Source: Actinomycetota bacterium
GTDB taxonomy: Bacteria; Actinomycetota; JAICYB01
Direction of reading: 5' to 3'
NCBI GenBank assembly: GCA_040905525.1
Contig: JBBDRJ010000018.1
Coordinates: forward strand, 88,769-152,768
Length of the DNA stretch: 64,000 bases
In this document: piece by piece, positions 1 to 64,000 of the stretch
How positions within the stretch are numbered: position 1 is the first letter of the stretch
Layout: every line of letters starts with the position of its first letter
Translations under genes and position numbers: made by a program
Notes under the pieces: generated by a model
Seen by the model: only the letters and a program-made list of their open reading frames with translations
What the model was told of the DNA's origin: nothing
Databases searched by the model: none

Positions 1-560
1 CCGAGGGCGATCCCGGTTGCTGCTCCGCGCTCGCCGGCGATCGCTGCCAGCACGAGCCCCAGGCTCAGCCGCACGAGCGGTTCGGCCACGAGCGTGATGA
101 CGACGTGCCGATAGGCGCCCACGCCGTAGAGCCGGCCTCGCTCGACGGCCAGCAGGCTGGCCGCGGGAGCCGATAGAGCCAGAGCGAGAACCAGGCCACC
201 AGGCAATCCGATGAGTGCTCCGATGGGTTCGCTGGCAGCCACGAGGATCAGCGATGTTGCGAGGCCGATCTTCCACAAACGCGGACGCAGCTCGGTGACG
301 ATGGATGGTGACTGGGCGCTTCCGGCGCTGAGGCTTCCGGTGAGCACGTGCACGATCAGGTACAGCGCGGCGAACGCAGCGAAGTGCGAATAGTCGTCGG
401 GGGAGAGCAGGCGCACCAAAGCGAATGCGAAAAGCAGATTTCCCACGCCCGCCGCCAGCTGGCCCGCCGCCGCGAGCGACTGATCGCGCGCCGGTGAGGA
501 CGCTCCGCCGCCGGACGCGGGGGCACTGAGCTGCGCGCGAAGGCTGGTAAGCACTCTCAT
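1..560 (-). CDS. Polysaccharide biosynthesis protein / Wzx-like flippase (partial, C-terminus beyond window start)
   Basis: Manual minus-strand translation from ATG at 558-560 (MRVLTSLRAQL...GNLLFAFALVRLLSPDDYSHFAAFAALYLIVHVLTG...) gives a hydrophobic multi-TM N-terminus typical of MOP/Wzx proteins; runs off the window edge so absent from the ORF track; ATGA overlap with the upstream gene stop. Confidence 0.5.
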   Translation of the reverse strand, partial: MRVLTSLRAQLSAPASGGGASSPARDQSLAAAGQLAAGVGNLLFAFALVRLLSPDDYSHFAAFAALYLIVHVLTGSLSAGSAQSPSIVTELRPRLWKIGLATSLILVAASEPIGALIGLPGGLVLALALSAPAASLLAVERGRLYGVGAYRHVVITLVAEPLVRLSLGLVLAAIAGERGAATGIAL

Positions 561-1696
561 GGCGGTGATGGCGGTGGAGTGAGATGTAGACCACCGACGT
601 CTTCCGGATGAGTCTCTTCCCCGCCGTCGAGCAAAAGACGCAGAAGCCGGAATCCTTCGTGCGCCGCATCGATCTCGCGCGAGATCGTGTCGGGCACAGC
701 CGGTTCGGCATCCAGGCTGAGGCGGATCGTTTCCGTCAATGCCTCAGGGCCGAGTCGCTTCGACACGCATGGCTGACGAAGACGTCGTGACAATCCGATG
801 AGCTTGGCTTCGTGGCCGTACGAGACGAATGGCGTCCCGGCGGTCGATGCGGCGATGAGCGCGTGATAACGGAACGACACAACGAGCCGGCAGGCCGCGA
901 AGGTGTCCCGGGCCTGCTTCAGGTCGCGCGGCGGCGGAAGGAGCTCGACCCCCAATGAAGCCTGCAGCTCTCTAGCCAGATGCGTGTCACCGGGCGAAGT
1001 TCGACCGTTCTGCCACGGCTGAAGCTTGATCTCGACGCCCTCGGATACAAGAGGGCGAAGGGCGGCAGTGATGCGAGCCGTTAGGGTTCCGTCGTCCGCC
1101 AGGTGACTGAGGGCGACGATCACCTCGTCGCGGCGCTGCGCAGAGATCCGATGCGGTGGCTGAAACCTCGGCTCTCCTTCTAGATCGAAGAGCGCCCATG
1201 CAGGATCGGCTCCGATACGGAAGGGCGGACGAACGCCGGCCTCGGCGAGTAGAACCGCGGACTCTTCGTCTCGCAGTACCAGCAGACCCGAGCGGTGCGC
1301 GAAGGCGCGCGCGAGGATGTCCGCGTATGCGTTGTCGAGCTTCCCGGCGCCTACTCCGAGCATCGCAACCGACTTGCCCATCGCGCGAGCACCGGCAGCC
1401 AGGACGAGGCCCTTGCGCAGCAGATCGTTCGCCGATCGCCCCGCTGAGGGATGAAGCGTTTTGAAGATCGTGCCGCCGGCGAACACGACGGCATCGGCGC
1501 GGACCGCCTGCAAAGCTACGTCTTTGGGGTCGCTCGACGAAACCGCGTCGCAACCGCGGCAGGCGCGGGTGTCGGCGGGGTCGCTCGACGTCGCGACCGC
1601 ACGCCACCCATCGAGGTGGCGCAGGAACGCTTCGAGGAGCGCTTCGTCGCCGGGGTTATGCTGCCCGAACGCGCCTACGAGCAAGACTGTCGGCAT
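557..1696 (-). CDS. Polysaccharide pyruvyl transferase family protein
   Basis: ORF 557..1789; from internal Met MPTVLLVGAFGQHNPGDEALLEAF...VVFAGGTIF...FRYHALIAA resembles CsaB/WcaK-type pyruvyl transferases; start set at 1696. Confidence 0.65.
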   Translation of the reverse strand: MPTVLLVGAFGQHNPGDEALLEAFLRHLDGWRAVATSSDPADTRACRGCDAVSSSDPKDVALQAVRADAVVFAGGTIFKTLHPSAGRSANDLLRKGLVLAAGARAMGKSVAMLGVGAGKLDNAYADILARAFAHRSGLLVLRDEESAVLLAEAGVRPPFRIGADPAWALFDLEGEPRFQPPHRISAQRRDEVIVALSHLADDGTLTARITAALRPLVSEGVEIKLQPWQNGRTSPGDTHLARELQASLGVELLPPPRDLKQARDTFAACRLVVSFRYHALIAASTAGTPFVSYGHEAKLIGLSRRLRQPCVSKRLGPEALTETIRLSLDAEPAVPDTISREIDAAHEGFRLLRLLLDGGEETHPEDVGGLHLTPPPSPP

Positions 1697-2858
1697 GCAG
1701 CACCTCCTCGTAAAGATCGAGGTGTGCCCGGGCTGACTCCGCCCACGTTCTTCCGGCACGCAGCGTTTCGCTACTGTGGCGGATGGCATCCAGTCGAACC
1801 GGATCGTTCAGGATGTCGTTCAGCGCGCGCGCTAACCCGTCGGGATCCAGCGGCACGCGCAGATCTTTCGGTGCTTCTATGCAGTCGCCCACAGCGGGCG
1901 ACACCACAACGGGAGTTTCGAAGCCCAGGGCTAGCGCGAGCGCGCCGCTCGATGAGAATGGATCCGGATACGGGAACAGCGCGATGTCAGCGGCGGAGAA
2001 CCAGCGCGCAACATCTCTCTCGGAGACGTAGCCCGTGAACCGGGCAACGTCGCCGAACTGCGAAATTAGCTCCGCCAAGTAGCCGCGCTTGGGGTTTCTG
2101 CGGGCAAGGCGCGGATGCTCACCCCCGGCCACGACGAGCCGGAAAGCGCCCGATCGGCGGGACGCTTCCAGGGCCGCTTCGAGGCCCTTGTACGGCGCGA
2201 CGAAACCGAAGCACAACACCGTCGGAATCGAGCCGAGGCCCAATTCACTTCGGACCGTGCTTCGGTTGACGCGCTCGAGTAGTTCGATCCCATGCGGGAT
2301 CACGGCCGCATCGGGAAAATTCCGGGTGAACGACGCCTCATGGACGACCACCGCGTCGGCGAAACGACGTATCGCACCCTGCACCGAAGCGATGCCGGTG
2401 CGGGCCAGGAAGCTCGGCGATCGCACGCGGTGCATGCGGACGAAATTGCGGTCGACTGCACCCGGGTCGACAACCTGGTGCGGTGTTACGACAACGCGAC
2501 GCCCGGCGCGGCGAAGGGCGGCGAGCGCCGGGACCAGGCAGGCGAGCGAAAGGGCTCCGCCGTAGAGAAAGAGCTCGAACTGGACGTGTACTACTGGCGC
2601 GTTCGTGGACCTGGCTGCCGCGACCGCGTCGATGAGCGCGGTTGGGCCCCGACGGAAGCACCGCCGCACCGTCACCGACCCGTCGCTGGACGTTGCCGGC
2701 TCGTCCGGCTCATGAGCACAGACCACATCCACATTTGCGCCGGCGCCGGCCAGCGCGTGCGCCAGGTTCGCCGTGTAGGACGCCACACCGCTGAGTCCGG
2801 CGTGGCGCTTACCAGCTGGTGGGTACAGCGACACGATCGCGATGTCGGTATTCGGCAT
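1656..2858 (-). CDS. Glycosyltransferase family 4 (GT1/GT4 fold)
   Basis: 400 aa ORF; N-terminal MPNTDIAIVSLYPP...GVASYTANLAHALAGAGANVDVV and C-terminal GT4-like region (FPYPDPFSSSGALALALGFETPVV). Confidence 0.8.
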   Translation of the reverse strand: MPNTDIAIVSLYPPAGKRHAGLSGVASYTANLAHALAGAGANVDVVCAHEPDEPATSSDGSVTVRRCFRRGPTALIDAVAAARSTNAPVVHVQFELFLYGGALSLACLVPALAALRRAGRRVVVTPHQVVDPGAVDRNFVRMHRVRSPSFLARTGIASVQGAIRRFADAVVVHEASFTRNFPDAAVIPHGIELLERVNRSTVRSELGLGSIPTVLCFGFVAPYKGLEAALEASRRSGAFRLVVAGGEHPRLARRNPKRGYLAELISQFGDVARFTGYVSERDVARWFSAADIALFPYPDPFSSSGALALALGFETPVVVSPAVGDCIEAPKDLRVPLDPDGLARALNDILNDPVRLDAIRHSSETLRAGRTWAESARAHLDLYEEVLHADSLARRRVRAA

Positions 2859-2872
2859 CTAGAACAGCGGCT

Positions 2873-3643
2873 CTAAGACGCGGCGCGGGAGGGAACGAGG
2901 GTCGGGACGCGCTCGCTGGTTTCGATCGTGTCGTCGTCGGGCAAGGGGATCGTTTTGTGGTGAAGCCACAGGCGCAGCGCGGAGACCGCCATCTTCTTGG
3001 CATCGGCCGCGGCGTTCACGTGACTGCCATCGCGGTCGATCCAGATGGTCGGCACCTCGACGATCGTGAAGCCCAAACGTCGCGCCGTGACGAGCACGTC
3101 CACGTCGAAGAGGAAGTCACGTGAAGAGAGCAACGGAGTGATCCGTCGAACGAGATCGTAGGAAAGTACCTTCGCCCCGCACTGCGTATCGGTGTACGGG
3201 AGTCCGAAGAGGTTGCGGACGACGAGTGAGAAGCCGACGCTCGTCAACCGCCGGCTCATCGACCGTCGATTCGGCAGCACGGCCGCGGGATGGTAACGAG
3301 TCGCTATGGCGCCGTCGGCCGTTTCGGCCGCCTCGACGAGCCGGAGGAATTCCGCCGGCGGTGTCGCGCAGTCTGCGTCGACGAAGCCGATGAGATCGGC
3401 CTCACAGACACGGAACGCCTCCATGAGCACGCCGCCCTTCCCGAGCTTGGGGAACTGCAGGAGGCCGACCCGGTGGTCGGCCGACATATGGCGGCGCACC
3501 ACGTCGATCGTTCGATCCGTGCATCGGTCGAGCGCAACGATGAAGCGGGTGTCGGGCGACGTGCATCTGGCCCGGTACGCACGAAGTGTGCGACCGATCC
3601 GCTTCTCCTCGTTGTGGGCGGGGATCACGACATCTAGTCGCAC
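2873..3643 (-). CDS. Glycosyltransferase family 2
   Basis: 256 aa; LDVVIPAHNEEKRIGRTLRAY...FVDADCATPP... typical GT2 (DPM1-like) motifs. Confidence 0.8.
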   Translation of the reverse strand: MRLDVVIPAHNEEKRIGRTLRAYRARCTSPDTRFIVALDRCTDRTIDVVRRHMSADHRVGLLQFPKLGKGGVLMEAFRVCEADLIGFVDADCATPPAEFLRLVEAAETADGAIATRYHPAAVLPNRRSMSRRLTSVGFSLVVRNLFGLPYTDTQCGAKVLSYDLVRRITPLLSSRDFLFDVDVLVTARRLGFTIVEVPTIWIDRDGSHVNAAADAKKMAVSALRLWLHHKTIPLPDDDTIETSERVPTLVPSRAAS

Positions 3644-3987
3644 GAAAGAGACCTCCTCGGTGTCGAGACTGCGCGGACGCTATGAACCAGACCTACACGC
3701 GGCTTGAACTTCCGCTACATCTGCCGTGTCGTGTTGCAGACGACATTCACTACATCCTTCCCCCGGTTTTGTCGACGGTGACGTCGTAAGAACGTGCAAG
3801 TTCCATCGCCGAGTGCCCAAGCGATCAGATCGCTAAACATCACCTGGTCAGGGCGGTGCAGCGCCGTTAACGCAGGTGAGGGGTGTAAATGAAAAGAGAT
3901 TAAGAAACGGCTAAGAGTTGCAGACCGAGGCGCGGCGCCGGGTCACCGACGAGTAACATCCGCGGGAAGGAACAAGAGGGGGAGAAC

Positions 3988-5568
3988 ATGGGGGATCGCG
4001 ATCTCGTCGTCAAAGAGCTCGTTTATCACCGGCAGCTGATTCCTTCGGTCGCGCGGAACGCAACCAAGACCGCGATGATCGATGGCCCGTACCGGGCCAC
4101 CTTCGAGCAGCACTTCGAGCGCGTCTGCCGCCTGGCCAACGCTCTGGGCTCAGAGCTCGGCGTGAAGCGGGACGACCGCGTGGGGATCCTGGCTCTCAAC
4201 AGCCACGCCTTCGTTGAGCTCTACCAGGCGTGCTTCATGGGCGGCGGCATCATCAACGGTCTCAACATCAGGCTGGCGCCGAAAGAGCTCGAGTTCATCC
4301 TCCAGGACTCCGGCTCGAAGGTCGTGCTCACCGATGCGATGTTCGCCGGCGTGATCGAACAGATCCGTCCGAATCTTCCCGACCTCGAGAAGGTGGTGCT
4401 CATCGGCGAGGGCGACGCCGCTCATGACGTGCGTTACGAGGACCTGGTTGCCGCCGGAAGCACCGACATCCCACCCGAGACCGAAGAGTCCGACCCGGTG
4501 ATCCTCAACTACACGGGCGGCACGACCGGTCTGCCCAAGGGCGTCCTCATCGACCAGCGAGCCGGGACGCTGCACAACTACCGCGTCTTCCTGGCCATCG
4601 ATATCGACAAAGACGAGATCTACCTGAACCAAACACCGATGTTCCACGGTGCTTCGGTGTTCAGCGTTGTCGGGACGGCTACCGTCGGTGGAACGCTTGC
4701 GTCGATCCCGGCCTTCGACCCCAAAGTCGTCATGGATGCGATCGAGACCCATCAGGTGACGGGGACGACGATGGTGCCGACGATGATCGGGATGACGTTC
4801 TCGCATCCCGATTTCGATCCCTCCCGGTTCGCATCGTTGCGTCTGCTCGCCTACGGTGCATCTCCGATGCCGGAAGCGCTACTCACGAAAGTCATGGAGC
4901 TCCTTCCGCAGGTCGAGCTGTATCAGGCCTACGGCATGACGGAGGCCACAGCCGTGACCACGGTACTGACGCCAGAGGATCACCGGCGCGGCGGTACGCT
5001 CCTGCGCTCGGCCGGGAGAGCGGTCCCTGGTGTCCAGATCACTATCCAAGATCCCCAGGGCAAGATCTTGCCGTCCGGTGAGGTCGGGGAAGTGTGCATG
5101 ACCTCGGGTTCGTATCTCCGTGAGTACTGGAAGCGCCCCGAAGAGACGGCTCAGACCTTCCGCGGCGGTTGGTACCACTCGGGGGACGCCGGCTACCTCG
5201 ACGAGGAGGGCTACCTCTTCCTGGTCGATCGCGTAAAGGACATGATCGTGTCCGGCGGCGAGAACATCTACACCAGCGAGGTCGAGAACGCGATCTCGAA
5301 GCATCCGGCCGTGCTGCAGGTCGCCGTGTTCGGCATCCCGAGCGAGCGGTGGGGTGAGGCCGTGCATGCCGTGATCGTCTTGCACGAAACGGCCACGGCC
5401 ACGGAGGACGAGATCATCGCGCACACGCGAGATTGGATCGCCGGCTACAAGGTGCCCAGGTCGGTCGAGTTCCGCGCCGAGCCGCTACCCCTGTCCGGTG
5501 CGATGAAGGTGCTGAAGCGAGACCTGCGGGCGCCGTACTGGGAAGGCAAGGAGCGCAAGGTCAACTAG
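3988..5568 (+). CDS. Acyl-CoA synthetase (AMP-binding, FadD-like)
   Basis: 526 aa; AMP-binding motif YTGGTTGLPKGV, GEVGEV, C-terminal SGGENIYTSEVENAI...YKVPRSVEF; RBS AGAGGGGGAG upstream of ATG. Confidence 0.85.
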   Translation: MGDRDLVVKELVYHRQLIPSVARNATKTAMIDGPYRATFEQHFERVCRLANALGSELGVKRDDRVGILALNSHAFVELYQACFMGGGIINGLNIRLAPKELEFILQDSGSKVVLTDAMFAGVIEQIRPNLPDLEKVVLIGEGDAAHDVRYEDLVAAGSTDIPPETEESDPVILNYTGGTTGLPKGVLIDQRAGTLHNYRVFLAIDIDKDEIYLNQTPMFHGASVFSVVGTATVGGTLASIPAFDPKVVMDAIETHQVTGTTMVPTMIGMTFSHPDFDPSRFASLRLLAYGASPMPEALLTKVMELLPQVELYQAYGMTEATAVTTVLTPEDHRRGGTLLRSAGRAVPGVQITIQDPQGKILPSGEVGEVCMTSGSYLREYWKRPEETAQTFRGGWYHSGDAGYLDEEGYLFLVDRVKDMIVSGGENIYTSEVENAISKHPAVLQVAVFGIPSERWGEAVHAVIVLHETATATEDEIIAHTRDWIAGYKVPRSVEFRAEPLPLSGAMKVLKRDLRAPYWEGKERKVN

Positions 5569-5582
5569 CGGAGTTCGCTTCG

Positions 5583-6044
5583 TCAGCGAACCGTGAACGC
5601 TGTGCGCATCCCAAGCTTGTAATGGACTTCGGTCTCCCCGTCTTCGGTGTCCACGCGATTGCAGACCAGGGCGTACGGGCCGGGATCAAGATCGAGGGTA
5701 AGAGTCTGGCTGTCCCCAGGCTCGATATCTTCGATCTCGTCTACGCCATCGACCTGGTCTTCGTCTACGGATCCGTCCGTTTTCGTTGGTAGTTGGCCGG
5801 GATCGAGGTCGGTGGAGATGACAACGAACTCGTGAATGTCCTCTCCGGTGTTCTCCACCGTGAACTCGACTTCGCCGGCGGCTCCGACGTCTGGATCTGG
5901 CCCTACGGAAAACTCCCTCAGTTCAACGGCGATATTCCTCGAGGGCGCAACCGTCGGCGACGGAGCCGTCTCTGGCTCGTTGGAGGTACAGGCCGGCGCG
6001 GCGAGTATCAGCACCACAGGCAACGCCAGGATTCGCGAGCGCAT
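5583..6044 (-). CDS. Putative lipoprotein with cupredoxin-like domain
   Basis: 153 aa; signal peptide + lipobox-like LAAPAC; acidic; possible copper-ligand pattern H...C...H...M (IHEF...VCNRV...VHYKLGM). Confidence 0.45.
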   Translation of the reverse strand: MRSRILALPVVLILAAPACTSNEPETAPSPTVAPSRNIAVELREFSVGPDPDVGAAGEVEFTVENTGEDIHEFVVISTDLDPGQLPTKTDGSVDEDQVDGVDEIEDIEPGDSQTLTLDLDPGPYALVCNRVDTEDGETEVHYKLGMRTAFTVR

Positions 6045-6098
6045 CCTATCCCCTTGGGCTCAAGCTACCCACCCCACGTTACACCTCGGTCGAACGGA

Positions 6099-7133
6099 TC
6101 AGTTGCTGAGCTGGTCGAACGTGCACTCCTCCGGCTTCTTGTCGTCACGCCAGCGGACGAATCCGGCCGCGTGCCGGAACCGCTGGCCGGATTGCACGTA
6201 GTCGTAGGTGACCTCGCACACCAGCGTCGGTTCGATCGATGTCCACTCGTATTCCTTACCGCCCGTCCAGCGGCTCTGAGCTCCGGGCCCCCACTCTTCC
6301 GGCGCCCCGAACCCGGCGCCGCTTACGTTGTGCAGCGGCTCCAGGATCTTGACCAGTTCTTTGCGCTCCTTAGCGCTGAACGACGCGGTGTGGCCGATGT
6401 AGCGCAGGTTCCCATCGTCGTACAACCCCAGTAGCAGCGATCCGACGCCACCGTGCTTGTGCGGGCGGTACCCGCCCACGACGCAGTCGGCCGTGCGCTT
6501 GTGTTTGATCTTGATCATCACCCGGTCGCCGGGCGAATAAGGAAGTGTCAGCTTCTTCGCGACGATACCGTCGCATTTCACCTTCTCCAGCTCGACGAAC
6601 CAGTCCTGCGCGACGTCGGCATCGTCCGTGCAGGGTGTGAGATGGAACGTCGGACCGGGCAACGTCGCCGGTGCGCCGGGTTCCTTGGGACGCTTCTTAC
6701 CGAAGACTCCCGTCAGGACGCGCAGCCGTTCGGCGAGCGGTTCGTCACACAGGTTCTTGTCGGTGCCGAGGATGTCGAACACGACGAAGCTGGCCGGGGT
6801 CTCGCCGGCCAGCTTGTTCACGCGCGACGCGGCCGGGTGAAGCCGCGCCTGCAAAGCGTCGAAGTCGAGCCCGGAATCCGACGGCAGGATGATCTCGCCA
6901 TCGACGACGCATGGATCGGGCAATGCGTCACGCAACAGCTCCTCGACCTCGGGGAAGTACCGATTAAGGGGACGGCCGTTACGACTGTCGATCTGTACGA
7001 GATCGCCATCACGGAAGACGATCGCTCGGAAGCCGTCCCACTTCGGTTCGTAGATCCACTCGTCGCCGCGTGGGACCTCGTCTTTGCCCTTGGCGAGCAT
7101 CGGCTTCACGGGAGGCTTAACGGGTAGTGACAT
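6099..7133 (-). CDS. ligC: ATP-dependent DNA ligase (LigC-like, ligase domain only)
   Basis: 344 aa; adenylation motif I KWDGFR (KxDG), overall ATP-dependent ligase core with no appended polymerase or nuclease domain. Confidence 0.75.
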   Translation of the reverse strand: MSLPVKPPVKPMLAKGKDEVPRGDEWIYEPKWDGFRAIVFRDGDLVQIDSRNGRPLNRYFPEVEELLRDALPDPCVVDGEIILPSDSGLDFDALQARLHPAASRVNKLAGETPASFVVFDILGTDKNLCDEPLAERLRVLTGVFGKKRPKEPGAPATLPGPTFHLTPCTDDADVAQDWFVELEKVKCDGIVAKKLTLPYSPGDRVMIKIKHKRTADCVVGGYRPHKHGGVGSLLLGLYDDGNLRYIGHTASFSAKERKELVKILEPLHNVSGAGFGAPEEWGPGAQSRWTGGKEYEWTSIEPTLVCEVTYDYVQSGQRFRHAAGFVRWRDDKKPEECTFDQLSN

Positions 7134-7167
7134 ACTCCGATGGTCTCAGGTCTTCGGGGGAGGCGTC

Positions 7168-8160
7168 ATGCGATTCGTTGAAGCGGGCGGAGCAAGACTC
7201 TCGGTCATCGGGCTCGGCTGCTGGCAATTCGGTTCATGGGACTGGGGGTACGGTAACGACTACGCCCAGACGACCTCGATCGAAATAACGAACCGAGCAC
7301 TTGATCTCGGCGTGAACCTTGTGGACACCGCCGAGCTCTACGGATTCGGGCGGTCCGAGAAGATCGTGGGCCGGGCCATCGCCGAGCGGCGGCACGAGGC
7401 GTTCCTGGCGACGAAGCTCCTTCCAGTGATGCCCGTTGCGCCGATCGTCGAGCAGCGGGCGAAGGCGAGCATCGCCCGCATGCACGTGACGAACCTCGAT
7501 CTCTATCAGATCCATTGGCCGAATCCTGTCGTCGGTGACGGCACGGCGATGACCGGGATGCGCCGGCTGATCGACGCCGGCCTGGTTCGTCACGCAGGAG
7601 TTAGCAACTATCCGTTGTCGCGGTGGATGTCTGCGGATCGGGCTTTGGGCATGCCGGTACTGTCGAACCAGGTCCGTATGAACCTCGTCGATCGGCGTCC
7701 GCTCGTCGACCTTGTCCCCTTCGCGCGCAGCGAGGGACGCATCGTGATCGCCTACAGTCCGTTGGCGCAGGGGCTTCTCGGCGGGCGCTACGACCCCGAC
7801 AACGTGCCGACCGGAGTGGCGCGTCGCTCCAACCCGCTGTTCCTGCCCGAGAACCTCGAGCGAGCCACAACGCTGATAGGTGCGCTTCGTGACATAGCGG
7901 CGAGTCATCAATGCACGCCGGCTCAGATCGCGCTGGCCTGGGTGGTGCGCCATTCCAACGTCGTCGCGATCCCGGGTGCCTCGAGCGTTGAGCAGTTGGA
8001 GGCCAACGTCGCTGCGGCCGAGATCGAGCTCACTGAATCGGAAGCCCGCCAGCTCGAGGAAGCCGCCGACGCCTTCGAGCCCATCAGAGGAGCGGCCGCT
8101 GTTCGAGAGATGGCCGAGTCGGTCGTGTCCGGCCTTCGCGGCCGATTGGGACTTCGCTAG
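7168..8160 (+). CDS. Aldo/keto reductase
   Basis: ORF 7084..8160; start moved to ATG 7168 (RBS GGGGGAGG); MRFVEAGGARLSVIGLGCWQFG... typical AKR N-terminus. Confidence 0.8.
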   Translation: MRFVEAGGARLSVIGLGCWQFGSWDWGYGNDYAQTTSIEITNRALDLGVNLVDTAELYGFGRSEKIVGRAIAERRHEAFLATKLLPVMPVAPIVEQRAKASIARMHVTNLDLYQIHWPNPVVGDGTAMTGMRRLIDAGLVRHAGVSNYPLSRWMSADRALGMPVLSNQVRMNLVDRRPLVDLVPFARSEGRIVIAYSPLAQGLLGGRYDPDNVPTGVARRSNPLFLPENLERATTLIGALRDIAASHQCTPAQIALAWVVRHSNVVAIPGASSVEQLEANVAAAEIELTESEARQLEEAADAFEPIRGAAAVREMAESVVSGLRGRLGLR

Positions 8161-8210
8161 GCAGGAACGTTACAGTAGGACTGTCATATAGCTGGCTCTG
8201 AGGAGCTCCG

Positions 8211-9383
8211 ATGACCACGCCTACGCAGACCTTCGACTGGACCGATCAGGCCTTTCTGTCCGACCCCTATCCGCATTACCGCGCGCTGCGCGAGCGCGAC
8301 CCTGTGCACTACAACGCGTCGCGTGGGACGTGGGCGCTAACGCGCTACAACGACATAGTCGCCGTCTTGCGCGATCACGATCGGTTCTCGGCCGAACGCG
8401 GGCCGGGCGCCGAAGACCCGGACTTCCCCCGCTCGATGCTCGGCTCCGATCCGCCCCATCACACTCGGCTGCGGAACCTCGTGAACAAAGCGTTCACCGC
8501 ACGAACCGTCGAGCGGCTTCGGGTGCGCATCCAAGAGCTCGTCGACGCCAATCTGGACCGAGTCGCCGAGCGTGGAGAGATGGAGGTCGTCAACGACTTC
8601 GCTTACCCCCTGCCGATCACGGTCATCGCCGAGATGCTCGGGGTGCCGGCGGACGACCGCGACTTCTTCCGCGAAGCGTCGTCCAAGATCGCGGTCGCTC
8701 TCGGCCCGATCGAAGACATGCAGATCGCCATGCGCGCCCTGGAGGGACGCAACCAGCTCATCGCATATTTCAACGAGCTCATCCCCAAGCGATCCGGCGA
8801 CGACGGCGACGATCTGATCACGGCATTGCTCCGGGCAGAGGAAGCCGGTGACTTCCTCAGTCACGGCGAGCTCCTGGCCATGCTGCTCCTCTTGCTCGTG
8901 GCCGGGCACGAGACGACTGTGAACCTCATCGGCAACGGATTGATCGCTCTCCTGCGAAATCCGGATCAGCTCGAACGTCTGCGAAGTGAAGAAGGGATCG
9001 AGCGGAAAGCAACGGAGGAGTTGCTGCGCTACGACTCTCCCGTCCAGTTCACCGGACGGGTCGTCCTGGAAGATGTCGAGATCGGCGGCAAGACCATCCG
9101 CGCCGGTCAGGGGCTGACGACGCTTCTCGCTTCGGCAAACCGCGATCCGGAGCTCTTCGAGGATCCGGACATGCTCGACCTGACCCGCGATCCGTGCCCG
9201 CACCTGTCCTTCTCGGCCGGGATCCACTTCTGCCTGGGTGCCCAGCTGGCGCGCCTGGAGGGCCAGATCGCCCTGTCGACGATCGTTCGCAGATTCCCCG
9301 ACATCGCGATCGCGACCGACAAGCTCGAGTGGCGGCCGGCGCCGATCCTGCGCGGTGTGGTGGCGTTGCCGGTTACGTTCTAG
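8211..9383 (+). CDS. Cytochrome P450
   Basis: 390 aa; heme-binding loop FSAGIHFCLGAQLA, AGHETT, ELLRYDSPV. Confidence 0.9.
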   Translation: MTTPTQTFDWTDQAFLSDPYPHYRALRERDPVHYNASRGTWALTRYNDIVAVLRDHDRFSAERGPGAEDPDFPRSMLGSDPPHHTRLRNLVNKAFTARTVERLRVRIQELVDANLDRVAERGEMEVVNDFAYPLPITVIAEMLGVPADDRDFFREASSKIAVALGPIEDMQIAMRALEGRNQLIAYFNELIPKRSGDDGDDLITALLRAEEAGDFLSHGELLAMLLLLLVAGHETTVNLIGNGLIALLRNPDQLERLRSEEGIERKATEELLRYDSPVQFTGRVVLEDVEIGGKTIRAGQGLTTLLASANRDPELFEDPDMLDLTRDPCPHLSFSAGIHFCLGAQLARLEGQIALSTIVRRFPDIAIATDKLEWRPAPILRGVVALPVTF

Positions 9384-9581
9384 CGCGTGACTGAAGACTG
9401 ATCACAAGGAGTCGCTACGCTCCATCCTGAGAGTCGGCCCTGCAACGTAATATTCGTTCTGCTCGACAGCCTCAATCGCCATGTCCTGGACGCCTACGGG
9501 GACGGCAGCGAGTTCGACACGCCCAACCTCGACCGCTTCGCGAAGGGCGCGATCAAGTTCGAGAACCACTACTCCGGCGCG

Positions 9582-10982
9582 TTGCCCTGCATGCCTGCGC
9601 GGCACGACCTGCTATGTGGTGCATGGGACTTTCCATGGAAGCCGTGGGGCTCGATAGAGATCTGGGAGGAGCCGCTCACCGAGGCGCTTCGACGCGAAGG
9701 TGTGTGCACGAAGCTTGTCAGTGATCACCCGCACCTGTTCGAGAGCGGCGGCGAGAACTATCACGTGGGCTTCTCCGCGTGGGACTACCAGCGTGGGCAC
9801 GAAGGCGACCCCTGGCGCACGCGCCCCGACGCGTCGTGGCTCGGCGCGCCGTCGTTCGGTCGCGGCTGGCTGCCCTACGACACCTCCCGCGGCTGGTTCC
9901 GAAGCGAGGAGAACTTCCCCGGCCCCCGGACGATGACCGCGGCCGCGCGCTGGCTCGACGAAGAGGCGCAGGCGAGCTCGGGCCGGGACTCGATGGACGG
10001 CCTGCCCGAACATGCCGACCGTTACGAGCGCTTCCTGCTCTTCGTCGACGAGTTCGACCCGCATGAGCCTTTCGACACACCCGAGCCGTACGCCTCGATG
10101 TACGACGAGGCTTGGGAAGGACCGCACCTCATCTGGCCGCCGTACATACGCGGCGCGCAGGAGCGGGGCGTGCTCACGTCCGAACAGGCACGCCAGGTGC
10201 GCGCCCAGTACGGCGGCAAGCTCACGATGATCGACGCATGGTTCGGCCGGATGCTCGACGCAATCGACAACAACGAGTACTGGGACGACACGGCGGTAAT
10301 CGTGACGACAGACCACGGGCACTACCTGGGCGAGAAGGACGCGTGGGGGAAGCCGCCCATCCCGATCTACGAGACGATGGGACACATCCCCTTGCTCGTC
10401 CGCTGGCCGGGAGCCGAGCCGCGAACCATCAACGCCCTGACGACATCAGTGGACATCGCAGCCACCATCGTCGACGTGTTCGGAGCGTCCTTCCGTCACC
10501 CGACGCACGGTCGTTCTCTGCTCCCGTTGATCACGGGGGAGTCGACGTCGGTTCGTGACTGGATGCTCTCGGGGATCTGGGGCCGCGAGATCCACCTGCT
10601 CTGGGAAGGAAAGAAGTACGCGCGAGCACCGGTGGGCGCCAACGTGCCGCAGAGCCTGTGGTCCAACCGCTGGTCGACTATGCCCGTTTGGCGTTTCGCG
10701 GATCTGAAGCTGCCGGTCCCCGACGACCGCGCGATCCTCGACCACATGCCGGGGTCGACGATCCCCGTTATCCGCCAACCCTTCCGGGAAGGGGACATGC
10801 TCCCCTTCTGGGCGTGGGGTCCCTTCGACGGCAACGAGCTCTACGACATCTCAAACGATCCGGGCGAGGACGCCGATCTCGCCGGTACACCGCTCGAGAA
10901 GGTGGCGGCCGACCTGCTCCACGACGCTCTGAAAGAGATCGAAGCTCCGAGCGATCACTATGTTCGGCTCGGCCTAGACTGA
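9582..10982 (+). CDS. Sulfatase family protein (formylglycine-dependent type)
   Basis: 466 aa from TTG; CMPAR (C-x-P-x-R) at the very N-terminus, TTDHGHYLGEKDAWGKP; conserved N-terminal region continues in frame upstream to about 9444 with no canonical start (see findings). Confidence 0.7.
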   Translation: MPCMPARHDLLCGAWDFPWKPWGSIEIWEEPLTEALRREGVCTKLVSDHPHLFESGGENYHVGFSAWDYQRGHEGDPWRTRPDASWLGAPSFGRGWLPYDTSRGWFRSEENFPGPRTMTAAARWLDEEAQASSGRDSMDGLPEHADRYERFLLFVDEFDPHEPFDTPEPYASMYDEAWEGPHLIWPPYIRGAQERGVLTSEQARQVRAQYGGKLTMIDAWFGRMLDAIDNNEYWDDTAVIVTTDHGHYLGEKDAWGKPPIPIYETMGHIPLLVRWPGAEPRTINALTTSVDIAATIVDVFGASFRHPTHGRSLLPLITGESTSVRDWMLSGIWGREIHLLWEGKKYARAPVGANVPQSLWSNRWSTMPVWRFADLKLPVPDDRAILDHMPGSTIPVIRQPFREGDMLPFWAWGPFDGNELYDISNDPGEDADLAGTPLEKVAADLLHDALKEIEAPSDHYVRLGLD

Positions 10983-10986
10983 CTCC

Positions 10987-11661
10987 GTGACAGACAAGGA
11001 CATGCTCGACATCACGTTCTACATGGCTTGCCTGAAGCTGGTCGGACGTCGCTGCGTGGTCATCGGCGGCGGTCCGGTTGGCCTCGAGAAGGTCGACGGT
11101 CTGCTGGAGTGCGACGCCGACGTCACCCTGATCGCGCGGGAAGCGGTGGATGCCCTGAAGGAGCTCGCGAACGAGGGCTCCATCAAATGGGAGCAACGCT
11201 CGTACGAGGGCCCGGCCGACCTCGAGGGCGCCTTCATCGTGATCGCCGCCACCGAGAAGACGGATCTCAACACTCAGGTGTTCAACGATGCCGAGCATCG
11301 GGCAATGCTCTGCAACGTCGTCGATGTACCGCCGTTGTGCAACTTCATCCTTCCGGCCATCACGCGCACCGGACCCATCGCTATCGCGATCTCTACGGCC
11401 GGTGCCTCGCCCGCGCTGGCCAAGCGGATGAAGCGCGAGATCGCCGAGACCTACGGCGCGCCGTACGCGCGTCTGGCCGAGATCCTCAACGCTTATCGCG
11501 AGTGGGCGAAGTCCACGCTTCCGACCTACCAGGACCGCAAGGAGTTCTTCGAGTCGATCGTGAACGGTACGCCCGACCCCGTCGAGCTCCTGCGCGCGGA
11601 CGATGAGCAAGCCGTTCACGATCTGATCGCGTCACGGCAGAGGACGGCCGTCCCCGCCTGA
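10987..11661 (+). CDS. Precorrin-2 dehydrogenase / sirohydrochlorin ferrochelatase family (CysG N-terminal-like)
   Basis: 224 aa; Rossmann motif VVIGGGPVGLEKVDGLL, overall siroheme synthase N-domain-like. Confidence 0.65.
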   Translation: MTDKDMLDITFYMACLKLVGRRCVVIGGGPVGLEKVDGLLECDADVTLIAREAVDALKELANEGSIKWEQRSYEGPADLEGAFIVIAATEKTDLNTQVFNDAEHRAMLCNVVDVPPLCNFILPAITRTGPIAIAISTAGASPALAKRMKREIAETYGAPYARLAEILNAYREWAKSTLPTYQDRKEFFESIVNGTPDPVELLRADDEQAVHDLIASRQRTAVPA

Positions 11662-11667
11662 TCTCAT

Positions 11668-12585
11668 TTGACGGCGATCGAGATTGTCGGCCTTCGTAAA
11701 ACGTTTCGCCGCCGCTTAGGCCGTGCCAACCTCGCCGTCGACGGGCTCTATCTCCGGGTGCCGGCCGGCGGCGTCTACGGATTCCTCGGCCCCAACGGAT
11801 CGGGCAAGACCACGACCATCCGGTGTCTGCTCGGCCTGGTCCGTCCCGACGAAGGTGAGTGCCGGATGCTCGGCGCGAACACGCGCGGAGGGCTTGCCGA
11901 AGTAGTGGACCGAGTGGGTTCGATCGTCGAGACGCCGTCGTTCTTCGGCGGATTCTCGGGCCGGACGAATCTGGAACTGCTGGCCGGAGCGCGCGGGTTC
12001 TCGCGAGCTCGGATCGACGAAGCGCTCGAGCGCGTCGGGTTGGCCGATCGCGCCGGCGATCGCTTCCGCACCTACTCCCTGGGGATGAAGCAACGTCTCG
12101 GTTTGGCCGCCGTCCTTATCAAGGATCCGGAAGTGCTCGTGCTGGACGAACCGGCCAACGGGCTGGACCCAGCGGGCCTCAAGGAGGTCCGCGACCTGTT
12201 GCGATCGCTCGCCGACGACGGACGAACGGTTTTCCTGTCCAGCCATCTGCTCGGCGAGGTTCAGGCCATCTGCGATTCGGTGGCGATCCTCTCGCGCGGA
12301 CGCTGCATCGCGCAGGGACCGGTGGACGAGGTGCTGGCCGTCCGCGGAGGAAATGCGTTCGTCGTTCGAGCCGCCAAGATCAGAGAGGCGAAGCGCGCAC
12401 TCGACCAGGCCGGGTTGATGGCGACGTTCCGTGGGGACAAGAGCCTGCGCGTGATCGCGCAGTCGCAAGGCCCCGCCAGGATCACGCGAGCCCTAGCCGA
12501 GGCCGGCATCTACCTCACGGAGCTCCGGCCCGAGGAGATCAGCCTCGAAGCCGTCTTTCTAGAGCTCACGGGCGAGGAATCATGA
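11668..12585 (+). CDS. ABC transporter ATP-binding protein
   Basis: 305 aa; Walker A GPNGSGKTT, signature YSLGMKQRL, Walker B VLVLDEP; TTG start. Confidence 0.85.
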   Translation: MTAIEIVGLRKTFRRRLGRANLAVDGLYLRVPAGGVYGFLGPNGSGKTTTIRCLLGLVRPDEGECRMLGANTRGGLAEVVDRVGSIVETPSFFGGFSGRTNLELLAGARGFSRARIDEALERVGLADRAGDRFRTYSLGMKQRLGLAAVLIKDPEVLVLDEPANGLDPAGLKEVRDLLRSLADDGRTVFLSSHLLGEVQAICDSVAILSRGRCIAQGPVDEVLAVRGGNAFVVRAAKIREAKRALDQAGLMATFRGDKSLRVIAQSQGPARITRALAEAGIYLTELRPEEISLEAVFLELTGEES

Positions 12586-13547
12586 TGCGTTTGATCCTCA
12601 CCGAGATCCGCCGCGCGTCGCAGCGCCGGTTGTTCCGCGTCGCGCTTCTCGGTGCAGTGGCCGGCGTAGTGGCGGTGGCAATCTTCAACCTCGGCACATC
12701 GGACCCGAACGTCGAGTCGGCCCGCGCCGGCGCCCGGCAGCAGATCGCCGACTGCGAGCGATTCGCGGACGAGGAACGAAGTCGCATCGCCGAGAAAGGG
12801 CAAGACGCGTTAGGTGAGGCGTTCTTCGACTGCCCAGCGGTCTCCGAGATCGTCGAGTACTACGACAAGACGTTTCGTTACACCGATGCCGTCTCCGCGA
12901 TGGTCGAGGGCGGGGCCATCTTCGGTGCCGTGGTGGCCTTTTTCCTCGGCGCGTCCTTCGTCGGTGCGGAATGGGGATCGGGGAACATCGCGACTTTCCT
13001 GACGTGGGAGCCGCGGCGCGGTCGCGTCCTCTTGGCCAAGCTTGCGGCCATCGTTGTCGTGAGCGCAGCGGCCGTGGCCGTCCTGCTGTTGCTCGTAGTG
13101 CTCATCCACTTTCCGGTCGCGTTCTGGCGGGGAACGACGGAAGGTGCGAACGGTGCTTTCTGGGGATCGGTCGCCGAGTCGGCCGGTCGGGCGGCCGGAC
13201 TGGCCGGAGTGTTCGCAGCGGCTGGAGGCAGCATCGCGATGATCACGCGGGGCACAGCCGGGGCATTCGCGATCGGCGGCGCCTATGCCGGCGTGATCGA
13301 TCCGCTTCTCGCCTTCTGGCGCGACGGACTTCTACGTCCCTGGCTTCTCTTTCGCAACGTTCCGCAGTTCCTGGGCTATGCGGTCGAGCGGCCGATCACC
13401 AACGACTTCACCGTCGGGAGTGACGGGGGCGCGTCGTTCGAGTTCGTCGTCCTATCGGCCTGGCGTCCGACGTTCGTGCTGCTGTCCTACGTCGCTGTTC
13501 TCGTAGCCCTCGGCTACGCCGCGTTTCGCGTGCGCGACGTCACCTAA
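12582..13547 (+). CDS. ABC transporter permease (ABC-2 type)
   Basis: 3' part of ORF 11859..13547; ATG 12582 overlaps the ATPase stop (ATGA); hydrophobic multi-TM protein MMRLILTEIRR... Confidence 0.7.
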   Translation: MMRLILTEIRRASQRRLFRVALLGAVAGVVAVAIFNLGTSDPNVESARAGARQQIADCERFADEERSRIAEKGQDALGEAFFDCPAVSEIVEYYDKTFRYTDAVSAMVEGGAIFGAVVAFFLGASFVGAEWGSGNIATFLTWEPRRGRVLLAKLAAIVVVSAAAVAVLLLLVVLIHFPVAFWRGTTEGANGAFWGSVAESAGRAAGLAGVFAAAGGSIAMITRGTAGAFAIGGAYAGVIDPLLAFWRDGLLRPWLLFRNVPQFLGYAVERPITNDFTVGSDGGASFEFVVLSAWRPTFVLLSYVAVLVALGYAAFRVRDVT

Positions 13548-14491
13548 CGCTTCGCCAGACGCCCGACCTCTTCCATCTCGTCATCGCTCAGCCGCCAGCC
13601 CGCGGCATCGACATTGGCGCGAACCTGCTCCGGCTTGGTCGCGCCCGCGATGACGGAGGCGATTACCGGCTTGGAGGCCAGCCAGGAAATGGCCAGCTCG
13701 AGGAGCGTATGGCCGCGCGCCTCGGCGAAGGTGCGCAAACGTCCGATGATCTCGAAGTTCTCGTCGGTCAGCGTCTGCTCGGCCCGCTCGGGCATGGCCT
13801 GGGCCATGAGTGTTATGCGTGTGCCTTCGGGGCGGTCGTCCTTGGACTTGTACTTGCCGGTCAGCAATCCTGAGGCGAGTGGGAAGTACGGCAACAGGCC
13901 GAGCCCGTTGCGCTCGCAGGCGTCGTCGACGTCACCTTCCAAACCGCGCTCGAGGAGGCTGTAGTTGTTCTGTGCCGATGCGAACGGCGTGAGGCCCTTG
14001 TCGCCGGCGATCCGCGTGCATTTGTCGATGTGCTTGCCGGCATAGTTCGAGCATCCGATCTCGCGAACCTTGCCCTCGCGGACCAGCTCGTGCAGTACCC
14101 CGAGGGTCTCGTCGAAGGGTGTGTCCCGATCGGGGAAGTGGTGCTGGTATAGGTCGATTCGGTCCGTGCCCAGCCGTTTGAGGCTGTCTTCTACGGCTTG
14201 CTTGATCCAGCGCGGGCTGCCGCCCTGCGACTGTCCGTCGTCGCTCATGGGGGAGCCGAACTTCGTGGCGATCACGACCTCGTCGCGGCGGGGGCCGAGG
14301 GCCTTTCCGAGGAATACTTCGGACTTGCCGCGACCTCCGTATACGTCGGCCGTGTCGAAGAAGTTGATCCCGGCGTCGATGCATGCGTCCACGACGGCTT
14401 TGGTGCCGGCCTCGTCCATCCGCATGCCGAAGTTGTTGCAGCCCAGCCCGACCAGCGACACCTCGACGCTTCCCAATTTCCGCGTTTCCAT
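13544..14491 (-). CDS. Aldo/keto reductase
   Basis: ORF 13544..14863; start moved to internal Met METRKLGSVEVSLVGLGCNNFG; AKR motifs throughout. Confidence 0.8.
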   Translation of the reverse strand: METRKLGSVEVSLVGLGCNNFGMRMDEAGTKAVVDACIDAGINFFDTADVYGGRGKSEVFLGKALGPRRDEVVIATKFGSPMSDDGQSQGGSPRWIKQAVEDSLKRLGTDRIDLYQHHFPDRDTPFDETLGVLHELVREGKVREIGCSNYAGKHIDKCTRIAGDKGLTPFASAQNNYSLLERGLEGDVDDACERNGLGLLPYFPLASGLLTGKYKSKDDRPEGTRITLMAQAMPERAEQTLTDENFEIIGRLRTFAEARGHTLLELAISWLASKPVIASVIAGATKPEQVRANVDAAGWRLSDDEMEEVGRLAKR

Positions 14492-14620
14492 CTTGTTAGT
14501 TTGTCGACGGATGCCAGAGAGGTCCAAACCGGCGCGGGAGGAGATTCGACCTAGGCTCGGAGGGAGCAGGTCGTATTCGGTGGCTCGACAAGACACGTCA
14601 GAGAGAGAGGCTGGGACGGC

Positions 14621-15694
14621 ATGATGCACCTCGCGGCGGCGGCCCAGACGGCCGGTCAACAGCCGTTCGTCTCGCTCGACGTGCCTTTCTGGACATGGCC
14701 TGTGCTCGGCGCGGCACTCACGGTGCTTCTCGTCGCCGACCTCTTGCTCGTCCATCGAACTCCCCACGACGTGAAGTTCCGAAACGCTGCGATCGAGTCG
14801 GCCGTGTGGATCACGATCGGAGTTGGGTTCACCGGCTTGCTGGCCTGGGCGTACGGTGGTCAAGCCGCCACGGAGTACATCACCGGATTCCTGATCGAGA
14901 AGAGTCTGTCGATCGACAACGTCTTCGTCTGGTCGGTGATCTTCACCTACTTCGGAGTACCGGGGATGTATCAGTTCCGGGTCCTCTTCTGGGGAATCTT
15001 CGGGGCCCTCGTCCTACGCGGTCTGTTCATCTTCACGGGGATCGCACTCCTCGAGAGGTTCGACTTCGTGCTTTACATCTTCGGCGCGTTCTTGCTGTAC
15101 ACGGCCGTCAAGCTCGCGCGTCATTCGGGGGGAGAAGTGCACCCCGAGAGCAACGTCGCGCTCAAGCTCATCCGGCGCGTGGTTCCCATATCGACGTCCT
15201 ACGACGGTCAGAAGCTGTTCACGCGTTCGACGGGACGGCTGATCGCAACTCCGCTGTTCGCGGTCCTGATCCTCATCGAGACGACCGACGTGCTCTTCGC
15301 GTTCGACTCGATCCCGGCGATCCTCGCCGTTTCGCGCGAACCGTTCATCGTGTTCTCGGCCAATGCCTTCGCGATTCTGGGTCTTCGAGCGCTGTACTTC
15401 TGCCTCGCCGGACTCGCCGGCAAGTTCCGCTACCTGAATCAGGGGCTAGGTGTGATCCTTGCGTTCGTTGGTGTGAAGATGCTGATCGTCGAGTGGTATC
15501 ACGTGCCGACGTGGGCCAGCCTCGGCCTGATCGCCGTCGTCCTTGCGGTGACGATCACCCTCAGCTTGCGCGCCGATAAGCGCGCCCGTGGACAAGGACA
15601 AGCGGCGTCGGTTACCCCCACGCCGCCTGACGTGATGACGGACGCACCGATATCACGCGGGCCCGAGGACGAAGGTCGTCCCCCCAGCTTGTAG
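14621..15694 (+). CDS. TerC family integral membrane protein
   Basis: 357 aa; multi-TM with TerC-like segments (EKSLSIDNVFVW, DSIPAILAVS). Confidence 0.75.
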   Translation: MMHLAAAAQTAGQQPFVSLDVPFWTWPVLGAALTVLLVADLLLVHRTPHDVKFRNAAIESAVWITIGVGFTGLLAWAYGGQAATEYITGFLIEKSLSIDNVFVWSVIFTYFGVPGMYQFRVLFWGIFGALVLRGLFIFTGIALLERFDFVLYIFGAFLLYTAVKLARHSGGEVHPESNVALKLIRRVVPISTSYDGQKLFTRSTGRLIATPLFAVLILIETTDVLFAFDSIPAILAVSREPFIVFSANAFAILGLRALYFCLAGLAGKFRYLNQGLGVILAFVGVKMLIVEWYHVPTWASLGLIAVVLAVTITLSLRADKRARGQGQAASVTPTPPDVMTDAPISRGPEDEGRPPSL

Positions 15695-16390
15695 GGCGAT
15701 GCGCGGCCCGTCGTAGCTCCACTCCAAACGGTCGATACCGGGCTCGGCCGTACCGGCTTCGATCCGTATCCGTCCGCCGGCCGGCCAGATGAGCTCGATC
15801 CATCCCTCTCCACCGTCGGCCACCTCGCCCTGCAGCAGCGCTTGGTACAGGCCGAGCGAGCGATCTATGTCGTCGGTGGCTACCACGACGCGATCCAGAT
15901 GAGCTCGCACGGCTGCCGGCTCCGGCGGTTCCGGCCACCAGCGACCCGGGCCGTATTCGCCGGCGACGGCGTCGAAGTCGACGGCATCGAAGGCCGATTG
16001 CGCGATCTGCACCACAGTGCCGCCGGCTTCCTTCGGATGGATGAACGCTTCCTTCCAGAAGTCGTTTTCGATATTCACCCCGACGGGGTGGTAACCGGCT
16101 TTCGTCACGCGCTCCAGCTCGCCGCGGATGTCGTCGGTCTTGAACGTCAGGTGATGGGGACCTTCGCCGTCGCGGTCGAGGAAGCGCTCGAGGAAGTCGT
16201 TGGCCTCCACGTTGAAGGGCTCGAGGAGCTCAATGCGGAGGTTCCCGGCTTCGACCTGCATCGCGCGGAATCCGATGTTTACTCCACCGAAGATCACAGG
16301 AACGCCGAGGTCGCCGACGAGAGCGTTGAGGACCTCGGTGACGTCGTTGACGGCGATCGCCACGTGATCCAAGTCGATCCTCTTCACCAC
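15653..16390 (-). CDS. VOC family protein (glyoxalase/bleomycin resistance/dioxygenase fold)
   Basis: ORF 15653..16672; start moved to GTG next to the upstream stop (VVKRIDLDHVAIAVNDV...); two VOC-like halves. Confidence 0.6.
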   Translation of the reverse strand: MVKRIDLDHVAIAVNDVTEVLNALVGDLGVPVIFGGVNIGFRAMQVEAGNLRIELLEPFNVEANDFLERFLDRDGEGPHHLTFKTDDIRGELERVTKAGYHPVGVNIENDFWKEAFIHPKEAGGTVVQIAQSAFDAVDFDAVAGEYGPGRWWPEPPEPAAVRAHLDRVVVATDDIDRSLGLYQALLQGEVADGGEGWIELIWPAGGRIRIEAGTAEPGIDRLEWSYDGPRIALQAGGTTFVLGPA

Positions 16391-17835
16391 TTCTCTCCGA
16401 TCTCCGAGGACGGGGGTTCGTCCAGCAGGTGCTCGCGTGCGAACGCGTGCCAGTTCGCTTCGGCCTCGAGGTGGCCGAGCACGGCAGCCGTGCCGAACGT
16501 GTAGCGCTGCCAGATCATCAGCATCGCGGGGAACTGGAGCATCTCCTGGATGTCGCGGAACCGAGAGTCGGGAAGGGCTACGTCGCGGAACGTATCGCCG
16601 ACGATCTTGCGCGTGTATCGGAACGGCTCGTTGTCGACGATCGGACGAAGCATGGCGCAGAAGAACTCCCACAGCCGCTCGTTGTCGACGATGGTTCCGC
16701 CGGGGATCACTCCGAGGTCACGAAGCGATGACTCCAGGAGCTGAGGGTCGCGGTGCACCATGGCGAGTCCCGGCGCACGCACCAGGCGTCGCTCGTCTGC
16801 GTCGAGGCGCTTGACCAATCCAAAGTCGAGGAAACAGATCCGTCCGTCGTCCATGAAGATGTAGTTGCCCGGATGCGGGTCTCCCGAGAAGAGCCCGTCG
16901 ACATTCACCGACCCGTAGACGAAGCGGTTGATGATCTCTCCGTAGCGGTTCTTCTCTTCTTGAGAGTCGCCGAGCACGTCGTAGAAGCGGCGTCCGGACA
17001 CCAGCTCCGAGGTCAGAACGCGCTCGGCCGAAAGCTCCGGGACGACCTCGGCGATCTTCACGAAGGTGTGGCCGCGGTACTTGTCGGCGAAGTACTCCTG
17101 GTTGGCGGCCTCTTTGTAGTAGTCGAACTCCTCGGAGAATCGCTCCACGACCTCTTCCAGCAGTGCGCGGGCGTCGAATCCGCCGAACATCGCGGACACC
17201 GTCTGGAAGAGCATGTCGGCGTTCTGCAAATCGGCGAGGATCGCCTTGTCGACGCCCGGGTACTGAACCTTCACCGCGACATCGCGTCCGTCGTGCGTTT
17301 GCGCGCGATGAACCTGACCGATCGATGCCGCGGCCATGGCGACGGGCTCGAAGCTCGCGAAAGCTTTCTCGGGCGGGGTGCCCAGCTCGCTTTCGACGAC
17401 GTCGACGACGAGCTCGTAGGCCATGGGCGGCGCAGCCGATTGCAGCTGGGCCAACTGTTTCTGCACGCCGTCCGGAAGCCCGTCGATGGCGAAGGACGCC
17501 ATCTGGGCGAGCTTCATCACGGCGCCCTTCATGTTCCCCATGACCTCGAGGACGTCGGAGGCCGAGCGCATGGCCGCCTCTTCCCTGATCTCCTTCTTTT
17601 TTTCTCTGCTGCGACCGATGGTCCGGACGCGCGCCGCACCCATGCGGGCTCCCAGCGATGTGCCCATGCGGGCGAGCTGCGCGCGGCGCTCCTCGGGATC
17701 GGTGACGATGCCTTCGCCCTCGGAAGGACGACGCCTCCTCAGGTATCCGCGGACGGCGTCTCTAATCGACCGGGCGAACAGCTTGAGCATCTGGGGCGTC
17801 GACGACCGGCGGGGGCGGGGGCGCGGACGGGACAT
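16384..17835 (-). CDS. ABC1/UbiB family atypical protein kinase
   Basis: 483 aa; ASIGQVHRA...DVAVKVQYPGV and downstream kinase-like motifs typical of ABC1/AarF. Confidence 0.8.
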   Translation of the reverse strand: MSRPRPRPRRSSTPQMLKLFARSIRDAVRGYLRRRRPSEGEGIVTDPEERRAQLARMGTSLGARMGAARVRTIGRSREKKKEIREEAAMRSASDVLEVMGNMKGAVMKLAQMASFAIDGLPDGVQKQLAQLQSAAPPMAYELVVDVVESELGTPPEKAFASFEPVAMAAASIGQVHRAQTHDGRDVAVKVQYPGVDKAILADLQNADMLFQTVSAMFGGFDARALLEEVVERFSEEFDYYKEAANQEYFADKYRGHTFVKIAEVVPELSAERVLTSELVSGRRFYDVLGDSQEEKNRYGEIINRFVYGSVNVDGLFSGDPHPGNYIFMDDGRICFLDFGLVKRLDADERRLVRAPGLAMVHRDPQLLESSLRDLGVIPGGTIVDNERLWEFFCAMLRPIVDNEPFRYTRKIVGDTFRDVALPDSRFRDIQEMLQFPAMLMIWQRYTFGTAAVLGHLEAEANWHAFAREHLLDEPPSSEIGEKW

Positions 17836-17836
17836 C

Positions 17837-18502
17837 TCAGACGGGCTGGGCGCCGCTCTTGGAAGCGGGGGACACCCCCGCGCCCCCGGGCAGGTCGAGG
17901 GCCAGGCTTCGCCACAGATACCAGGACGCGACGGATCGCCACGGTCGCCAGGGCTCCGCCACGCGCGCCATGTTGTCCTTCGTGGGTTCGAGGTTGTAGG
18001 CGCGCTTCACGGCGTTGCGGATGCCGAGGTCGTCGACGGGCCAGACGTCGGGGCGTCCGAGCTTGAAGATCAGGAACATCTCGGCCGTCCACCGCCCGAT
18101 GCCCTTGACGGCCACGAGGTCGGCGATGATCCGCTCGTCGTCGTAGCGGCCGATCCCGTTGAGCCTGAGCTCGCCGCCGACCACGTGCTGAGCCAGGTCT
18201 TTCGCGTAGGCGACCTTGGCGTTGGACATACCGGTGGCGCGTAGTTGCTTAACGGTGGCGGAAAGGATGTCGACGGGCAGGATCTTGCGTCCGTTGGGGT
18301 GCAGTGCGACGAGGCGCTGCCAGATCGTCTCGGCGGCCTTGGCCGAAAGCTGCTGGCCGACGATGGCGCGCAGGATCGTCGTGAAGTTGTCGCCCCGGGC
18401 GCCGGGCTTCAGCGCACACGGACCGACGGCCTTCACGATCCGGCGCATGACCGGATCCGAACGCGACAGATGCTTGGTTGCGGTAACGACGTCCAACGGC
18501 AT
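17837..18502 (-). CDS. DNA-3-methyladenine glycosylase II family (AlkA-like, HhH-GPD)
   Basis: 221 aa; HhH-GPD region VKGIGRWTAEMFLIF...D. Confidence 0.7.
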   Translation of the reverse strand: MPLDVVTATKHLSRSDPVMRRIVKAVGPCALKPGARGDNFTTILRAIVGQQLSAKAAETIWQRLVALHPNGRKILPVDILSATVKQLRATGMSNAKVAYAKDLAQHVVGGELRLNGIGRYDDERIIADLVAVKGIGRWTAEMFLIFKLGRPDVWPVDDLGIRNAVKRAYNLEPTKDNMARVAEPWRPWRSVASWYLWRSLALDLPGGAGVSPASKSGAQPV

Positions 18503-18541
18503 GGGAGCCGAGGCTATCGGTCCTGGAGCCCCTCTGCCTCG

Positions 18542-19372
18542 CTAGCGGATGAGGCGAGACATCCGGCGGTCGGCCAGAATCTTGCCTCCGGTCTGGCACG
18601 TCGGGCAGTACGTGATCTCGTGTGACTCGAACGACACCCGTCGTAGATCGGATGCGCAAACCGGACAAGGCTCGCCGGCCCGGTTGTGGACGACCCAGTG
18701 ATCGCCGAGCTTCGTAGGAAGTCCGCCGGCTCGCTTGCGCTCGTGCACGAGTCCGTCCTCCAGCACGGCGGCGATGGACTCGAGCAGGCGCTCTCGTTCG
18801 GTTGGCTTCAGCGATTTGAGCGAGGCGAAGGGCGACAGCTTCGCCAGGTGGAGCGCGTCGTCGGTGTAGCCGCGTCCCAGGCCCGCTACGGTTCGCTGGT
18901 CGCGCAGGATCGTGTGGATGCGGCGGTTGTCGTCCGAGGTTCGGATGAGCTCGACGAACTCGGGCGAGTCGAGTTCCGGGCCGAGCTTCACCAGCGGGCC
19001 GTCGTCGCCGGGAGCCAAGACCCACCACCCGGCCTTGCGATCCGTCCCGTACTCCTTGATCAGGACCGCACGTCCCTCGAAGACGATGCGCGCCACCGAT
19101 CCTTTGGGCCGTGTCGACTTCGCGGGTTCCTCGATGTCGACCCGGCCCCCTTGGGACAGGTGGAAGAGCAGCCGCGGTCCATCGAAGTCGAGAAAGACGT
19201 ACTTCCCCCGGCGTCCCACGCCGGTGACCGCCTTGCCGAAGAGCTCCTGGGGGCCGGGGGACACGGTCTTGAGCGCGGAGAACTGCAACGGCTCGATCCG
19301 GCGCAGGGTCTTTCCCTTTATGTGCTCGCCGAGTCGCTCGGCGAGTGCTTGCATCTCCGGACGTTCCGGCAT
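18542..19372 (-). CDS. Fpg/Nei family DNA glycosylase (formamidopyrimidine/endonuclease VIII-like)
   Basis: 276 aa; N-terminal MPERPE (catalytic Pro2/Glu3), C-terminal zinc finger CPVC...CPTC. Confidence 0.8.
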
Positions 19373-19402
19373 ATGTCGAGCGTAGCGACTAAACGTGAGG
19401 TA

Positions 19403-20248
19403 CTAATCGCGAGCTTTGGCCAGCTCCGGGCGTCCCGACCAGGTCCAAGCCACGTTCTTCGCGCTCACGCCGATCAACACGCCGTGGGTCGAGCTCGGGT
19501 GCAGGAACAGGCTCGCGCCGTCGTGGTCAGGGTTGCCGGCAAAGCGGGCGCCGGCCGACTTGAGACGCCCACCCAGAGCCGGAACGTCGGCGCACTCGGT
19601 GAAGAACATGTACGGACCCTCGCCGCGCCGAAGGAAGAACTTGCCCATCGCCTTCTCGGTGTCGTGCGGGTACACGACCTCGATGCGGTCGAGCAGGCGG
19701 GGTGGGTCGAACAGGGTGAGCATGCCTTCGTATCCGTACTGGTCGCTCTTGATGGGAGAGAACTTCGCTCCGTCGATCCCGAACGCGTCGGTCCAGAACT
19801 GATTGGCGGCCTCCCAGTCGCCCACCAGGTGCGTCACTTCGTAGATGAACGAGATCGCACCCACCGGTGCGCGCTCCACTAAGGGCCCGACGAACGTGTT
19901 CAGCCCGAACGTTTTCCCCGGATCCAGAAGGAGGTGGTCGTGCTCCTCGGTAAACCCGACCCCCTGCGTAGCCAGATGTTTACCGAGCGCGCCGACATCT
20001 TTGGTCGTGAATACGGCGCCGTAGAGCCCTTCTCCCCAGCGGTCGACGTAGTCGGCGACCGGGCCCGGACCGGTGGGCACGGCCAGCCGGATCAGGTCGG
20101 TGCCACAGGAAAGCGAAGTAACGTCGGCGCCGATCAGATCGCTGTGCTGTTCGCGTGCGATCTCGGTTCCGAAGATCGCTTCGTAGGTCTTGGCCGCGGC
20201 GGCTGCGTCGCGTACCGCGAGGATCACACCGTTCATCGTCTCGATCAT
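19403..20248 (-). CDS. VOC family protein
   Basis: ORF 19403..20305; start moved to Met MIETMNGVILAV giving ATGA overlap with the upstream P450 stop. Confidence 0.6.
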   Translation of the reverse strand: MIETMNGVILAVRDAAAAAKTYEAIFGTEIAREQHSDLIGADVTSLSCGTDLIRLAVPTGPGPVADYVDRWGEGLYGAVFTTKDVGALGKHLATQGVGFTEEHDHLLLDPGKTFGLNTFVGPLVERAPVGAISFIYEVTHLVGDWEAANQFWTDAFGIDGAKFSPIKSDQYGYEGMLTLFDPPRLLDRIEVVYPHDTEKAMGKFFLRRGEGPYMFFTECADVPALGGRLKSAGARFAGNPDHDGASLFLHPSSTHGVLIGVSAKNVAWTWSGRPELAKARD

Positions 20249-21456
20249 GCCGACCACCTCACTGGTAGGGAATGAAGGCCTCGAAGTGTGATCGTGTCCC
20301 GCCACTGCGGTTCGTCGGTCGCAAGCTCCAGGTTCGGGAATCGGCTCAGGAGCGCATTGAAGACGATCTGTCCTTCCAAGCGCGCGAGACCGGCTCCGAG
20401 GCAGAAGTGCGCACCGGCGCCGAAGGACAACACGGATGTCTTCTCTCTTGTGATGTCGAGACGGTCGGGATCGGTGAAAACAGCAGGATCGCGGTTGCCG
20501 GCTCCGAGAAGCACTACGGCGAGCTCGCCCTCGGGTATCACCGTCCCACCGACCTCTATTTCTGCGGTCGCGGTGCGAGCCGTGAGCTGAACAGGGGAGT
20601 CGTAACGCAGGAGCTCTTCAACGGCACTCTTCGCAAGCGACGGATCGTTGCTCAGCTTGCTCATCTGATCGGGGTTCCGGAGCAGCGCGAGCAACCCATT
20701 GCCGATGAGGTTCTGGGTCGTCTCGTGCCCGGCGATGAAGACCAGGACGCACAGCGCCATCAGCTCGTCGTTCGCGAGACGATCCTTCTCGTTCTCAGCT
20801 GCGAGCAACGCGCTGACGAGATCGTCCTGCGGAGCTTCGCGTCTCTTCTCCATCAGCCCCAGGAAGTAAAGGGCGAAATTGCCGAGCGTGCCCATTGCCT
20901 TCTCGAGTGCTCCGGGCGGCAGCCAGGGATCGAGGATCGGCGCGACGTCCCCAGACCAACCGCGGAACAGATCGCGGTCTTCCAGCGGCACACCCATGAG
21001 CTCGCAGATCACCAGTGCTGGCAGCGGATAGGCGAGATCCGCGATGACGTCCATCTCTTTGTTGCCGGCGACGTCGTCGAGCATCCCGTTCACCAGCTCC
21101 GTGATGTGTGCACGAAGTCGTTCCACGGTGCGCGGCGTGAAGGCCTTGTTGACCAGGACGCGCAGTCTCGTGTGGTCCGGCGGGTCGGTGAACAGAAGCA
21201 CGCGCCCGGCCGCGTTCCCCATGAAATCGAAGCTATCGTCGCCCGAGGCTTCGATCGTCTCCTCGCGTAGTTCGGCGAGGGCGGTCGCTTTGCGTGGATC
21301 GACGGAGAAGCGGTCGTCGCGCAGGACGGCGAGGATGTCGTCGTACCGCGTGAGGGTCCAAAGGCCGGGATCGGCGCGGTGCATCGGCGCGGTCTCTCGG
21401 TAGTGGCGATAGACGGGGTAGGGGTCTGCGCGATGACTTTCGACGACCTCCGCCAT
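20245..21456 (-). CDS. Cytochrome P450
   Basis: ORF 20245..21615; start moved to Met at 21456 (MAEVVESHRADPYPVY...); heme loop FGAGAHFCLGAGLA; paralogous to the P450 at 8211. Confidence 0.85.
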   Translation of the reverse strand: MAEVVESHRADPYPVYRHYRETAPMHRADPGLWTLTRYDDILAVLRDDRFSVDPRKATALAELREETIEASGDDSFDFMGNAAGRVLLFTDPPDHTRLRVLVNKAFTPRTVERLRAHITELVNGMLDDVAGNKEMDVIADLAYPLPALVICELMGVPLEDRDLFRGWSGDVAPILDPWLPPGALEKAMGTLGNFALYFLGLMEKRREAPQDDLVSALLAAENEKDRLANDELMALCVLVFIAGHETTQNLIGNGLLALLRNPDQMSKLSNDPSLAKSAVEELLRYDSPVQLTARTATAEIEVGGTVIPEGELAVVLLGAGNRDPAVFTDPDRLDITREKTSVLSFGAGAHFCLGAGLARLEGQIVFNALLSRFPNLELATDEPQWRDTITLRGLHSLPVRWSA

Positions 21457-21604
21457 AACGGGCGAGATCGGCGCGTCGAAGACCTGCTCTTCCGTGGTCA
21501 ATGAGGCCCTTCCTCGCTTCGGCAGGAAGCGCCTCAGCGATGGGTTTTGACTCTGTAAAGAGCATGAACGACGCTTGGGGCCACCGCAACGAGAGGGGAG
21601 TGCC

Positions 21605-22432
21605 ATGACGGACACGAAGACCGATACCGACGTCGTTTCCTACGAGGTCTCCGAGGGGATCGCCACGCTCACGCTCAACCGCCCAGACCGTCTCAACGCG
21701 TGGACCGGTGGCCTGGCCCGCCGTTATTACTCCTTGCTGGAGCAGGCGGCGGCCGACGACAACGTCCGCGTGATCGTCGTCACTGGGGCCGGGCGCGGCT
21801 TCTGCGCCGGTGCCGACATGGACAGCCTGCAGGGCAACGCCTCCACCGACGAATCGGATGCCGGGCTCGACCGTCCGATCTGGTTCCCCACCACGATCTA
21901 CAAGCCGATCATCGCGGCCATCAACGGTGCCTGCGCCGGGATCGGGTTCTGCGCGGCCCTCATGTGCGACCTGCGTTTTGCCGCCGCCGGCGCGAAGTTC
22001 ACAACGGCCTTCGTCCGGCGTGGACTCATCGCCGAGCACGGCAGCTCGTGGGCCCTTCCGCGACTGATCGGGCACGCAGCGGCTCTCGACCTTCTCTACT
22101 CGGGCCGCGTGTTCTTGTCCGAGGAAGCAAAGGAGCTCGGTGTCGTGAACCAGGTTTTCGCGCCGGAAGAGCTCGTGGAACGCACGCGCGAGTACGCGAA
22201 GGACCTGATCGATCACTGCTCGCCACGGTCGATGGCCACGATCAAGGCCGAGATCTACCGGCACTGGAACATGGACCTGGCACCTTCGGTGAAGGAAGCC
22301 AACCAGCTGATGACGCGCTCGTTCGGATTCCCCGACTTCAAGGAGGGCGTGCAGAGCTTCGTCCAGAAGCGCAACCCGGACTTCGATCCGCTGCCCGCCG
22401 ACTACGACGTCCTGCCGAAGGACTGGACCTAA
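21605..22432 (+). CDS. Enoyl-CoA hydratase/isomerase (crotonase family)
   Basis: ORF 21575..22432; start at ATG 21605 after RBS GAGAGGGGAG; VIVVTGAGRGFCAGADM oxyanion-hole motif. Confidence 0.85.
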   Translation: MTDTKTDTDVVSYEVSEGIATLTLNRPDRLNAWTGGLARRYYSLLEQAAADDNVRVIVVTGAGRGFCAGADMDSLQGNASTDESDAGLDRPIWFPTTIYKPIIAAINGACAGIGFCAALMCDLRFAAAGAKFTTAFVRRGLIAEHGSSWALPRLIGHAAALDLLYSGRVFLSEEAKELGVVNQVFAPEELVERTREYAKDLIDHCSPRSMATIKAEIYRHWNMDLAPSVKEANQLMTRSFGFPDFKEGVQSFVQKRNPDFDPLPADYDVLPKDWT

Positions 22433-23133
22433 GCCAGAGCTCGCAGCGCGTCGCGAAGGCTTTGAGAGATCGGATGATCCTTAGGTAGGCGCGCGGTCAC
22501 GCCTTCGACGAGATCGTGCTGGCTCAGCTCGAACTCTTCTCCGCCGGCCCGAAAGACGTAGCGATCGCCGCGCTGCTCGACCTCACCTTTCCCGGCCTCT
22601 TTGATCGCGAAGAGCGCGATCTTCGCGCGGTTGGCCGTGCGCCCGGCGCGCTCAGACGCATCGACGGGTCCGTCCATGTCGTCGTAATGAGTCGCGTACT
22701 CATTGACGAGATGGAACCCCATCAAACCGACGGGGTAGGCCCCGACGGAGCTCGACATGGAACCATCCCGGCCGCGTTCGCGCATCCGCTTCCGCACGTC
22801 GCTGTTGAGGCGCCACCACTCCTCCAACACTTCTGCGGCAGAGCGATCGGCTCGGATGTTCACCTGCCAGGCGTTGAATCCGTCGCCTCCTTCGGCGCCG
22901 TTCTTCGCGGCCTCGGCGAAGAGGTCCGAGACGGTGTCGTCGAGACAGGTCGTGTGATACGTGTCTCCGCCCGCCAAGTGAGAGACGATCTCGCGGCGCC
23001 GCCACCCTTCGCAGCGTGTCTCGGGCTCCCACTCCTTGCCGCTCAGAGATGAAAAGAATCGATGGAGTCGCTCGGACTCCGCGTCCATCAGATCGAACGG
23101 ATCGAGTGATTCGATATCCGACGTGTCGACCAC
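22429..23133 (-). CDS. DinB-like / maleylpyruvate isomerase family (mycothiol-dependent type) protein
   Basis: 234 aa; loose resemblance to the DinB/YfiT fold (W..REIVSHLAGG...H); assignment tentative. Confidence 0.4.
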   Translation of the reverse strand: MVDTSDIESLDPFDLMDAESERLHRFFSSLSGKEWEPETRCEGWRRREIVSHLAGGDTYHTTCLDDTVSDLFAEAAKNGAEGGDGFNAWQVNIRADRSAAEVLEEWWRLNSDVRKRMRERGRDGSMSSSVGAYPVGLMGFHLVNEYATHYDDMDGPVDASERAGRTANRAKIALFAIKEAGKGEVEQRGDRYVFRAGGEEFELSQHDLVEGVTARLPKDHPISQSLRDALRALA

Positions 23134-23183
23134 AGCTACCTCCCTTGCGGCTTAGACTGCGGACCCATCAACTCAAGGAGAAC

Positions 23184-23699
23184 ATGATGCCGACCTACGC
23201 AACTCTCGTGACGAGCCTGGGTGAGATCAAGGTGCGACTCCTGCCGGATTCCGCACCCGTTACCGTCGAGAACTTCGTCGGTCTGGCCACCGGCGCCAAG
23301 GAATGGACGGACCCGGAGTCAGGCGGGAAGAGGTCGGAGCCGCTCTACGCAGGAACAGTCTTCCACCGCGTGATCCCGAACTTCATGATCCAGGGCGGCG
23401 ATCCCCTGGGGACGGGCACCGGCGGCCCCGGATACAAGTTCCACGACGAGGTCGACAGCGGGCCGTCCTTCGACGGTCCGGGCTACCTCGCGATGGCCAA
23501 CTCCGGCCCGAACAGCAACGGGAGCCAGTTCTTCGTGACCGTGGCGGCTACGCCGCACCTCACGGGCCGCCACACGATCTTCGGCATCGTGGAAGAGGGC
23601 CAAGACATCGCCGACGCGATCTCCAAGGTCGACACGGATAACCGGGACCGTCCGCGCGACGACGTGGTCTTGCAGGAAGTGAAGATCGAAGAGAAGTAG
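23184..23699 (+). CDS. Peptidyl-prolyl cis-trans isomerase (cyclophilin type)
   Basis: ORF 23016..23699; start at ATG 23184 after RBS AAGGAGAA; cyclophilin motifs FHRVIPNFMIQGGDP, GSQFFVT. Confidence 0.9.
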   Translation: MMPTYATLVTSLGEIKVRLLPDSAPVTVENFVGLATGAKEWTDPESGGKRSEPLYAGTVFHRVIPNFMIQGGDPLGTGTGGPGYKFHDEVDSGPSFDGPGYLAMANSGPNSNGSQFFVTVAATPHLTGRHTIFGIVEEGQDIADAISKVDTDNRDRPRDDVVLQEVKIEEK

Positions 23700-23702
23700 G
23701 TA

Positions 23703-25088
23703 CTAGACCGGCGCGCCGGGCGCCGTCAGCGGCCAGGGCCTCTCGCGTTCTACGGCCAGGGCCAGGTCGAACAGCGTCGCGTCCTTGTGGTGACGTCCCA
23801 TCACCTGCATGCCCACCGGCAATCCCTCGAAGGTTCCGACAGGTATCGACACCGCGGGGTTGCCGACGATGTTGGCCGGGATCGTCAGCGCTCCGTTGTT
23901 CTCCGGGCCGACCTTCTGCTCGCCCACGCGGAGGTTCAGGGTCACGTCGGCCGGATAAGCGACGTCGGGGTTGGTCGCGCTGATCACCAGGTCGACGTGG
24001 TCGAACACAGCGGCCATGGCCTCGTTCGCATCCGTTCGCTGGGCCTCGACGCGCGCAGCGACCTGAAGATTGAAAGCCTGCTCGGCGATCGTCATGCCGA
24101 ACGCCATCTCTTCGGTGAGGTCGTCCTTGCAACCGGGCCACAGGCCTTCAAGAGCCTTGTGGAGCTGCACGAGATTGGAGACGGCCCACTCGAAGCCGAG
24201 CTCCGGCATCTTCACCGGTGCGTCGACGAGGACGAGCCCCACGTCCTTTGCCAGCGCCTCGGCCGCCTCGGCAACGATGTCGGCGACTTCGGGACGAACC
24301 ACGGCCGATCCCAGGTTCGCAGATATGACGGCCCGCAGACCCTTGAGCTCGTGGGAGCCGAGGTTGCTCTCCCAGCCTTCGGTCTTCGGAAGGCTGTACG
24401 GGTCGCGCATGTCGTAGCCGGCGCACACGTCGTACCACCGGGCCGCGTCGCGCACCGATCTGGCTACGCACCCGAGGACCACCGTCATTGGTGCGATCTC
24501 CGTGCGAGGTCCGCGCGGGATGCGTCCGGCGGTTCCTTTCATGCCCAGCAGCCCGTTGAAGGCTGCGGGTATCCGTATAGACCCGCCCCCGTCCCCACCG
24601 CTGGCGATCGGTACGAGTCCGCCCGAGACGGCGGCGGAGCTGCCTCCCGACGAGCCGCCGGCCGTCCGCGCCGGATTCCAGCCGTTGCCGGTGACGCCGT
24701 TCAGCTTGGAAACGCTTACGTTGAGCCCGCCGAACTCGCTGGCCGTGCACTGGCCGACCGGGTTGGCACCCGCTCCGAACAGCCGCGTGGCCCAGGTGCT
24801 CGTGTAGGTGGCTTTGCGGTCGCGGAAAACCAGCGAGGCTTCATCGTGCGGCCAGCCTTTGATCGAGTCGAGCTCCTTGATCCCGACCGGCACGCCGCCG
24901 AAGGGAAGGCTCGTATCCGCTGCTGCGGCGCGCTCACGCGCACCTTCGGCGTCGATGAACGAGAAAGCGTTCAGGGTCGAGTTCTCGATCGCCTTCAGGG
25001 ACGCCTCGAGCGCATCCAGCGGTGTGAGCTCACCGGCGCGCATGGCGTCGACGAGCGAGCAGGCATCCCCCAGCCACGTTTCCGTCAT
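23703..25088 (-). CDS. Amidase (amidase-signature family)
   Basis: ORF 23703..25217; start moved to Met at 25088; AS signature GGSSGGSSAAVSGGLVPIASGGDGGGSIRIPAA. Confidence 0.85.
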   Translation of the reverse strand: MTETWLGDACSLVDAMRAGELTPLDALEASLKAIENSTLNAFSFIDAEGARERAAAADTSLPFGGVPVGIKELDSIKGWPHDEASLVFRDRKATYTSTWATRLFGAGANPVGQCTASEFGGLNVSVSKLNGVTGNGWNPARTAGGSSGGSSAAVSGGLVPIASGGDGGGSIRIPAAFNGLLGMKGTAGRIPRGPRTEIAPMTVVLGCVARSVRDAARWYDVCAGYDMRDPYSLPKTEGWESNLGSHELKGLRAVISANLGSAVVRPEVADIVAEAAEALAKDVGLVLVDAPVKMPELGFEWAVSNLVQLHKALEGLWPGCKDDLTEEMAFGMTIAEQAFNLQVAARVEAQRTDANEAMAAVFDHVDLVISATNPDVAYPADVTLNLRVGEQKVGPENNGALTIPANIVGNPAVSIPVGTFEGLPVGMQVMGRHHKDATLFDLALAVERERPWPLTAPGAPV

Positions 25089-25131
25089 CGCGGGGATGGT
25101 ATCGAGCAACAGGTCTAGAGTTCTATTCCCG

Positions 25132-25737
25132 ATGGAATTCCAGGACGTTGTGCGGAAACGAAGGATGGTCCGCAACTTCCAGGATCGACCGGTCCCTACG
25201 GACGTCCTCGACCGCATCCTGGAAAACGCTCTTCATGCGCCCTCGGCCGGATTCACTCAGGGGTGGGCTTTCCTCGTGTTCGATGGATCCGACGAGACCA
25301 AGCGGTTTTGGGATGTCACGTTTCCCTGGGACCGGCGCCAGGGATTCCGGTGGCCGGGCTTGTTCCAGGCCCCGTTGATCATCGTGCCCCTGTCCTCGCA
25401 GGATGCCTATCTGGACCGTTACGCAGAACCGGACAAGGGATTCCGGGACCGGAATCCGGACCGGTGGCCCGTTCCCTACTGGCACATCGACACGGGATTT
25501 GCCGCTCTGCTCATGCTTCAGACCGCCGTCGACGCGGGACTGAGCGCTCTGTTCTTCGGGATCTTCCGTCCCGCCGAATTCAGAGACGCGTTCGGCATCC
25601 CCGAGGCCTACACGCCGATCGGAGCCATCGCTATCGGCTATCCCGCCGACGACGAGCCGTCACCCTCGTTGAAGCGAGGCCGGCGCTCCTTGGACGACGT
25701 GGTGCATCGCGGCTCATGGGAGGGTAGGAGTATCTAA
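25132..25737 (+). CDS. Nitroreductase family protein
   Basis: In-frame ATG 25132 inside ORF 24808..25737; MEFQDVVRKRRMVRNFQDRPVP...HAPSAGFTQGW. Confidence 0.7.
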   Translation: MEFQDVVRKRRMVRNFQDRPVPTDVLDRILENALHAPSAGFTQGWAFLVFDGSDETKRFWDVTFPWDRRQGFRWPGLFQAPLIIVPLSSQDAYLDRYAEPDKGFRDRNPDRWPVPYWHIDTGFAALLMLQTAVDAGLSALFFGIFRPAEFRDAFGIPEAYTPIGAIAIGYPADDEPSPSLKRGRRSLDDVVHRGSWEGRSI

Positions 25738-25739
25738 AG

Positions 25740-26858
25740 ATGAGGATCGCCCAGGTCGCGCCCTTGTACGAAAGCGTTCCCCCGAAGTACTACGGGGGGA
25801 CCGAACGCGTCGTTTCCTATCTGACCGAAGAGCTCGTCCGGCAGGGCCACGACGTCACGCTCTTCGCCGCTGGCGATTCGGAGACGCGAGCGCTCCTGGC
25901 TCCGGGAACCCACCGCAGCCTGCGTCTTGACAAGCACTGCATAGACGAGATCGCCCACCACATCCTCTTGCTCGAGCGCGTGGAACAGCTGGAGCACGAG
26001 TTCGAAGTCGTGCACTACCACCTCGGCTATCTGCATTTCCCCATGGCGCGACGCCTGGTGACGCCCCACGTCTCGACCCAACACGGCCGGCTCGACATGC
26101 CCGACCTGCAACCGCTCTATCAGGAGTTCCGCGATCTGCCGAACGTCTCCATCTCGAACGATCAGCGGTTCCCGATGCCGTGGATGAACTGGACGGCGAC
26201 CGTGTACCACGGGCTGGCCGAGGACAATTACGCGTTCCACCCGGAGCCGGGCTCTTATTTCGCCTTCCTAGGCCGGATCTCACCGGAGAAACGTGTTGAC
26301 CGCGCGATAGCCATCGCCAGCCGGCTGGGCGTCCCGTTGAAGATCGCGGCCAAGGTCGACAGGGTGGACGTCGAGTACTTCGAGACCACCATCCAGCCGT
26401 TGCTCCATGCACCCGATATCGATTACGTCGGCGAGATCGGCGAGGGCGAAAAGGCGGAGTTCCTCGGTCACGCCATAGCGCTGCTCTTCCCGATCGACTG
26501 GCCCGAGCCTTTCGGTCTGGTGATGATCGAGGCGATGTCGTGCGGAACCCCGGTCATCGCTTACCGGCGCGGGTCGGTCCCCGAGGTCGTCAAGGATGGC
26601 GTCACGGGCTTCGTCGTCGACGATCTGTCCAGCGCCGTTGCGGCCGCCGAACGCGTGTCGGCCGTCGACCGCACCCAGTGCCGGGAGGAGTTCGAGAACA
26701 GGTTCTCGGCCCGCCGGATGGCGGAGGACTACCTGTCCGTCTACAAGCAGGTACAAGAGCATCCGGTCGGAGTCCTCGCCGACATCCCGCCGCCGGACGC
26801 GGCGGCCATCGCCTTGCGGAAGGCTCAGAACGACGAGCGCATGCGGTCGTCGGACTAG
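25740..26858 (+). CDS. Glycosyltransferase family 4
   Basis: 372 aa; MRIAQVAPLYESVPPKYYGGTERVV, C-terminal GT4 core EPFGLVMIEAMSCGTPVIAYRRGSVPEVV. Confidence 0.8.
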   Translation: MRIAQVAPLYESVPPKYYGGTERVVSYLTEELVRQGHDVTLFAAGDSETRALLAPGTHRSLRLDKHCIDEIAHHILLLERVEQLEHEFEVVHYHLGYLHFPMARRLVTPHVSTQHGRLDMPDLQPLYQEFRDLPNVSISNDQRFPMPWMNWTATVYHGLAEDNYAFHPEPGSYFAFLGRISPEKRVDRAIAIASRLGVPLKIAAKVDRVDVEYFETTIQPLLHAPDIDYVGEIGEGEKAEFLGHAIALLFPIDWPEPFGLVMIEAMSCGTPVIAYRRGSVPEVVKDGVTGFVVDDLSSAVAAAERVSAVDRTQCREEFENRFSARRMAEDYLSVYKQVQEHPVGVLADIPPPDAAAIALRKAQNDERMRSSD

Positions 26859-26861
26859 ATC

Positions 26862-29018
26862 GTGTCCGAGGTCGTCAGGGTCCGCGATCAGTTCTACATC
26901 CTCGCTACGTCACCGCTGGCCGATAACCAAACGCGGGTCCTGAAGCAGGGCCATACTTTCGCCATCTTCGACCTGTACGGAGACGTACGGCGCCTGGGCA
27001 GCGGTGAGCAAGGCTTGTATCACCACGGCACTCGTTACCTGTCGCGTTCCGTGCTGCGTCTGGGAGGTGAGCGTCCACTGCTGCTCGGGTCGTCGGTCAG
27101 CGAGGACAACATCGTCTTCGCCGTCGACCTCACCAATCCTGACATGACCATTGGTGGCATCTTCGTCCCGCGTGGTGCGTTGCACATCTTCCGATCGATC
27201 TTTCTTTGGGAGGGCGCCTGTTATCAGCGGCTGCGGCTCTTCAGCTACGCGCAGACCGACCTCGACGTCGACCTGACCCTCGCATTCGAGGCGGACTTCG
27301 CCGACATCTTCGAGGTCCGCGGTGTTGTTCGCTCGGAGCGGGGAACGATCCACGAACCCCGCGTTCAGGACGGTTCGGTCGTCGTGGCCTACGACGGACT
27401 CGACGGCGTTGAGCGCAGAGCCCGGGTCGTTCCGTCCTCTCCTGCAACACCGGACAACTCGGAGATCGATTACCGGGTCAACGTTCCGCCCCATTCGCCG
27501 CGCGAAATCTTCGCGACGATCGTGTGCGACCAGGGTCCGGAGATTCGTCGGGTGGATTCCTACGCAACGGCCATCGTGAGCCAGCGTGAGGCGCAGAAGC
27601 GTATGTCGGCCGGACAGACAACCGTTCGAACGTCAAACGAGCTCTTCAACTCTTGGGTGGCCCGATCTTTCTCCGACCTGCGGATGATGATCACGGAGAC
27701 GCCGTACGGACCTTTCCCCTACGGCGGTGTCCCCTGGTTCAGCGCACCATTCGGGCGCGATTCGATCATCACGGCGCTGGAGCTGCTCTGGGTGGATCCG
27801 GCTCTGGCCCGGGGGGTCCTCGCCTACCTCGCCGCGACGCAAGCCACCGAAGCTGATCCGGTGCGCGAGGCGGAGCCGGGAAAGATCGTCCACGAGCAGC
27901 GCAACGGCGAGATGGCGGAGCTCGGTGAGGTTCCGTTCGGCAACTACTACGGCTCGGTCGACTCCACGCCGTTGTTCATCGCGTTGGCCGGCGAGTACTT
28001 CAAAGTGACGGGTGATCTGGACTTCATAAGGTCGATCTGGCCCAACATCGACGCCGCCCTCGAATGGATCGATCGCTATGGGGACGCCGACGGCGACGGA
28101 TTCGTCGAGTATCGCGGATCGGAGCGCGGACTGGTCCAGCAGGGGTGGAAGGACTCGCACGACTCGGTGTTCCATGCCACGGGCGAGATCGCTCCGCCGC
28201 CGATCGCCCTCTGCGAGGTGCAGGGCTACGTGTACTGGGCCAAGCGTCGTGGTGCACAGGTCGCGGCCGCCCTTGGCTTCGAGGACCGGGCCGAGCTGCT
28301 GGCGAAGCAGGCCACTTCGTTGCGCGAGTCGTTCGACGTCGCCTTCTGGTCCGATGAGCTGAACACATACGTCTTGGCTCTGGACGGCGACAAGCGTCCG
28401 TGCGCAGTGCGGGCGTCGAATGCCGGACATTGCCTGCTGGCGGAGATCGCCTCCCCGGAGCGCGCGGCCAAAGTCGCTACAACCTTGCTGTCCGACGCGT
28501 TCTACTCCGGGTGGGGGATCCGGACGCTGGCCACGACCGAGCCGCGGTACGGACCGATCACCTATCACAACGGATCGGTGTGGCCGCACGACAACGCCAT
28601 GATCGCTTACGGGCTCTCGCGCTACGGACACAAGGAGGCCGCGCAGCGCATCCTCGGCTCCCTGCTCGACGCGTCTACCATCCTCGAGTTTCAACGTCTG
28701 CCCGAGCTATATTGCGGATTCCCGAGACGACCGAGCCAGGGTCCGATCGAATACCCGCTGGCCTGCGCGCCTCAGTCGTGGGCCGCCGGTTCGGTTTTCC
28801 TTCTGCTCCGCGCGTGCATGGGCCTGACCATAGATGCCGCGACGAAGCAGATCTCGCTGATCCGACCGGTGCTCCCCGAGTTCTTGCGAGAGCTCGAGAT
28901 AAACGGCTTACGCGTCGGTGATGCTTCCGTCGATCTCAGGTTGCATCGTCACGAAGAGGACGTCGGAGTCAACGTCCTGCGCCGGGAAGGCGACGTCGAG
29001 GTAGTGGTCATCAAGTAG
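26862..29018 (+). CDS. Amylo-alpha-1,6-glucosidase family protein (glycogen-debranching-like N-terminal domain + GDE C-domain)
   Basis: 718 aa; GDB1-like N-domain and (alpha/alpha)6 C-domain motifs (GWKDSHD, HNGSVWPHDNAM). Confidence 0.7.
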   Translation: MSEVVRVRDQFYILATSPLADNQTRVLKQGHTFAIFDLYGDVRRLGSGEQGLYHHGTRYLSRSVLRLGGERPLLLGSSVSEDNIVFAVDLTNPDMTIGGIFVPRGALHIFRSIFLWEGACYQRLRLFSYAQTDLDVDLTLAFEADFADIFEVRGVVRSERGTIHEPRVQDGSVVVAYDGLDGVERRARVVPSSPATPDNSEIDYRVNVPPHSPREIFATIVCDQGPEIRRVDSYATAIVSQREAQKRMSAGQTTVRTSNELFNSWVARSFSDLRMMITETPYGPFPYGGVPWFSAPFGRDSIITALELLWVDPALARGVLAYLAATQATEADPVREAEPGKIVHEQRNGEMAELGEVPFGNYYGSVDSTPLFIALAGEYFKVTGDLDFIRSIWPNIDAALEWIDRYGDADGDGFVEYRGSERGLVQQGWKDSHDSVFHATGEIAPPPIALCEVQGYVYWAKRRGAQVAAALGFEDRAELLAKQATSLRESFDVAFWSDELNTYVLALDGDKRPCAVRASNAGHCLLAEIASPERAAKVATTLLSDAFYSGWGIRTLATTEPRYGPITYHNGSVWPHDNAMIAYGLSRYGHKEAAQRILGSLLDASTILEFQRLPELYCGFPRRPSQGPIEYPLACAPQSWAAGSVFLLLRACMGLTIDAATKQISLIRPVLPEFLRELEINGLRVGDASVDLRLHRHEEDVGVNVLRREGDVEVVVIK

Positions 29019-29808
29019 CACTGCTCAGCCACTGCTCCCACGTTATGCGTCCGTCGGCGTGGGTGGGGGTGAGGTTGTAGCCCGCCCGAAAGCCGGCCAT
29101 CGCCTTGCCCGGGATCGGAACCGATAACACGGCCCGGCGCTTTCCGACGGCCTGCAGGTAGGTGTCGACGATGTAACGCATGTCGAGGACCTTGGGGCCG
29201 CCCATGTCCGGCACGTGCTGCGACGGACCGGCGTCCACGATGGCCACCATCCGGTCGGCGACCTCGCCGGCGTCGAGCAACTGCGACTTGAAGCCCTTCG
29301 GCGCCATAACGATGGGAGCGGCGCTGAGCCGCCGGCAGAACTCGAAGGCCAGCGTGTGCCACTGCGTCGTGCGCAGGATCGAGTACGGCAATCCGCTGCG
29401 TTCAATCACACCCTCGGTCTCGAGCTTGGCCCGGTAGTACCCAAGGGGCACTCGATCTACGCCGACGATCGAGATGTAGACCACATGGGGCGTGCCCATC
29501 TCCGAGGCTTTGGCCACGAGACGCTCGGTCGGCTCGACGTCGGTCTTCCGAGGCAACTTGTAGCCCATGCCGCGCAGGCCCGAGTCGCCCGCCCCGCTCG
29601 CGCAGTGAACGATCGCGTCGACCGATGACAGGGCGGCGTCCAGACCTTCACCGGTGGTGAGGTCGCCCTGTACCGATTGAACTCCGGCGACCAGATCGGG
29701 GTTGGCGCGCCGGGAGAGAACCTTCACGTCGTAGCCCTTGGCCACGAGACGCGGGACGAGCTCGCGTCCGAGATTTCCGGTGCCGCCGGTGACGAGGACT
29801 TGGGTCAC
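29011..29808 (-). CDS. NAD(P)H-binding protein (NmrA-like/SDR superfamily)
   Basis: 265 aa; N-terminal VLVTGGTGNLGRELVPRLVAKGYDVKVL Rossmann motif. Confidence 0.7.
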   Translation of the reverse strand: MTQVLVTGGTGNLGRELVPRLVAKGYDVKVLSRRANPDLVAGVQSVQGDLTTGEGLDAALSSVDAIVHCASGAGDSGLRGMGYKLPRKTDVEPTERLVAKASEMGTPHVVYISIVGVDRVPLGYYRAKLETEGVIERSGLPYSILRTTQWHTLAFEFCRRLSAAPIVMAPKGFKSQLLDAGEVADRMVAIVDAGPSQHVPDMGGPKVLDMRYIVDTYLQAVGKRRAVLSVPIPGKAMAGFRAGYNLTPTHADGRITWEQWLSSAT

Positions 29809-32800
29809 CGCTTCTTGTCCTTAGCGGTTCGCTGCGGAAGCGACGGCAGGGCCAGGCGGGGACGCTTGGTCATGTCCGGTTCCAGCGGACGGTGCTTGCG
29901 CAGCGCTTCGCGCATCAGGCGCAGCGCCGTGTCCATCTGGGGGTCACGGCCGGCGGCGTGATCTTGCGGTGAGATGTCGACATCGTGCGTTGGGTCCGTC
30001 CCGTAGTTCTCTACCCCCCACCCGACGTCGGTGAACCAGAAGGAGTACTCGGGCTGCGTCGTGATCCCGTTGTCGACGAGCACGTGGCGCATGTTGATGC
30101 CGACGACGCCTCCCCACGTTCGCTTCCCGACCACGGGGCCCATCTGCTTCATCTTGAAGACGTGAGAGAAGATGTCGCCGTCCGATCCGGCGAGCTCGTT
30201 GGTTATGCACACCAGCGGCCCGGCGGGTGAGTCTTCCCAGTACGGTTCCGGGTCGCCCCAGCGCGTGACCGCATAACCGACTCGTTCGCGCGCGAGCTTC
30301 TCGAGGATGATCGATGACACGTGGCCGCCCCCGTTGTAGCGGACGTCGATGATCAGGCCGTCGCGGTGCATCTCCGCGCTGTAGTACCGGTGGAACTCCG
30401 AGAACCCCTCGGGCCCCATGTCCGGGATGTGGATGTACCCGACCCTTCCTGCTGTTGCCTCGTGGACGAAGGCCCGGTTCGTCTCGACCCACTCGCGGTA
30501 AAGAGGGCCCGAATCGTCGGCCAAGGTCTTGACGACGACCGTGCGCGGGTTGCGTCCGCGCGTATCGCCCAGGACGAACTCGACGTCGACGCCGGCTTGG
30601 TGGACGAGAAGCAAGTGCGGCGGCCGGTCCTCTGAGACCGCCTGGCCGTTGACGGCGAGGATCGTGTCGCCCTCCCTGGCCTGAACCCCCGGTGCGGCGA
30701 AAGGCGAGTTGTGCTGTGGATCCCAGCTGTCTCCGCGCACGATGTGGGTGATCGTCCAGTGGCCACCGCGAAAGCTCACCCGGCTCGCGAGCAAGCCGAC
30801 CCGGTACTGCGGCGGCGGCTTGATATCGCCGCCCATCTCGTAGGCGTGGGATGTCCCGAGCTCGCCGAGCATCTCCCACATGAGGTCGGAGAACTCCATA
30901 CGGCTCGCAACCTTCTCGACGAGCGGGCGGTAGCGATCGTGGATCCGACGCCAGTCCACGCCGGACATGTCTGCGACCCAGAAGTGCTCTCGCTGGAAGC
31001 GCCAAGCCTCGCGGTACATCTGCCGGTATTCAGTCGCCGGGTCGACGGAGACGCGGACGCGTCCCAGATCGATCCATCCGCTGCGTCGTCCCGGCTCGTC
31101 TTCGGCCTTGGGATCCGGCTTCTCGCCGGCCTTGAGCGCTCGAAGCTTGGGTCCGGCCCGGTAGACCAGCGTCGATCCGTCGGCCGAGACCTGGAAGGCC
31201 GAGACGCCTTGCACGATGGTGTCGAGCTTCAGCTCGTTCAGGTCGTATACGTCGATCTTGCCTTTGGGCTTCTTGTCGTCGACCTCGAAGATGTCGTCGC
31301 CGAGCGTGCCAACTACGGGCCAGCTTGTGAACAGAACCTTTCCGCGTATGCCGCGCACCTGTGTGTAGCGGCCCTCGGGCATCGGGAAGGCGGCCACACG
31401 GTCATGGATGCCTTCCAGATCGACGGCGACCGGTTCGGGTGCAGACTTGGAGTCCTTTTTCTCGGCAGAGCGCTTGGCCTTCTTGTCGGCGCCGGCTTCG
31501 GGATTCTTCTTTTCGTTCGGCTGGGATCCGAAGCCGCGGGGCTTGGGAACGAAGGGCGAGGGGTCGGCGTCGCGCAGCGTGATCAGATGTGGGCGGACCG
31601 ACCGGGGGAACCCGTAGGAGAAGAACAGAGTGTCGGAAACCGGATCGAAGATCCGGTGCGACAAGAAGTACAGGTATTTGCCTTCGGGGTCGAAGGCGGG
31701 CGAGTAATCGAAGAAGTCAGGGCGCGTCACGTCCTGCGTGGCTCCGGAGGACACTTCGCACAGCCGGATGGAGGCGTTGCGAGCCGTCGACGCATAGCTG
31801 TACGCGACGTATCGGCCATCGGGTGACCAGGCCGGCCCCGATATCACGCGATGAGGGCTCCGATCGAGCACGCGGCTTCGATCGCTCTTCAGATCGATCC
31901 AGATCAACTCGTTGCGATGATTGGTCAAGACGACCTGTTGGGCCGTGGGTGAGGTGACGAGCTCCATCGGCCGGCCGATGTCTACGCGGTCGAGTCGCTT
32001 CGTCCGGCTGGCGTCGGAGGCGGAATAGACCTCGATGGCTTCCTCGCCGCCTTCGTCGGAGACGCAGACGAGGGCCTCCCCGTCGCTCGTCCAGTGCGGA
32101 AGCCGGTAGCGCACGCCGTCGCGCTGGCCGTACTGACGTACGGCCAGCTCCCACAACGGCATCGTGAACAACTTTCCCCGAGTTGCGAGCGCGACGGCGT
32201 GCCCATCGCCGTGGACGCCCCAGCTGTGCAGGAAACGTTTGGCATCGACGAAGCGCCGGTTGCGTCCGATGCGCGGGCTCCGGAAGTCGACGTCCACCCT
32301 TTCCGAGATGTCGGTCGCCGGGTCGTAAGTCCAGATCTCCGCGGCCAGCTGATAGGCGATGCGTTGTCCGTCCGTCGATGCCCATCGCGCGTAGTACGTG
32401 TCGTGATCGGTGTGGCGGCGGACGTCCCGCCCCGCTGGGGTGCAGGAGTAGAGGTTGCCGATGCCTTCGTGGTCGGACAGGAAGTAGATACGACCTCCGA
32501 CCCACAAGGGGGAGGCAAGGTTCCCCTCGACGTTGAGTAAACGCCTGAAACTTCCCCGACCTTGCGCGTCGATCCAGATGTCGCCTCGCGTTCCTCCGCG
32601 ATACCGCTTCCAGCGGGCGGGGTCGATGGTGTGGCGGCCGAGGACGATTCCTTCCCCGTTCGGTGCGTAGGCCAGCTCGGTGGCCGGGCCGACGTTGATC
32701 TGCTCCGGGATCCCTCCATCGGGGTCGAGCGCGTACACGCGGTAGTCGCCGCGGTTGGCCAGGCCGGAGTCGCTCATGAAGAGGATGCGACCGTCGGGCG

Positions 32801-33110
32801 TCCAACCGCGCACGGCGGTGAGAGAGCCGAGATAGGTGCGGCGGCGAGCCTGGCCCCCGTCGGCAGGCATGACGTAGACCTCGGCGTGCGCCTCCTCGGT
32901 TCCCGTGAACGCGATCAACTCTCCGTCTCCCGAGACGATCGTGCGCCCGACCGGGCCGAGGTTGGATGTGAGCCGGCGGGCGACACCTCCAGAGCGAGGA
33001 ACGGTCCACACGTCGTCCTCGCTTATGAAGACGATGCGATCGCCCGCGATGGACGGGGATCGGAAGTACCCGCTGTTGATCGTGTCGGTGTCCATCATGG
33101 CGGGGGTCAA
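29805..33110 (-). CDS. Tricorn protease homolog (S41 peptidase with beta-propeller and PDZ domains)
   Basis: 1101 aa; TTG start; repeated propeller-like segments, C-terminal S41 core (GPVVGKRTWGG); size and architecture match tricorn. Confidence 0.8.
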   Translation of the reverse strand: MTPAMMDTDTINSGYFRSPSIAGDRIVFISEDDVWTVPRSGGVARRLTSNLGPVGRTIVSGDGELIAFTGTEEAHAEVYVMPADGGQARRRTYLGSLTAVRGWTPDGRILFMSDSGLANRGDYRVYALDPDGGIPEQINVGPATELAYAPNGEGIVLGRHTIDPARWKRYRGGTRGDIWIDAQGRGSFRRLLNVEGNLASPLWVGGRIYFLSDHEGIGNLYSCTPAGRDVRRHTDHDTYYARWASTDGQRIAYQLAAEIWTYDPATDISERVDVDFRSPRIGRNRRFVDAKRFLHSWGVHGDGHAVALATRGKLFTMPLWELAVRQYGQRDGVRYRLPHWTSDGEALVCVSDEGGEEAIEVYSASDASRTKRLDRVDIGRPMELVTSPTAQQVVLTNHRNELIWIDLKSDRSRVLDRSPHRVISGPAWSPDGRYVAYSYASTARNASIRLCEVSSGATQDVTRPDFFDYSPAFDPEGKYLYFLSHRIFDPVSDTLFFSYGFPRSVRPHLITLRDADPSPFVPKPRGFGSQPNEKKNPEAGADKKAKRSAEKKDSKSAPEPVAVDLEGIHDRVAAFPMPEGRYTQVRGIRGKVLFTSWPVVGTLGDDIFEVDDKKPKGKIDVYDLNELKLDTIVQGVSAFQVSADGSTLVYRAGPKLRALKAGEKPDPKAEDEPGRRSGWIDLGRVRVSVDPATEYRQMYREAWRFQREHFWVADMSGVDWRRIHDRYRPLVEKVASRMEFSDLMWEMLGELGTSHAYEMGGDIKPPPQYRVGLLASRVSFRGGHWTITHIVRGDSWDPQHNSPFAAPGVQAREGDTILAVNGQAVSEDRPPHLLLVHQAGVDVEFVLGDTRGRNPRTVVVKTLADDSGPLYREWVETNRAFVHEATAGRVGYIHIPDMGPEGFSEFHRYYSAEMHRDGLIIDVRYNGGGHVSSIILEKLARERVGYAVTRWGDPEPYWEDSPAGPLVCITNELAGSDGDIFSHVFKMKQMGPVVGKRTWGGVVGINMRHVLVDNGITTQPEYSFWFTDVGWGVENYGTDPTHDVDISPQDHAAGRDPQMDTALRLMREALRKHRPLEPDMTKRPRLALPSLPQRTAKDKKR

Positions 33111-33128
33111 TATACGGCCGAGGACGCT

Positions 33129-34211
33129 TCAGCCGCGCCCGGCCGCGGCGACGAGCGGAACCAGCATCTCGTCGGACGTCAGGCTTCCATGGCCGCTTCG
33201 GAGAAGTCCTTCGCCGGGATTGTTCGGATCAACGAACCCGATGGGGGCGTACGCCGCGAGAACGACGTCGCCGATGCGGCGGCGAACTTCGGGGGACGGG
33301 GGACGGGTGCCGAGCCATCCCTCGTCGATCAACCGGTCGCGGGTGAAGCACCAGGCCCGATCGGAGAACAGCGCGCTGGCTGCCTCCAGCAGATCGGCCG
33401 CGGCTCCGTCGCGTGCGTGCAGATAGCGGAAGCGGCTCTCGCCCGATTGGGCAACGCACATATCGTCCAGAAGGCCACCGAGCTCGATGCGTTCGTCGAA
33501 ATGTACGTGGCCGTGGTCGGCGGTCACCACTAGTGCCGTTGTCTTCGGCAACGCGTGCAGCAATTCGTCCACTAATCGATCGCAGAATCCGAGCTCGCGC
33601 TCGAAGAACCCGTCCCGCATGCCGTGCACGTGAGCGACGAGGTCTGGTCCGTCGTAGTACGCGTACACGAACCTGTTGCCCTGCCCGGTGAGCAGGCGGC
33701 AATGCTCGACCAGCCCGGACGTCGAGTGATAACCGTGGAACGCCGCGCCTCGGTACAGCATGGCGGTGAACTTCGAATCGCGGAACCCGGCACGAGACAC
33801 GACTGGAAGAACCTGTCCGCCGAAGGCCTCGCGCGGCTGAATCTCATCCGGTTCGGGTGGGGTCTGTCCCTGCATCGCCCAGCGAATGACGTTCAGCACG
33901 TTGCGCCCGAGCCAGATCCGGTAGCCGACAACGCCGTGTGCGGCCGGCGACAACCCCGTCGATATCGAAGTGAGTGCGGTCGGAGTGGTCGATGGCACAA
34001 CCGAAGTGATCGCACCACCGTCGAGAGCCGCGAGATTAGGCAATCGCTCGCGCCGCCGCTGGAGCTCGTTCCAGCCGAGTCCGTCGAGGATGAGCAGAAC
34101 GACCGAATCGGCTTCGCGCGCGGGATCCGGCACCCACGCGGCCTTTGATTGCAGACCGCGCACGAGATTAGTGATGCCCGCGCCTTCGTATTCGGGACGA
34201 ACCGGATCCAC
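33129..34211 (-). CDS. Alkaline phosphatase family protein (type I phosphodiesterase/nucleotide pyrophosphatase fold)
   Basis: ORF 33129..34271 (GTG); alternative GTG at 34211 overlaps the upstream stop by 1 nt; metal-site motifs LILDGLGW, VVTADHGH. Confidence 0.6.
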   Translation of the reverse strand: MDPVRPEYEGAGITNLVRGLQSKAAWVPDPAREADSVVLLILDGLGWNELQRRRERLPNLAALDGGAITSVVPSTTPTALTSISTGLSPAAHGVVGYRIWLGRNVLNVIRWAMQGQTPPEPDEIQPREAFGGQVLPVVSRAGFRDSKFTAMLYRGAAFHGYHSTSGLVEHCRLLTGQGNRFVYAYYDGPDLVAHVHGMRDGFFERELGFCDRLVDELLHALPKTTALVVTADHGHVHFDERIELGGLLDDMCVAQSGESRFRYLHARDGAAADLLEAASALFSDRAWCFTRDRLIDEGWLGTRPPSPEVRRRIGDVVLAAYAPIGFVDPNNPGEGLLRSGHGSLTSDEMLVPLVAAAGRG

Positions 34212-35104
34212 TAGCTTCCGACGGCGGCTTTTTGCGCGTTGGCCACGATCGCGTTCACGACCAGCGGCCACGCGTCCTTCGGAAGATCGTGGCCCATGCC
34301 TTCGATCGTCACGAGCCTGGCCCGCTCGATGACATCGGCCATCTTCCGACCGTTGGCCACCGGGACGAGCCGGTCGTCGGTGCCGTGGATCACGACGATA
34401 GGGATCGTGAGCTTGACCAGGGAGGCGCCGCGCCCGGGGGCGGCTCGGACCGCGAGCATCTGGCGCACTCGGCCTGCAGGTGCGTAGCTGCGGTCGTAGG
34501 TGCGTGCCGCGATGTCGCGCATAGCGTCCTCGTCGAAGGGGAAACCGCGACCGGCCATGATCCGGCGGTGACGCACGTCCTGCTCGATCGCCTCATCACG
34601 CTCGGTGGCCGCCGGCTCGGTGAAGATCGTGAGGACGTCCACGTCGTCGGTAAGAACGGGATCCTCTCCCATCGCGGACATGATCGAGGCGAGAGAAAGC
34701 ACACGATCGGAATGACGGATCGCGAGGACCTGTCCGATCATCCCGCCCATCGACTGCCCGGCTATGTGGGCTTTGGTTATCCCCAGGCGATCCAGGAGCC
34801 CGGCGACGTCGTCGGCCATGTCGTCGACCGTGTAGGGAAGACCGGGCGATGCCTCGTCGATTGGCGCTTCCGCGGCGTCACGCCGGAGCGAAGCGGAGGG
34901 GCTATCGAACTTCGTGGTCAGTCCGACGTCCCGGTTGTCGAAGGTGATCACGTGGAAGCCTTCGTCCACCAGGAGGTCGCGGAAGCCTTCCGGCCACCGG
35001 ATGAGCTGGGAGCCCAGCCCGTTTATCAGGACGAGGGCCGCGTCGTCCGGCGCCCCGAACGTCTCGTAGTAGATCTCGATGCCGTTGGCCTTGGCGATGG
35101 GCAT
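34211..35104 (-). CDS. Alpha/beta hydrolase
   Basis: ORF 34211..35311; start moved to Met at 35104 (MPIAKANGIEIYYETFG); nucleophile elbow GQSMGG; the upstream ORF extension is an artefact of the tandem repeat. Confidence 0.8.
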   Translation of the reverse strand: MPIAKANGIEIYYETFGAPDDAALVLINGLGSQLIRWPEGFRDLLVDEGFHVITFDNRDVGLTTKFDSPSASLRRDAAEAPIDEASPGLPYTVDDMADDVAGLLDRLGITKAHIAGQSMGGMIGQVLAIRHSDRVLSLASIMSAMGEDPVLTDDVDVLTIFTEPAATERDEAIEQDVRHRRIMAGRGFPFDEDAMRDIAARTYDRSYAPAGRVRQMLAVRAAPGRGASLVKLTIPIVVIHGTDDRLVPVANGRKMADVIERARLVTIEGMGHDLPKDAWPLVVNAIVANAQKAAVGS

Positions 35105-35163
35105 GCACAGATGCTCCGCCAGTTGGCGCTTGCCTCGCAAGCGCTGCGGGTACGCTGCAATCA

Positions 35164-36765
35164 ATGGCCGGGAGCATCCCCGCCTCTTCGCCTGCCTTTT
35201 CGCCCGCCTTTTCGCCCGCCTTTTCCAATGAGCCGTTCGCCGATCTTCGATCCGCGGAGGTTCGCGAAAAGTTCGGTGCTGCAGTATCGGCCGCCGCCCG
35301 CTCTGCCGCATTCGAGGCTCCGCTGATCATCGCCGGCGAACGCTTAGCCACCCAAGGAAGGATCGACTCGGTCGATCCTTCCGATCCGGGGCGCGTCGTT
35401 TGTCGGTCGGGGAGGGCCGGCCGGGCCGAGGTAGATCGCGCGGTCGAGGCCGCGGCCCGCGCGCAGGGCGCGTGGGCCGCCACCTCGCCGCGCTATCGGG
35501 CCGACGTGGTTCTTCGGGCGGCCGCGATCATGCGCGAGAAGCGATGTGAGCTGGCCGGCCTCGAAGTGATCGAGGCCGGCAAGCCGTGGACTCAGGCCGA
35601 CGCCGATGTATGCGAGGCGATCGACTTCTGCGAGTACTACGCGCGAGAGGTCTTGCTTTTGGCCGAAGGCGCGCCGGTGCTGCAAGCCCCCGGAGAGTCC
35701 AACTCCTACGGCTACCAGTCGCGGGGGATCGTCGCCGCGATAGCTCCCTGGAACTTCCCGCTAGCGATCCCATGCGGGATGGTGACGGCGGGATTGGTTT
35801 GCGGCAATGCGGTGATGCTTAAACCGGCGGAGCAGACACCGGGTGTTGGGCTGCGACTGATCGAGATCCTTCTCGAAGCGGGCGTGCCGTCCGGCGCTTT
35901 GGCCTTCCTGCCCGGAGTCGGAGAAGAAGCGGGTGCGGCTCTCGTCGATCACCCGCAGATCTCCGTCATCGCCTTCACGGGCTCGAAGGACGTCGGACTG
36001 CAGATCATCGAGCGTGCCGCGGTCACCGGACGAGGACAGCGTCACGTGAAGAAAGTGATCGCAGAGATGGGCGGCAAGAACGCGGTTGTCGTGGACGCCG
36101 ACGCGGACCTCGACTTGGCCGTACCGGCCATCGTCGACAGCGCGTTCGCGTACGCGGGCCAGAAGTGCTCGGCTGCTTCGCGCCTCATCGCCGTCGGCGA
36201 CGTCTACGACGCGGTCGTCGATCGGCTCGTGGAGGCGACTAGATCGGTGCGGGTCGGCCCCGCATCAGATCCCGAGACCGTGGTCGGACCGGTCATCGAC
36301 GAGATCGCCTTCCGGCGGATCGGCCGTTACCAGGAGATTGCTCGTGAAGAAGGCGAAGTTCTCGTTCAGCGCACCGACATCCCGGACACGGGTTGGTTCG
36401 TGGGGCCAACCGTGGCCGCCTGCGAAGATCCGGACGCACGCATCGCCACCGAAGAGATCTTCGGCCCCCTGATCGTCTGTTTGCGGGCGGACGACTTCGG
36501 GCGCGCGCTCGAGATCGCGAACTCCACCCCGTACGCACTCACCGGCGGCGTGTTCTCGCGTACGCCGGCGCATATCCGGCAGGCTTCCGAGCAGATGCGT
36601 GCGGGCAACATCTACATCAACCGGAAGATCACGGGAGCCCTGGTCGGACGCCAGCCCTTCGGCGGATACGGCTTGTCCGGTGTGGGCTCCAAGGCCGGTG
36701 GCCCCGACTACCTGCTGCAGTTCTGTGAGCCGCGTGTGATCACGGAGAACACGGCGCGGCCTTGA
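35164..36765 (+). CDS. pruA: L-glutamate gamma-semialdehyde (1-pyrroline-5-carboxylate) dehydrogenase, aldehyde dehydrogenase family
   Basis: 533 aa; ALDH motifs (EMGGKNA, catalytic-Cys region GQKCSAAS) and P5CDH-like C-terminus GGYGLSGVGSKAGGPDYLLQF; N-terminus carries a (PAFS)3 repeat. Confidence 0.7.
   Translation: MAGSIPASSPAFSPAFSPAFSNEPFADLRSAEVREKFGAAVSAAARSAAFEAPLIIAGERLATQGRIDSVDPSDPGRVVCRSGRAGRAEVDRAVEAAARAQGAWAATSPRYRADVVLRAAAIMREKRCELAGLEVIEAGKPWTQADADVCEAIDFCEYYAREVLLLAEGAPVLQAPGESNSYGYQSRGIVAAIAPWNFPLAIPCGMVTAGLVCGNAVMLKPAEQTPGVGLRLIEILLEAGVPSGALAFLPGVGEEAGAALVDHPQISVIAFTGSKDVGLQIIERAAVTGRGQRHVKKVIAEMGGKNAVVVDADADLDLAVPAIVDSAFAYAGQKCSAASRLIAVGDVYDAVVDRLVEATRSVRVGPASDPETVVGPVIDEIAFRRIGRYQEIAREEGEVLVQRTDIPDTGWFVGPTVAACEDPDARIATEEIFGPLIVCLRADDFGRALEIANSTPYALTGGVFSRTPAHIRQASEQMRAGNIYINRKITGALVGRQPFGGYGLSGVGSKAGGPDYLLQFCEPRVITENTARP
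35190..35225. repeat. 12-bp tandem direct repeat x3 (gcc[t/c]gccttttc)
   Basis: gcctgccttttc gcccgccttttc gcccgccttttc, preceded by a degenerate partial unit; in frame within the pruA 5' end, encoding PAFS-PAFS-PAFS. Confidence 0.7.
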
Positions 36766-38156
36766 CCGACACCACCATGCAAGACCGACAACGGGGCGCG
36801 ACTCGTGTAGCGATCTCGGCGCTCGCGTGGACGGCGTTGCTCGCCGGAGCCAAGACGACGGTGGGCGTGCTCACCGGATCCGTTGCCGTTCTGGGCGACG
36901 GTTTGCACTCGATCCTCGACGTCGTCGTCGCGGGGGTGACGCTTTTCGCCGTGAGGCTGTCGGGAAAGCCTCCCGATCGGGAGCACCCCTACGGGCACGG
37001 ACGCATCGAGAACCTCGCCGCGCTCGGCGAAGCCTTCGTCATGTTCATCGTCGGCGCCGGCGTGGGGGCCGAGGCCGTGCGCCGGATCGTGAACGATGCC
37101 GAGATAACGGCTCCGGTATACGCGATCGCCGTTACCGCGGCGGCGCTGGTCATCGGCGCGTGGCGCTCGCGCGTGCTTCGGCGCGCGGCCGCCCGTTTCT
37201 CCTCGCCCGCCCTGCAAGCCGATGCCCTCAACATGACGGCAGATGTCGGTGAGTCTCTTGCCGTTCTGATCGGACTCGGTGCATCGCGCCTTGGCTTCCC
37301 GGCCGGGGATCCCATCGCGGCCCTGGTCGTCGTGGCGACGATGTGGGTCATGGCGGGACGCATCGGATGGGCGGCGGTTAATGTCTTGATGGATCGGGTA
37401 CCGGCCGGTCTGCAGGAGCGCGTCGCGGCGGCCGCCCGTGGCGTGAGCGGCGTCGCGGGCGTCGGCGATCTCCGCGTCCGGGAGTCGGGGCCGAACGTGC
37501 ATGCCGAGGTCAACATCAGCGTCGGCCGCACGGCGTCGGTCGAACGATCTCACGAGATCACCGAAGCCGTGGAGGCTGCCGTTGCGAGCGCTGTGCCCGG
37601 GGCCACGGCAACCGTGCACGTCGAGCCGAGCACACGAGGAGAAGACTTCGTCGCGCGCACCTTCGCAGCAGCGAATCGTCTCGGGCTGGCCGATCAGGTG
37701 CACAACGTGCTGGCCATCCGTCATCCGGAAGGGCTCTGGCTGATGCTGCACGCGAAGGTTCCGGCCTCCACGCCGCTGGCCGACGCGCATGCCATAACCG
37801 ACGAGCTCGAGCGCGAGATCCGCAAGGAGATACCGGCGCTCGCGCGGGTCGAGATCCACGTCGAACCGCACGAGCCACCCATGATGCGCGGGTCCGATGT
37901 AGGCACCGAGCGCGCGCGGCTGACCCGTGACGTTCAACGCGTCGCCGAGAGACACGATCCGATCACGCGGTGCCACGAGGTGGCCATCAGTGAGGCCGAG
38001 GATGGCCTGCACCTCGTTCTGCACTGCGAAGCGCCTGGAGGCACGACGATCGGCGAGATTCACGACGCGTCACTGTGGATCGAGGACGAGATCCACCGTC
38101 GCTACGACGAAGTGCGCAGCATTACCGTGCATTTCGAGCCGCAGCGGTTATCGTGA
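36762..38156 (+). CDS. Cation diffusion facilitator (CDF) family transporter with tandem C-terminal cytoplasmic domains
   Basis: 464 aa from TTG 36762 (alternative ATG 36777); CDF TM core (HSILDVVV, HPYGHGRIEN) followed by two successive CTD-like segments. Confidence 0.7.
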   Translation: MTDTTMQDRQRGATRVAISALAWTALLAGAKTTVGVLTGSVAVLGDGLHSILDVVVAGVTLFAVRLSGKPPDREHPYGHGRIENLAALGEAFVMFIVGAGVGAEAVRRIVNDAEITAPVYAIAVTAAALVIGAWRSRVLRRAAARFSSPALQADALNMTADVGESLAVLIGLGASRLGFPAGDPIAALVVVATMWVMAGRIGWAAVNVLMDRVPAGLQERVAAAARGVSGVAGVGDLRVRESGPNVHAEVNISVGRTASVERSHEITEAVEAAVASAVPGATATVHVEPSTRGEDFVARTFAAANRLGLADQVHNVLAIRHPEGLWLMLHAKVPASTPLADAHAITDELEREIRKEIPALARVEIHVEPHEPPMMRGSDVGTERARLTRDVQRVAERHDPITRCHEVAISEAEDGLHLVLHCEAPGGTTIGEIHDASLWIEDEIHRRYDEVRSITVHFEPQRLS

Positions 38157-38169
38157 TGCGATTCACGAA

Positions 38170-39333
38170 ATGAACACCTACCGGCGCATACAGGCTGATC
38201 CGGCTGATTACTTCGCGGCCGAGGAAGTCAAGAAGGCAAAGGACTATCAGCGGCCGCTCACGGTGGCGCGCGCGATCTCGCTCGTGCTCAACGCCGGTCT
38301 TATCGTGGCCGTGATATCGACCGACGCAGCGCCGCGTCTGGCGGATGCTGCCGGCATCGATGCGTGGCCGCTGCGGCTGCTGTTCGTCCTTATCTTGTTG
38401 ACGCTGGCTCTCACGATCATCGATCTGCCCATCTCGATCTGGACGACCTTCTCCCACGAACGCAAATGGGAGTTCTCAACCGAGACCCCGGGCGGATTCG
38501 TTGGGGACGAGGTCAAAGGCTTCGTGCTGGGGATAGTGCTTCAGGGAGCGCTCTTCCTGACGCTGTGGTGGCTCATCCAAACGACCGAACTTTGGTGGCT
38601 GGCCGGGTGGGCCGCGTTCTTCCTCTTCAGTGTGGTTCTGGCGTTCCTGTTCCCGATCGTCATCATGCCGATCTTCAACAAGTTCACGCCGCTGGAAGAC
38701 GAAGGTCTTGCGACGAGGCTGCGCGCATTGGCCGAGGGAGTCGGGATGCGCATCAGCGGCGTTCAGGTAATGGATGCCTCCAAGCGGACGCGCAAGGACA
38801 ACGCTTTCTTCGCCGGGCTCGGCGGTTCACGCCGCATCGTGATCTTCGACAACCTCTTGTCCCAGCCCGCCGACGTGATCGCGAGCATCGTCGCCCACGA
38901 GCTCGGTCACTGGCGCCGCCGCCACGTGGCGAAGGGGATCGTGCTGGGCACCGTCACGTCGCTCTCGTTGTTCGTGGTTCTGCGTTTCGTAGCGTCGTGG
39001 GATGCAGCGCTCGATTGGGCCGGTGTCTCGAGCGTCCGTGATCCGGCGGCTCTGCCTCTCGTCCTGCTCGTCTTCGCCCCCGTCAGCTCGGCTATCGGCA
39101 TCGTGCAGGCTTGGATCTCTCGTGCGCACGAGCGACAGGCCGATATCGATGCGTTGGAGATCACCAACGACCGCGAGGCCTTCGCAGAGACCCACCGAGG
39201 ACTTTCGACTCGAAACCTCATCGACCTCGCGCCCTCGTGGTGGCGATACGTCCGAGCGAGCCACCCGCCGCCGGCCGAGCGTCTTCGGCTGGCCGATGAA
39301 TGGCGCCCCTCCGAGCGATCGAAAGTAAGCTGA
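38170..39333 (+). CDS. M48 family zinc metallopeptidase (Ste24/HtpX-like)
   Basis: ORF 37927..39333; start at ATG 38170 (MNTYRRIQADPADYF); HExxH motif VAHELGHW, multi-TM N-terminal half. Confidence 0.8.
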   Translation: MNTYRRIQADPADYFAAEEVKKAKDYQRPLTVARAISLVLNAGLIVAVISTDAAPRLADAAGIDAWPLRLLFVLILLTLALTIIDLPISIWTTFSHERKWEFSTETPGGFVGDEVKGFVLGIVLQGALFLTLWWLIQTTELWWLAGWAAFFLFSVVLAFLFPIVIMPIFNKFTPLEDEGLATRLRALAEGVGMRISGVQVMDASKRTRKDNAFFAGLGGSRRIVIFDNLLSQPADVIASIVAHELGHWRRRHVAKGIVLGTVTSLSLFVVLRFVASWDAALDWAGVSSVRDPAALPLVLLVFAPVSSAIGIVQAWISRAHERQADIDALEITNDREAFAETHRGLSTRNLIDLAPSWWRYVRASHPPPAERLRLADEWRPSERSKVS

Positions 39334-39338
39334 GGCCC

Positions 39339-40280
39339 GTGGCCTACGCTCCGCCCGACACACGTCCTCCACACCGCTCGACGGCCGATCGCATCGTGCG
39401 CGTCATCGGCGTCCTCGGCCGGATCTTCGTGGCGGCCGGGCTGGTCCTGCTCTTCTTCACCGGCTATCTGCTGTGGGGCACCGGTGTCTACACCAAACAG
39501 CAGCAGGTGGATGCCAAGAAGGTGCTCGAAAGCAATCCGATAGTCGACCAAGCAGAGATATCAGAAGGCGATATTCCACCGGCCCGGCCCCCACAAGGCT
39601 TGAAGCTGGGGGACCCGCTGTTCTCGATCAAGATCCCGAAGATCGGTCTGGACACGGCGATCGTCCAAGGCGTGGGACGCGAGGAGCTCAAGAAGGGTCC
39701 GGGATTGTTCCCCGACTGCGACGAGTACGGCGGCAGGGACTGCGTGCCCGAGGCTAAGTATCCCGGCGAGAACGGCAATGTGGCCATCTCAGGCCACCGC
39801 ACTACATACGGCGCTCCCTTCTACCGCATCCAGGAGCTGGCCCAGGGAGACATCATCGACTTCATCTCCGGCCGCGCGCGGTACCGCTACAAGGTGCGGG
39901 GCTCGGAGATCGTGGATCCGGTGGCCGGCTTCAACGTTGTGCTCCAGCACGGCAAAGACGAGCTCACGCTAACGACCTGTCACCCGCGGTTCTCGGCGGC
40001 GCAGCGGTTGATCATCAACGCAGATTACGTCGGTGCATCGTTGGTGGCAGCGCCGCAGGGTCCCACCGGCGGCGGCGCGCGGCCGAGCGCTCAGCCTGTC
40101 GTGGGCGCCGACGTTCTGATCCTCGCCAGCATCGCTCTCGCCAGCGCTTTAGCATCGCTCGGACTATCGAAGCGCTACAAGCATGTTGCCGCCTACATCG
40201 CGCTCGGCCTGGCAGGCGCAGCCGGCCTGTGGATAGGCGTGTTCCCGCGAGTGATCGCGCTTATGCCGGCGAACTACTGA
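39339..40280 (+). CDS. Class E sortase
   Basis: ORF 39300..40280; GTG 39339 (after GAGG) avoids overlap with the upstream gene, ATG 39300 also possible; N-terminal TM anchor, catalytic region TLTTCHPRFSAAQRLII, C-terminal TM. Confidence 0.65.
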   Translation: MAYAPPDTRPPHRSTADRIVRVIGVLGRIFVAAGLVLLFFTGYLLWGTGVYTKQQQVDAKKVLESNPIVDQAEISEGDIPPARPPQGLKLGDPLFSIKIPKIGLDTAIVQGVGREELKKGPGLFPDCDEYGGRDCVPEAKYPGENGNVAISGHRTTYGAPFYRIQELAQGDIIDFISGRARYRYKVRGSEIVDPVAGFNVVLQHGKDELTLTTCHPRFSAAQRLIINADYVGASLVAAPQGPTGGGARPSAQPVVGADVLILASIALASALASLGLSKRYKHVAAYIALGLAGAAGLWIGVFPRVIALMPANY

Positions 40281-40284
40281 CCAA

Positions 40285-40686
40285 CTAAGCCTTGCGACGA
40301 GTTCGCGTACGTGTCGGCGCGGCCGGCTTACTAGACTCGGCGGCGATCTCGGCCCTCAGCCGGACCGATTGCTGCCAGTGCCACCAGAAGATGGCCGCCG
40401 CGGCGAGGGCGAATATGCCGTTCTCGGCGAGTGACGCGATGCCGCGATCGCGTTCGGCGTCGCCGGTGTCGAAGCCGCCGCTCCTGATCAAGGGGGCGTC
40501 TTCATCTACGAGCGTGGGAAATGCGAATCCGGAGTCACCGCCTTGCGCTGTTGTTCCGGGTGCGGCGATGCGGATGAGCGCGTAGACCGCGCTCGCCGAA
40601 GAGAACAGGACGACGACGACGGTCACCAGGCAGACGGCGTACAGGTAGATCTGGAAGGCTCGGCGGCCCGGTCGTTCGTCAGGCAT
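40285..40686 (-). CDS. Hypothetical small membrane protein
   Basis: 133 aa, two predicted TM segments; overlaps the upstream gene by 8 nt; no recognisable motif. Confidence 0.4.
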   Translation of the reverse strand: MPDERPGRRAFQIYLYAVCLVTVVVVLFSSASAVYALIRIAAPGTTAQGGDSGFAFPTLVDEDAPLIRSGGFDTGDAERDRGIASLAENGIFALAAAAIFWWHWQQSVRLRAEIAAESSKPAAPTRTRTRRKA

Positions 40687-41269
40687 CGCGTTTCTCCTCT
40701 TCCAAGAGCCGTTGTCCGGCTCGCGCGTGGAACATCATGATTCCCAAAGCAACGATCAAGATCGTGCCGCTCTCCGCTGCCTGCCTTCCGGCACCGCTTC
40801 GAGCACCCGATGCCATGCAGGCGGGTGTGCGCACGTCGCCGAACTCGGGTCGCACCGGCTGAGGCGGCCTGACGGGCGAGATCTGTCCCGCGACAGGCGG
40901 TTCACTCGCAGCGCCCAGCCGCGCTGAGCTCTCCAGCTGTCTGCGGATCCCGGGCGGCAGTTGGTCGAGGAATTCCCCGGGGGGTGGGACATCGATGGTC
41001 TCTTCGTCCGTGAAGGCCGGCTCGGTACACGAGTAACCGAGGGGTTGATCGGCGATGGCCGCGGCGATGGACGACGTCAGGCCCCTCAGAGACGCGAACG
41101 CGGCAAGGAACGAAACGAACAGCACTATTCCGAGGTAAGCCGTGTAGGGATTTCGCAGGGGCGCTTCGTCGCGCCGGCCCAGCACCAGCCATACACCGAG
41201 GACGACGAAGGCCGCTATCCCGAGGACGAGAAGACCAGCGAGCAGGGGGAGCGCTCCGCCGAGCAGCAT
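40679..41269 (-). CDS. Hypothetical membrane protein
   Basis: 196 aa with 2-3 hydrophobic segments and a Pro-rich linker; divergent from the ECF sigma gene. Confidence 0.4.
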   Translation of the reverse strand: MLLGGALPLLAGLLVLGIAAFVVLGVWLVLGRRDEAPLRNPYTAYLGIVLFVSFLAAFASLRGLTSSIAAAIADQPLGYSCTEPAFTDEETIDVPPPGEFLDQLPPGIRRQLESSARLGAASEPPVAGQISPVRPPQPVRPEFGDVRTPACMASGARSGAGRQAAESGTILIVALGIMMFHARAGQRLLEEEKRDA

Positions 41270-41381
41270 CGCTGGAAATCATACGCGTGAGGCCGAAATA
41301 CACAACCCGACCCCGCGGGTTCCATTGGAAGTGCCGCTTCCGCGAGGTGCAGGTCGTGTCGGTAGGGTTGGAGCAACGGCC

Positions 41382-41942
41382 ATGGAGAGCGGCAACGAGG
41401 TAGCCAAAAGCGACGAAGAACAGGTTCGGCGCTTCGAGGAGTTGATCGTTCCTGAGATGCCGTTCCTTGCACGGATCGCGCGAGCGATGTCCCACTCGCA
41501 GGCCGAGGCCGACGACCTCGCCCAGGAGACCTTGGTCAAGGCCTTTCGGGCCATCGAGCGGTTCGACGGACGCTATCCCCGCGCCTGGCTCACGCGGATC
41601 GCTCGCAACACGGCGATCAATCGAGACCAGAGAAACCGCGAGTTCCTGCTCGCCGACGAGGGCGTCGTGGAGCCGGAGCCCGCACCCGACGAGGTCACCG
41701 ACCCCGAGGACATCGTCGTCGGACAACAGATGGACGAGACACTCCGGGCCGCTCTTGACGACCTGCCGCCGGACTTTCGGATCGTCGTCCAGCTCGTGGA
41801 CGTCGAGGACATGACCTACCAGGAAGCTGCCGACGTGCTGGACATTCCCATCGGGACGGTAATGAGCCGGCTGCATCGGGCGCGAACGCGCCTGCGTCGC
41901 GCGCTTAGCGGCACATCCCTGGACCGTGGGGCGGCGCTATGA
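41382..41942 (+). CDS. ECF (sigma-70 family) RNA polymerase sigma factor, SigR/SigH-like
   Basis: ORF 41325..41942; start at ATG 41382 after GGAG; region 2 (ETLVKAFRAIERFDGRYPRAWLTRIARNTAIN) and region 4 (MTYQEAADVLDIPIGTVMSRLHRAR); paired with a ZAS anti-sigma gene. Confidence 0.8.
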   Translation: MESGNEVAKSDEEQVRRFEELIVPEMPFLARIARAMSHSQAEADDLAQETLVKAFRAIERFDGRYPRAWLTRIARNTAINRDQRNREFLLADEGVVEPEPAPDEVTDPEDIVVGQQMDETLRAALDDLPPDFRIVVQLVDVEDMTYQEAADVLDIPIGTVMSRLHRARTRLRRALSGTSLDRGAAL

Positions 41943-42226
41943 GCTTGATCGCCTACGTCCCGGGGACGCACGCCTGGCGAAAACGCCGGCATGACGAGCT
42001 GTGCCGTGACACCTACGAGCACATCCAGGAGATCGTCGACGGCGAGATGACCCCGAGCAAAGCCAAGCAACTCAAGGCCCACCTCGACGCTTGTGAGGGA
42101 TGCGAGGTCGAGGCCGAGGTGATCCGCTCGCTTAAGGAAGCGATCGCGCGAGTTGGTCAGCAGACCGACCAGCAGTGCGTGCGGCGTCTGGACGACCTGG
42201 CCCGCCGGCTCTGCTCCGGCGAATAG
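41939..42226 (+). CDS. Zinc-binding anti-sigma factor (ZAS family, RsrA/RshA-like)
   Basis: 95 aa; ATGA overlap with the sigma gene; ZAS motif C...H-x3-C-x2-C (ELCRDTYEHI...HLDACEGC). Confidence 0.7.
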   Translation: MSLIAYVPGTHAWRKRRHDELCRDTYEHIQEIVDGEMTPSKAKQLKAHLDACEGCEVEAEVIRSLKEAIARVGQQTDQQCVRRLDDLARRLCSGE

Positions 42227-42250
42227 CTCGCGACCGCCAACGCTTCGCTT

Positions 42251-42898
42251 GTGGTAGCCGCGGGCGCGGCGGCCTGCCCCGTAGGATTCCTCATCGTGGG
42301 AGATCTGGGGTTGCTGATGGCTTTGCGCGTCCAGGGGATCGCCTCGCCGGTGCGCGCATCTGTAGCGTCGGGCGACGAGCTTTCCGCTGTAACGGCTCGA
42401 CTGACCGAACTCGTTTCGGAGGAGGTCGTGACCGAGCGCTCCGGACGGCACGTGGGCTTCACGCTCACGAACAAAGGCGCCGAGCTCCTCGGCCAGCTCC
42501 TGTCCGAGGAGGGACTACGCGCAAACGAGCGGCTTCAACATTGCTACAACAGGTTCCTCATGGTGAATGAGTCCGTTCTCCAGGCCTGCTCCGATTGGCA
42601 GGTTCGCCGCGATAGTGGCATGAACATCCCAAACGACCACTCCGATCCGTCCTACGACCATGCAGTGATCGACGCTCTCGTCGAGTTGCACGGCCGGACC
42701 AAACGCTTCTTGAAGCAGATGGCGGCGTGCTCCGCACGCTTCCTGCTGTACGAGGCGCGGTTGGACGACTGCGTCGAGCGCCTGCTTTGCGGCGATCGAA
42801 CGGCGTTCAATGCGCTGTTGGTTGAGAGCTACCACACGGTGTGGTTCGAGCTTCACCAGGACCTGATGCTGACGCTCGGCTTGGAACGGGAGGGGTAA
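42251..42898 (+). CDS. Hypothetical protein (possible winged-helix N-terminus, Cys-containing C-terminal domain)
   Basis: 215 aa ORF (start may be the internal Met near 42317); no recognisable catalytic motif; immediately downstream of the sigma/anti-sigma pair. Confidence 0.4.
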   Translation: MVAAGAAACPVGFLIVGDLGLLMALRVQGIASPVRASVASGDELSAVTARLTELVSEEVVTERSGRHVGFTLTNKGAELLGQLLSEEGLRANERLQHCYNRFLMVNESVLQACSDWQVRRDSGMNIPNDHSDPSYDHAVIDALVELHGRTKRFLKQMAACSARFLLYEARLDDCVERLLCGDRTAFNALLVESYHTVWFELHQDLMLTLGLEREG

Positions 42899-43503
42899 TG
42901 GAACTCGTCCTCGTCCGACACGCTTTGCCGGTCCGCATAATCAACGCGGAGGGTGCCGCCGATCCTCCACTGACGGAGCTCGGACGTCGGCAAGCCCAGG
43001 CCGTCGCCACGTGGTTGGGGGCCGAGCGGTTCGATGCCTTGTACGCGAGCCCGTTGGTGCGCGCGCGAGAGACGGCCGAACCGCTCTCCTCATCCCTCGG
43101 TCTCGATGTTCAGATCGAGGACGGCATCGCGGAGTACGACCGCCGATCGGAGACCTATATCCCGATCGAAGAGGTGAAGAGCAGCGACGACCCTGAGATC
43201 CAGGCGCACTGGCGTGCGCTGGCTGAGGATCGGCTCGAGGATCTGATCGAAGACGCGCACACCTTCAGGCCGCGCGTGGTCGACGCCGTCACCCGCATCA
43301 TCGCCAAGCATGCCGGCGAGCGTGTGCTCGCCGTGTGTCACGGCGGCGTTATCAACGTGGCGCTTGCGGAGGTCATCGGACTACAGCGAAGCTTGTGGTT
43401 CGAACCGGCGTACGCATCCATCCATCGTGTGGTTGCCTCGCGCGCCGGCATCCGTAGCATTGCGAGCATCAACGAAACAGGTCACTTGCGCGGTCTCGAC
43501 TAA
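42898..43503 (+). CDS. Histidine phosphatase family protein (phosphoglycerate mutase-like)
   Basis: ORF 42841..43503; start at ATG 42898 (MELVLVRHALP = RHG-type motif), overlapping the upstream stop. Confidence 0.75.
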   Translation: MELVLVRHALPVRIINAEGAADPPLTELGRRQAQAVATWLGAERFDALYASPLVRARETAEPLSSSLGLDVQIEDGIAEYDRRSETYIPIEEVKSSDDPEIQAHWRALAEDRLEDLIEDAHTFRPRVVDAVTRIIAKHAGERVLAVCHGGVINVALAEVIGLQRSLWFEPAYASIHRVVASRAGIRSIASINETGHLRGLD

Positions 43504-45113
43504 GCCCGTTCGAGCACCTTCACGAATCCGGCGGAGCCGTCCACCTCGACGGTGTCGCCGTCGTGCAGCACCGAACACGCTCCCGTCGCCGCAACCACGG
43601 CCGGGATCCCGAGCTCACGTGCGACGATGACGGCGTGCGACAACTCGCCGCCGACTTCGACGACGACGGCGGCAGCCGGGATGAACATCGGCGTCCACCC
43701 AGGGTCGGTTATCGGAGCCACGAGGACCTCGCCGGGCGATGGAGGCGTGCTGCGGTATGGATCGAGAACGACACGTACTCGTCCTTTCGCCGTCCCCGGG
43801 CTCCCGGCGACGCCGCGAAGCTCGTCGACCGGTCCGGCGTGGGCGGCTACGCCCACATGCAACCAGTCCTCGATCGGCGGAACCTCGCCGAACACGACGA
43901 GCGGTGCCGCCAGCTTGGAGAGCTCTTCGAAGCGTTTCGTTCTTGACGCCAGGTCGTGCGGCAGCTCGCCGTCGAGTGCTGCGGTGTAGAGCTCGGCAAA
44001 GGTCAGCATGAAGACCTGTCCGGGGTCGGTCAGGACCTTCCTATCGAGGAGCCTTTTGGTCAGCTCGTGCGCGTCCAGCCTGGCTTCGTTCAGCAGGACG
44101 ATGCAGTTCGTCTTCGTTCGTTCTCGCCCTGGGATGTAGAACTTCGCCGCTTCGAGCCAGAAGCCGAGCTCGGGCCAATCCTTGCCGAGGGCTCCTTCGA
44201 CCTCAACGAGCGCCGAGGTGCGGATGTCCTCGATCGGACGCTTGGGCTCTGCCCCCTTGGCCTTGTCGATCAGCGATCCAACGACGTCCGGAACGAGTTC
44301 CCACGACGGCGTTGCGAGCTCCCATTCGTTCGCGCCACGGAAGCCGTGATCGATGATGAAGTCGTTGAAGCGGATGTCGAAGTCGTGGCCCTCGAGCCTG
44401 GCCAGTTCGGCGATCTCCTTGGCCGGGCCGGCCGAGTCGACGTCCCCCAGGCCGCTGACGATGCGTCGCGCCAGGTCGTCTCCCCGTTCACCCAGAACCT
44501 GGCGCAGGCCTTGCTGAAGGCCGCCGAAAGCCACGCTGGAAAGACTGGACGTGAGGATGTGGTCGTAGAACAACGTTTCGACGCGATCGGCCATGTTCTC
44601 CATGTTGGTGAGTAAAGCGATGTCGGTTTGTCCCGACCGGCGGTCGCGCGAGATCCGGCGGAACGCAGCAGCCATCGCACGGTCGGCTTCCACGGCAGCC
44701 ATGGGCGGGTTCTTGAGCAACGAGGAGACCCCGAGCTCACAACGCTTCCGTCGCTCTTCGTAGCCGGGCTCAGCCGGTGGTTCGTGGGACGGAAGCTTCA
44801 CGCCGATGGCGAAGAATTGGTGGTCGATCTCCTCCGGTGATGTTCCGGGGGACAGATCCGCGGCGCGCCTGATGAGCGACAGGTTCAGGTATGCGTACGA
44901 GCCGAAGAACCCGAGGATGCGGAACTCGTGGTCGGACGGGTCGATGACGGGGAGGTCGCGGGTCCACAGGCGTCGCCAGCCGCGCTCTAGACGGGGGGTG
45001 AACAGCGTCCGTGTTAGCGGAGTGACGGCCGTCGGGAAGACCTCGCCGATGTTGCCCCTCGTGTACAGCGGGAACTGCTGGTCGGGCTCGGTGTCGAAAG
45101 GCCAGAGCGCCAT
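43500..45113 (-). CDS. PEP-utilising enzyme mobile (swivel) domain protein
   Basis: 537 aa; C-terminal phospho-histidine swivel domain GSPGTAKGRVRVV...VLVAPITDPGWTPMF...GGELSHAVIVARELGIPAVV; no recognisable ATP-grasp N-domain. Confidence 0.65.
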   Translation of the reverse strand: MALWPFDTEPDQQFPLYTRGNIGEVFPTAVTPLTRTLFTPRLERGWRRLWTRDLPVIDPSDHEFRILGFFGSYAYLNLSLIRRAADLSPGTSPEEIDHQFFAIGVKLPSHEPPAEPGYEERRKRCELGVSSLLKNPPMAAVEADRAMAAAFRRISRDRRSGQTDIALLTNMENMADRVETLFYDHILTSSLSSVAFGGLQQGLRQVLGERGDDLARRIVSGLGDVDSAGPAKEIAELARLEGHDFDIRFNDFIIDHGFRGANEWELATPSWELVPDVVGSLIDKAKGAEPKRPIEDIRTSALVEVEGALGKDWPELGFWLEAAKFYIPGRERTKTNCIVLLNEARLDAHELTKRLLDRKVLTDPGQVFMLTFAELYTAALDGELPHDLASRTKRFEELSKLAAPLVVFGEVPPIEDWLHVGVAAHAGPVDELRGVAGSPGTAKGRVRVVLDPYRSTPPSPGEVLVAPITDPGWTPMFIPAAAVVVEVGGELSHAVIVARELGIPAVVAATGACSVLHDGDTVEVDGSAGFVKVLERA

Positions 45114-45245
45114 GGTCGCTCCTTTTCGTATGCCCTAGGTTTACCGCGTGGGTGCCGCCTGCGACAACGGCGGTTGGTTGACGGCAGGCCAAAGTGGTGC
45201 TGGTATCAGCGGTCCAGAGCTGTGCGTTGAAAGGGTGGAATCCAA

Positions 45246-46706
45246 ATGGCCATCGACGCACCGGATCGCGCAGCAACCGTCGGACCCACATTGCCCGAAT
45301 GGACCCGCCCGGCGACGCCGGTCGGTCCGTTACTCGCCGCCGCCATCGTCATCGCCGCCGTCGCCTTCGACATCGCCGCGCGTTCGCAGGCCGTGGGTGT
45401 CGGTGCATCGATACTGATCGCGACCTTCGCCGGTGTATTGTTCGCAACCGGTCACCTGGAGAATGCGCAGAGCCGCGGACTTGCGTTGGTGGCCGTTGGC
45501 TTCGGCGCTCTGCTCTCGATCCGAACGAGCCCTTGGCTCGTACCCTTCGACGTCCTGGCCTCGATCGGGTGTCTGGTTGCTGCGGCTTCTCTCGCGCAAG
45601 GCGGGAGCCTCTTGGACATATCCGGACCGAAGGCGGTGCTCCGCGGTGTGCACGCCGGGGTCAACGGCCTGTTCGGGCTCGGCTACGTCACGCGCGGGCG
45701 TGGGACGAAGTTTGCGCCCGCGATGCGCGGTTTGGCGATCGCCATTCCCCTGGCCGTCGTTGTCGGGATCCTGCTCGCCTCGGGTGATGCCGTGTTCGCG
45801 TCCGCCTTCAAGTTCGACGCCGTCGATCTCGTCAGTCACATGCTCCTGCTCTTTTTCGGGCTGTGGCTGGCGGCGGGGCTGGCCCGAGTATGCGCAACGC
45901 CGAAGATAGACGAACCCGACGCGACGATGCCGCGGCTGGGCAAGGTGGAGTGGGCGATCGTTCTCGGCGCGCTCAATCTGGTGTATCTCGGCTTTGCCGT
46001 AGCACGCATCGTGGCCGTGTCCGAAGGTGGCGCTCGCGTTCTGAAGACGGCCGGCCTGACCTACGCTGAGTACGCGCGCTCAGGCTTCTTCGAGCTGCTG
46101 GCCGCCGCCGCCATCACTCTCGTCGCCCTGATCGTCCTGCGGGCTACTGCCGATGTATCGGAACCGAGATCGCGCGGGGTCTTCTCGGTCCTTGCGTGCT
46201 CGGTCATCGCGCTCAATCTGCTGGTCGTCGCTTCGGCGTTCCAGCGGCTTGCGCTCTACGAGCAGGCGTTCGGTCTTTCGATGCTCCGCTTTTACAGCAT
46301 GGTCTTCTGTATCTGGCTCGCCATCGCGCTCGTGGCGCTGGCTCTGTGGATCGCCGGCGTCGCAGGCCGGCGCCCCTGGTTCTGGTCGATAGCTGCTGGT
46401 ACCGCGCTCGCCTTGCTCCTTGCGCTGAACATCGCGAATCCGGAAGCGATCGTCGTTCGCCACAACGCGGGTGCGGATACCGTTGAGGGCTTCGACGCCG
46501 AGTACGCGAACGAGCTATCCGAGGACGCCGTTCCGGCCCTTAGCGATGCAGCTAAGGAAATGGACGAAGGAGCGAGGGGAGAGGTGGAGCGTCGACTTTG
46601 CCCGGCCCGTCCCCCTTCTGCCACCGGATGGAAGAGCTTCAATCTCAGCAGAGAGAACGCCGCTACGGCTCGCATCTTGTTTTGCTCTCGGTCCTCCGGG
46701 CGTTGA
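45246..46706 (+). CDS. Polytopic integral membrane protein, function unknown
   Basis: 486 aa, 10 or more hydrophobic segments; no catalytic motif recognised. Confidence 0.5.
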   Translation: MAIDAPDRAATVGPTLPEWTRPATPVGPLLAAAIVIAAVAFDIAARSQAVGVGASILIATFAGVLFATGHLENAQSRGLALVAVGFGALLSIRTSPWLVPFDVLASIGCLVAAASLAQGGSLLDISGPKAVLRGVHAGVNGLFGLGYVTRGRGTKFAPAMRGLAIAIPLAVVVGILLASGDAVFASAFKFDAVDLVSHMLLLFFGLWLAAGLARVCATPKIDEPDATMPRLGKVEWAIVLGALNLVYLGFAVARIVAVSEGGARVLKTAGLTYAEYARSGFFELLAAAAITLVALIVLRATADVSEPRSRGVFSVLACSVIALNLLVVASAFQRLALYEQAFGLSMLRFYSMVFCIWLAIALVALALWIAGVAGRRPWFWSIAAGTALALLLALNIANPEAIVVRHNAGADTVEGFDAEYANELSEDAVPALSDAAKEMDEGARGEVERRLCPARPPSATGWKSFNLSRENAATARILFCSRSSGR

Positions 46707-47200
46707 ACTTGCGGGACGCCCTCGACACCGACCTTCCTTTTCTCATCTCCATGTGGTTCGAAGCCGCTTTCTGGGATCCAGCCACTCGGCGCCCCACGAT
46801 CGAGCAGGCGCTGGCCGTGCCCGAGCTCGCCATCTACATCGACGGCTGGGGGAGGACGGGTGACGGCGCCGTGATCGCAACCGATGACGAACCGGTTGGA
46901 GCGGCCTGGTATCGCCTCTTCGCGGCCGAAAAGCCCGGCTACGGATTCGTCGACGAGCGCACGCCCGAGCTCGGGATCGGAGTAGTGGCCCACAGACGCC
47001 GCGAGGGCATCGGCGCCGCCCTTCTCGACGCGCTGTGCGAGCGCGCGACGTCGGACGGCTTCGAGCAGATCAGCCTCGCGGTGTCCGGCGGAAACAACGC
47101 GATACATCTCTACGAAAGGGCTGGATTCGTCGTCGTCTCGCCCGAGGGGACTGGCTGGAAGATGGTCAAGGCTCTAAGGGGTTCGTCCGGGGACGCATGA
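46703..47200 (+). CDS. GNAT family N-acetyltransferase
   Basis: ORF 46598..47200; TTG 46703 overlaps the upstream stop; acetyl-CoA binding motif RRREGIGAALLDAL. Confidence 0.65.
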   Translation: MNLRDALDTDLPFLISMWFEAAFWDPATRRPTIEQALAVPELAIYIDGWGRTGDGAVIATDDEPVGAAWYRLFAAEKPGYGFVDERTPELGIGVVAHRRREGIGAALLDALCERATSDGFEQISLAVSGGNNAIHLYERAGFVVVSPEGTGWKMVKALRGSSGDA

Positions 47201-49077
47201 TAGTTTCGCATTTCGAACGCTACGCCACAGCTGGAGGGGGGACAGGTTTGACGAGAGACATCACCGCCGAGGCGAAAGAGATCGACGCCGCCGTTGACGG
47301 CAAGACGGTATGCAACATCTTCCAGGACGCCGCTAAGAAGTTCGCCGACAGCGAAGCGCTCAGGTGGAAGGACGGAGACGAATGGAAATCCATGACCTGG
47401 GCCGAGTACGGCGAAGGCGTCCGTGATTTCGCCAAAGGTCTCATAGCGCTTGGTCTCAAGTCGGGCGAGTTCGTCAACCTGATCGGTTCCAACATCCCCG
47501 AGTACGTGATCTCCGACCTCGGTGTGCTTCATGCAGGCGGCGTTCCCGTGTCGCTGTACAACACGCTCGCGCCCGAGCAGATCGAGTACATCATCAACCA
47601 CTGCGAGGCGCAGTACGTGATCTGCGAGAACCGCGATTACCTCGAACGACTCTTGAAGGTGCAAAACGAGATCCCGAACATCCGCAAGGTCATCTTGTGG
47701 CGCGACGCCGACGAGTTCGCCGACAACGACTGGATCGTTTCCTACGAAGACATCGTCTCCGAGGGCCGCAAGCAGGACGACACGGAGTACGAGAAACGCT
47801 GGAAAGCGATCGACCCCGAGGACCTGGTCACTCTTATCTACACGTCGGGAACCACCGGGCCCCCCAAGGGCGTCATGGTTTCGCACCGCAACGTGAATTG
47901 GACGGTGAATTCCTTCCTGAGGGTAATGCCGCTGCGCGCGGGCACGAAGCAGATCTCCTATCTGCCCATGGCCCACATCGCGGAGCGCATGATCGGCCAC
48001 TACGGCCCGTTGCAGATCGGGTCTGTGATCTCCTTCTGCCCCGACGCGCGTCAGGTCGCCGCTTACCTCCGCGACGTAAAGCCGACGTGGTTCTTCGCCG
48101 TGCCGCGCATCTGGGAGAAGCTCTACCAAGGCATCCAGAACGCCATCGAGGGTTCGCCCGACGATCAGAAGCAGGCGGCCCACGATGCCATCGCGGTTCG
48201 CAAGCAGATCGTCGCGTTGCAGCATGCCGGTAAGGATGTGCCGGAGGATCTGACCAAAAAGGGCGAGGAGGCCGAGCCCGTCGTCGCGTTCATCCGAGCT
48301 CTGGTTGGTCTCGACGAGGTCGACGTTGCCGGTACGGGCGCCGCACCGATCGCACCCGAGATCATCGAGTTCTTCTGGGCCCTCGGCGTCGAGCTGTACG
48401 AGGTGTACGGGCAGTCGGAGGACACGGGGCCGACTTCGTGGAACCGTCCCGGCATGATCAAGATCGGCACGGTCGGTCCGTCCATCCCCGGCGTCGAGGT
48501 GAAGCTGGCCGACGACGGCGAGCTGCTCGTGCGCGGCGGAAACGTCACGACCGGCTACTACAAGGAGCCCGAGCTCACAGCTGAGACATTCGACGAGGAG
48601 GGCTGGCTGCACTCCGGTGACGTGGCTGAGATCGACGAACGGGGCTTCATCAAGATCGTCGATCGCAAGAAGGAGATCCTCATCACCGCTGGGGGCAAGA
48701 ACATCGCGCCCTCGAACGTCGAGAACATGCTCAAGCAGCATCCTCTGATCGGTCAGGCGTGCATGATCGCGGACAAGAGACCGTATGCGACCGCACTGAT
48801 CTCGTTGGATCCCGATGATGCGGCCGCGTGGGCAAAGAAGCAGGGCAAGCCTACGGATCTGCCCTCGCTCTCACAAGACCCGGATGTCGTCGCCGACATA
48901 CAGGCCCACATCGACCAGATGAACACACGGCTTCACAACCAGGAGCAGATCAAGAAGTTCACGATCCTTCCCATGGACTGGTCGGTTGACTCCGGTGAGG
49001 TCACGCCGACGCTGAAGATGAAGCGCAAAGTTGTGAACCAGAAGTTCGAGGATGAGGTCGAGAGGATGTACGCCTAA
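47197..49077 (+). CDS. Long-chain fatty-acid-CoA ligase (AMP-binding)
   Basis: ORF 47035..49077; start ATG 47197 (ATGA overlap with the GNAT stop); YTSGTTGPPKGVMVSH, GWLHSGD, C-terminal lid. Confidence 0.85.
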   Translation: MIVSHFERYATAGGGTGLTRDITAEAKEIDAAVDGKTVCNIFQDAAKKFADSEALRWKDGDEWKSMTWAEYGEGVRDFAKGLIALGLKSGEFVNLIGSNIPEYVISDLGVLHAGGVPVSLYNTLAPEQIEYIINHCEAQYVICENRDYLERLLKVQNEIPNIRKVILWRDADEFADNDWIVSYEDIVSEGRKQDDTEYEKRWKAIDPEDLVTLIYTSGTTGPPKGVMVSHRNVNWTVNSFLRVMPLRAGTKQISYLPMAHIAERMIGHYGPLQIGSVISFCPDARQVAAYLRDVKPTWFFAVPRIWEKLYQGIQNAIEGSPDDQKQAAHDAIAVRKQIVALQHAGKDVPEDLTKKGEEAEPVVAFIRALVGLDEVDVAGTGAAPIAPEIIEFFWALGVELYEVYGQSEDTGPTSWNRPGMIKIGTVGPSIPGVEVKLADDGELLVRGGNVTTGYYKEPELTAETFDEEGWLHSGDVAEIDERGFIKIVDRKKEILITAGGKNIAPSNVENMLKQHPLIGQACMIADKRPYATALISLDPDDAAAWAKKQGKPTDLPSLSQDPDVVADIQAHIDQMNTRLHNQEQIKKFTILPMDWSVDSGEVTPTLKMKRKVVNQKFEDEVERMYA

Positions 49078-49203
49078 GCGCGCGAGCATCCAGATACCGC
49101 CCGGCCGCGCGGACGAGCGGGAGATGGGTATCGGCCGGCTCGACGGGCTCATCACGCGAGAGCTCATCGACGGGTCCGTTGGCTGGAACCGCACCGACCG
49201 CGG

Positions 49204-49428
49204 TTAGCCGAGCGAGGCCTTAAGCTTGTCGTACTCGGGGAACCAGCCGGCCTTGTGCTTGGAGTGCACCATCTTCCCGTCCACTTCGACGTCGAATATG
49301 CCGTCCGAGGCCGGAACGAGCGTCAGATCCTCGATGTCGTCCTCGTAGTCGGCGAGGAGCTTGCCCACCAGATCGAGCGCTTGTTCGGTGTAGCCGCAGT
49401 CGTAGCAGTACGTGATCTTGATGTGCAT
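49204..49428 (-). CDS. Rdx/SelW-like small redox protein
   Basis: 74 aa; N-terminal CxxC (ITYCYDCGY) in thioredoxin-like context typical of SelW/SelT/Rdx. Confidence 0.55.
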   Translation of the reverse strand: MHIKITYCYDCGYTEQALDLVGKLLADYEDDIEDLTLVPASDGIFDVEVDGKMVHSKHKAGWFPEYDKLKASLG

Positions 49429-49444
49429 GTGCTAATCACAGTAC

Positions 49445-51367
49445 ATGGCCGACTATGTCTGGCAGCCCTCCGACGAGGTGATCGATCGAGCCAACGTCAC
49501 GCGGCTGGCGAGAAGCCACGGACTGACTGGATACTCCGAGCTCCTCCATCGATCGCGCGAAGAGATCGAGTGGTTCTGGGACGCAGTCGTCTCCGATCTG
49601 AACATCGAATTCAGGGTTCCGTACGGCCCGGTCCTCGACGTGTCTCGCGGTGTGCAGTGGCCGGAGTGGTTCGTCGGCGGAGGGATCAACATCGCAGAGA
49701 GCTGCGTCGACCGATGGCGCTCCAGCGGACGCGAAGCGATCGTCTGGGAAGGTGAAGAGGGAGCAACCCGGCGGCTGACCTACGACGAGCTGGGTGCCGA
49801 GGTGGCCCGCGTCGGTACCGGACTGCGTTCCCTCGGTGTGTCCAACGGCGATGCCGTCGGCTTGTTCCTGCCGATGGTCCCCGAGGCCGTCGTGACGTTC
49901 CTGGCGTGCTGCCGCATCGGAGCCGTCGTGGTGCCGATCTTCTCCGGGTTCGCGGCGTCGGCTGTGGCTGTGCGCCTAAACGACGCGCGCGCGAAGGTCC
50001 TTGTGTGCGCCGACGGATTCTTCCGTCGGGGTGTCCTCGTGGCGATGAAGGAAACGGCCGACGACGCGGCCGCGCAATGTGCATCCGTCGATCACGTGGT
50101 GGTCGTGCCACGGACGGGTCGAAGCGTGACGATGAGCGATCGGGACATCGGTTGGGGCGAGCTGTTTTCGTCGTCGGAAACGCCGATGGCGGACACCGGT
50201 TCCGAGGACCCGTTCATGATCGCCTACACCTCGGGGACCACGGGCAAGCCGAAAGGCTCCGTGCATGTTCACGGCGGATTCCTCGTGAAGATCGCAAGCG
50301 AGGTCGCGTACCAGACCGACTACCAACCCGGCGAGCTTCTCTTTTGGTTCACCGACCCCGGCTGGATCATGGGTCCGTGGGAGATCATCGGCACCCTCGC
50401 ACTCGGCGGAACGATCTTCCTCTACGACGGAACCCCCGACCACCCGGCCCCCGATCGACTGTGGGCCATGGTCGAACGCCACGGCATCAACATCCTCGGC
50501 GTGTCGCCGACGCTCGTACGAGCCCTGGCTCCCCTCGGCGACGAGCACGTCGCCTCGCACGATCTGTCGACGCTGCGCATACTCGGCTCGACGGGAGAGC
50601 CGTGGAACACCGAGCCGTACCTGTGGTTCCACAACGTCGTCGGTGGTGGGCGCTGCCCGATCGTCAACTTCTCCGGGGGAACCGAGGTCGGCGCGTGCTT
50701 CCTGTCGCCAACTCCGGTGACACCGCTCAAGGCGTGCTCGCTCGGGGGCCCGGCCCTCGGCATGGCCGTCGACGTTTTCGACGCCGACGGCAAGCAGGTG
50801 CGCGGAGGCGTCGGCGAGCTGGTGTGCACCAAGCCGTGGCCCGGCATGACGCGCGGGATATGGGGCGATCCCGACCGCTACATCTCGACGTACTGGTCAC
50901 GCTGGCCGGATGTCTGGGTTCACGGGGACTGGGCCTCGATCGACGACGACGGCGAGTGGTACCTGCACGGCCGTTCCGACGACACGCTCAACGTTGCCGG
51001 TAAACGCGTAGGTCCGGCTGAGATCGAATCGGTGCTCGTATCGCACGCCGCCGTCGTCGAAGCCGCCGTGATCGGTGTTCCGCACGATGTCAAGGGCGAA
51101 GAGATCTGGTGCTACGTGGTCGTCGGGGCCCGTGTGGATGCGGACGAAGCTCTTCGGGACGACCTGTCCAAGCTCGTGGAGCGCGATGTGGGCAAAGCCT
51201 TCCGCCCCGGCGCCGTCCGTTTCGTGACGCAGCTTCCGAAAACGCGTAACGCGAAGGTCCTCCGCCGCGCCGTCCGGGCCGCGGCCCTCGGCGCAGACCC
51301 CGGAGATCTTTCGAGCCTGGAGAATCCGTCCGCTCTGGAAGAGATCGCCGCCGTGGGTAAACAGTAA
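49445..51367 (+). CDS. AMP-forming acyl-CoA synthetase (acetyl/acetoacetyl-CoA synthetase-like)
   Basis: 640 aa; YTSGTTGKPKGSVH, WFTDPGWIMG, C-terminal PKTRNAKVLRR. Confidence 0.8.
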   Translation: MADYVWQPSDEVIDRANVTRLARSHGLTGYSELLHRSREEIEWFWDAVVSDLNIEFRVPYGPVLDVSRGVQWPEWFVGGGINIAESCVDRWRSSGREAIVWEGEEGATRRLTYDELGAEVARVGTGLRSLGVSNGDAVGLFLPMVPEAVVTFLACCRIGAVVVPIFSGFAASAVAVRLNDARAKVLVCADGFFRRGVLVAMKETADDAAAQCASVDHVVVVPRTGRSVTMSDRDIGWGELFSSSETPMADTGSEDPFMIAYTSGTTGKPKGSVHVHGGFLVKIASEVAYQTDYQPGELLFWFTDPGWIMGPWEIIGTLALGGTIFLYDGTPDHPAPDRLWAMVERHGINILGVSPTLVRALAPLGDEHVASHDLSTLRILGSTGEPWNTEPYLWFHNVVGGGRCPIVNFSGGTEVGACFLSPTPVTPLKACSLGGPALGMAVDVFDADGKQVRGGVGELVCTKPWPGMTRGIWGDPDRYISTYWSRWPDVWVHGDWASIDDDGEWYLHGRSDDTLNVAGKRVGPAEIESVLVSHAAVVEAAVIGVPHDVKGEEIWCYVVVGARVDADEALRDDLSKLVERDVGKAFRPGAVRFVTQLPKTRNAKVLRRAVRAAALGADPGDLSSLENPSALEEIAAVGKQ

Positions 51368-51370
51368 GTC

Positions 51371-52258
51371 ATGGATGTCCGCATCACGCATCCCGACAAG
51401 GTCCTGTTTCCACGGGACGGCTATACCAAGGCCGACGTCGTCGGCTACTACGTTGAGGTCTCCGACGCGATGCTGCCGTTCATGCGTAACCATCCGCTGG
51501 CCATGCTCCGGTTCAACGACGGCATCGACCGCGAAAGGTTCTTCCACAAGCGCACGCCGAAGTACTTTCCGTCTTACATCGACCGCGTGCAGATAACGAT
51601 CGGCGACGAGAAGGTGAACTACTCGGTCTGCAACAACCTCGAGGCGCTGGCCTACATCGCAAACCACAACTCCATCGAGCTCCATCTACTGACCGTCCGT
51701 GCCGACGACCTGGAGCACCCCGACAGGATGGTCTTCGACCTGGACCCGTCTATCGATGACTTCGAGATGGTGCGCGAAGCGACGCGCTGGTTGCACGAGC
51801 TTCTCGATGAGGTGGGCCTGCCCGCTTTCCTCATGACGAGCGGATCGCGCGGGCTGCACACCTGGGTCCCCCTGGACCGCAAGTCCGACACCGAGGAGGT
51901 CCACTCCTTCGCCGGCGAAGTCGCGAGAGTTCTCGTCGATCGCCATCCGGAAGTCCTCACCACCGAGTTCGCCAAGGCCGATCGCGGATCGAGGATCTAT
52001 TTCGACGTCGCGCGCAACGCGCCGGGGCAGCACGCGGTCGCTCCGTACTCCCTGCGGGCGAAAGACGGCGCTCCGGTCGCCACTCCGATCACGTGGGACG
52101 AGCTGGACGATCCCAAGCTCACCCCGCAGCGCTGGACTATGAAGACGGTGACCGGGCGCATCGGCGACGATCCCTGGGCGGGCATGGCCAAGAAGGCTCG
52201 ATCACTCAGCCGCGCTCGCAAAGCGCTCGACCGCTTGGCACGGCGGGGCTCTGTCTGA
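51371..52258 (+). CDS. Non-homologous end-joining DNA polymerase domain (LigD Pol/PrimPol-like, standalone)
   Basis: 295 aa; primase-polymerase motifs (MVFDLDP, SGSRGLHTWVPL); no fused ligase or nuclease domain. Confidence 0.75.
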   Translation: MDVRITHPDKVLFPRDGYTKADVVGYYVEVSDAMLPFMRNHPLAMLRFNDGIDRERFFHKRTPKYFPSYIDRVQITIGDEKVNYSVCNNLEALAYIANHNSIELHLLTVRADDLEHPDRMVFDLDPSIDDFEMVREATRWLHELLDEVGLPAFLMTSGSRGLHTWVPLDRKSDTEEVHSFAGEVARVLVDRHPEVLTTEFAKADRGSRIYFDVARNAPGQHAVAPYSLRAKDGAPVATPITWDELDDPKLTPQRWTMKTVTGRIGDDPWAGMAKKARSLSRARKALDRLARRGSV

Positions 52259-52324
52259 GTATCGTTCGGTTCCCATACGACACGTTCAGGATCCGCCGAA
52301 GGCGGCCCCTGCGATTGGAGGAAC

Positions 52325-53173
52325 ATGAGCCCTGCGCTTTCGTCCGACCTCGTCGGCCTCAAAGGAGACCCGGTTCCCTACTCGTGGGACTCCAAGGACG
52401 TCATGCTCTACAACTTCGGGATCGGCGCTCGTCCCTACGACGACCTCGATTTCCTGTTCGAGGGCAAGGGCCCCAAGGCCATCCCGACCTTCGCCGTCAT
52501 CGGCGGAATGGCGGGTATGGGCGTCATGGGACAGATCGAGGGCATCAACCCGATGCTCATCCTCCACGGTTCGGAATCGATCACGCTCCACCGCGAGCTC
52601 CCGCCCGACGCCAAGGTCACGCTCGAAGGCGAGATCACAGAGATCTGGGACAAGGGTCAGGCCGCCGTCATCGGCATCGAGACAACCGCCAAGGACGACA
52701 AGGGTCCGCTGTTCACGGCCAAAGCGAGCATCTTCGCCCGCGGCGCTGGCGGGTTCGGCGGTGAGCGCGGTCCGTCGGCCAAAGGATTCAACGAGCCGCC
52801 GGAACGAGAGCCCGATCACGTCATCTCCGACGAGACGCGGTTCGAACAAGCGGCGATCTACCGTCTGTCCGGGGATCGCAACCCTCTGCACATCGACCCG
52901 GAGTTCGCGAAGGTCGGCGGCTTCGATACACCGATCCTGCACGGCCTGTGCACGTACGGCTTCGTGGGGCGCGCGATCCTCAAGGCTGTGTGCGGAAACG
53001 ATCCGGCGAACTTCAAGTCGTTCGACGCGCGGTTCGCCGACGTCGTCTACCCGGGCGACACGATCACCACCAAGCTATGGGTGGACGGCCCAGAGGGAAA
53101 AAGTGCGATCGTCCAGGCAGAGACGCAAAGGGGCAACGTCGTCATCGCGAACGCGAAGGCGACTTTTGCGTGA
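52325..53173 (+). CDS. MaoC-like (R)-specific enoyl-CoA hydratase / dehydratase (double hot-dog)
   Basis: 282 aa; hot-dog fold signature YRLSGDRNPLHIDPEFAK...GFDTPILHGLCTYG. Confidence 0.8.
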   Translation: MSPALSSDLVGLKGDPVPYSWDSKDVMLYNFGIGARPYDDLDFLFEGKGPKAIPTFAVIGGMAGMGVMGQIEGINPMLILHGSESITLHRELPPDAKVTLEGEITEIWDKGQAAVIGIETTAKDDKGPLFTAKASIFARGAGGFGGERGPSAKGFNEPPEREPDHVISDETRFEQAAIYRLSGDRNPLHIDPEFAKVGGFDTPILHGLCTYGFVGRAILKAVCGNDPANFKSFDARFADVVYPGDTITTKLWVDGPEGKSAIVQAETQRGNVVIANAKATFA

Positions 53174-53180
53174 GAAGCGT

Positions 53181-54140
53181 CTAGAGCTCGATCCCCAGCA
53201 TCGAGCCCAACGCCCGGCCGATCCCGAACGAGATCGCGGCCACGCCAGCGCCGAGTGCCAGCATGACGCCGAAGCGACGGCGGAACGACACGCCCTGCAT
53301 CACTGACGAGTAGTACGAGAAGGCCGCGATGATCAACACTGCGGCCGCCCACGAGATGAACAGCGCGGTGTGACGGTCGGACAGGAAGAAGAACGGCGCC
53401 ACGAGTCCTAAGACGACGAAGATGTAGGTCACGCCGGTGTAGGCGGCGGCCTTACTCGGTCTCAGGGCCGTCGCCTCGCCGATGTCGACGGACAGGAAGT
53501 TGGACGCCGCCATCGACATCGACGCAGCGATCCCGACTACCAGGCTGGCGAAGCCGATCAGCTTCGGGTCGGAGATCGACGAAACCAGGCCCGTCAGGCC
53601 CCCCGTGAGCTCGACCAGTGCGTCGTTCAGTCCAAGCACGGCGGCGCCGAGATAGGCGCGCCGTTCGTCCTTCACTCCCTGCTCGAGCGCCTGCTCGTGC
53701 TCCTCCTCCTCGCGAAGCATCCGCGCGACACCCTCGCGCTGATCGGGTTCGAGCGAGTCTTCCTCGAGCAACTGCCGGTAGGTCGCGATGGCTTTGTCCT
53801 CGCCGCGCTCGAGCCAGCGGATCGTGAAAGCCGGGCCCAGCAGTCTGCTCGACGCGACGAGCAGCAGATGTTTGAGGCGTGATGCACGCAAGCGTTCTTC
53901 GGGGATCTGGCAGACGTTCAGCCAGAACCTTACGTGTCCGTCCTCCTGTTCGGCGAGCTGGTTGAGCATGGAGCGGCTCTTGGGATCGGGTGCTCGCTCC
54001 GCGAGGGCCCGATAGATGCGGCACGCGAAAAGTTCCTCGGTTGCCTGCTGCCGAGCCACGTGCTGCAGATCGCTCGCCACGATTGCAAGTCTCTCATGCG
54101 CGCCGAATGTGCCACATATGTGATAGACGCTTGTACACAT
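53181..54140 (-). CDS. Ferritin-like domain / VIT1-CCC1 family iron transporter fusion (MbfA-like)
   Basis: ORF 53181..54191 (start uncertain, set to internal Met); N-terminal ferritin-like helices with E...E..H motifs, C-terminal VIT1-like TM domain. Confidence 0.65.
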   Translation of the reverse strand: MCTSVYHICGTFGAHERLAIVASDLQHVARQQATEELFACRIYRALAERAPDPKSRSMLNQLAEQEDGHVRFWLNVCQIPEERLRASRLKHLLLVASSRLLGPAFTIRWLERGEDKAIATYRQLLEEDSLEPDQREGVARMLREEEEHEQALEQGVKDERRAYLGAAVLGLNDALVELTGGLTGLVSSISDPKLIGFASLVVGIAASMSMAASNFLSVDIGEATALRPSKAAAYTGVTYIFVVLGLVAPFFFLSDRHTALFISWAAAVLIIAAFSYYSSVMQGVSFRRRFGVMLALGAGVAAISFGIGRALGSMLGIEL

Positions 54141-54993
54141 GAACACCGATCTACTTCTGAAGGACGCCGAGGCGACGCTGGTCGCCGTCAACGAACGGTT
54201 CGGCTGGCAAGGCGACGAGGACGATCAGGCGTGGGACATCCTCACCCACGTTTTGCGACGCCAACCCGATCCCGACGAGGACCTGCCACTCGACGTCGCT
54301 TATCGATTCGACGAGCTCGTGAAGAGGCGGGCGACGGGGGAGCCGCTCGCGTTCATCCTCGGCTGGGTCGAGTTCCTCGACTTCAAGATGGCGATCGAAC
54401 CCGGGGCGTTCATCCCTCGGCTGACCAGCGAGTTCCTCGCCAAGCAGGCGATCCGCCGGCTGCGAAAAAGAGCGAAGCCGATCCACATCGACCTGGCCTG
54501 CGGGATCGGACCCGTGGCCATCGGCTCGGCTCGGGCCGTTCCCAAGGCGAAGGTTTTCGGGGTCGACATCTCCAAGAAGGCGGTCAGGCAGGCTCAGGCC
54601 AATGCGACGAAGCTCGGTGCCGGCAACGCGACGTTCCTAAAGGGCGACATGTTCTCGCCGCTGCCCGAAGAGCTGCGCGGCAAGGTCGACGTCATATCCA
54701 TCCACCCTCCTTACGTACCCAAGGCTGAGGTGGCCGACCTGCCGGAAGAGATCAAGGAGTACGAGCCCGCGCACACCCTCACCGACGCATCGTTGGACGG
54801 ACTGGGGCTGACGCGCCGGGTGATCTCGGAGGGCCGGGAGTGGCTGGGGCCCAAGGGCTGGGTGCTCATCGAGATCGTCCCGACGGAGTCCATCCTGGTT
54901 CGCAGGATGTTCCGCGAGCACGGCTACTTGGAGGTGCGCAGCACACATGGTGAGCTCAAGCTGACGCGGGTCATCTGCGGACGGATGCCATAG
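54139..54993 (+). CDS. Class I SAM-dependent methyltransferase, HemK/PrmC-like
   Basis: 284 aa; SAM motif DLACGIGPVAI, HPPY (NPPY-like) motif IHPPYVP. Confidence 0.6.
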   Translation: MNTDLLLKDAEATLVAVNERFGWQGDEDDQAWDILTHVLRRQPDPDEDLPLDVAYRFDELVKRRATGEPLAFILGWVEFLDFKMAIEPGAFIPRLTSEFLAKQAIRRLRKRAKPIHIDLACGIGPVAIGSARAVPKAKVFGVDISKKAVRQAQANATKLGAGNATFLKGDMFSPLPEELRGKVDVISIHPPYVPKAEVADLPEEIKEYEPAHTLTDASLDGLGLTRRVISEGREWLGPKGWVLIEIVPTESILVRRMFREHGYLEVRSTHGELKLTRVICGRMP

Positions 54994-55019
54994 CCGAAGA
55001 CCTTCGCGCCGACGCAGTC

Positions 55020-56519
55020 GTGGTCGGCGCTGGACACAACTCGCTTGTTGCAGCCGCCTACCTCGCCAGGGCTGGCCTGAATGTTGTCGTCTGCGAGCGT
55101 CGCGACGTTCCCGGCGGTGCAACGGTCACCGAGGAGATCGCTCCGGGCTTTCGTGCATCGACGGCGAGCTACGCACTGTCGCTGCTTCGACCCGACGTCT
55201 ATGCCGACCTCGATCTCGCGCGTCACGGGCTGAAAGCCGTCCCGAAAGATCCGCAGATGTTCGTGCCTCTTCCGGACGGCCGTTCGTTCTTCGTGTGGCG
55301 CGACCTCGAGCGCACGATCGCCGAGCTCGAGCGCATCCATCCCGGCGACGGCGAGGCCTACCGTTTTTGGTCTGCTTTTTGGGAGGACGTTGTGCGCATC
55401 ATGCGGCCCGTTCTCGATTCGGCCGATCCGGTCGACATCGAGCGGTATCTCGGCTCCCTGGGCAAGCCCGATATCTACAGGTGGTGTGTCCGCGGCAGCG
55501 CATCCGACATCGTCGAGCGGTTCTTCTCGGCCCCGGAGGTGCAAGGTGCGTTCGCATCTCAAGGCATCGTCGGTACGTGGGCGAGCGTTAGGGATCCGGG
55601 AACGGCGTGGGTGATGACAAAGCACGCGCTCGGCGGCGATATCTACGGCTCGTCCGGCACATGGGGGTTCGCGATCGGCGGCATGGGAGCGGTGAGTGGA
55701 GCGATCGCGTCGGCCGCACACGAGGCCGGAGCCGACATCCGTTGCGATGCGAGCGTCACAGACATCCTCGTCGACGGGGGTCGAGCGGCCGGTGTTCGTC
55801 TGAGCGACGGGACCGTCGTTCGAGCCACCGCGGTGCTCTCGGGTGCCGATCCAAAGGCCACGTTCTTGCGCTTGTGTCCGTCCGGCTCACTCGACCCCGA
55901 CTTCGGCGAGCGCGTCTCTTCCTGGCGGACGCCGGGGTGCGTGCTGAAAGTGAATCTGGCTCTCAGCGAGCTCCCCGATTTCATAGCGGCACCGGGAGCA
56001 GGACCCCAGCACCACGGGACGGTGGAGATCTCACCGTCGCTCGACTACCTCCACGACGCGCACGATGACGCCCTCAACGGCCGTCCGTCGGCCAGGCCGT
56101 GGATGGAGGTGTTCGTTGCCTCGGCCGTCGACCCGACCCTCGTGGACGGCGACGGCCACGTCGTTTCAGCTTTCACGCAATACGTTCCGCCGGTTGCCGA
56201 CGATTGGGTCGCCATGCGTGAGAAGGCGGTGGGCAATGTGATCGACACGCTCGCGTCGTATGCGCCGAATGTGCCGGGAGCGATCGTCGCGTGCGAAGCG
56301 CTCGGCCCCCCCGAGCTGGAGGCGCGATTCGGCCTGGCGGGCGGCAACATCTTCCACGGCGAGATCCTGCCGGAGCAGTCGTTCGACAAGCGCTTCGATT
56401 ACCGCACACCGGTTGACGGCCTCTACCTTTGTGGCTCCGGTGCGCGGCCCGGTGGTTGCGTCACCGGAGCGGCGGGTCGCAACGCCGCGCGAACGGTGCT
56501 AGCCGACTTGGGGAGGTAA
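55020..56519 (+). CDS. FAD-dependent oxidoreductase, phytoene desaturase (CrtI) family
   Basis: 499 aa from GTG; dinucleotide-binding GAGHNSLVAAAYLARAG; conserved N-terminal strand appears to continue upstream without a canonical start (see findings). Confidence 0.7.
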   Translation: MVGAGHNSLVAAAYLARAGLNVVVCERRDVPGGATVTEEIAPGFRASTASYALSLLRPDVYADLDLARHGLKAVPKDPQMFVPLPDGRSFFVWRDLERTIAELERIHPGDGEAYRFWSAFWEDVVRIMRPVLDSADPVDIERYLGSLGKPDIYRWCVRGSASDIVERFFSAPEVQGAFASQGIVGTWASVRDPGTAWVMTKHALGGDIYGSSGTWGFAIGGMGAVSGAIASAAHEAGADIRCDASVTDILVDGGRAAGVRLSDGTVVRATAVLSGADPKATFLRLCPSGSLDPDFGERVSSWRTPGCVLKVNLALSELPDFIAAPGAGPQHHGTVEISPSLDYLHDAHDDALNGRPSARPWMEVFVASAVDPTLVDGDGHVVSAFTQYVPPVADDWVAMREKAVGNVIDTLASYAPNVPGAIVACEALGPPELEARFGLAGGNIFHGEILPEQSFDKRFDYRTPVDGLYLCGSGARPGGCVTGAAGRNAARTVLADLGR

Positions 56520-56522
56520 GGC

Positions 56523-57293
56523 ATGTGCTACGAGACGACGGCGCGACCGCCGGCCCCGCCCATCCAGGGTGGTGCGGCGACGGGGGAGTCGATAACGCTT
56601 AAAGCCTCGGACGGAAACGAGTTCGCCGCCTTCAGCGCGAAGGCGGCCGATGCGGGCGGCCCGGGGATTGTCGTGCTTCCCGACGTCCGCGGCTTGCACG
56701 CTTTCTACGAGGATCTTGCGCTTAGATTCGCCGAGCAGGGAGTGCATGCCGCGGCGTTCGACTACTTCGGACGAACGGCGGGCGTTGGGCGCCGATCCGA
56801 CGATTTCGATTTCTGGCCCGAGGTCATGAAGACCAAGCCGGACACCGTTGCCCTTGACGTGGCCGCATCGGTCGATCACCTGCGGTCCCCAGCCGGCGGC
56901 GGCGCCACGTCGATCTTCACCGTCGGCTTCTGCTTCGGCGGCGGGAACTCCTTCAATCAAGCCGCGCGCGGGCACGGGCTGTCGGGAGTTGTCGGCTTCT
57001 ACGGACGCGTAGTGCCGCGTGACGAGAGCGACTCGGACGCACCCATCGACAAGGCAGAGCGTTTCGAGTGCCCGGTGCTCGGGCTATTCGGCGGCACCGA
57101 CCAGATGATCACAGCGGACGGCATCGAAGCCTTCGGCAAAGCTCTGGACGCCGCCGGTGTGGCCAAGGAGCTCAAGATCTACGACGGAGCGCCGCACTCG
57201 TTCTTCGACCGCGCCTTCGATCAGTTCAAAGCCGAATGCGACGACGCGTGGACGCGGATCCTGGGGTTCATAGAAGCCAACAGCAGCCGTTAG
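56523..57293 (+). CDS. Dienelactone hydrolase family protein
   Basis: 256 aa; alpha/beta fold with nucleophile region GFCFGG. Confidence 0.75.
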   Translation: MCYETTARPPAPPIQGGAATGESITLKASDGNEFAAFSAKAADAGGPGIVVLPDVRGLHAFYEDLALRFAEQGVHAAAFDYFGRTAGVGRRSDDFDFWPEVMKTKPDTVALDVAASVDHLRSPAGGGATSIFTVGFCFGGGNSFNQAARGHGLSGVVGFYGRVVPRDESDSDAPIDKAERFECPVLGLFGGTDQMITADGIEAFGKALDAAGVAKELKIYDGAPHSFFDRAFDQFKAECDDAWTRILGFIEANSSR

Positions 57294-58300
57294 CCGGTTC
57301 GCGCGACTAGTCCGAAGAGCGACTCCCGCGGCACCAGACGCCGCGGTCGCTCGACGCTGAATCCGTTCCTGTCGAATAGCCCGACGGTTTCGTCGAGTGT
57401 GGGCAGGGCGGTGTTTCCTTGTGTATTTCGGAGAACGTTGTCGAAGTGTGTGGCGATTCGCGATCGGCCCTGGACGTAGCTGACAACGACGACCGAACCA
57501 CCCGGCGCAAGAAGCTCGCGAAGAATGAATATCAGCTTCGTGCGCTGAGCATCCTCGAAGTAGTACAGGTTGTGAAAGAGAGTGATCATCTCGAAGAGTC
57601 CACCGAGTTCATGCGGCGGATCGAGGATGTTGGCTGTGACAACCCGCACGCCGCTGATGCCCCACTCCTTCAGATTTCGAACGGCCAGATCGGTTGCCGC
57701 TTCGTGCATGTCGACACCGACCGCTTGGACGTCCGACAGGGCTTTGGCCGCGCAGCGCAGGTAGATGCCGGAGCCGCACCCGATGTCGAGGAGAGATGCG
57801 GGACGCGAGTCCTTCAAGCAGCGATCAAGGAAAGCAAGGGTTGGGGCCTCGAGGATCCGCGACGACCTGGCAACGATGTCTCCGGTCTCGTCGAGGTAGT
57901 TGCCGAGAGGCGCACCCCGAAGTCTGTCGCGGACGGTTCCGTACGCCGCGCCGTGATAGCTGAAACACTCTTGGATCTGAGCGAAGTATGCGTCGCCGAT
58001 GTCGCTGACGAGAGCCCGTGCCCGCCGTCCTCGAAGACGATATCGACCATCCTTGATTGCGATCTCGCGCCACGCGATGCCCTCAGCCAATAAGCCATCG
58101 AGCAACTCGGTTCTCGTTACGCCGAGGTCTGTGACGAGCTCTTTTCGCGTGCGTGGTGTGCGGAGCGCGTGTAGCAAGCCGCTGTCAGTCGCTCCGAGAA
58201 GGAACAACGCGCGCGAGGCCGGGTACAGATCGAGCATTACAAACGTTCGGCCGATCAGGTGGCCTCCTCTGATGAAGCGTCTCAGCGCTTGGAGCCACAT
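57290..58300 (-). CDS. Class I SAM-dependent methyltransferase (O-methyltransferase-like)
   Basis: ORF 57290..58819; start moved to Met at 58300 (MWLQALRRF...); SAM motif LLDIGCGSGIY preceded by a dimerisation/winged-helix-like region. Confidence 0.7.
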   Translation of the reverse strand: MWLQALRRFIRGGHLIGRTFVMLDLYPASRALFLLGATDSGLLHALRTPRTRKELVTDLGVTRTELLDGLLAEGIAWREIAIKDGRYRLRGRRARALVSDIGDAYFAQIQECFSYHGAAYGTVRDRLRGAPLGNYLDETGDIVARSSRILEAPTLAFLDRCLKDSRPASLLDIGCGSGIYLRCAAKALSDVQAVGVDMHEAATDLAVRNLKEWGISGVRVVTANILDPPHELGGLFEMITLFHNLYYFEDAQRTKLIFILRELLAPGGSVVVVSYVQGRSRIATHFDNVLRNTQGNTALPTLDETVGLFDRNGFSVERPRRLVPRESLFGLVARTG

Positions 58301-58345
58301 GAGGCAAGGGTACGCTGGGGGCCGATCAGGGAATCGAGGTATTTG

Positions 58346-59764
58346 ATGCGCTCCTTCCTCGTTGGTGGTCGGCATGAGACGGGCACCGACTCTCGTGCAG
58401 TGCGCAATCCGTACTCCGGCGAGCCTGTCGATGAGGTCGCCGTTGCGTCGTGGGACGACGTGGATCATGCCCTTAGCGTGGCGACCGACGTCTTCGAGTC
58501 GACGCGTAGGCAGAGCGCCTTCGATCGTTCGAAGGTGCTTCTGGCCGCCGCCGGCGCGATCCGCATGCGCGCGGAAGAGCTGACCCGACTGATCGTGGCC
58601 GAGGGAGGTAAGCCCTACAAGAACGCGAAGGTCGAGGTCGCCCGCGCTGCTTCGACGTTGACGTGGGCGGGTGAGGAGGCCAAGCGATACACCGGCGAGC
58701 TCGTCCGCCTCGACACCGAGGAGACGGCGCGCGGACGTCTCGGCCTGGTGCGGCGCTTCCCACTGGGAGTCGTGCTCGGGATCGCGCCGTTCAACTTCCC
58801 TCTCAACCTCGTTTGTCACAAGGTGGGACCCGCGTTGGCCGTAGGCAATCCGATCGTCGTGAAGCCTGCGTCGTCCACGCCGCTAACTGCCATCGCATTG
58901 GGCGAGATCCTCGTGGAAGCGGGAGCCGGCGAAGCTGTCTCGGTGATCACGTGCACGCCGGAGGACGCCGAGCGGGCGGCGCAGGACGATCGGGTAGCGA
59001 AGATCTCGTTCACAGGTTCGACGGACGTCGGTTGGAAGCTGAAGGGACTGGTGCCGCGCAAGAAGGTCACGTTGGAGCTCGGCGGGAACGCGGCGGTCAT
59101 CATCGAGCCCGACGCCGACCTCGGTCATGCCGCCGAGCGCGTGGCTTACGGCGGCTTCTATCAAGCCGGGCAGTCGTGCATCTCCGTGCAGCGCGTGCTC
59201 GTGCACGAGGCGATCGCGGAAACCTTCTGCTCCAGGCTCGCGCCCTTGGTCGAGGCGCTTGTGGTCGGCGACCCGGCGAACGAGGACACCGATGTGGGTC
59301 CGTTGATCGACGAAGCGGCACTCGATCGGGTCGATGCCTGGGTGAAGGAGGCCCTGGATGCGGGCGCGCGCGCGCTGTGCGGCGCGAAGCGAGAAGACCC
59401 GTGCTACCTGCCGACCGTCCTCACCGACGTTCGTGAGGACATGAAGGTCTCGTGCATGGAGGTGTTCGGCCCGGTCGTGACCGTTCAGCCGTACAGGACT
59501 TTCGACGACGCACTACGGATGGCCAACGACTCCGATTACGGGTTGCAGGGTGGTGTTTTCACCAACGACATCGAGAAGGTCTTTCGCGCGCAGCGCGAAT
59601 GGCGCGTAGGTGGCCTTATCCACAACGACGTATCGGCCTTCCGGGCCGATCAGATGCCCTACGGCGGCGTGAAAGCGTCTGGCTACGGCCGCGAAGGACT
59701 TCGCTACGCGATGGACGAGATGTCCGAGACGCGGATCCTGGTGTTGTCCGGTCTGGATCTCTAG
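58346..59764 (+). CDS. Aldehyde dehydrogenase family protein
   Basis: ORF 58259..59764; start ATG 58346 after GAGG; ALDH motifs ELGGNAA and catalytic-Cys region GQSCIS. Confidence 0.85.
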   Translation: MRSFLVGGRHETGTDSRAVRNPYSGEPVDEVAVASWDDVDHALSVATDVFESTRRQSAFDRSKVLLAAAGAIRMRAEELTRLIVAEGGKPYKNAKVEVARAASTLTWAGEEAKRYTGELVRLDTEETARGRLGLVRRFPLGVVLGIAPFNFPLNLVCHKVGPALAVGNPIVVKPASSTPLTAIALGEILVEAGAGEAVSVITCTPEDAERAAQDDRVAKISFTGSTDVGWKLKGLVPRKKVTLELGGNAAVIIEPDADLGHAAERVAYGGFYQAGQSCISVQRVLVHEAIAETFCSRLAPLVEALVVGDPANEDTDVGPLIDEAALDRVDAWVKEALDAGARALCGAKREDPCYLPTVLTDVREDMKVSCMEVFGPVVTVQPYRTFDDALRMANDSDYGLQGGVFTNDIEKVFRAQREWRVGGLIHNDVSAFRADQMPYGGVKASGYGREGLRYAMDEMSETRILVLSGLDL

Positions 59765-60450
59765 GACTTCACGAGACGCGGACGGCGCGGCGGGAGCTCG
59801 ACGTTCGGTGCCAACGCCTTGTACAGCAGCTGCTTGGCCCCCTCGACGAGTCGATCAAGGTCTTCGGGCTCCGAGTAGCAAAGGCAGGCTGCGATGTTGT
59901 CCCGGATCGCCGCCGTCACGAGTCGAGCGGTCATCTCCGGGTCCTCGGTATGCACGAGGCCGAATTCGGCTCCGGTGTTAAAGGCGCTTGTGATCAGCGC
60001 GAGGTAGTCACGCTCGAGCTCCAACGCTTCCCGAACCAGATCGGGGCTCGGGCTCTGACGAACGACAACCTCGACGGCGTCCCGGTGCTGGGTGTGGTAG
60101 TCGACGACGGCGTTGAAGATGTCGTCGATGATGTCGCGATAGTCGACCGGCTTCCCGGCCTCGAGGTTCTCGATCGCGTCGGCCACGATGTTGGCCACGG
60201 CGTCGGTCAATCCCTGCATGAAGTCGCGCTTCAGGGCGAGCAGCAGATGCTCTTTGGATTGGAAGTAGAGGTAGATCGTTCCCTTGGCGACCCCGGCCGC
60301 GTTGGCGACCTCCTCCATTGTCGTCTCGTGAAAGCTCTTCGAGCTGAACAGACCCAGAGCCGCCTCGAGGATCTCGGCGCGGCGTTGCTCGCTGGGCTTG
60401 ACCACCCGGCGCTTCAATACGGACGAAACGGCGTCCCGTACCGACTCCAC
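59761..60450 (-). CDS. TetR/AcrR family transcriptional regulator
   Basis: ORF 59761..60588 (TTG); likely start at an internal GTG near 60450-60456 preceded by GGGG; HTH ETTMEEVANAAGVAKGTIYLYFQSKEHLL. Confidence 0.75.
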   Translation of the reverse strand: MESVRDAVSSVLKRRVVKPSEQRRAEILEAALGLFSSKSFHETTMEEVANAAGVAKGTIYLYFQSKEHLLLALKRDFMQGLTDAVANIVADAIENLEAGKPVDYRDIIDDIFNAVVDYHTQHRDAVEVVVRQSPSPDLVREALELERDYLALITSAFNTGAEFGLVHTEDPEMTARLVTAAIRDNIAACLCYSEPEDLDRLVEGAKQLLYKALAPNVELPPRRPRLVKS

Positions 60451-60584
60451 TTGCACCCCTGAAAGGAAGAAGTGACCTGAAGTCAGAATCGTAGCACCCC
60501 GTTCTCGAATGCACAAGGACATGTAAATGCCCTGTTCAGGGCGATTTGATGGTCCTTCACCGATCCCGAACCGGACGCTCTTGA

Positions 60585-60632
60585 CCAATGACTAACGGTC
60601 GGTCATACTACTGACTGACCGTTAGTCATCGG
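60585..60632. promoter_or_regulatory. Palindromic operator-like site (21-bp imperfect inverted repeat arms, 6-bp spacer)
   Basis: ccaatgactaacggtcggtca-tactac-tgactgaccgttagtcatcgg; core 12-bp arms TGACTAACGGTC / GACCGTTAGTCA are perfect reverse complements; between the TetR gene and divergent gene 60678. Confidence 0.6.
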
Positions 60633-60677
60633 ACCTAGAGGGCGAGCCATCCGGCTGGCCCGAGAAAGGAGGCCGAA

Positions 60678-61091
60678 ATGACGCGGGCAACCAGGACAGG
60701 ACTACAGACCCCGGCCTCCCGGGTCGAAAAGGTGCTCCCCAGGCAGCTCGTGGTGGAGCCGGCAACCCTTGAGATCGGAGCGGCCATCGACGAGGGCGTC
60801 CCGCCCGACCGCAGCGTGCGCTACAACGCCCGCTGGTCACAGCGCGGAGCCGCGGGTTCAGCACGCGTCGAGATCCGACCGACTTCGAAGGTGACAACCG
60901 ACATCGTCGTCGAGCTTTCGCGCGCCACCGGCCCGTGGGCTCTTCTGTGGAGCAAGCCACGCCGCTACCGGCTTGCCTCGCTCTTCGCCCAAGCACTCGG
61001 CTACCACGCCGAGACGCGATCCGGCGAGGACGCCCACGGATTCGAGGTCAGAAGGACGACGCCCGAGCTCGTGAGGGCCCGCAGCGCCTAA
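60678..61091 (+). CDS. Hypothetical protein
   Basis: 137 aa; strong RBS AAGGAGG 7 nt upstream of ATG; divergent from the TetR gene; no motif recognised. Confidence 0.5.
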   Translation: MTRATRTGLQTPASRVEKVLPRQLVVEPATLEIGAAIDEGVPPDRSVRYNARWSQRGAAGSARVEIRPTSKVTTDIVVELSRATGPWALLWSKPRRYRLASLFAQALGYHAETRSGEDAHGFEVRRTTPELVRARSA

Positions 61092-61120
61092 GTCCCCAAA
61101 GCCCCCTCCCCGCAACGAAA

Positions 61121-61158
61121 GAAGAGGCCCCACCCCGGGGCCTCTTCTTCTTTTCGGG
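61121..61158. terminator. Bidirectional intrinsic terminator between convergent genes
   Basis: 11-bp GC-rich perfect stem gaagaggcccc / ggggcctcttc with 5-nt loop, followed by a T-rich tract on the plus strand and preceded by an A-rich tract (T-rich on minus). Confidence 0.6.
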
Positions 61159-61159
61159 T

Positions 61160-62455
61160 CTAGAGGTTTCCGACCTCGGCCTCGAAGCGCTTCTCGGCCC
61201 AGCGAAGCGCTTCCTCGCGCTTGGTCGGGATGTGCTGGCTCGGCCACAGGCCATCGTGCGGGGTGTAGTCCTTGAGGACTTCCTTGGCAACCGTGACCTT
61301 GTGGACTTCTGTCGGCCCATCGGCGATCCCCATCGTTGGGGCGCCCATCCACATCTGCGAGAACGGCATCTCGTTGGACACACCAAGGGCACCGTGCAGG
61401 TGCATCGCCGTGTGAACCGTGTCTATGAGCACCTTCGGCAGCCGCGCCTTCACCGCAGCGATGTCCTTGCGCACCTTGAGGTAGTCCTTGTAGCGGTCGA
61501 TCTTCCAGGCCGACTGCAGGACGAGCAGACGGAACATCTGAATGTCGGTCCAGGTGTCGGCGATCTGCTCCTGCACGATCTGTTTGTTGGCCAACAGCTC
61601 ACCCTTGGTCTCGCGCGAGAGCACCCGCTCGCACATCATGTCGAGGCATCTCCTGAGAGTGGCGATCGAGCGCATGGCGTGGTGGATGCGTCCTCCGGAA
61701 AGGCGCGTCTGCGCTGCCACGAACGCTTTGCCTTCCTTTCCCAGCAGATTGTCCGCCGGGATGCGCACGTCCTCGTACCGGATGTATGCGTGGTGTCCGC
61801 TTCCGAGTCGTTCGGTCCCGGTGCCGACGTTGCGCACCAGGTTCACGCCCGGCGTGTTGCGCGGAACGATGTACATCGACGTGCCGTCGTAGGGGCTGAC
61901 GTCGGGGTTCGACACAGCCATCACGAGAAGGATGTCGGCGCGGTCGCCGGCCGAGGTGAACCACTTCTCGCCGTTGATCACCCATTCGTCACCGACCCTT
62001 TGAGCGCGCGTCTTGAACATCGTCGGGTCGGCGCCGGCGTGCGGTTCGGTCATCGAGTACGCCGAGTAGATCTCGCCGGCGAGCAGCGGCTTGAGCCACT
62101 TTTCCTTCTGTTCGTCGGTTCCGTAGTGAGCGATCGTCTCCGCATTGCCGGAGTCGGGAGCCTGCGCTCCGAACATGCGCGGCGCGAGGCCGGAGCGTCC
62201 GAGGATCTCGTTCATCAGGCCGAGCTTCACCTGGCCGTACCCCTTGCCGCCGAGATCTGGACCGAGGTGGCAGGCCCACAGGTCGTTGTCCTTCACCTTC
62301 TGCCGGTAGACGTCGATCTGAGGACGGATCTTCTCGCGCGGGATCCCGCCGGCCCACATCGCCGTCTCGAACGGCTCGATCTCTTCGGTGACGAAGGTGT
62401 CGATCCAGTCGAGCTTCTCCTGGAACTCGGGATCGGTTTCGAAGTCCCAACTCAT
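61160..62455 (-). CDS. Acyl-CoA dehydrogenase family protein
   Basis: 431 aa; ACAD motifs (YSMTEPHAGAD, C-terminal helical domain). Confidence 0.85.
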   Translation of the reverse strand: MSWDFETDPEFQEKLDWIDTFVTEEIEPFETAMWAGGIPREKIRPQIDVYRQKVKDNDLWACHLGPDLGGKGYGQVKLGLMNEILGRSGLAPRMFGAQAPDSGNAETIAHYGTDEQKEKWLKPLLAGEIYSAYSMTEPHAGADPTMFKTRAQRVGDEWVINGEKWFTSAGDRADILLVMAVSNPDVSPYDGTSMYIVPRNTPGVNLVRNVGTGTERLGSGHHAYIRYEDVRIPADNLLGKEGKAFVAAQTRLSGGRIHHAMRSIATLRRCLDMMCERVLSRETKGELLANKQIVQEQIADTWTDIQMFRLLVLQSAWKIDRYKDYLKVRKDIAAVKARLPKVLIDTVHTAMHLHGALGVSNEMPFSQMWMGAPTMGIADGPTEVHKVTVAKEVLKDYTPHDGLWPSQHIPTKREEALRWAEKRFEAEVGNL

Positions 62456-62490
62456 CGCGCCCTCCTCGCTTAACCTCTTGACTCGCCAGT

Positions 62491-63051
62491 CTAGGGGACC
62501 GGTCTGGTCTCACCGCGACCCGTGATACGCAACAGCTCGCCGGGCTCGAGGTCAAGCAGATCGTCCAGCAGTCGATCCAGCGTGGCCTGGTCGATCGCGC
62601 CGATGTAGGAGCCGGCCACGTTTCCTCGAGGGTCAACGAACACCGTTTCGGGTACGCCGGTTACGCCGTAGCGTTTGGCGACGATGCCGCGCGCGTCACG
62701 CACGCTCCCGTACGGCACTTCGAACTCCTCGATGAACTCGAGAGCACTCTGACGCCCGTCGAGGATTGCTATGCCGAGAAATTCGATGTCCTTGCGGTGC
62801 TCACGCGCACCGCGCGCGAGCACGGCGGCTTCTGCCCGGCACGGCTCGCACCAGGACGCCCAGAAGTTCAGCACCGCCGGTTTACCGCGCAGATCGGCGA
62901 GCGACAACCGTTCGTCAGGATCTTCCAGGGTCGGCAGCGAGAACGAGGGGCCCGGACTTCCGAGCTCGGCCTGGGGCCGGGCCCGGAACAGTCCGATGCC
63001 GGCGATGACGAAGAGGAACACCACGGGGGTGAGCCACAGCAGCCTTCGCAT
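62491..63051 (-). CDS. TlpA/ResA-like thiol:disulfide oxidoreductase (thioredoxin fold)
   Basis: 186 aa; N-terminal TM anchor, active site WASWCEPC. Confidence 0.8.
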   Translation of the reverse strand: MRRLLWLTPVVFLFVIAGIGLFRARPQAELGSPGPSFSLPTLEDPDERLSLADLRGKPAVLNFWASWCEPCRAEAAVLARGAREHRKDIEFLGIAILDGRQSALEFIEEFEVPYGSVRDARGIVAKRYGVTGVPETVFVDPRGNVAGSYIGAIDQATLDRLLDDLLDLEPGELLRITGRGETRPVP

Positions 63052-63062
63052 GCGCCGTCCGG

Positions 63063-64000
63063 CTAGCGCCGCTCAGCGGGCCGAAGAAGCGGCTCGAGCC
63101 AGGGGTGCACATCGGCGGCGCGAACTAGTGGATCGCGTCGCCGGATACCGACGGTTGCCACTGCGGCCAGTGCCAGGCCGATCATCAAGAAACCCCACCA
63201 TTCCTCGTCACGCGGGTCCCAGTCCGTCGGCAAAGCCGCCACGATTTCATCGGTCGAAGCAGCCGGCGGATCGGGCAGCCGCGAACCGGTGCCGGCGCTG
63301 CCGCCGCCCGGGGCAGTTCCGGCGGACAGTGTCCTACCGCGCGCAAGCAACGCAACCGAATCCTTGTAGTGATCCTGAGATCTCATGACCACCGCTAAGA
63401 AAGTCCCGGCTGCCGTCCGCGTTGCGGAGATGAGGCAGTTCCCGGCCTGAGCCGTGAAGCCATTCTTCACGCCGATGATGTTCGGGTCTCGTTCGATCAG
63501 TTTGTTGTGGTTCTTCAGATCCAGGGTCTCGCCGTTCTTCCACGGGATCTTGTAGTGGCTCGTGTCCACCATCGCGGCGAGCACGGGATCGACCAGCAGG
63601 TTTCGGGAGAAGATAGCCATGTCCCACGCCGAGGAGACATGTCCGATGGCGTCCAAGCCGTGTGGGTTGTGGAATCTCGAGTCGAACGCTCCAAGCGCGC
63701 GCGCCTTTTCGTTCATCAGTCTGATGAAGTGGTCGTAGCCGACCGGATGATGGGCGGCGATCGCGACGGCGACGTCGTTGGCCGATTCGAGGAGCAACGC
63801 GTAAAGGAGGTCGCGCACGGTCTCCTTCATCCCCGGCGCAAGGCCGAGGTCGCTTCCGTAGGGCTCCAGCACACGCGGCGATGCAGTAACAACCTCGTTC
63901 AGGTCGTACTGATCGCGCGCGACGAGGGCGGTGACGACCTTGGTGAGGCTCGCCGGCGCAAGGGGTGTTTGCGAGCTTCGCGCGAACAACACTCGATTCT
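63063..64000 (-). CDS. D-alanyl-D-alanine carboxypeptidase (peptidase S11), partial - N-terminus beyond window end
   Basis: ORF 63063..63992; SxxK active site ASLTKVV within 15 residues of the ORF start means the signal peptide and N-terminus lie past position 64000; SxN-like region later. Confidence 0.65.
   Translation of the reverse strand, partial: NRVLFARSSQTPLAPASLTKVVTALVARDQYDLNEVVTASPRVLEPYGSDLGLAPGMKETVRDLLYALLLESANDVAVAIAAHHPVGYDHFIRLMNEKARALGAFDSRFHNPHGLDAIGHVSSAWDMAIFSRNLLVDPVLAAMVDTSHYKIPWKNGETLDLKNHNKLIERDPNIIGVKNGFTAQAGNCLISATRTAAGTFLAVVMRSQDHYKDSVALLARGRTLSAGTAPGGGSAGTGSRLPDPPAASTDEIVAALPTDWDPRDEEWWGFLMIGLALAAVATVGIRRRDPLVRAADVHPWLEPLLRPAERR

Follow-up and report, generated by a model that had tools for sequence, protein, structure and literature searches.

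In SigR-RsrA of Streptomyces coelicolor and SigH-RshA of Mycobacterium tuberculosis, an ECF sigma factor gene overlaps the gene for a small cytoplasmic ZAS anti-sigma factor. SigR promoters carry the elements GGAAT and GTTG and control the thioredoxin system (PMC5005934, PMC3961337), and the redox-determinant residues E39, E40, L45 and E46 of RsrA lie beside two of its cysteines (PMC3177212). A His_Phos_1 enzyme, SixA, takes the phosphate off the phosphohistidine of NPr in the nitrogen PTS, a step downstream of a PEP-utilizer enzyme (PMC6282199, PMC7948535). In M. tuberculosis, VadK (Rv1127c) autophosphorylates on His422; VadK-type kinases are essential for virulence and VadK acts in propionate and methylcitrate metabolism, and the 'operonic partner Rv1126c' makes VadK more soluble, comes off only in a 2 M NaCl wash and served solely as a solubility aid (PMC13400623, EMBO Rep 2026).

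The locus analysed here comprises four genes on the + strand of a 64-kb stretch of DNA from an Actinomycetota bacterium, the whole of which is referred to as the window. The four genes are real, but on balance they appear to be two functionally separate units lying side by side. Unit 1 (41295-42226) would be a sigma/anti-sigma switch, and unit 2 (42282-43503), which encodes a 200-aa protein and a phosphatase, would on the same balance be part of a phosphohistidine relay. The original prediction is upheld in part: its gene identities and overlaps stand, as does the SigR/RsrA-type reading of the first two genes, whereas the 215-aa start of the third gene has to be corrected, the co-transcription of all four is doubtful and the reading of the downstream pair as regulon members or accessories lacks support. 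The sigma/anti-sigma part is routine, an ordinary thiol-stress switch, and the value of the locus lies instead in the neglected third gene and its family.

The sigma gene (41382-41942, +) encodes a SigH/SigR-like ECF protein of 186 aa with the Pfam domains Sigma70_r2 (65 bits) and r4_2 (57 bits) and no r3, the sigma2 and sigma4-only composition. Its stop codon TGA (41940-41942) and the ATG (41939-41941) of the following gene form the ATGA overlap that had been called, as the coordinates bear out. The following gene (41939-42226, +) encodes a cytoplasmic ZAS anti-sigma factor (Pfam zf-HC2, 35 bits), a small soluble protein with no hydrophobic segment in its 95 aa, in which the expected H-x3-C-x2-C motif is present as H48-LDA-C52-EG-C55 and, together with C22, gives the zinc ligand set C22-x25-H48-x3-C52-x2-C55. 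The nearest solved structure for the sigma factor is M. tuberculosis SigH (full length, E 1e-26 to 2e-31, PDB search), and that for the anti-sigma factor is S. coelicolor RsrA (5FRF), with C22, H48, C52 and C55 aligning to RsrA C11, H37, C41 and C44 at identical spacing. Unlike the described pairs, however, both proteins score well under the NCBIfam equivalog cutoffs, the sigma factor at 105.8 against 251.55 bits for SigH_actino (TIGR02947) and the anti-sigma factor at 39 against 62.5 bits for antisig_RsrA (TIGR03988). The residues flanking the RsrA cysteines are also mostly not conserved, the window reading H-L-D-A-C-E-G-C-E-V where RsrA reads H-F-E-E-C-S-P-C-L-E, and E39 is the sole position with a conservative substitution, to D; the published determinants would not predict redox sensitivity for this anti-sigma factor (PMC3177212), which counts against the main explanation. 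The SigR/RsrA-type label is apt in that the module would work like SigR-RsrA, as judged from the structures and from the promoters and thioredoxin genes of relatives, but not as an equivalog assignment, with the determinant residues only partly present. The sigma factor would be held by the small cytoplasmic zinc anti-sigma factor in a thiol-oxidation switch, probably driving its own promoter.

As in SigR-RsrA and SigH-RshA, relatives of the window locus have GGAAT-N18-GTT(G) promoters and thioredoxin as the adjoining target, in the order sigma-ZAS-thioredoxin. Five independent relatives (L001, L002, L003, L083 and L090) each contain exactly one GGAAT-N18-GTT, directly before the thioredoxin gene that follows the anti-sigma gene, and in all five this promoter overlaps the anti-sigma stop codon (GGAATAG...GTT). 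In L089, where the thioredoxin gene is missing, the one exact site lies upstream of sigma, and L001, L002 and L090 additionally have GGAA(C/G)-N18-GTT upstream of sigma. The exact sites of these relatives, one per locus, lie ~35-60 nt upstream of the thioredoxin or sigma gene, whereas other loci, 1.38 Mb in all, contain 16 such sites. In the window, the search for GGAAT-N18-GTT that the original prediction had proposed returned 0 exact sites against 0.94 expected over the whole 64 kb, and the relaxed form GGAAY-N17-19-GTT returned 6 sites against 7 expected, all apparently within ORFs. A candidate autoregulatory ECF promoter upstream of sigma, GAAAT-N19-GTT (41295-41321, +), comes close to the SigR/SigH consensus GGAAT-N18-GTT, from which it departs by a -35 mismatch and a spacer one base longer, and because of these deviations we infer its function. 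It occupies a position homologous to that of GGAA(C/T/G)-N18-GTT before sigma in L001, L002, L089 and L090, and shares the context CGGGTT..CCATTG with L001.

No thioredoxin gene follows the anti-sigma gene in the window, where the sole thioredoxin-like match is weak and lies elsewhere (62620-62937, -). In place of the relatives' thioredoxin promoter, the window has cGAAT-N18-cTT (42220-42245, +), a putative decayed remnant. The comparison indicates that, unlike in SigR-RsrA and SigH-RshA, the thioredoxin gene has been deleted in this genome and that its promoter has decayed to this remnant. In every sequenced relative that retains thioredoxin, the switch would also drive the adjoining gene from a perfect GGAAT-N18-GTT. 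The locus would be a case of a sigma factor that has lost its flagship target gene but still has the decaying promoter in place.

The third gene was originally predicted as a 215-aa ORF at 42251-42898. It is a real conserved gene and not a frame shadow, with 123 close homologues, 2007 family clusters at 50% identity and an AlphaFold2 model with a mean pLDDT of 92.5. The start is placed at GTG 42296 rather than 42251 because of a conserved N-terminus and a conserved -10 box, giving a protein of 200 aa (42296-42898, +). Searches of Pfam, NCBIfam and PDB sequences with this protein gave only ORC2 WHD at 17 bits, below the cutoff, and PDB matches at E about 1; the family is very large and actinobacterial, found in at least 588 species genomes, and has no Pfam or NCBIfam model. 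No second copy of it is present in the 64-kb window.

The AlphaFold2 model predicts an N-terminal winged helix (about residues 8-72), in agreement with the earlier suggestion, and a C-terminal four-helix bundle. Foldseek found no significant full-length structural match, the top non-significant ones being metal- or ligand-binding wHTH regulators (FCD, MntR). Four motifs, W-Q, N-x-H-x-D, R...Y and S-Y-H-T-V-W-F-E-L-H, are each at least 97% conserved in 609 members and are all present in the window protein, where the invariant residues are W101-Q102, N113-x-H115-x-D117, D121, R148, Y152 and S178-Y179-H180-x2-W183-x-E185-x-H187. Across the same members, the four-helix bundle accounts for all but one of the near-invariant residues, H115, H180 and H187 being among those it contains, and conservation is lowest in the winged helix. 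The several cysteines that had been noted are present in the window sequence, but none is conserved across the family, and a thiol-sensor role of the 200-aa protein was rejected for this reason. The protein is likewise not assigned to the HPt class, which is defined by a match to the Hpt model or by a demonstrated phospho-accepting histidine on a four-helix bundle.

The fourth gene (42898-43503, +) encodes a branch 1 His_Phos_1 phosphatase of 201 aa, and its ATG shares one base with the preceding TAA stop (TAATG), which matches the predicted 1-nt overlap and indicates translational coupling. The Pfam His_Phos_1 match scores 131.8 bits over 185/194 profile positions, with an R7-H8 ... R ... H-G core and C-H-G-G; no NCBIfam equivalog was reached, and the similarity to SixA is weak and N-terminal (E 5e-7 over 75 residues). 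The stop codon overlaps that of a convergent gene (43500-45113, -) for a 537-aa PEP-utilizer protein (Pfam PEP-utilizers, 79 bits), which has an Rph-like domain in the middle, a phosphohistidine swivel domain at the C-terminus and no ATP-grasp domain, and whose L081 orthologue carries the annotation Rph_4th plus PEP-utilizers. An AMP-binding gene of acyl-CoA ligase type (47248-49077, +; Pfam AMP-binding and AMP-binding_C_3), 75% identical to the one after the pair in L081, is the pair's syntenic neighbour in relatives; in the window, DUF4153 and GNAT genes have been inserted between the two.

The 200-aa protein is homologous over its full length to proteins encoded right after VadK-like kinases, which have the same motifs and length, with 32% identity over 200 aa to a protein of M. 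avium pP7a (E 2e-28) and 30% identity to one of M. branderi (E 2e-23). In Mycobacterium (two plasmids and chromosomes), the homologue of 200-201 aa follows a kinase with PPDK_N and PEP-utilizers domains, overlapping the kinase gene in M. avium and on the chromosomes and lying 14 nt downstream of it in M. branderi, and genes with Rph_4th and PEP-utilizers domains are found nearby. The M. avium kinase contains AVFASWNSP, EPFGEWL and SHAAVVSRE, the peptides encoded by the rv1127c primers in PMC13400623. The window, too, has a PEP-utilizer swivel-domain gene adjoining the pair; over the full length, the product of this gene shares 26-28% identity (E 1e-36) with the 'PEP-utilizing enzymes' beside VadK-like/partner pairs on plasmids of M. 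branderi and M. avium. Among the matches listed in a search for homologues of the M. avium protein, all of at least 66% identity, there was no M. tuberculosis protein. Rv1126c is likely to belong to the family, given its position after rv1127c, its length, which we take to be 201 aa, and its mycobacterial homologues. The window neighbourhood is rich in acyl-CoA metabolism genes, consistent with the propionate and methylcitrate role of VadK. Unlike VadK/Rv1126c, the window gene has a redox sigma module upstream and a His_Phos_1 phosphatase gene coupled to it, and the window contains no PPDK_N (ATP-grasp) domain, the opposite-strand Rph_4th-swivel gene being its only PEP-utilizer gene; this lack of a VadK-type kinase within 64 kb counts against the phospho-relay reading.

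Neighbouring genes at the family loci were scored by targeted phmmer searches with known queries. The conserved partners of the family are PPDK-derived phosphohistidine kinases (of VadK or Rph_4th-swivel type), phosphatases of three superfamilies and acyl-CoA ligases, and the link to phosphatases and PEP-utilizer kinases recurs in distant lineages with no sigma factor nearby. The histidine phosphatase gene directly precedes the family gene at five loci of distant soil lineages (29-33% identity), six Solirubrobacterales genomes have the order AMP-binding, histidine phosphatase, family gene, PPDK-like gene, and Blastococcus has the order HAD phosphatase, family gene, PPDK-like gene. Single-ORF fusions of the family protein to His_Phos_1, to Y_phosphatase3 and to PPDK_N plus PEP-utilizers occur in metagenomes. 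On finished Rhodococcus plasmids, a PEP-utilizing enzyme fused to the bundle is followed by a tyrosine phosphatase, and an AMP-binding protein fused to the bundle is followed by a VadK-like PPDK. AMP-binding genes flank the family or are fused to it in many lineages, and the bundle alone, without the winged helix, is fused to kinases, an AMP-binding enzyme and phosphatases. In the largest family clade (Acidimicrobiia, about 120 of 164 loci), the gene is flanked by SURF1 and dapA, and neither a kinase nor a phosphatase is encoded nearby, a setting that counts against the phospho-relay reading.

The most likely mechanism for unit 2 is that of a phosphohistidine relay component that is reset by the phosphatase. 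The four-helix bundle would dock to a swivel-histidine kinase and would accept a phosphoryl group on one invariant histidine, or present the acceptor. The co-translated His_Phos_1 enzyme would remove that phosphate, as SixA does for NPr, and the weakly conserved winged helix would pass the state on, with DNA or a partner protein as the recipient, probably to control acyl-CoA metabolism. The encoded cast is the same as in SixA-NPr, namely a PEP-utilizer phosphohistidine enzyme, a small partner and a co-encoded branch-1 histidine phosphatase; the window partner, however, is a winged helix plus four-helix bundle rather than an HPr fold, and its phosphatase, at about 200 aa, is only weakly SixA-like. 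More tentatively, the bundle may be the missing acceptor or carrier of a non-canonical histidine phosphorelay widespread in Actinomycetota, in which VadK or Rph_4th-type kinases would charge H180, H187 or H115, phosphatases of the His_Phos_1, Y_phosphatase3 and HAD types would erase the mark, and output through the winged helix or fused acyl-CoA enzymes would set acyl-CoA and propionate flux, here placed beside a thiol-stress sigma switch. The neighbourhoods and fusions name Rv1126c and its relatives as candidate phosphotransfer partners of VadK, phosphatases of three superfamilies as candidate erasers and three invariant histidines as residues to mutate, by which the open question of the VadK partner becomes a simple biochemical experiment.

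It had been proposed that all four genes form one SigR-dependent operon in which the 200-aa protein and the phosphatase either belong to a thiol-stress regulon or assist the response, a reading that is now improbable. The four genes share a strand, the gaps between them are short, and the window has no + strand terminator-like site between 41942 and 42296, such that read-through from the sigma operon into unit 2 is possible. The order sigma-ZAS-(thioredoxin)-200-aa gene-phosphatase is kept in about 8 loci of the closest clade (about 49-64% protein identity), a DinB/mycothiol-S-transferase-like gene lies a few genes downstream in relatives, and VadK loss perturbs redox balance in M. tuberculosis (PMC13400623). 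The order is not kept elsewhere, however, and a sigma gene lies within 3 kb in only 7 of the 164 family loci scored; outside the clade, the family is never beside a co-directional ECF sigma gene, the other sigma match (L109) being on the opposite strand. Within the clade, synteny extends over an entire block that begins with the cation-efflux gene and ends with the AMP-binding gene, and adjacency alone therefore carries little weight. Hairpins between the thioredoxin and 200-aa genes of relatives are mixed, with a strong one of 15 bp in L083 (z about -4.6) parting the two genes, a weaker to moderate one in L090 and none in L001, L002 and L003. Against a single operon also stand the family's lack of any conserved cysteine and the lack of a SigR-type promoter before the 200-aa gene, as of GGAAT-N18-GTT anywhere in the window. 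In its place, a TANNNT box ends 6-9 nt before an in-frame GTG or ATG in 14 of 14 loci (the window and 13 clade-A loci), compared with 0.4% of background positions. In the window this is the -10-like hexamer TAGGAT (42282-42287, +), 8 nt before GTG 42296, which predicts a leaderless transcript for the 200-aa and phosphatase genes. Unit 2 would be a leaderless, translationally coupled pair with its own housekeeping-type -10 box, and its two genes are probably not members of a SigR-driven operon.

Two further explanations concern the pair itself. The 200-aa protein could be a conventional one-component transcription factor of GntR-FCD or MntR-like type that regulates the neighbouring acyl-CoA metabolism genes, the invariant His/Asp/Glu residues of its bundle serving to bind a metal, an acyl or carboxylate ligand, or both; the phosphatase would then be metabolic, and no protein would be phosphorylated. 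Phosphorylation of family members is a proposal, and the invariant His/Asp/Glu set is just as compatible with a metal or ligand site. A winged helix plus all-helical effector domain is the architecture of such regulators, the Foldseek matches to metal-binding FCD regulators and MntR point the same way despite being non-significant, acyl-CoA ligases, dehydrogenases, hydratases and carboxylases are recurrent neighbours, and His_Phos_1 includes many small-molecule phosphatases and mutases. This explanation is nonetheless unlikely, given the fusions of the bundle without its winged helix, the low conservation of the winged helix, the salt resistance of the Rv1126c-VadK complex (PMC13400623) and the ties of the family to three unrelated phosphatase superfamilies and to phosphohistidine swivel kinases, which suggest a shared phospho-protein logic rather than one metabolite. 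Alternatively, the 200-aa and phosphatase genes might be neighbours by lineage-specific synteny alone, with no functional link, as the phosphatase-free Acidimicrobiia majority and a distance of 150-800 nt in two clade-A loci (L088 and L093) would allow. Overlapping or abutting stop and start codons are kept, however, in 9 of the 11 clade-A loci that extend far enough, the adjacency arises independently and in reverse order in distant lineages, the His_Phos_1 fusion exists as a single ORF and Rhodococcus has the equivalent arrangement with a tyrosine phosphatase, making this explanation very improbable.

Annotators label members of the family 'hypothetical', in some cases 'MarR' (NCBI/JGI) and even 'pyruvate phosphate dikinase'. 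Assignment to the MarR family was rejected, with no MarR-type Pfam or NCBIfam match and the winged helix alone superposing. Unlike in MarR proteins, the winged helix of the 200-aa protein is N-terminal rather than embedded in MarR dimerisation helices, and conservation falls on a separate four-helix bundle, which MarR proteins lack.

Four genes lie on one strand in a region of high GC content (61-67%): an ECF sigma gene (41382-41942, plus strand; 186 aa, with Sigma70_r2 and r4_2 Pfam domains), a zf-HC2 anti-sigma gene (41939-42226, plus strand; 95 aa) whose own ATG overlaps the sigma TGA stop (ATGA), an uncharacterised gene, here termed unk, and a His_Phos_1 phosphatase gene (42898-43503, plus strand; Pfam 132 bits) whose ATG at 42898 shares one base with the TAA stop of unk. 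A PEP-utilizer gene of 537 aa (43500-45113, minus strand) is convergent with them and ends within the phosphatase stop codon. The layout of the four genes agrees with the original prediction, as do the ATGA overlap, the H-x3-C-x2-C motif and the TAATG junction, the start codon of unk excepted. The overlap of the convergent stop codons (CTAA; 43500-43503 in the window, 7174-7177 in L081) gives no space for terminators between the phosphatase and PEP-utilizer genes, and it is kept in the related locus L081/L002. Genes for a DUF4153 membrane protein and a GNAT acetyltransferase are inserted at 45246-47200, between the PEP-utilizer gene and a syntenic AMP-binding gene (47248-49077) that exhibits 75% identity to its L081 counterpart.

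The open reading frame first listed as 42251-42898 is a real gene and not a frame shadow, given its 123 close homologues, 2007 cluster representatives (E <= 1e-3) and a confident AlphaFold2 model (mean pLDDT 92.5). The homologues share an N-terminal segment, D-L-x-x-L-M-A-L, and an in-frame GTG or ATG lies 21-27 nt ahead of the conserved Met in the window and in all 13 close loci, with a TANNNT box a further 6-9 nt upstream. These features place the predicted start at GTG 42296 rather than 42251, giving a product of 200 aa, as in the NCBI protein P0001, in place of 215 aa. Comparison of the loci establishes unk and the phosphatase gene as a conserved pair, with predicted translational coupling, a -10 box of its own and a putative leaderless start. 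A repeat, ATGCGATGC, is common to the unk promoter regions of three related loci (L003 5960-5980, L083 5985-6004 and L095 868-887), where it overlaps the -10 box and start codon of unk and could be an operator for autoregulation.

In the AlphaFold2 model, unk consists of a winged helix (approximately residues 8-72 in 200-aa numbering) and, after it, a four-helix bundle whose first helix leads into a beta hairpin. Foldseek returned no significant full-length structural match, and neither Pfam nor NCBIfam holds a model for the family. Across 609 members from all clades, all residues conserved in at least 97% of sequences, one glycine excepted, lie in the bundle; they are Y84, F87, N91, W101, Q102, N113, H115, D117, D121, R148, Y152, G166, S178, Y179, H180, W183, E185, H187 and R198. 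No cysteine is conserved among these members.

The anti-sigma factor carries the motif H48-x3-C52-x2-C55, with C22 located 25 residues N-terminal of H48. Its closest relative of solved structure is S. coelicolor RsrA, and C22/H48/C52/C55 align with C11/H37/C41/C44, the zinc and disulfide residues of RsrA (PMC3177212). The cysteine-flanking residues E39, E40, L45 and E46 tune the redox sensitivity of RsrA (PMC3177212), whereas the window anti-sigma factor mostly differs at these positions. For the sigma factor, M. tuberculosis SigH is the closest relative of solved structure, with SigE next. Both the sigma and the anti-sigma factor miss the curated equivalog thresholds in an NCBIfam profile search; the SigR/RsrA-type label is fair as a functional analogy, but formal membership does not hold by these thresholds.

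Five related loci (L001, L002, L003, L083 and L090; L002 is identical to L081/L082) share the order sortase, sigma, zinc anti-sigma, thioredoxin, unk and His_Phos_1, with a 60-aa membrane ORF before thioredoxin in three of the five. Each contains exactly one GGAAT-N18-GTT motif, approximately 35-60 nt upstream of thioredoxin, and in L003 and L083 the site overlaps the anti-sigma stop codon (GGAATAG); the other loci contain 16 such motifs in 1.38 Mb. GGAA(C/G)-N18-GTT lies upstream of sigma in L001, L002 and L090. SigR promoters have the form GGAAT / GTTG (PMC5005934), and their classic target is the thioredoxin system (PMC3961337). On this basis, the module is likely to act like SigR-RsrA in this lineage.

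The window has no thioredoxin gene at the syntenic position after the anti-sigma gene. At 42220-42245 (plus strand) it carries cGAAT-N18-cTT, equivalent in position to the relatives' sites (L001 2873-2898, L002 5557-5582, L003 5590-5615, L083 5537-5562 and L090 5293-5318) and changed at both of their best-conserved positions (GGAAT to cGAAT and GTT to cTT). As judged from this comparison, the thioredoxin gene is deleted in the window and its putative promoter left behind in mutated form. L089 has also lost the thioredoxin gene, either independently or ancestrally, and its sole exact GGAAT-N18-GTT site lies upstream of sigma. A search of the whole 64-kb window, proposed with the original prediction, returned no exact GGAAT-N18-GTT site; a candidate sigma promoter, GAAAT-N19-GTT (41295-41321, plus strand), is a near match to the SigR-type consensus. 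GGAAC-N19-GTT at 11973-11999 has a -10 context, CGCGGGTT, similar to the sigma promoter's, but its position within long ORFs (11668-12585 and 11859-13547) makes a chance match probable. Sigma directly follows sortase in all relatives, and only in the window do two tandem DUF5671-like membrane genes (40285-41269, minus strand) separate them. On the minus strand, a hairpin with a T-tract (41321-41304) overlaps the sigma promoter's spacer.

The original prediction placed all four genes in one SigR-driven operon, which is possible. The window has no terminator-like site between the sigma module and unk, and read-through there is conceivable. However, unk possesses its own conserved promoter and is preceded by no SigR-type site, hairpins separate thioredoxin from unk in L083 and L090, and association with sigma is limited to one clade of the family, making it unlikely that unk and the phosphatase are SigR regulon members.

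That clade emerges from a census of 164 non-redundant neighbourhoods. Clade A, whose members are 49-64% identical to the window unk, has the sigma and anti-sigma module upstream, with or without thioredoxin; on the downstream side, His_Phos_1 abuts unk in 9 of 11 loci of sufficient extent and is followed by an AMP-binding gene, whereas the Rph_4th-swivel gene is confined to the window and L002. Clade B, comprising approximately 120 loci of Acidimicrobiia, shows the order SURF1, unk, dapA, rnj and ftsK, and these neighbourhoods lack sigma, kinase and phosphatase genes. Among clade C and others (29-37% identity), the Solirubrobacterales show AMP-binding, His_Phos_1, one or two genes, unk and a PPDK_N+PEP-utilizers kinase, and Blastococcus jejuensis a HAD phosphatase, unk and the kinase; immediately upstream of unk lies His_Phos_1 in soil contigs L150, L155, L157, L160 and L164, and the kinase in L161 and L162. 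In one lineage (L084 4998-6585), the gene immediately upstream of unk encodes DUF7064 (PF23212/PF23213); in mycobacteria (L171 11929-14457), a DUF7064 gene immediately precedes an Rph_4th+PEP-utilizers gene, and DUF7064 could thus be another recurrent partner. The family extends to the Proteobacteria Novosphingobium, Diaphorobacter, Paraburkholderia and Methylibium, where its genes lie on large plasmids or chromids, suggesting horizontal spread.

In mycobacteria, a 522-aa PPDK_N+PEP-utilizers kinase is encoded 14 nt upstream of a 200-aa member on M. branderi pJCM12687, and the gene for a 542-aa kinase of this type overlaps that of a 201-aa member on M. avium pP7a and slow-growing mycobacterial chromosomes. 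Rph_4th+PEP-utilizers genes lie near these pairs, one of them convergent in M. branderi, like that of the window. The window unk aligns over its full length with the mycobacterial proteins (30-32% identity, E 2e-23 to 2e-28), as does its 537-aa neighbour with their PEP-utilizer proteins at E 1e-36. The rv1126c gene of M. tuberculosis sits just downstream of rv1127c, which encodes the histidine kinase VadK, and its product is presumably 201 aa long; from this position and length, we infer that Rv1126c belongs to the unk family.

The M. avium kinase includes AVFASWNSP, EPFGEWL and, around the catalytic His, SHAAVVSRE, the peptides encoded by published rv1127c primers (PMC13400623). VadK is a PPDK derivative without the PEP/pyruvate domain that autophosphorylates on His422, controls methylcitrate-cycle flux and virulence, and is also present in Burkholderia ambifaria; its phosphotransfer partner was not identified in that study (PMC13400623). 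The 'operonic partner Rv1126c', the presumed homologue of unk, raises VadK solubility and binds it tightly in M. tuberculosis, its removal taking 2 M NaCl (PMC13400623, Methods). Comparative genomics ties a large family without a domain model to VadK-type signalling, and for the step still missing from the VadK pathway it offers a clear candidate that can be tested.

Fusions join unk to His_Phos_1 (P0199, between AMP-binding and kinase genes), Y_phosphatase3 (P0200), PPDK_N+PEP-utilizers (P0203) and PEP-utilizers+PEP-utilizers_C (P0257). On the finished Rhodococcus opacus B4 plasmid pROB02 (L174 1955-5162), the bundle forms the C-terminal end of a 793-aa 'PEP-utilizing enzyme', and downstream come an overlapping tyrosine phosphatase gene and then APH/ecdysteroid-kinase-like phosphotransferases; on the finished Rhodococcus plasmid pLW3 (L175 2288-5847), an AMP-binding protein has a C-terminal bundle and the next, overlapping gene is a VadK-sized PPDK. 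Both plasmid fusions keep the bundle without the winged helix, suggesting that the bundle is the functional core of the family. Gene order and fusions together link the predicted bundle domain to phosphohistidine swivel kinases, to phosphatases from three superfamilies and to acyl-CoA enzymes.

In the proposed phosphotransfer mechanism, the swivel-His enzyme would dock to the bundle, which may also be the phospho-acceptor, and the His_Phos_1 enzyme would undo this phosphorylation. SixA provides the precedent: this His_Phos_1 enzyme acts downstream of PtsP, a PEP-utilizer enzyme, and removes phosphate from NPr~P (PMC6282199, PMC7948535). Output would pass through the winged helix or, in fusions, through the attached enzyme. 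Alternatively, the bundle might sense a metal or ligand within a conventional one-component regulator.

Elsewhere in the window, a stand-alone LigD primase-polymerase gene lies at 51371-52258, and a rubrerythrin/COQ7-like domain is fused to a VIT1 iron transporter domain at 53181-54191 (minus strand).

Follow-up and report, generated by a model that had tools for sequence, protein, structure and literature searches.

Known stand-alone and split end-joining polymerases

The NHEJ polymerase of Methanocella paludicola (Mpa Pol; PDB 5DMU) is a stand-alone protein of ~300 aa without a fused ligase or phosphoesterase, and its gene is operonic with those of the NHEJ phosphoesterase and ligase (PMC4797286). 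The polymerase domain of Mtb LigD (Prim-PolD/PolDom; 2IRU) is fused to phosphoesterase and ligase domains. Mtb LigD is encoded next to ku. Mycobacterial Prim-PolC (PolD1, MSMEG_6301; 5OP0/6SA0) is likewise a stand-alone LigD-like Prim-Pol, found in an actinobacterium which also encodes LigC (PMC5663958, PMC7442782); the Prim-PolC subfamily, specialists of short gaps, is defined by Loop 3 (Msm residues 313-333, with P320/N321; PMC7442782). In Streptomyces, polymerase, ligase (including a LigC-type ligase) and Ku genes are separate and scattered, as kuA-polK, ligC-polR and a third PolDom gene, polO (PMC5124664). Split, dispersed end-joining parts are known in actinobacteria, as the initial annotation of the DNA analysed here had stated (PMC5124664; bioRxiv 10.1101/869602), and Actinobacteria are enriched in split NHEJ sets.

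A stand-alone polymerase of the NHEJ class

In the window, that is, the whole 64-kb stretch of DNA that was analysed, the gene at 51371..52258 (+ strand) encodes a stand-alone LigD-type (AEP) primase-polymerase of 295 aa (PrimPol), which PGAP labels a "non-homologous end-joining DNA ligase" although it consists of the polymerase only. In profile searches, Pfam PF21686 (LigD_Prim-Pol) matched residues 19-269 of 295 with E=4e-83 and 279.3 bits (cutoff 27.4), and TIGR02778 (ligD_pol) scored 259.3 bits (cutoff 214.7), which agrees with the LigD-type assignment made initially. Among PDB entries the best match is Mpa Pol (5DMU, E=1.2e-75; 44% identity over 264 aa), followed by 6SA0 (2e-44), 2FAO (3e-43) and 2IRU (9e-41). 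PrimPol is 33% identical to the Mtb LigD polymerase domain and 32-35% identical to Prim-PolC proteins (35% to the mycobacterial one). As to class, it comes closest to Mpa Pol and to the protein at locus L097 (49% identity). The nearest relatives of PrimPol come from Acidimicrobiia; stand-alone PrimPols of Streptomyces (L005, L013, P0117), at about 50% identity, are among the nearest cultured relatives.

Functional residues were mapped through HMMER alignments of PrimPol to 2IRU, 6SA0, 5DMU and 2FAO. The catalytic Asp triad is present as D123/D125/D212 (Mtb D137/D139/D227), as had to be checked according to the initial annotation, and the nucleotide-binding motif SGxxGxH reads SGSRGLH (157-163). 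K10/K20 correspond to K23/K35 of Prim-PolC, residues of its 5′-phosphate pocket (PMC7442782). R47 aligns with Mtb R53, which acts in strand displacement, F57/F58 with the splaying residues F63/F64, and R205 with R220, the Loop 2 Arg (PMC4797286, PMC5663958). The pocket Asn (N20/N13) of the Prim-PolC, Mtb PolDom and Methanocella structures is His7 in PrimPol; the Pseudomonas LigD polymerase (2FAO) has a His at this position as well. The Mtb PolDom lysines equivalent to K10/K20 are presumably those numbered K16/K26.

The Asp triad, SGxRGLH, the pocket lysines, the Arg and the Phe-Phe pair are common to PrimPol and Mpa Pol, from which the window protein differs in being bacterial and not archaeal, in its His7 and in having acyl-CoA metabolism genes and no NHEJ genes as neighbours. 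The Mtb polymerase domain, of the same family, has the same functional residues, but is extended by a longer insertion ahead of its DxD motif and, unlike PrimPol, is part of a fusion protein. With Prim-PolC, PrimPol shares the catalytic core and the 5′-phosphate pocket. However, the alignment to 6SA0 stops at chain residue 298, equivalent to PrimPol residue 279, and because just 16 residues follow, PrimPol lacks the C-terminal Loop 3, as does the Mtb domain. Prim-PolC membership is contradicted by the missing Loop 3 and by the position of ligC, which does not adjoin PrimPol but lies 44,238 bp away; from its sequence, PrimPol is assigned to the NHEJ/Prim-PolD class.

Candidate partners within the window

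No Ku gene was found in the 64-kb window, be it in the Pfam gene tables (1-62 kb), in Pfam scans of the remaining ORFs or with a tblastn Ku probe, in line with the initial annotation; the probe was validated by its match at locus L049, which is a Pfam Ku (E=4e-54). Neither a phosphoesterase nor a LigD-type ligase gene was found within the 64 kb, so that it is the class of the protein only that suggests an NHEJ role for PrimPol. While the conserved PolDom genes of Streptomyces adjoin kuA or ligC, the window PrimPol adjoins neither, and its sole genomic tie to a Ku, ligase or phosphoesterase gene within 64 kb is a LigC gene 44 kb away.

This ligase (6099..7133, - strand; 344 aa) consists of PF01068 and PF04679 only (adenylation and OB domains), which justifies its earlier description as a domain-minimal, LigC-like enzyme. 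It is an ATP-dependent DNA ligase of the LigC type: NF006078 (PRK08224) scores 441.8 bits (cutoff 296), whereas TIGR02779, the LigD ligase domain, stays at 175.9 bits, below its cutoff of 227.75. Motif I is KWDG with K31; identity is 43-47% to ligases convergent with Prim-PolC-like genes and 26-34% to LigD-type ligases, and PDB 1VS0 is matched with E=3e-24. Its neighbours are an AMP-binding gene, a divergent aldo/keto reductase gene (7168..8160, + strand) and a small secreted cupredoxin-like ORF (5583..6044, - strand). Of the neighbours named initially the reductase stands, whereas the "cupredoxin lipoprotein" is weakly supported: the ORF gives weak matches only (Cupredoxin_1, whose 21.5 bits miss the cutoff of 27, and a partial EfeO), and although a signal peptide and a Cys are present at the N-terminus, they do not form a canonical lipobox. 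No Prim-PolC gene lies next to the window LigC, and tblastn detected no remnant nearby. At the orthologous LigC locus of GCA_964560135.1 (L178), the position of the cupredoxin-like ORF is taken by a convergent, overlapping Prim-PolC ortholog of 335 aa, which shares 57% identity with that of M. smegmatis.

The lipid-gene neighbourhood

Upstream of PrimPol lies a gene for an Acs-family AMP-forming acyl-CoA synthetase (49445..51367, + strand; 640 aa; ACAS_N, AMP-binding and AMP-binding_C), which scores under the acetate-CoA ligase equivalog cutoffs (NF001208, 608.8 bits versus 657; TIGR02188, 598.8 versus 724.95) and evolves with dN/dS = 0.16-0.24. It is preceded, after a 16-nt spacer, by the divergent gene of an Rdx-family small redox protein (49204..49428, - strand; PF10262, E=4e-19). 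Downstream of PrimPol a double hot-dog (R)-specific enoyl-CoA hydratase/dehydratase, MaoC, is encoded (52325..53173, + strand; MFE-2_hydrat-2_N and MaoC_dehydratas; 282 aa); it is slowly evolving (96% identity to the L084 protein, dN/dS 0.03) and has 7658 homologs at E<=1e-30. ORF coordinates and Pfam domains thus bear out the synthetase and the MaoC-like hydratase of the initial annotation. The three genes are co-directional, with spacers of 3 and 66 nt.

At the Acs-like/PrimPol junction (51365..51373, + strand; ...CAG TAA gtc ATG GAT...) the PrimPol ATG begins at the fourth nucleotide past the stop codon, just as noted before. No good Shine-Dalgarno sequence precedes this ATG, which fits termination-reinitiation coupling; in this genome PrimPol is probably co-transcribed and translationally coupled with the Acs-like gene, as judged from the junction. 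In relatives the two genes overlap by 4 nt (GTGA, L086) or are separated by 9 nt (L084). GGAGG lies 5 nt before the MaoC ATG, and inspection of the Acs-like/PrimPol/MaoC region revealed no consensus promoter or terminator signals.

Directly after the PrimPol stop codon a conserved 25-nt element, GTATCGTTC-N(8-14)-GACAC, is located (52259..52283, + strand). It matches once in the window, with 0 matches expected, and among 178 loci it was found only upstream of MaoC; it stays with MaoC in L085 and L094, where other genes part PrimPol and MaoC. Judging by its distribution, it probably serves as a promoter or operator belonging to MaoC.

The gene order in relatives

The block of a minus-strand Rdx gene, Acs, PrimPol and MaoC recurs in L084 (79% PrimPol identity), L086 (67%) and L093 (61%), and with insertions in L085, L094 and L097. 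Only one lineage shows the order Acs-PrimPol-MaoC (PrimPol identity >=51%); L088 (62%) lacks the block, and so does every locus with a PrimPol identity of <=50% except L097. Where it is missing, PrimPol has a LigD-type ligase, a phosphoesterase, Ku, a convergent LigC or unrelated genes as neighbours. Even within the lineage, the Acs|PrimPol junction is broken in four genomes and the PrimPol|MaoC junction in three, one of these breaks being due to a gene on the opposite strand. In L094 a LigD_N phosphoesterase gene overlaps the PrimPol start by 4 nt; LigD phosphoesterases are bona fide NHEJ partners. The one locus examined that has a close MaoC homolog and no PrimPol (L095/L096) has MaoC amid acyl-CoA dehydrogenase and AMP-binding genes. 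The initial annotation had called the co-orientation with fatty-acid genes odd, a view which finds no support in an order confined to one lineage, the decay of both junctions, the element that moves with MaoC and the phosphoesterase of L094.

Interpretation

With a probability of roughly 0.75, PrimPol is an active stand-alone NHEJ-class polymerase whose position among lipid genes is an inherited, lineage-specific order and not a functional module; inherited synteny is the most likely source of that context, judging by the relatives. The finding is real but ordinary and belongs with the known split NHEJ-like parts of actinobacteria. We infer the enzymatic activity, the co-transcription and the repair partners of PrimPol from sequence. 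In a possible course of events, PrimPol would dock on the 5′-phosphate of a break or gap via the K10/K20 pocket predicted from the conserved residues, F57/F58 and R47 would splay the template, and D123/D125/D212 would extend the 3′-OH, probably with ribonucleotides and Mn2+. The nick would then be sealed by a separate ATP-dependent ligase, either a LigD-type enzyme encoded elsewhere or the LigC-type enzyme 44 kb away; Ku and phosphoesterase, if present in the organism, would be encoded outside the 64-kb window, and MaoC would be under its own upstream control element.

It is rather unlikely that PrimPol is instead the working polymerase partner of the orphan LigC, filling gaps in single-strand-break or base-excision repair, so that the two would form a Ku-independent pair 44 kb apart. 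The lack of an adjoining Prim-PolC gene or remnant, unlike in GCA_964560135.1, and of a Ku gene in the window would fit such a partnership, as would the Fpg/Nei and HhH-GPD glycosylase genes ~11 kb from LigC. Mycobacterial LigC1 binds Prim-PolC, PolD2 and base-excision repair glycosylases including Fpg (PMC5663958). However, PrimPol has no Loop 3 as the short-gap specialists do (PMC7442782), it is paired with a LigD phosphoesterase in L094, a Prim-PolC copy may sit elsewhere in the MAG, and a separation of 44 kb is not linkage. Moreover, the relative represented by L097/L178 retains both paralogs, which argues for distinct roles of PrimPol and Prim-PolC there; the pairing with the LigC-like ligase implied by the initial annotation is not the canonical one, in which LigC is partnered by the Loop 3-bearing Prim-PolC (PMC7442782), the true LigC/Prim-PolC pair being that of this relative.

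Considerably less probable still is a true operon in which PrimPol expression is linked on purpose with short-chain acyl-CoA metabolism, perhaps as part of a starvation or stationary-phase regulon, or in which the Acs-like protein or MaoC moonlights in repair. Bacterial NHEJ is regarded as a pathway of stationary phase or dormancy, and the co-orientation, the tight junction, the lack of a conserved terminator-like hairpin after the Acs-like gene or PrimPol and the retention of the block in at least six related genomes all speak for an operon; yet the adjacency is restricted to one lineage, both junctions are repeatedly interrupted, MaoC keeps its element wherever it has moved and occurs at L095/L096 among lipid genes that have no PrimPol, and no biochemical link is known. 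The block does persist across wide divergence (with PrimPol identities as low as 51% and a dS of about 1), and the 3-nt spacer or 4-nt overlap of the Acs-like gene and PrimPol recurs in relatives; selection for co-expression may therefore act. That PrimPol has been selected for co-expression with short-chain acyl-CoA metabolism, through translational coupling to the Acs-like gene, and, after loss of the Prim-PolC adjoining LigC, forms a Ku-independent repair pair with the orphan LigC is similarly improbable. The least credible option, hardly to be entertained, is an AEP gene that is decaying, stems from a mobile element or belongs to defence, and that plays no part in chromosomal repair. Mobile elements often carry AEP primase-polymerases, and the gene context of PrimPol varies among relatives, but the ORF is intact with all catalytic motifs, its composition (GC 0.635, GC3 0.84) is identical to that of its neighbours, no integrase or phage genes occur in the Pfam gene tables of the window (1-62 kb), PADLOC gave no defence-system matches, and the protein falls in the LigD-type clade and not in plasmid or phage PrimPol clades. 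With a dN/dS of 0.13-0.28, PrimPol is under purifying selection.

Implications

Should the joint reading of co-expression and pairing with LigC prove true, the locus would represent a minimal repair module that has been rewired and is gated by metabolism; only if rewiring or co-regulation is real would it bear on the evolution of minimal, Ku-independent repair modules. If the ordinary reading of inherited synteny is true, the value of the finding is mostly for annotation: the lipid-gene neighbours of PrimPol would be unfit for predicting its function through guilt by association, the window LigC would exemplify the loss of the polymerase gene that usually adjoins ligC, and an uncultured Actinomycetota lineage would be added to the actinobacteria with fully dispersed NHEJ-like parts.

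The polymerase, its neighbours and the ligase

The window has a uniform G+C content (~64-65%), and its DNA recurs identically as contig JBBDKJ010000004.1 (313 kb) of MAG GCA_040879475.1. The initial annotation placed a LigD-type polymerase gene between genes for an acyl-CoA synthetase and a MaoC-like hydratase, with a LigC-like ligase 45 kb away; the ORFs were found where it had put them, and profile matches confirm what it called all four genes. The acyl-CoA synthetase gene (Acs-like gene, 49445-51367, +) encodes ACAS_N, AMP-binding and AMP-binding_C domains and does not reach the equivalog cutoff set for acetate-, propionate- or acetoacetate-CoA ligase; it is therefore regarded as encoding an Acs-family enzyme with no specific substrate assigned. 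Its stop codon and the start of the polymerase gene, PrimPol (51371-52258, +; LigD_Prim-Pol E=4e-83, TIGR02778 above cutoff), form the junction TAA-gtc-ATG, and 66 nt that include a GGAGG ribosome-binding site lie between PrimPol and MaoC (52325-53173, +), a double hot-dog MFE-2-type/MaoC hydratase gene. The start codons of the Acs-like gene and of a divergent Rdx-family redox gene (49204-49428, -) lie 16 nt apart (49429-49444; 18-58 nt in relatives), which implies either promoters overlapping inside coding sequence or leaderless transcripts.

The best PDB match of PrimPol is 5DMU (E=1.2e-75), the NHEJ polymerase that Methanocella paludicola encodes as a stand-alone protein (Mpa Pol; PMC4797286); Prim-PolC of M. 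smegmatis (5OP0/6SA0), LigD-POL of Pseudomonas (2FAO) and PolDom of M. tuberculosis (2IRU) rank next, with E=1e-44 to 1e-40. The predicted fold is thus already answered for by a match to solved structures (E=1e-75). Residues were mapped from alignments to the PDB chains, with roles taken from the papers on Mpa Pol and Prim-PolC. D123/D125/D212 correspond to the catalytic triad (Mtb D137/D139/D227), the conserved motif SGSRGLH (157-163) to nucleotide binding, R205 to Mtb R220 of Loop 2, R47 to Mtb R53 (strand displacement) and F57/F58 to Mtb F63/F64 (template splaying); in the 5'-phosphate pocket, K10/K20 correspond to K23/K35 of Prim-PolC, and the pocket Asn (Prim-PolC N20) is replaced by His (H7). 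The defining feature of Prim-PolC is a C-terminal Loop 3, residues 313-333 (PMC7442782); PrimPol ends 16 residues beyond the position aligned to residue 298 of 6SA0, and Loop 3 is therefore absent. By BLASTP, PrimPol is 49% identical to a paralog in a related genome (locus L097) and 44% to Mpa Pol; identity is 35% to Msm Prim-PolC, 33% to Mtb PolDom and 32% to a relative's Prim-PolC ortholog. Together with a dN/dS of 0.13-0.28 against two syntenic genomes, the conserved residues, the missing loop and these identities identify the predicted protein as an intact, selected stand-alone polymerase of the NHEJ/Prim-PolD class, not a Prim-PolC. PGAP annotates PrimPol (MEX0874414.1) as "non-homologous end-joining DNA ligase" although it is ligase-less, and its relatives appear in IMG as "bifunctional non-homologous end joining protein LigD"; each of these names implies more domains than are present.

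The ligase gene of the window (6099-7133, -) encodes adenylation and OB domains only; it reaches 442 bits with the LigC equivalog NF006078 (cutoff 296), stays below the cutoff of the LigD ligase-domain model, and is by profile a predicted LigC-type enzyme. It is 43-47% identical to ligases convergent with Prim-PolC-like genes in Microbacteriaceae, versus 26-34% to LigD-type ligases. Its ortholog in GCA_964560135.1 (P0293, 59%) shares a 233-kb contig with the PrimPol-MaoC locus L097, which is ~100 kb away. In that genome LigC and a 335-aa PrimPol overlap convergently, forming the canonical LigC/Prim-PolC pair (L178:8001-10021); this polymerase shares 57% identity with Msm Prim-PolC and has the C-terminal extension. 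From the co-occurrence of L097 and a separate LigC/Prim-PolC pair, the lineage is predicted to have had two PrimPol paralogs at separate loci ancestrally. The L178 LigC locus and the window have upstream synteny in common (P450, siroheme-synthase-like gene), and where Prim-PolC would be expected at the window's LigC locus (5583-7133) there is instead a cupredoxin-like ORF, together with an AMP-binding gene, with no remnant of Prim-PolC detectable at this locus, indicating that the LigC-associated polymerase was apparently lost or relocated in the window genome, at least from the LigC locus. Two BER glycosylase genes, of the HhH-GPD family and Fpg/Nei with H2TH, stand side by side (17837-18502 and 18542-19372, both -); at ~11 kb from the ligase gene, they are too far away to count as clustered with it. 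Mycobacterial LigC has Fpg among its interaction partners (PMC5663958).

Conservation of the lipid-gene context

Loci of the close clade were reached through homologous proteins and exact-protein look-up of the encoding contigs; peptide-pattern scans of genomes and metagenomes returned almost only relatives of <=51% identity, the patterns being shared family-wide. A GC3-based gene caller shows that neighbours vary across related loci; as it mis-called several opposite-strand ORFs, the statistics rest on tblastn. The block Rdx(-)/Acs/PrimPol/MaoC is present in L084 (PrimPol identity 79%; 9-nt gap) and L086 (67%; GTGA overlap), and also in L093 (61%) and L097 (51%), where a GMC-oxidoreductase fragment and AMP-binding plus SpoU genes, respectively, separate the Acs-like gene from PrimPol. 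PrimPol and MaoC are parted by an opposite-strand 617-aa gene in L085 (70%) and by a 159-aa ORF in L094 (64%); L088 (62%) has neither neighbour. In L085 (ERZ25039550 contig_10947) the Acs-like gene is in fragments (4512-5490) and MaoC seems fused to an aldehyde dehydrogenase (8912-11178), probably frameshift errors of long-read assembly and not real pseudogenes or fusions. Within the lineage the Acs/PrimPol junction is broken four times and PrimPol/MaoC three times; the pattern is ordinary synteny decay, not upkeep of a specific pair. Among ~150 more loci, with identities of 30-50%, PrimPol is never accompanied by MaoC; it is flanked by a LigD-type ligase immediately upstream (with phosphoesterase and Ku or without them), a convergent LigC-type ligase of the Microbacterium/Leifsonia type, or unrelated genes. 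Insertion of PrimPol into a pre-existing Acs-MaoC pair was considered and is unsupported, as MaoC was not found immediately behind Acs at any locus.

A 25-nt element, GTATCGTTC-N8-14-GACAC, directly follows the PrimPol stop (52259-52283, +), the one match in the window where 0 are expected. Its occurrences in 178 loci all lie upstream of MaoC (L085:8796-8822; L086:6895-6922; L094:4838-4864), including L085 and L094 with their intervening genes; as it tracks MaoC even past such insertions, MaoC probably carries its own cis-element, a predicted promoter or operator. L094 has a second, partial copy after its PrimPol stop (L094:4287), which makes a perfect inverted repeat, TCGTTCGG-N9-CCGAACGA. 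Between the element and the ribosome-binding site, the window (52284-52315) and L094 (4865-4900) have a GC-rich hairpin insert of ~30 nt, GGATCCGCCGAAGGCGGCCCCTG, absent from L084, L085, L086 and L093; being confined to these two loci and without a U-tract, it was rejected as a terminator, and no conserved terminator follows PrimPol. Consensus scans, uninformative for high-GC actinobacteria, detected no promoter; the single terminator-like site fell within the Acs-like gene, and shuffled sequence gave more. Most economically, PrimPol would in this genome be distal in the transcription unit of the Acs-like gene and MaoC at least partly autonomous, their juxtaposition being inherited and not functional.

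Partners and alternative readings

Split, scattered NHEJ-like genes are already documented: Streptomyces has kuA-polK, ligC-polR and polO (PMC5124664), M. smegmatis four primase-polymerases, including Prim-PolC and PolD2 (PMC5663958), "non-conventional" NHEJ, its domains spread over separate proteins, shows significant enrichment in Actinobacteria, and LigD parts occur without Ku in 10% of genomes (both bioRxiv 10.1101/869602); bioRxiv 10.1101/2023.09.30.560322 has nothing on Acidimicrobiia or stand-alone domains. The window locus differs from such sets only in that no Ku, ligase or phosphoesterase is adjacent and that LigC is without its usual polymerase neighbour. That Ku is missing from the window, as the initial annotation had it, holds in Pfam gene tables (1-62 kb), scans of the remaining ORFs and a tblastn probe (whose matches at other loci were validated as Pfam Ku, E=4e-54); no LigD phosphoesterase was found in the window either. 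In L094 a stand-alone LigD phosphoesterase gene (2975-3412, +; 145 aa, PF13298 E=1e-39) overlaps the PrimPol start by 4 nt, which shows that PrimPols of this clade can share an operon with a genuine NHEJ partner.

PrimPol, being without Loop 3, is not the canonical partner of LigC. It might have replaced Prim-PolC beside the orphan LigC, which lacks its usual polymerase neighbour; this is unlikely, as Loop 3 is missing and a relative keeps both paralogs. True metabolic co-regulation with the lipid genes, suggested by the close junction with the Acs-like gene, seems more improbable still, with both junctions decaying. The interpretation in the initial annotation is supported in part: the identities of the genes stand, but the context that it called odd is lineage-specific synteny. 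Hardly any weight is left for a decaying or mobile gene, since the composition of PrimPol equals that of its neighbours and defence-system models have no match at the locus. The explanation that we favour, with a probability of about 0.75, is that PrimPol encodes a stand-alone primase-polymerase of the NHEJ class, predicted to be active, which is probably translated together with the Acs-like gene upstream and would work with repair partners encoded elsewhere.

Follow-up and report, generated by a model that had tools for sequence, protein, structure and literature searches.

The locus raises a simple question: at which codon does translation of its CrtI-like oxidoreductase begin? In the 64,000-nucleotide stretch of DNA analyzed here (the window), which comes from an uncultured actinobacterium, the frame of this gene opens at 54954; its sequence is AQADAGHLRTDAIAEDLRADAVVVGAGHNSL. 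The only ATG, GTG or TTG before the GxGxxG loop is GTG 55020, from which the product would begin M-V-G-A-G-H-N; both PGAP and Prodigal picked this codon, and it is the start of the GenBank entry MEX0874410.1 (499 aa). The sequence agrees here with an initial sequence-only reading, which had described the frame as open from 54954 with GTG 55020 as its sole canonical start. That reading listed CTG 54975 and ATA 54990 as near-cognate candidates; both are present, although it left out a third, ACG 54981. The features of the oxidoreductase frame are as follows.

54951–54953, forward strand: in-frame TGA, the upstream bound of the open frame (sequence).
54975–54977, forward strand: CTG, a rival near-cognate initiator, conserved and overlapping the I-C-G codons of the upstream methyltransferase.
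54979–54985, forward strand: weak Shine-Dalgarno-like GGACGGA in the tail of the methyltransferase gene, with a 4-nt spacer to the ATA (sequence and duplex energy).
54990–54992, forward strand: ATA, the proposed initiation codon (cross-lineage comparison).
54990–56519, forward strand: revised oxidoreductase coding sequence, 509 codons plus TAA (open reading frame list and full-length alignment with CrtI structure 4dgk), exceeding the GenBank call by 10 codons.
55011–55040, forward strand: β1 strand and dinucleotide-binding loop, D-A-V-V-V-G-A-G-H-N (profile alignments).
55020–55022, forward strand: GTG, the annotated start, most likely an internal Val codon (homologous codons, Shine-Dalgarno energy and the β1 strand).

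The segment upstream of GTG 55020 belongs to the FAD-binding fold

The oxidoreductase matches the Pfam families Amino_oxidase, DAO and NAD_binding_8 and aligns over its full length with the CrtI structure 4dgk (chain A, E = 2.4e-11, query residues 10–500 against chain residues 5–482). Position 1 of the Pfam profiles DAO, FAD_binding_2 and Pyr_redox_2 falls three codons before the GTG, at Asp 55011, position 1 of NCBIfam crtI_fam falls at Ala 55014, and residue 5 of 4dgk, where its alignment begins, pairs with the first Val of VVVG. The earlier suggestion that the β1 strand extends upstream of GTG 55020 is borne out by these profiles, which begin 2 to 3 residues before that codon. With the CrtI/phytoene desaturases (TIGR02734; 4dgk) the protein shares a fold-level family, an N-terminal β-α-β unit with GxGxxG and a short leader of a few residues; it differs from them in scoring below the curated cut-offs (96.8 bits against 238.1 for crtI_fam, TIGR02734, and 247.7 against 1000 for CrtO, NF045689) and in having no adjoining carotenoid genes. 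No carotenoid-biosynthesis neighborhood was found around the oxidoreductase, whose conserved neighbors are a VIT1/rubrerythrin-like protein, a PrmC-like methyltransferase, a dienelactone hydrolase and an aldehyde dehydrogenase.

If GTG 55020 were the true start, as annotated, the protein would retain a β1 strand of two residues. The call rests on the only canonical codon available and is shared by both gene callers, and calls of the same type occur in two more distant homologs (P0065, MVVIGAGHN; P0098, MIGAGHN). Together with P0003 these make three entries that start directly at the loop, the kind of homolog that the sequence-only reading had named as able to overturn its view; P0003, however, proved to be a gene-caller artifact of an ATA start (lineage L001). 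Against the annotated start, the residues before it are needed by the FAD profiles and by the CrtI structure, so that starting there removes β1, and no Shine-Dalgarno sequence lies upstream (+0.4 kcal/mol). The comparison with related lineages, described below, makes this reading highly improbable.

An ATA or ATC stands at the position of the canonical start of relatives

We compared ten lineages, namely the window, L001, L002, L161–L163 and L167–L170, which share 65–87% amino-acid identity and differ at 35–66% of their four-fold sites. All ten carry an in-frame ATA (eight lineages) or ATC (two lineages) 12–13 codons before GxGHN, and in eight of the ten the stretch from the preceding in-frame stop to the motif is free of ATG, GTG and TTG. 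A canonical start 7–25 codons ahead of GxGHN is present in about 150 of 160 homologous loci, and sister orthologs have an ATG or GTG (called as M or V) at the same −12/−13 position. In a neighbor-joining tree, calculated by a fast distance method and carrying no support values, the ATA/ATC sequences are interleaved with orthologs called with M or V at −12/−13. ATA accounts for only 6.7% of the Ile codons in the window, yet L001 and L002 retain it in the absence of any constraining overlap with the upstream gene.

The same alignment bears on the annotated GTG. Eight of the ten lineages have ATC or GTC in its place, so GTG 55020 is not conserved as a start, and in those eight the next canonical start comes after the GxGxxG helix; initiation there would delete the dinucleotide-binding motif, although this motif is under purifying selection. 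G-x-G-H-N is invariant in all ten lineages, while the 29 surrounding codons vary at 12 first, 8 second and 26 third codon positions. This third-position-biased variation, together with the invariant motif, indicates that the region upstream of the called starts is translated. Taken as comparative evidence, the data show that the N-terminal region of the oxidoreductase is translated and that no canonical start can serve. By the same evidence, the data show that the ATA/ATC occupies the exact place of the relatives' ATG/GTG and that the A of the ATA is under selection. The ATA/ATC start, judged from these alignments, is a property of the gene clade and not of the organism.

The missing canonical start could also mean that the gene is a pseudogene, no longer translated after loss of its start, or that the ATA is an assembly error. 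Nothing beyond that missing codon points in this direction. The frame is intact over ~509 codons in ten lineages with variation biased to third positions, a Logan assembly contains the identical 499-aa product, and the ATA/ATC is found in independent samples and assemblies. Conservation across lineages thus effectively refutes this reading, which we consider extremely unlikely.

Among the 120 closest database proteins, 16 or more have gene calls that fall 10–45 residues short; most of these lose the GxGxxG motif and their FAD/NAD-binding Pfam matches.

CTG 54975 and the Shine-Dalgarno sequence

The sequence-only reading had proposed non-canonical initiation at either ATA or CTG; with the β1 strand translated, initiation must indeed be non-canonical, and the comparison picks the ATA and speaks against the CTG. 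CTG is a recognized rare bacterial start, listed as such in translation Table 11, and from CTG 54975 the protein would gain five residues (M-R-T-D-A) before the Ile. An in-frame CTG is also present at −17/−18 in the lineages with overlapping genes; in the remaining lineages it lies farther from the motif, as far as −27. This codon, however, lies in the −1 frame of the conserved I-C-G codons of the methyltransferase (ATC TGC GG), and its conservation is explained by those overlapping codons. Lineage L162 has an in-frame TAA between the CTG and the domain, leaving an open frame of 17 codons, which excludes the conserved CTG there, and sister orthologs start at −12/−13, not at −17. Initiation at CTG 54975, which also has the weaker Shine-Dalgarno sequence, is in our view very unlikely. 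On the window alone it would keep a small formal chance.

Shine-Dalgarno strengths were calculated as duplex energies with a generic anti-Shine-Dalgarno sequence and came to −5.7 kcal/mol for ATA 54990 and −3.8 kcal/mol for CTG 54975, to be compared with the value for GTG 55020 given above and a window background mean of −3.7 kcal/mol. Across lineages the ATA/ATC starts have values of −4.3 to −6.9 kcal/mol at 4–6 nt upstream, and the sequence in relatives is GGAAGG (5-nt spacer) or AGGA (6-nt spacer). The value for the ATA is the best among the candidates, although about a quarter of random window positions do as well; it is not significant alone. As a discriminator, Shine-Dalgarno strength weakly favors the ATA. 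Folding of the RNA at the junction (54950–55040) gave z = −0.54 against shuffles, with nothing special in this interval.

The proposed start codon overlaps the stop codon of a PrmC-like gene

The gene that ends at the proposed start is described by two features.

54139–54993, forward strand: PrmC/HemK-family N5-glutamine methyltransferase homolog, 284 aa (open reading frame list, Pfam and NCBIfam).
54991–54993, forward strand: TAG that ends the methyltransferase gene and shares two bases with the ATA in a 4-nt ATAG, 54990–54993 (sequence).

The methyltransferase matches the Pfam profiles MTS, PrmC_N and Methyltransf_31 and scores 147 bits with NCBIfam hemK_fam, above the cut-off of 115.5; its last codons are ATC TGC GGA CGG ATG CCA TAG. 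A PrmC-like gene lies directly upstream of the oxidoreductase in every related locus for which a gene map is available. Six lineages (the window, L163 and L167–L170) have a CCA-TAG or CCA-TAA junction that overlaps the ATA, and all six keep CCA as the last Pro codon, a codon that makes up 5.7% of the Pro codons in the window. Since two of the three bases of the ATA are fixed by the upstream stop codon in these six, independent evidence comes only from the third base of the CCA and from the four lineages in which the genes do not overlap. In these four (L001, L002, L161 and L162) the methyltransferase stop lies 8–14 nt upstream and the ATA or ATC is retained, which shows that a strict 4-nt overlap is not required.

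The overlap of −4 nt between co-directional genes is thus present in the window, in the form ATAG and not in the canonical form NTGA. In P0008, a sister of L167, the two genes span 641–1504 and 1501–3036, a 4-nt overlap, and the second starts with Met; these coordinates, rather than the DNA itself, imply an ATGA overlap. Other relatives have junctions of the forms TTGA (L081), TGATG, a GTG start with an 11-nt overlap and, in one relative, CTGA.

The best explanation, to which we assign a probability of roughly 0.8, is that translation would start at AUA 54990, overlapping the methyltransferase stop, that this junction would have arisen from a decayed ATGA, and that initiation would occur by termination-reinitiation coupling. 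The product would be a protein of 509 residues, (f)Met-A-E-D-L-R-A-D-A-V-V-V-G-A-G-H-N..., with its Rossmann β1 intact. The AUA would share bases with the UAG stop of the PrmC-like gene (ATAG), the two genes forming a conserved pair. The ATAG junction is most likely a descendant of ATGA, a common form of stop/start overlap: changing its one G to A would keep the upstream stop (TGA to TAA, and later TAG) and turn the downstream ATG into ATA. The ordinary initiator tRNA would then pair with AUA with a mismatch at the third position, assisted by ribosomes terminating one nucleotide away, through termination-reinitiation coupling, and by the weak Shine-Dalgarno-like GGA(C/A)GG in the methyltransferase tail. 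Low expression of the oxidoreductase, tied to that of the upstream gene, would be the expected outcome. Near-cognate initiation aided by such coupling is likely; we infer the coupling, the identity of the first residue and the consequence for expression level.

A programmed −1 frameshift could also be considered, by which the methyltransferase would supply the N-terminus and a fusion protein would be made. The oxidoreductase frame is −1 relative to that of the methyltransferase, the two frames overlap by 13 codons, and L162 has CCT AAA AAG shortly before the stop. A slippery site of the form X XXY YYZ is absent, however, from the window and from nine of the ten lineages, the T AAA AAG of L162 being the only one, and in L162 no more than three codons separate the opening of the −1 frame from the stop. 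In relatives the methyltransferase and the oxidoreductase are separate and have normal starts. With a slippery heptamer in a single lineage and none conserved, we rejected the fusion, whose probability we put close to nil.

Near-cognate starts and overlapping genes in other bacteria

The proposed start has precedents on both of its sides. In E. coli, infC and pcnB start with AUU, and NCBI Table 11 includes ATA, ATC and ATT. The oxidoreductase resembles genes with near-cognate AUU, AUA or AUC starts (infC, pcnB and rsbW) in using an Ile-type codon with one third-position mismatch to AUG. In such genes the choice of start codon acts as an expression setting. Reporters that start with such codons reach a few percent of the AUG level (10.1101/063800). 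AUA and AUC initiate at ~1–3% of the level of AUG in E. coli reporters, and Met has been shown at the N-terminus for AUC and ACG starts (bioRxiv 10.1101/063800). Start variants of Listeria rsbW include ATG-to-ATA and ATG-to-ATT, and the ATG-to-ATA mutants are still translated at a reduced level (PMC13068326). The oxidoreductase differs from these genes in that its codon is conserved over a diverged clade of orthologs and switches with ATG/GTG in sisters. It differs from infC in showing no sign of the kind of autoregulation that IF3 exerts on infC. Our literature search for AUA/AUC starts in bacteria returned chiefly reports on mitochondrial genomes.

Where neighboring genes overlap by four nucleotides, termination-reinitiation couples their translation (PMC6728339, PMC12548453). 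Like pairs coupled through an NTGA overlap (PMC6728339, PMC10666635, PMC12548453), the methyltransferase and the oxidoreductase form a conserved co-directional pair with shared bases and a spacing of −4; they differ in having ATAG or ATAA, that is, a TAR stop with a non-canonical start, and in that the stop of four lineages lies 8–14 nt upstream. The coupling literature that we found is silent on near-cognate starts and on whether termination-reinitiation relaxes the stringency of start-codon selection.

A second gene in the window and the question of an organism-wide trait

The sequence-only reading had noted a like anomaly in a sulfatase gene of the window, and this observation stands: the frame is open from 9402, Pfam Sulfatase aligns from frame residue 15, and the first canonical starts, TTG 9582 and ATG 9591, lie inside the C-x-P-x-R active-site motif. 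The start is likely to be ACG 9417, which follows AAGGAG. The sulfatase leader gave a folding z of +1.35, less structured than shuffles. All sulfatase relatives listed at 65–80% identity start with ATG or GTG; given these canonical starts, the anomaly is, as far as the alignments go, confined to this species.

From the two genes it had been suggested that non-canonical initiation might be a habit of the organism. The comparison does not sustain this step, as the oxidoreductase start is clade-wide (at least nine other lineages) and the sulfatase case is species-specific. Start-codon selection might nonetheless be relaxed in general, for example through an altered IF3 or initiator tRNA, both genes then being symptoms of a genome-wide trait. 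Of the 52 open reading frames surveyed in the 64 kb, two have no canonical start that could serve, more than the rarity seen in model genomes, where ATG, GTG and TTG make up ~99.95% of annotated starts (bioRxiv 10.1101/063800). On the other hand, the oxidoreductase start is inherited over a gene clade of many lineages in which neighboring genes are called at normal lengths, and the sulfatase, an anomaly of this species, may have acquired a nonsense mutation close to a GTG that it retains. A survey of the 52 open reading frames of the window, taken from stop to stop and compared with Pfam, revealed no third start anomaly besides those of the oxidoreductase and the sulfatase. We regard general relaxation as quite unlikely. 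The window contains neither the IF3 gene nor the initiator tRNA; Rfam and tRNA scans of the 64 kb had no matches.

Two further ideas, which together we hold to be unlikely yet worth stating, are that the weak AUA/AUC of the clade has been selected as a fixed, low-gain device for translational coupling, or that start-codon discrimination is generally relaxed in the lineage. If the former is true, output of the oxidoreductase would depend on termination at the end of the PrmC-like gene, and perhaps also on how active IF3 is; if the latter, the start of the sulfatase at ACG 9417 or ATA 9450 would be a second symptom.

Implications

The ATA start of the oxidoreductase is a real, well-conserved feature of a known kind. 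Gene callers limited to ATG, GTG and TTG cut the proteins of this clade short in databases, and expressing the GenBank model of the oxidoreductase would give a protein without its β1 strand. The junction illustrates a route by which a 4-nt ATGA overlap may become ATAA or ATAG through a single change that leaves the upstream protein unaltered. It also suggests that a near-cognate start can last over deep divergence, while selection can be detected at a synonymous site upstream, in the CCA codon of the methyltransferase gene. As a naturally conserved AUA/AUC initiator, it would offer a test case for whether termination-reinitiation relaxes the stringency of start-codon selection.

Conserved N-terminus of the oxidoreductase upstream of its annotated start

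The window has a G+C content of ~65%, and the frame of the CrtI-like oxidoreductase (+ strand) is bounded upstream by an in-frame TGA at 54951-54953, after which it reads AQADAGHLRTDAIAEDLRADAVVVGAGHNSL. GTG 55020 is the sole ATG, GTG or TTG ahead of the glycine-rich loop, and the resulting 499-residue form is called by both GenBank (MEX0874410.1) and Prodigal. Profile position 1 of Pfam DAO, FAD_binding_2 and Pyr_redox_2 falls on Asp 55011 and that of NCBIfam crtI_fam on Ala 55014, and the alignment to the CrtI structure 4dgk begins at its residue 5, the first Val of VVVG. The sequence itself and these profile and structure alignments bear out the sequence-only reading that the frame is open, with a single canonical start, and that strand β1 lies upstream of it. 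That reading named CTG 54975 and ATA 54990 as possible initiators; both are in frame, but so is a third near-cognate codon, ACG 54981.

The protein is predicted to be a CrtI-like flavoprotein at the level of fold and superfamily, and scores under the curated cut-offs of crtI_fam and CrtO. Its gene belongs to a non-carotenoid cluster (window 53181-59764; homologous loci L161-L171) that recurs in many uncultured Actinomycetota with the conserved order VIT1/rubrerythrin-like (minus strand), PrmC-like, oxidoreductase, dienelactone hydrolase and aldehyde dehydrogenase. Curiously, the flavoprotein is paired with a second PrmC paralogue that looks non-essential.

A canonical start stands 7-25 codons ahead of the GxGHN loop motif in nearly all of 160 homologous loci drawn from genome and metagenome collections. 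Many of the closest database proteins are called at 476-489 residues, beginning past the GxGxxG helix, with the FAD-binding Pfam matches lost. The DNA of nine such relatives (L001, L002, L161-L163 and L167-L170) was compared with the window. All ten lineages have an in-frame ATA (8 sequences) or ATC (2) that precedes the first Gly by 12 or 13 codons, with an Ala or Thr codon next. From the upstream in-frame stop to the motif, eight of the ten lack any ATG, GTG or TTG, and the codon matching the annotated GTG 55020 is ATC or GTC in 8/10.

The ten lineages share 65-87% amino-acid identity and differ at 35-66% of four-fold degenerate sites. Across the 29 codons of β1, loop and first helix, 12, 8 and 26 sites vary at codon positions 1, 2 and 3, and G-x-G-H-N and A-A-Y-L-A-R-x-G are invariant. 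This third-position-biased variation and the invariant motifs indicate that the β1-loop-helix region is translated in all ten lineages, although in most of them no canonical start precedes it. That the gene is a pseudogene, or its ATA an assembly error, is highly improbable in view of ten intact orthologues under selection and a Logan assembly with an identical product. It is also very unlikely that GTG 55020 is the true start, as annotated: the codon is not conserved among the lineages, has no Shine-Dalgarno (SD) sequence and would truncate β1.

In a neighbor-joining tree, orthologues called from M or V at exactly 12-13 residues ahead of the motif (e.g., database proteins P0008, P0016, P0018 and P0019) are intermixed with the ATA/ATC sequences. 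This interleaving argues that the Ile codon is positionally homologous to canonical starts, and the clade appears to alternate between ATG/GTG and ATA/ATC. The central inference of the earlier reading, non-canonical initiation of this gene, was right, with ATA or ATC at the orthologous start position in relatives.

Junction with the upstream methyltransferase gene

A PrmC/HemK-family methyltransferase gene lies directly upstream of the oxidoreductase in every locus with a gene map read. It ends ...TGC GGA (C/A)GG NTG CCA TAG or TAA in the window and five other lineages, and in these overlapping lineages the Pro codon contributes its last base, and the stop its first two, to the ATA. For P0008, a sister of L167, a canonical ATGA overlap is implied by the gene coordinates (641-1504 and 1501-3036) together with the Met start; junctions in other relatives are TTGA (L081), TGATG (L083), a GTG start with an 11-nt overlap (L171) and CTGA (L082). 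The simplest history would be a single G-to-A change from ATGA to ATAA, which would leave the methyltransferase product unchanged, and then ATAA to ATAG. Locus L082 (Ga0299907_10000085, about 2975-2981), a 66%-identical orthologue, has 52 open codons without a canonical start; its in-frame CTG overlaps the methyltransferase TGA 17 codons before GxGHN, apparently a near-cognate form of the ATA/stop junction that arose independently.

The final Pro codon is kept as CCA in 6/6 overlapping lineages, although CCA accounts for just 5.7% of Pro codons across 28 window genes, and neighboring synonymous sites vary. The other four lineages still have ATA or ATC, although their methyltransferase stop, 8-14 nt upstream, places no overlap constraint on the codon and ATA makes up only 6.7% of Ile codons. 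The retention of a rare CCA, and of ATA/ATC without overlap, points to selection on the initiator codon itself. An SD-like GGACGG, GGAAGG or AGGA stands 4-6 nt upstream of ATA/ATC, made partly of the rare codons GGA and AGG in overlapping lineages. Computed SD pairing was -5.7 kcal/mol for ATA 54990, only modestly stronger than background (mean -3.7), -3.8 for CTG and +0.4 for GTG. Folding found no unusual RNA structure at the junction.

CTG 54975 is conserved and in frame, but this follows from the overlapping methyltransferase I-C-G codons; in L162, whose open frame is 17 codons only, a TAA separates the CTG from the domain and excludes it there. CTG is therefore not a general solution, and we consider it unlikely as the initiator. 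A -1 frameshift fusing the methyltransferase to the oxidoreductase deserves almost no credence, there being no conserved slippery site. The L162 methyltransferase (Ga0533587_0059946, about 2843-2855) ends CCT AAA AAG TAG, a near-classic -1 slippery run from which a shift would lead into the oxidoreductase frame; it is conserved in no other lineage, and so is probably incidental.

A second gene without a usable canonical start

In stop-to-stop translations of 52 window ORFs, we checked where each Pfam domain begins relative to the first canonical start. Besides the oxidoreductase, only the sulfatase (9402-10982, +) was anomalous, as the earlier reading had claimed: the Pfam Sulfatase alignment begins at residue 15 of the open frame, and the first canonical starts, TTG 9582 and ATG 9591, fall within the C-M-P-A-R active-site motif (CxPxR), leaving none usable ahead of the domain. 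Upstream the window reads TAG CGC GTG ACT GAA GAC TGA TCA CAA GGA GTC GCT ACG.

Features upstream of the sulfatase
9381, +, TAG stop of the upstream P450 gene
9387, +, GTG in the sulfatase frame, at the same place as the L165 start, with TGA as fifth codon
9399, +, TGA ending the GTG 9387 frame, four codons from the GTG
9406-9411, +, perfect SD AAGGAG, with a 5-nt spacer to ACG
9417, +, in-frame ACG, candidate sulfatase start (SD -7.8 kcal/mol)

The listed sulfatase relatives (65-80% identity) all start with ATG or GTG, placed 5-30 residues ahead of the NV(V/I)F strand, whereas the nine oxidoreductase relatives compared share ATA/ATC. The start is GTG in L165, 3 nt past the P450 stop, and ATG in L166; in P0135, the N-terminal leader has the length from GTG 9387 to the Asn, and E-S-R-P matches. 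Most probably, a nonsense change specific to this species arose near the old start and reinitiation at ACG 9417 rescued the gene; read-through of TGA 9399 and an early-stage pseudogene are less likely alternatives. The PGAP model (MEX0874454.1, MFVLLDS..., 510 aa) implies a start at ATA 9450 (9450-9452), which cuts the first β strand and has no SD (-2.7 kcal/mol); for the oxidoreductase PGAP took the canonical GTG instead of the conserved ATA.

The two anomalies share a near-cognate codon near an upstream ORF stop, with separate histories. The suggestion of organism-wide non-canonical initiation is unsupported, with no third case among the 52 window ORFs.

Other features of the window

Stop codons in 28 high-confidence window genes comprise 14 TAG, 11 TGA and 3 TAA. 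TGA is normally dominant in 65% G+C actinobacterial genomes, and an excess of TAG is unusual. A cation-efflux (CDF) protein (36729-38153, +) has three separate ZT_dimer matches after the membrane domain, which suggests a repeated C-terminal domain. ATP-dependent DNA ligase domains (6102-7145, -) and a LigD primase-polymerase domain (51368-52255, +) are encoded by separate genes ~44 kb apart, instead of one LigD polypeptide.

Discussion

Comparison of the ten lineages shows, through conservation, that the N-terminus is coding, that a canonical start is unavailable and that ATA or ATC occupies the orthologous start position beside the upstream stop. We place the oxidoreductase start at ATA 54990 (CDS 54990-56519, 509 aa) with a probability of roughly 0.8. 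Initiator tRNA would read AUA through a third-position mismatch, and ribosomes that had just terminated on the methyltransferase would supply the opportunity by termination-reinitiation; expression would be expected to be low and coupled to the methyltransferase gene. In E. coli reporters, initiation from AUA, AUC, AUU and CUG reaches roughly 0.1-3% of the AUG level, and Met at the N-terminus was confirmed for AUC and ACG (10.1101/063800). Listeria rsbW ATG-to-ATA mutants continue translation at a reduced level (PMC13068326), and four-nucleotide overlaps couple translation (PMC6728339, PMC12548453). These data make AUA initiation and coupling plausible; the translational-coupling literature that we found does not address near-cognate starts.

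The gene is not a new kind of system, but a new, unusually well-conserved example of near-cognate initiation and overlapping coupled genes, both of which are known. Among the 120 closest database proteins, at least 16 (within hits P0002-P0087) have calls that are 10-45 residues too short, and most of these lack the GxGxxG motif and precomputed FAD/NAD-binding Pfam matches; the starts of P0065 (MVVIGAGHN) and P0098 (MIGAGHN) may also be mis-called. In practice, this mainly means that proteins of this oxidoreductase clade are systematically truncated at the N-terminus in databases.

Follow-up and report, generated by a model that had tools for sequence, protein, structure and literature searches.

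A conserved pair of composite TGAC/GTCA sites, probably a TetR operator, before a divergent START-like gene in uncultured Actinomycetota

The intergenic region and its two promoters

The window is a stretch of 64,000 nucleotides from the metagenome-assembled genome of an uncultured Actinomycetota bacterium (GCA_040905525.1, JBBDRJ010000018.1:88769-152768). It contains a TetR-family regulator gene on the minus strand and a divergent gene of 137 amino acids on the plus strand, separated by a gap of 227 bp. Within this gap lies a long dyad. The features of the locus are collected in Table 1. We number all positions from the first letter of the window.

Table 1. Features of the TetR/START-like locus and the basis of each assignment
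Feature	Position	Strand	Basis
TetR-family regulator gene, 229 aa, FadR/PfmR-like	59761-60450	-	Pfam, homologues, predicted fold
O3, single 13-bp site TGAC-N5-GTCA	60473-60485	.	2 nt downstream of the TetR -10 box
-10 hexamer TACGAT of the TetR promoter (ATCGTA on the plus strand)	60488-60493	-	conserved TAnnnT, 17 nt after the -35 box
Octamer TTCGAGAA (TTCTCGAA on the plus strand), in the spacer of the TetR promoter	60502-60509	.	nearly invariant in 16 loci
-35 hexamer TTGTGC of the TetR promoter (GCACAA on the plus strand)	60511-60516	-	CTTGTGC invariant in 16 loci, also in L098
-35 hexamer TTGACC of the small-gene promoter	60581-60586	+	promoter scan
Dyad, 21-nt arms and 6-nt spacer	60585-60632	.	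inverted-repeat search, shuffles
Promoter-proximal 17-bp unit TGAC-TAAC-G-GTCG-GTCA	60589-60605	.	conserved tetramers
-10 hexamer CATACT of the small-gene promoter	60604-60609	+	promoter scan; CATAMT-like in relatives at the same place
Spacer TACTAC	60606-60611	.	contains most of the -10 hexamer
Promoter-distal 17-bp unit TGAC-TGAC-C-GTTA-GTCA	60612-60628	.	motif search and alignment
Ribosome-binding site GAAAGGAGG	60664-60672	+	five bases before ATG, read from sequence
137-aa target gene, predicted START/SRPBCC (CoxG-like) fold	60678-61091	+	AlphaFold2 and Foldseek
G+C-rich hairpin (AAGAAGAGGCCCC / GGGGCCTCTTCTT)	61119-61154	.	T-rich tails on both strands; scan flags the minus strand

The sequence-only reading had described a 48-bp dyad with 21-bp arms, two mismatches and a 6-bp spacer, placed between the TetR gene and a 137-aa gene with a strong ribosome-binding site. 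This anatomy was recovered in full. The arms are CCAATGACTAACGGTCGGTCA (60585-60605) and TGACTGACCGTTAGTCATCGG (60612-60632). They are complementary at 19 of 21 positions (90%) and lie 6 nt apart. The dyad ranks best among the short-range inverted repeats of the window. None of 100 dinucleotide-preserving shuffles of the window reached at least 19/21 with a spacer of 20 nt or less; the maximum was 18. The position of the dyad in the gap and the ribosome-binding site of the 137-aa gene were confirmed as well. In most relatives, AAAGGAGG is found at the latter place.

The dyad consists of two 17-bp units, inverted with respect to each other. Each unit is an imperfect palindrome that follows the plan [TGAC][TnnC]N[GTCR][GTCA]. 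With these doubled tetramers, a unit amounts to two overlapping TGAC-N5-GTCA palindromes offset by 4 bp. More precisely, one register is perfect (TGAC-N5-GTCR) and the other is half-degenerate (TnnC-N5-GTCA). The proximal unit has one mismatch to the idealised TGACYGACNGTCRGTCA, and the distal unit includes an exact TGAC-N5-GTCA at 60616-60628.

A consensus promoter scan of the region gives a single promoter-like site, on the plus strand, with the form TTGACC-17 nt-CATACT (chance expectation 0.1). Here and below, promoter boxes and transcription starts are consensus predictions; the starts fall near 60616 on the plus strand and near 60481 on the minus strand. The proximal unit occupies the space between the -35 and -10 boxes of this promoter. 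The distal unit begins 2 nt past the -10 box and spans the predicted transcription start. The predicted mRNA leader of the small gene (60616-60680, plus strand) folds somewhat better than its shuffles (z = -2.9), and the ribosome-binding site is partly paired in it.

The TetR gene has a promoter of its own. We considered a TetR promoter within the dyad and rejected it: the minus-strand TAGTAT found there has no conserved -35 box, and a better conserved promoter adjoins the TetR gene. The latter is part of a conserved block that borders the TetR start, some 100 bp away from the dyad, and that is present in the 16 aligned orthologous loci and in L098. The block reads CTTGTGC, 17 nt, TAnnnT, and then a single TGAC-N5-GTCA within 0-2 nt. 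At this last position, which we call O3, the exact 13-mer occurs in 15 of the 16 aligned loci; it is absent in L097, and L098 shows one mismatch. The 64 kb contain only two exact copies of TGAC-N5-GTCA, O3 and the one in the distal unit, and both are in the 227-bp gap. Judging from its sequence and position, O3 is probably the autoregulatory operator of the TetR gene. With a promoter of its own and a single site apart from the dyad, this gene is probably not autoregulated through the latter. A distance of about 65 bp separates the two promoters, which stand back to back without overlap.

A second regulator may bind the octamer located between the two boxes of the TetR promoter. This octamer is the core of a 14-bp palindrome, GCATTC-nn-GAATGC, in two of the loci, L003 and L096.

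At its other end, the small gene is separated from a convergent acyl-CoA dehydrogenase gene by the G+C-rich hairpin. By its sequence, this hairpin is likely a bidirectional terminator, which would make the small gene monocistronic. Elsewhere in the window, a methyltransferase ORF (57290-58819, minus strand) and an aldehyde dehydrogenase ORF (58259-59764, plus strand) overlap by about 560 nt. The orthologous aldehyde dehydrogenase has 472 aa. The long N-terminal extensions of both overlapping ORFs are therefore probably not translated.

Conservation of the sites and of the gene pair

We compared 18 distinct orthologous loci with a TetR identity of 59-95%. They come from metagenome-assembled genomes (MAGs) of uncultured Actinomycetota and from metagenome assemblies. 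The conserved core of the dyad is its inner 40 bp (60589-60628), present in 17 of the 18 loci and still seen at 60% TetR identity. The four pairs outside it (CCAA/TCGG) are peculiar to this genome, with no conservation in the relatives.

All the TGAC, GTC and GTCA tetramers are invariant in an alignment of 15 loci, and L098 matches them too. Between the tetramers, five bases vary, and their changes often break the complementarity of the arms. Arm positions 6 to 9 are complementary in 5, 11, 8 and 10 of the 15 loci, respectively, and the four most variable arm pairs have 24 of 60 cells unpaired. The arms score 0.038 in a covariation test; the shuffles average 0.059, and 479 of the 500 are equal or higher. 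Fixed tetramers with uncompensated variation between them fit a protein-binding site, not a hairpin.

Arm position 13 (60601 and 60616) is never Watson-Crick complementary in the 15 loci. It forms G-U in 12 of them and is unpaired in three. The bases are A/G in the group of the window and G/A in all other loci. In consequence, every dyad combines one GTCAGTCA unit with one GTCGGTCA unit. A simple symmetric-dimer model leaves this mismatch unaccounted for. The dyad spacer is also asymmetric, and it is partly conserved (nnAnTA in the TetR orientation).

The -35 box of the small-gene promoter accompanies the core. Twelve of 15 listed loci have TTGAC here, at a distance of 2-3 nt from the proximal unit. 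The hexamer is TTGCGC in L002 and L094 and TTGCCA in L098, and L003 has no -35 box left.

In most loci, a homologue of the small protein (130-141 aa) is divergent from the TetR gene, with the dyad before the homologue. Each related locus has one dyad, always in the same place relative to the START-like gene. The longest contigs of the START-like homologues and of the TetR orthologues are repeatedly equal (for example 13048, 9074, 4684, 14511, 29593 and 8420), which indicates a conserved gene pair.

Natural variants separate the parts of this arrangement. In L003, some 2 kb of inserted DNA with three genes parts the START-like gene from TetR. Here the dyad still directly precedes the START-like gene, at a distance of 2 kb from TetR, which retains the single site. 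The spacer of this dyad has 10 nt instead of 6 nt, and the tetramers are unchanged. Besides a BTAD-domain gene, the inserted region (L003 1539-4001) holds two ORFs, of 87 and 208 aa. L099 has neither the START-like gene nor the dyad, and upstream of TetR it keeps one TGAC-N5-GTCA. L092 (2547-2892) keeps the dyad with a decayed START-like gene; a remnant, RIRVEVRPS, is readable in one frame, and the gap contains a G+C-rich hairpin. The START-like gene of L002 (3368-3760) is frameshifted, and homologous sequence goes on in other frames. These frameshifts may be a long-read assembly error rather than a sign of a pseudogene.

The idea of one long operator shared by both genes has to be given up on this evidence. 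Instead, the -10 box of the target lies between two 17-bp composite sites in inverted arrangement, and L003 separates the target module from the TetR module. The small gene thus keeps the pair of sites and the regulator keeps O3.

The acyl-CoA dehydrogenase gene had been taken as a hint of a lipid-related effector. Apart from the window, only its closest relative, L001, has this gene beside the pair; the other loci with gene calls lack it. Searches of the 64-kb window with the 13-mer and the 17-mer gave no site before this gene or before the aldehyde dehydrogenase gene. A neighbour that is not conserved and has no site says little about a lipid effector, and we discarded it as an effector clue.

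A search for further copies of the half-site had been suggested as a check by the sequence-only reading. Within the 64-kb window there are none, the exact matches are the two arms only, and the dyad is on this count not a dispersed repeat. Likewise, only the two arms match well when the idealised 17-mer and the half-site are searched in the 64 kb, and the search gave no local regulon other than the two genes.

Outside the orthologous loci, we looked at distant TetR genes. A metagenome scan with the TetR alignment and general patterns returned mostly distant TetR genes, together with three orthologues, and the distant loci served as a control set. This set comprises 77 loci (273 kb) with 25-55% TetR identity, found via the recognition-helix peptide AGVAKGT[IV]Y. 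The part from -200 to +30 relative to the TetR start (17 kb in all) holds 8 copies of TGAC-N5-GTCA, and the other 255 kb hold 9. It means that the 13-mer is enriched about 13-fold near distant TetR starts. Of the 9 remote copies, six are parts of the complete dyads of L015 and L016, and another two immediately precede a shorter TetR start. The 13-mer is carried by 9 of the 77 loci, and several of the loci with it come from low-GC organisms. L088 (320-380) and L068 (2440-2490) show the same -35/site/-10/site layout, and full dyads are present in L015 (1060-1116) and L016 (950-1010). The TetR genes of these four loci have 30-45% identity. The neighbours in L068 are an MMPL transporter gene and ChsH2-like and thiolase-like genes. 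A literature search on the literal motif strings gave no relevant paper.

The regulator and its target

The start of the TetR gene is most likely the GTG at 60450, the position at which the close homologues begin (122 proteins of 229-240 aa); a comparison with orthologues of 229-233 aa points to it as well. A longer ORF, up to 60588, was discarded as an artefact of ORF listing on the same ground. Residue numbers below follow the alignment, which uses the 231-aa reading with GTG at 60456.

The regulator matches TetR_N of Pfam (PF00440, E = 9e-19), plus TetR_C_15 and TetR_C_24. Its best NCBIfam match is Bacillus-type FadR (NF053878), with 70.5 bits against a cut-off of 200. Below this equivalog cut-off, the regulator is FadR-like, not FadR. 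Its helix-turn-helix is closest to that of B. subtilis FadR. The full-length phmmer matches in the PDB are Bacillus FadR (entries 5gpa, 5gp9, 1vi0 and 3whb) and DarR, with E about 1e-11. The AlphaFold2 model is all-helical (pLDDT 87.5). Foldseek gives 489 PDB matches at E <=0.001 for this model, and the best 50 of the 489 are TetR-family proteins. The nearest folds are FadR of Bacillus and of Thermus (the latter solved with acyl-CoA), PfmR (3vpr) and DarR. TMt is 0.83 for 5gpc_B, the DNA-bound FadR, 0.80 for 3whb, and about 0.7 for 3anp and 3ang.

The conservation of this protein is unusually high, with 80-95% identity across many MAGs. A basic N-terminal arm is kept (residues 1-20; S11, L14, K15 and R17 are invariant). 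The C-terminal tail (residues 215-231) is rich in proline and arginine and includes ELPPRRPRLV. Both segments, which the model shows as disordered, may serve for contacts with DNA or a partner.

The 137-aa protein has no Pfam or NCBIfam match at E <=0.01. Its family consists of 35 homologues, all unnamed and all without Pfam domains, and the protein alignment is conserved across loci. The AlphaFold2 model (pLDDT 85) has six strands and a long helix at residues 93-114, as in the helix-grip fold. The top Foldseek matches all belong to START, CoxG or Bet v 1 folds, with TM about 0.5 and a best E of 9e-4. They include 2pcs, CoxG (8uds, 2ns9), Sulfolobus STK_08120 with myristate, and the START protein MSMEG_0129.

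A probable operator, its alternatives and related systems

We propose that the dyad is the operator of the neighbouring TetR protein and that this protein represses the 137-aa gene. We give this reading a probability of about 0.8. Binding by TetR is inferred from the linkage of genes and sites, from the enrichment of the motif near related TetR genes, and from published TetR proteins that read the same half-site. The sequence-only reading had proposed an autoregulated TetR operator that also controls the divergent target. The part concerning the target holds: the dyad lies over the target promoter, it goes with the gene in 17 of the 18 loci, and its 13-mer recurs by distant TetR genes. The part concerning autoregulation probably does not, and this role would belong to the separate site at 60473-60485.

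The proposed mechanism is as follows. Without effector, the repressor would sit on both units, and RNA polymerase would be blocked. A small hydrophobic effector would bind the repressor, which would then leave the DNA, and the START-like gene would be transcribed as a single-gene message. Each unit might hold one strong and one weaker dimer. The single TGAC-N5-GTCA after the TetR -10 box would give a weaker and independent autoregulation.

Several rival explanations have to be weighed against this proposal. The sites could be bound by another regulator from elsewhere in the genome, such as a BldD-like protein, with the TetR gene as a mere neighbour. TGAC-N5-GTCA is a subset of the degenerate 13-bp box of Streptomyces BldD, TNAC(N)5GTNA (PMC4151990), the host is an actinobacterium, and the pairing of the TetR protein with the sites is deduced from sequence. 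However, BldD is not a TetR protein, and the likeness is one of resemblance only. Across the 18 loci, the single site goes with the TetR gene and the dyad goes with the TetR-adjacent gene. Besides, the 13-mer is enriched by distant TetR genes across phyla, including those of low-GC organisms, and BldD is not expected outside actinomycetes. The TGAC...GTCA sites bound by Thermus TetR proteins (PMC7022988) also argue against it, and so do the doubled tetramers, a design of a TetR (FadR) operator and not of a single BldD box. We regard a regulator of this kind as improbable.

Even less probable is that the palindrome works as a nucleic-acid structure, either an RNA stem-loop (leader or terminator) or a DNA cruciform. 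As RNA, the 48-mer folds very stably (-31.8 and -32.6 kcal/mol for the two strands, z about -10 and -9). But no T run follows the dyad, the terminator scan gives no flag there, and an Rfam search of the gap returned only noise (E 0.6-0.9, far below the gathering scores). The covariation below the shuffled mean, the unpaired cells of the variable arm pairs, the non-complementary position 13 and the longer spacer of L003 with the same tetramers all go against a conserved stem. In addition, the predicted transcription start is inside the dyad, so the mRNA would hold one arm only. A mobile or repetitive palindrome (MITE or REP-like) that landed in the gap is the least credible explanation, with almost no weight. 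Such elements are typically long, near-perfect intergenic palindromes, as this one is. Nevertheless, a landed element does not agree with a half-site found nowhere else in the 64 kb, with one copy per related locus at a fixed place before the START-like gene, or with a position conserved down to 60% TetR identity.

Returning to the TetR operator, its finer points are of lower probability. Two dimers per 17-bp unit are a reasonable guess, because the FadR and DarR operators share the construction of the unit; by this analogy we consider it possible, at somewhat below even odds. A hydrophobic or acyl-CoA effector is plausible given the FadR/PfmR-like fold of the regulator and the START-like fold of the target. 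The regulator is far below the FadR equivalog cut-off, and so an acyl-CoA-like effector is a guess, which we hold a little more doubtfully than the two dimers. According to the models, a hydrophobic-ligand carrier under a FadR-like repressor would make a coherent, if unproven, picture.

A broader scheme is unlikely, although we find it worth stating. The 40-bp core could scaffold up to four TetR dimers, two on each 17-bp unit, around the -10 box, perhaps with help from the N-terminal arm and the C-terminal tail. TGAC-N5-GTCA would then mark a FadR-like subfamily across phyla, whose actinobacterial branch serves a START-like small-molecule carrier not described before. If this were true, the carrier could itself take part in the sensing or delivery of the effector.

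The locus offers a testable regulatory unit for a lineage known from metagenomes only. It has a conserved TetR protein, a probable motif (TGAC-N5-GTCA) and a dedicated target family, START-like and unannotated. The motif could predict the regulon in complete genomes of the group and in distant TetR relatives that share the recognition helix. The compact -35/site/-10/site layout could become a reusable inducible promoter once the effector is known.

Among the known systems, two mycobacterial regulators were considered as matches. One is DarR (mycobacteria and Rhodococcus), which occupies its operator as a dimer of dimers; one of the four half-sites there is imperfect (PMC10636190). DarR has a similar TetR fold, and the units described here likewise have one degenerate tetramer. 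Its operator, ATACT-N4-AGTAT, is unrelated in sequence, and we rejected it as a match; DarR responds to c-di-AMP or cAMP (PMC10636190). Ms6564 of M. smegmatis was rejected too, as its motif ACGAGACG-N3-CGTCTCGT is unrelated.

The half-sites themselves are known from Thermus thermophilus. SbtR (TTHA0167) has the site TGACYrnnyRGTCA, and the sites of PfmR (TTHB023) include CTGACTGACCGGTCAT (PMC7022988). Both share the TGAC/GTCA half-sites with our locus, and the PfmR site CTGACTGACCGGTCAT also has a doubled TGAC. However, SbtR has a spacing of N6, and the three sites of the gap and those of the relatives have N5. Moreover, the Thermus examples are single sites, whereas here an inverted pair of composite sites is found. 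The regulator of the window has about 20% sequence identity with the solved PfmR structure.

The closest relative in protein and in operator design is FadR of Bacillus (YsiA; 5GPC), which has the nearest solved fold and the nearest helix-turn-helix. FadR of B. halodurans recognises two pseudo-inverted repeats, shifted by 4 bp against each other, and does so as a dimer of dimers (PMC5397183). Its operator GATGAATGAATACTCATTCAT has doubled tetramers with this 4-bp offset, and each 17-bp unit of the dyad has the same design. The location of the site in the promoter is shared too, as would be the action by repression, which we infer in our case. The half-site differs, being TGAC here and TGAA(T) in FadR. 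Unlike in FadR, two units are arranged here as an inverted pair around the -10 box, and no beta-oxidation gene of the window carries a site.

Finally, the general layout recalls TetR of Tn10. The gene of that regulator is divergent from its target, and tetO1 and tetO2, in the gap between them, overlap promoter elements. These operators serve the overlapping divergent promoters of both genes. In the present locus, too, a TetR gene and its probable target diverge, and the gap holds two probable operators over promoter elements. On the other hand, its promoters are back to back, the pair of sites would serve the target only, and the regulator has a third site for itself. The current understanding of TetR regulation is not challenged by this arrangement, and the system belongs to a well-known kind.
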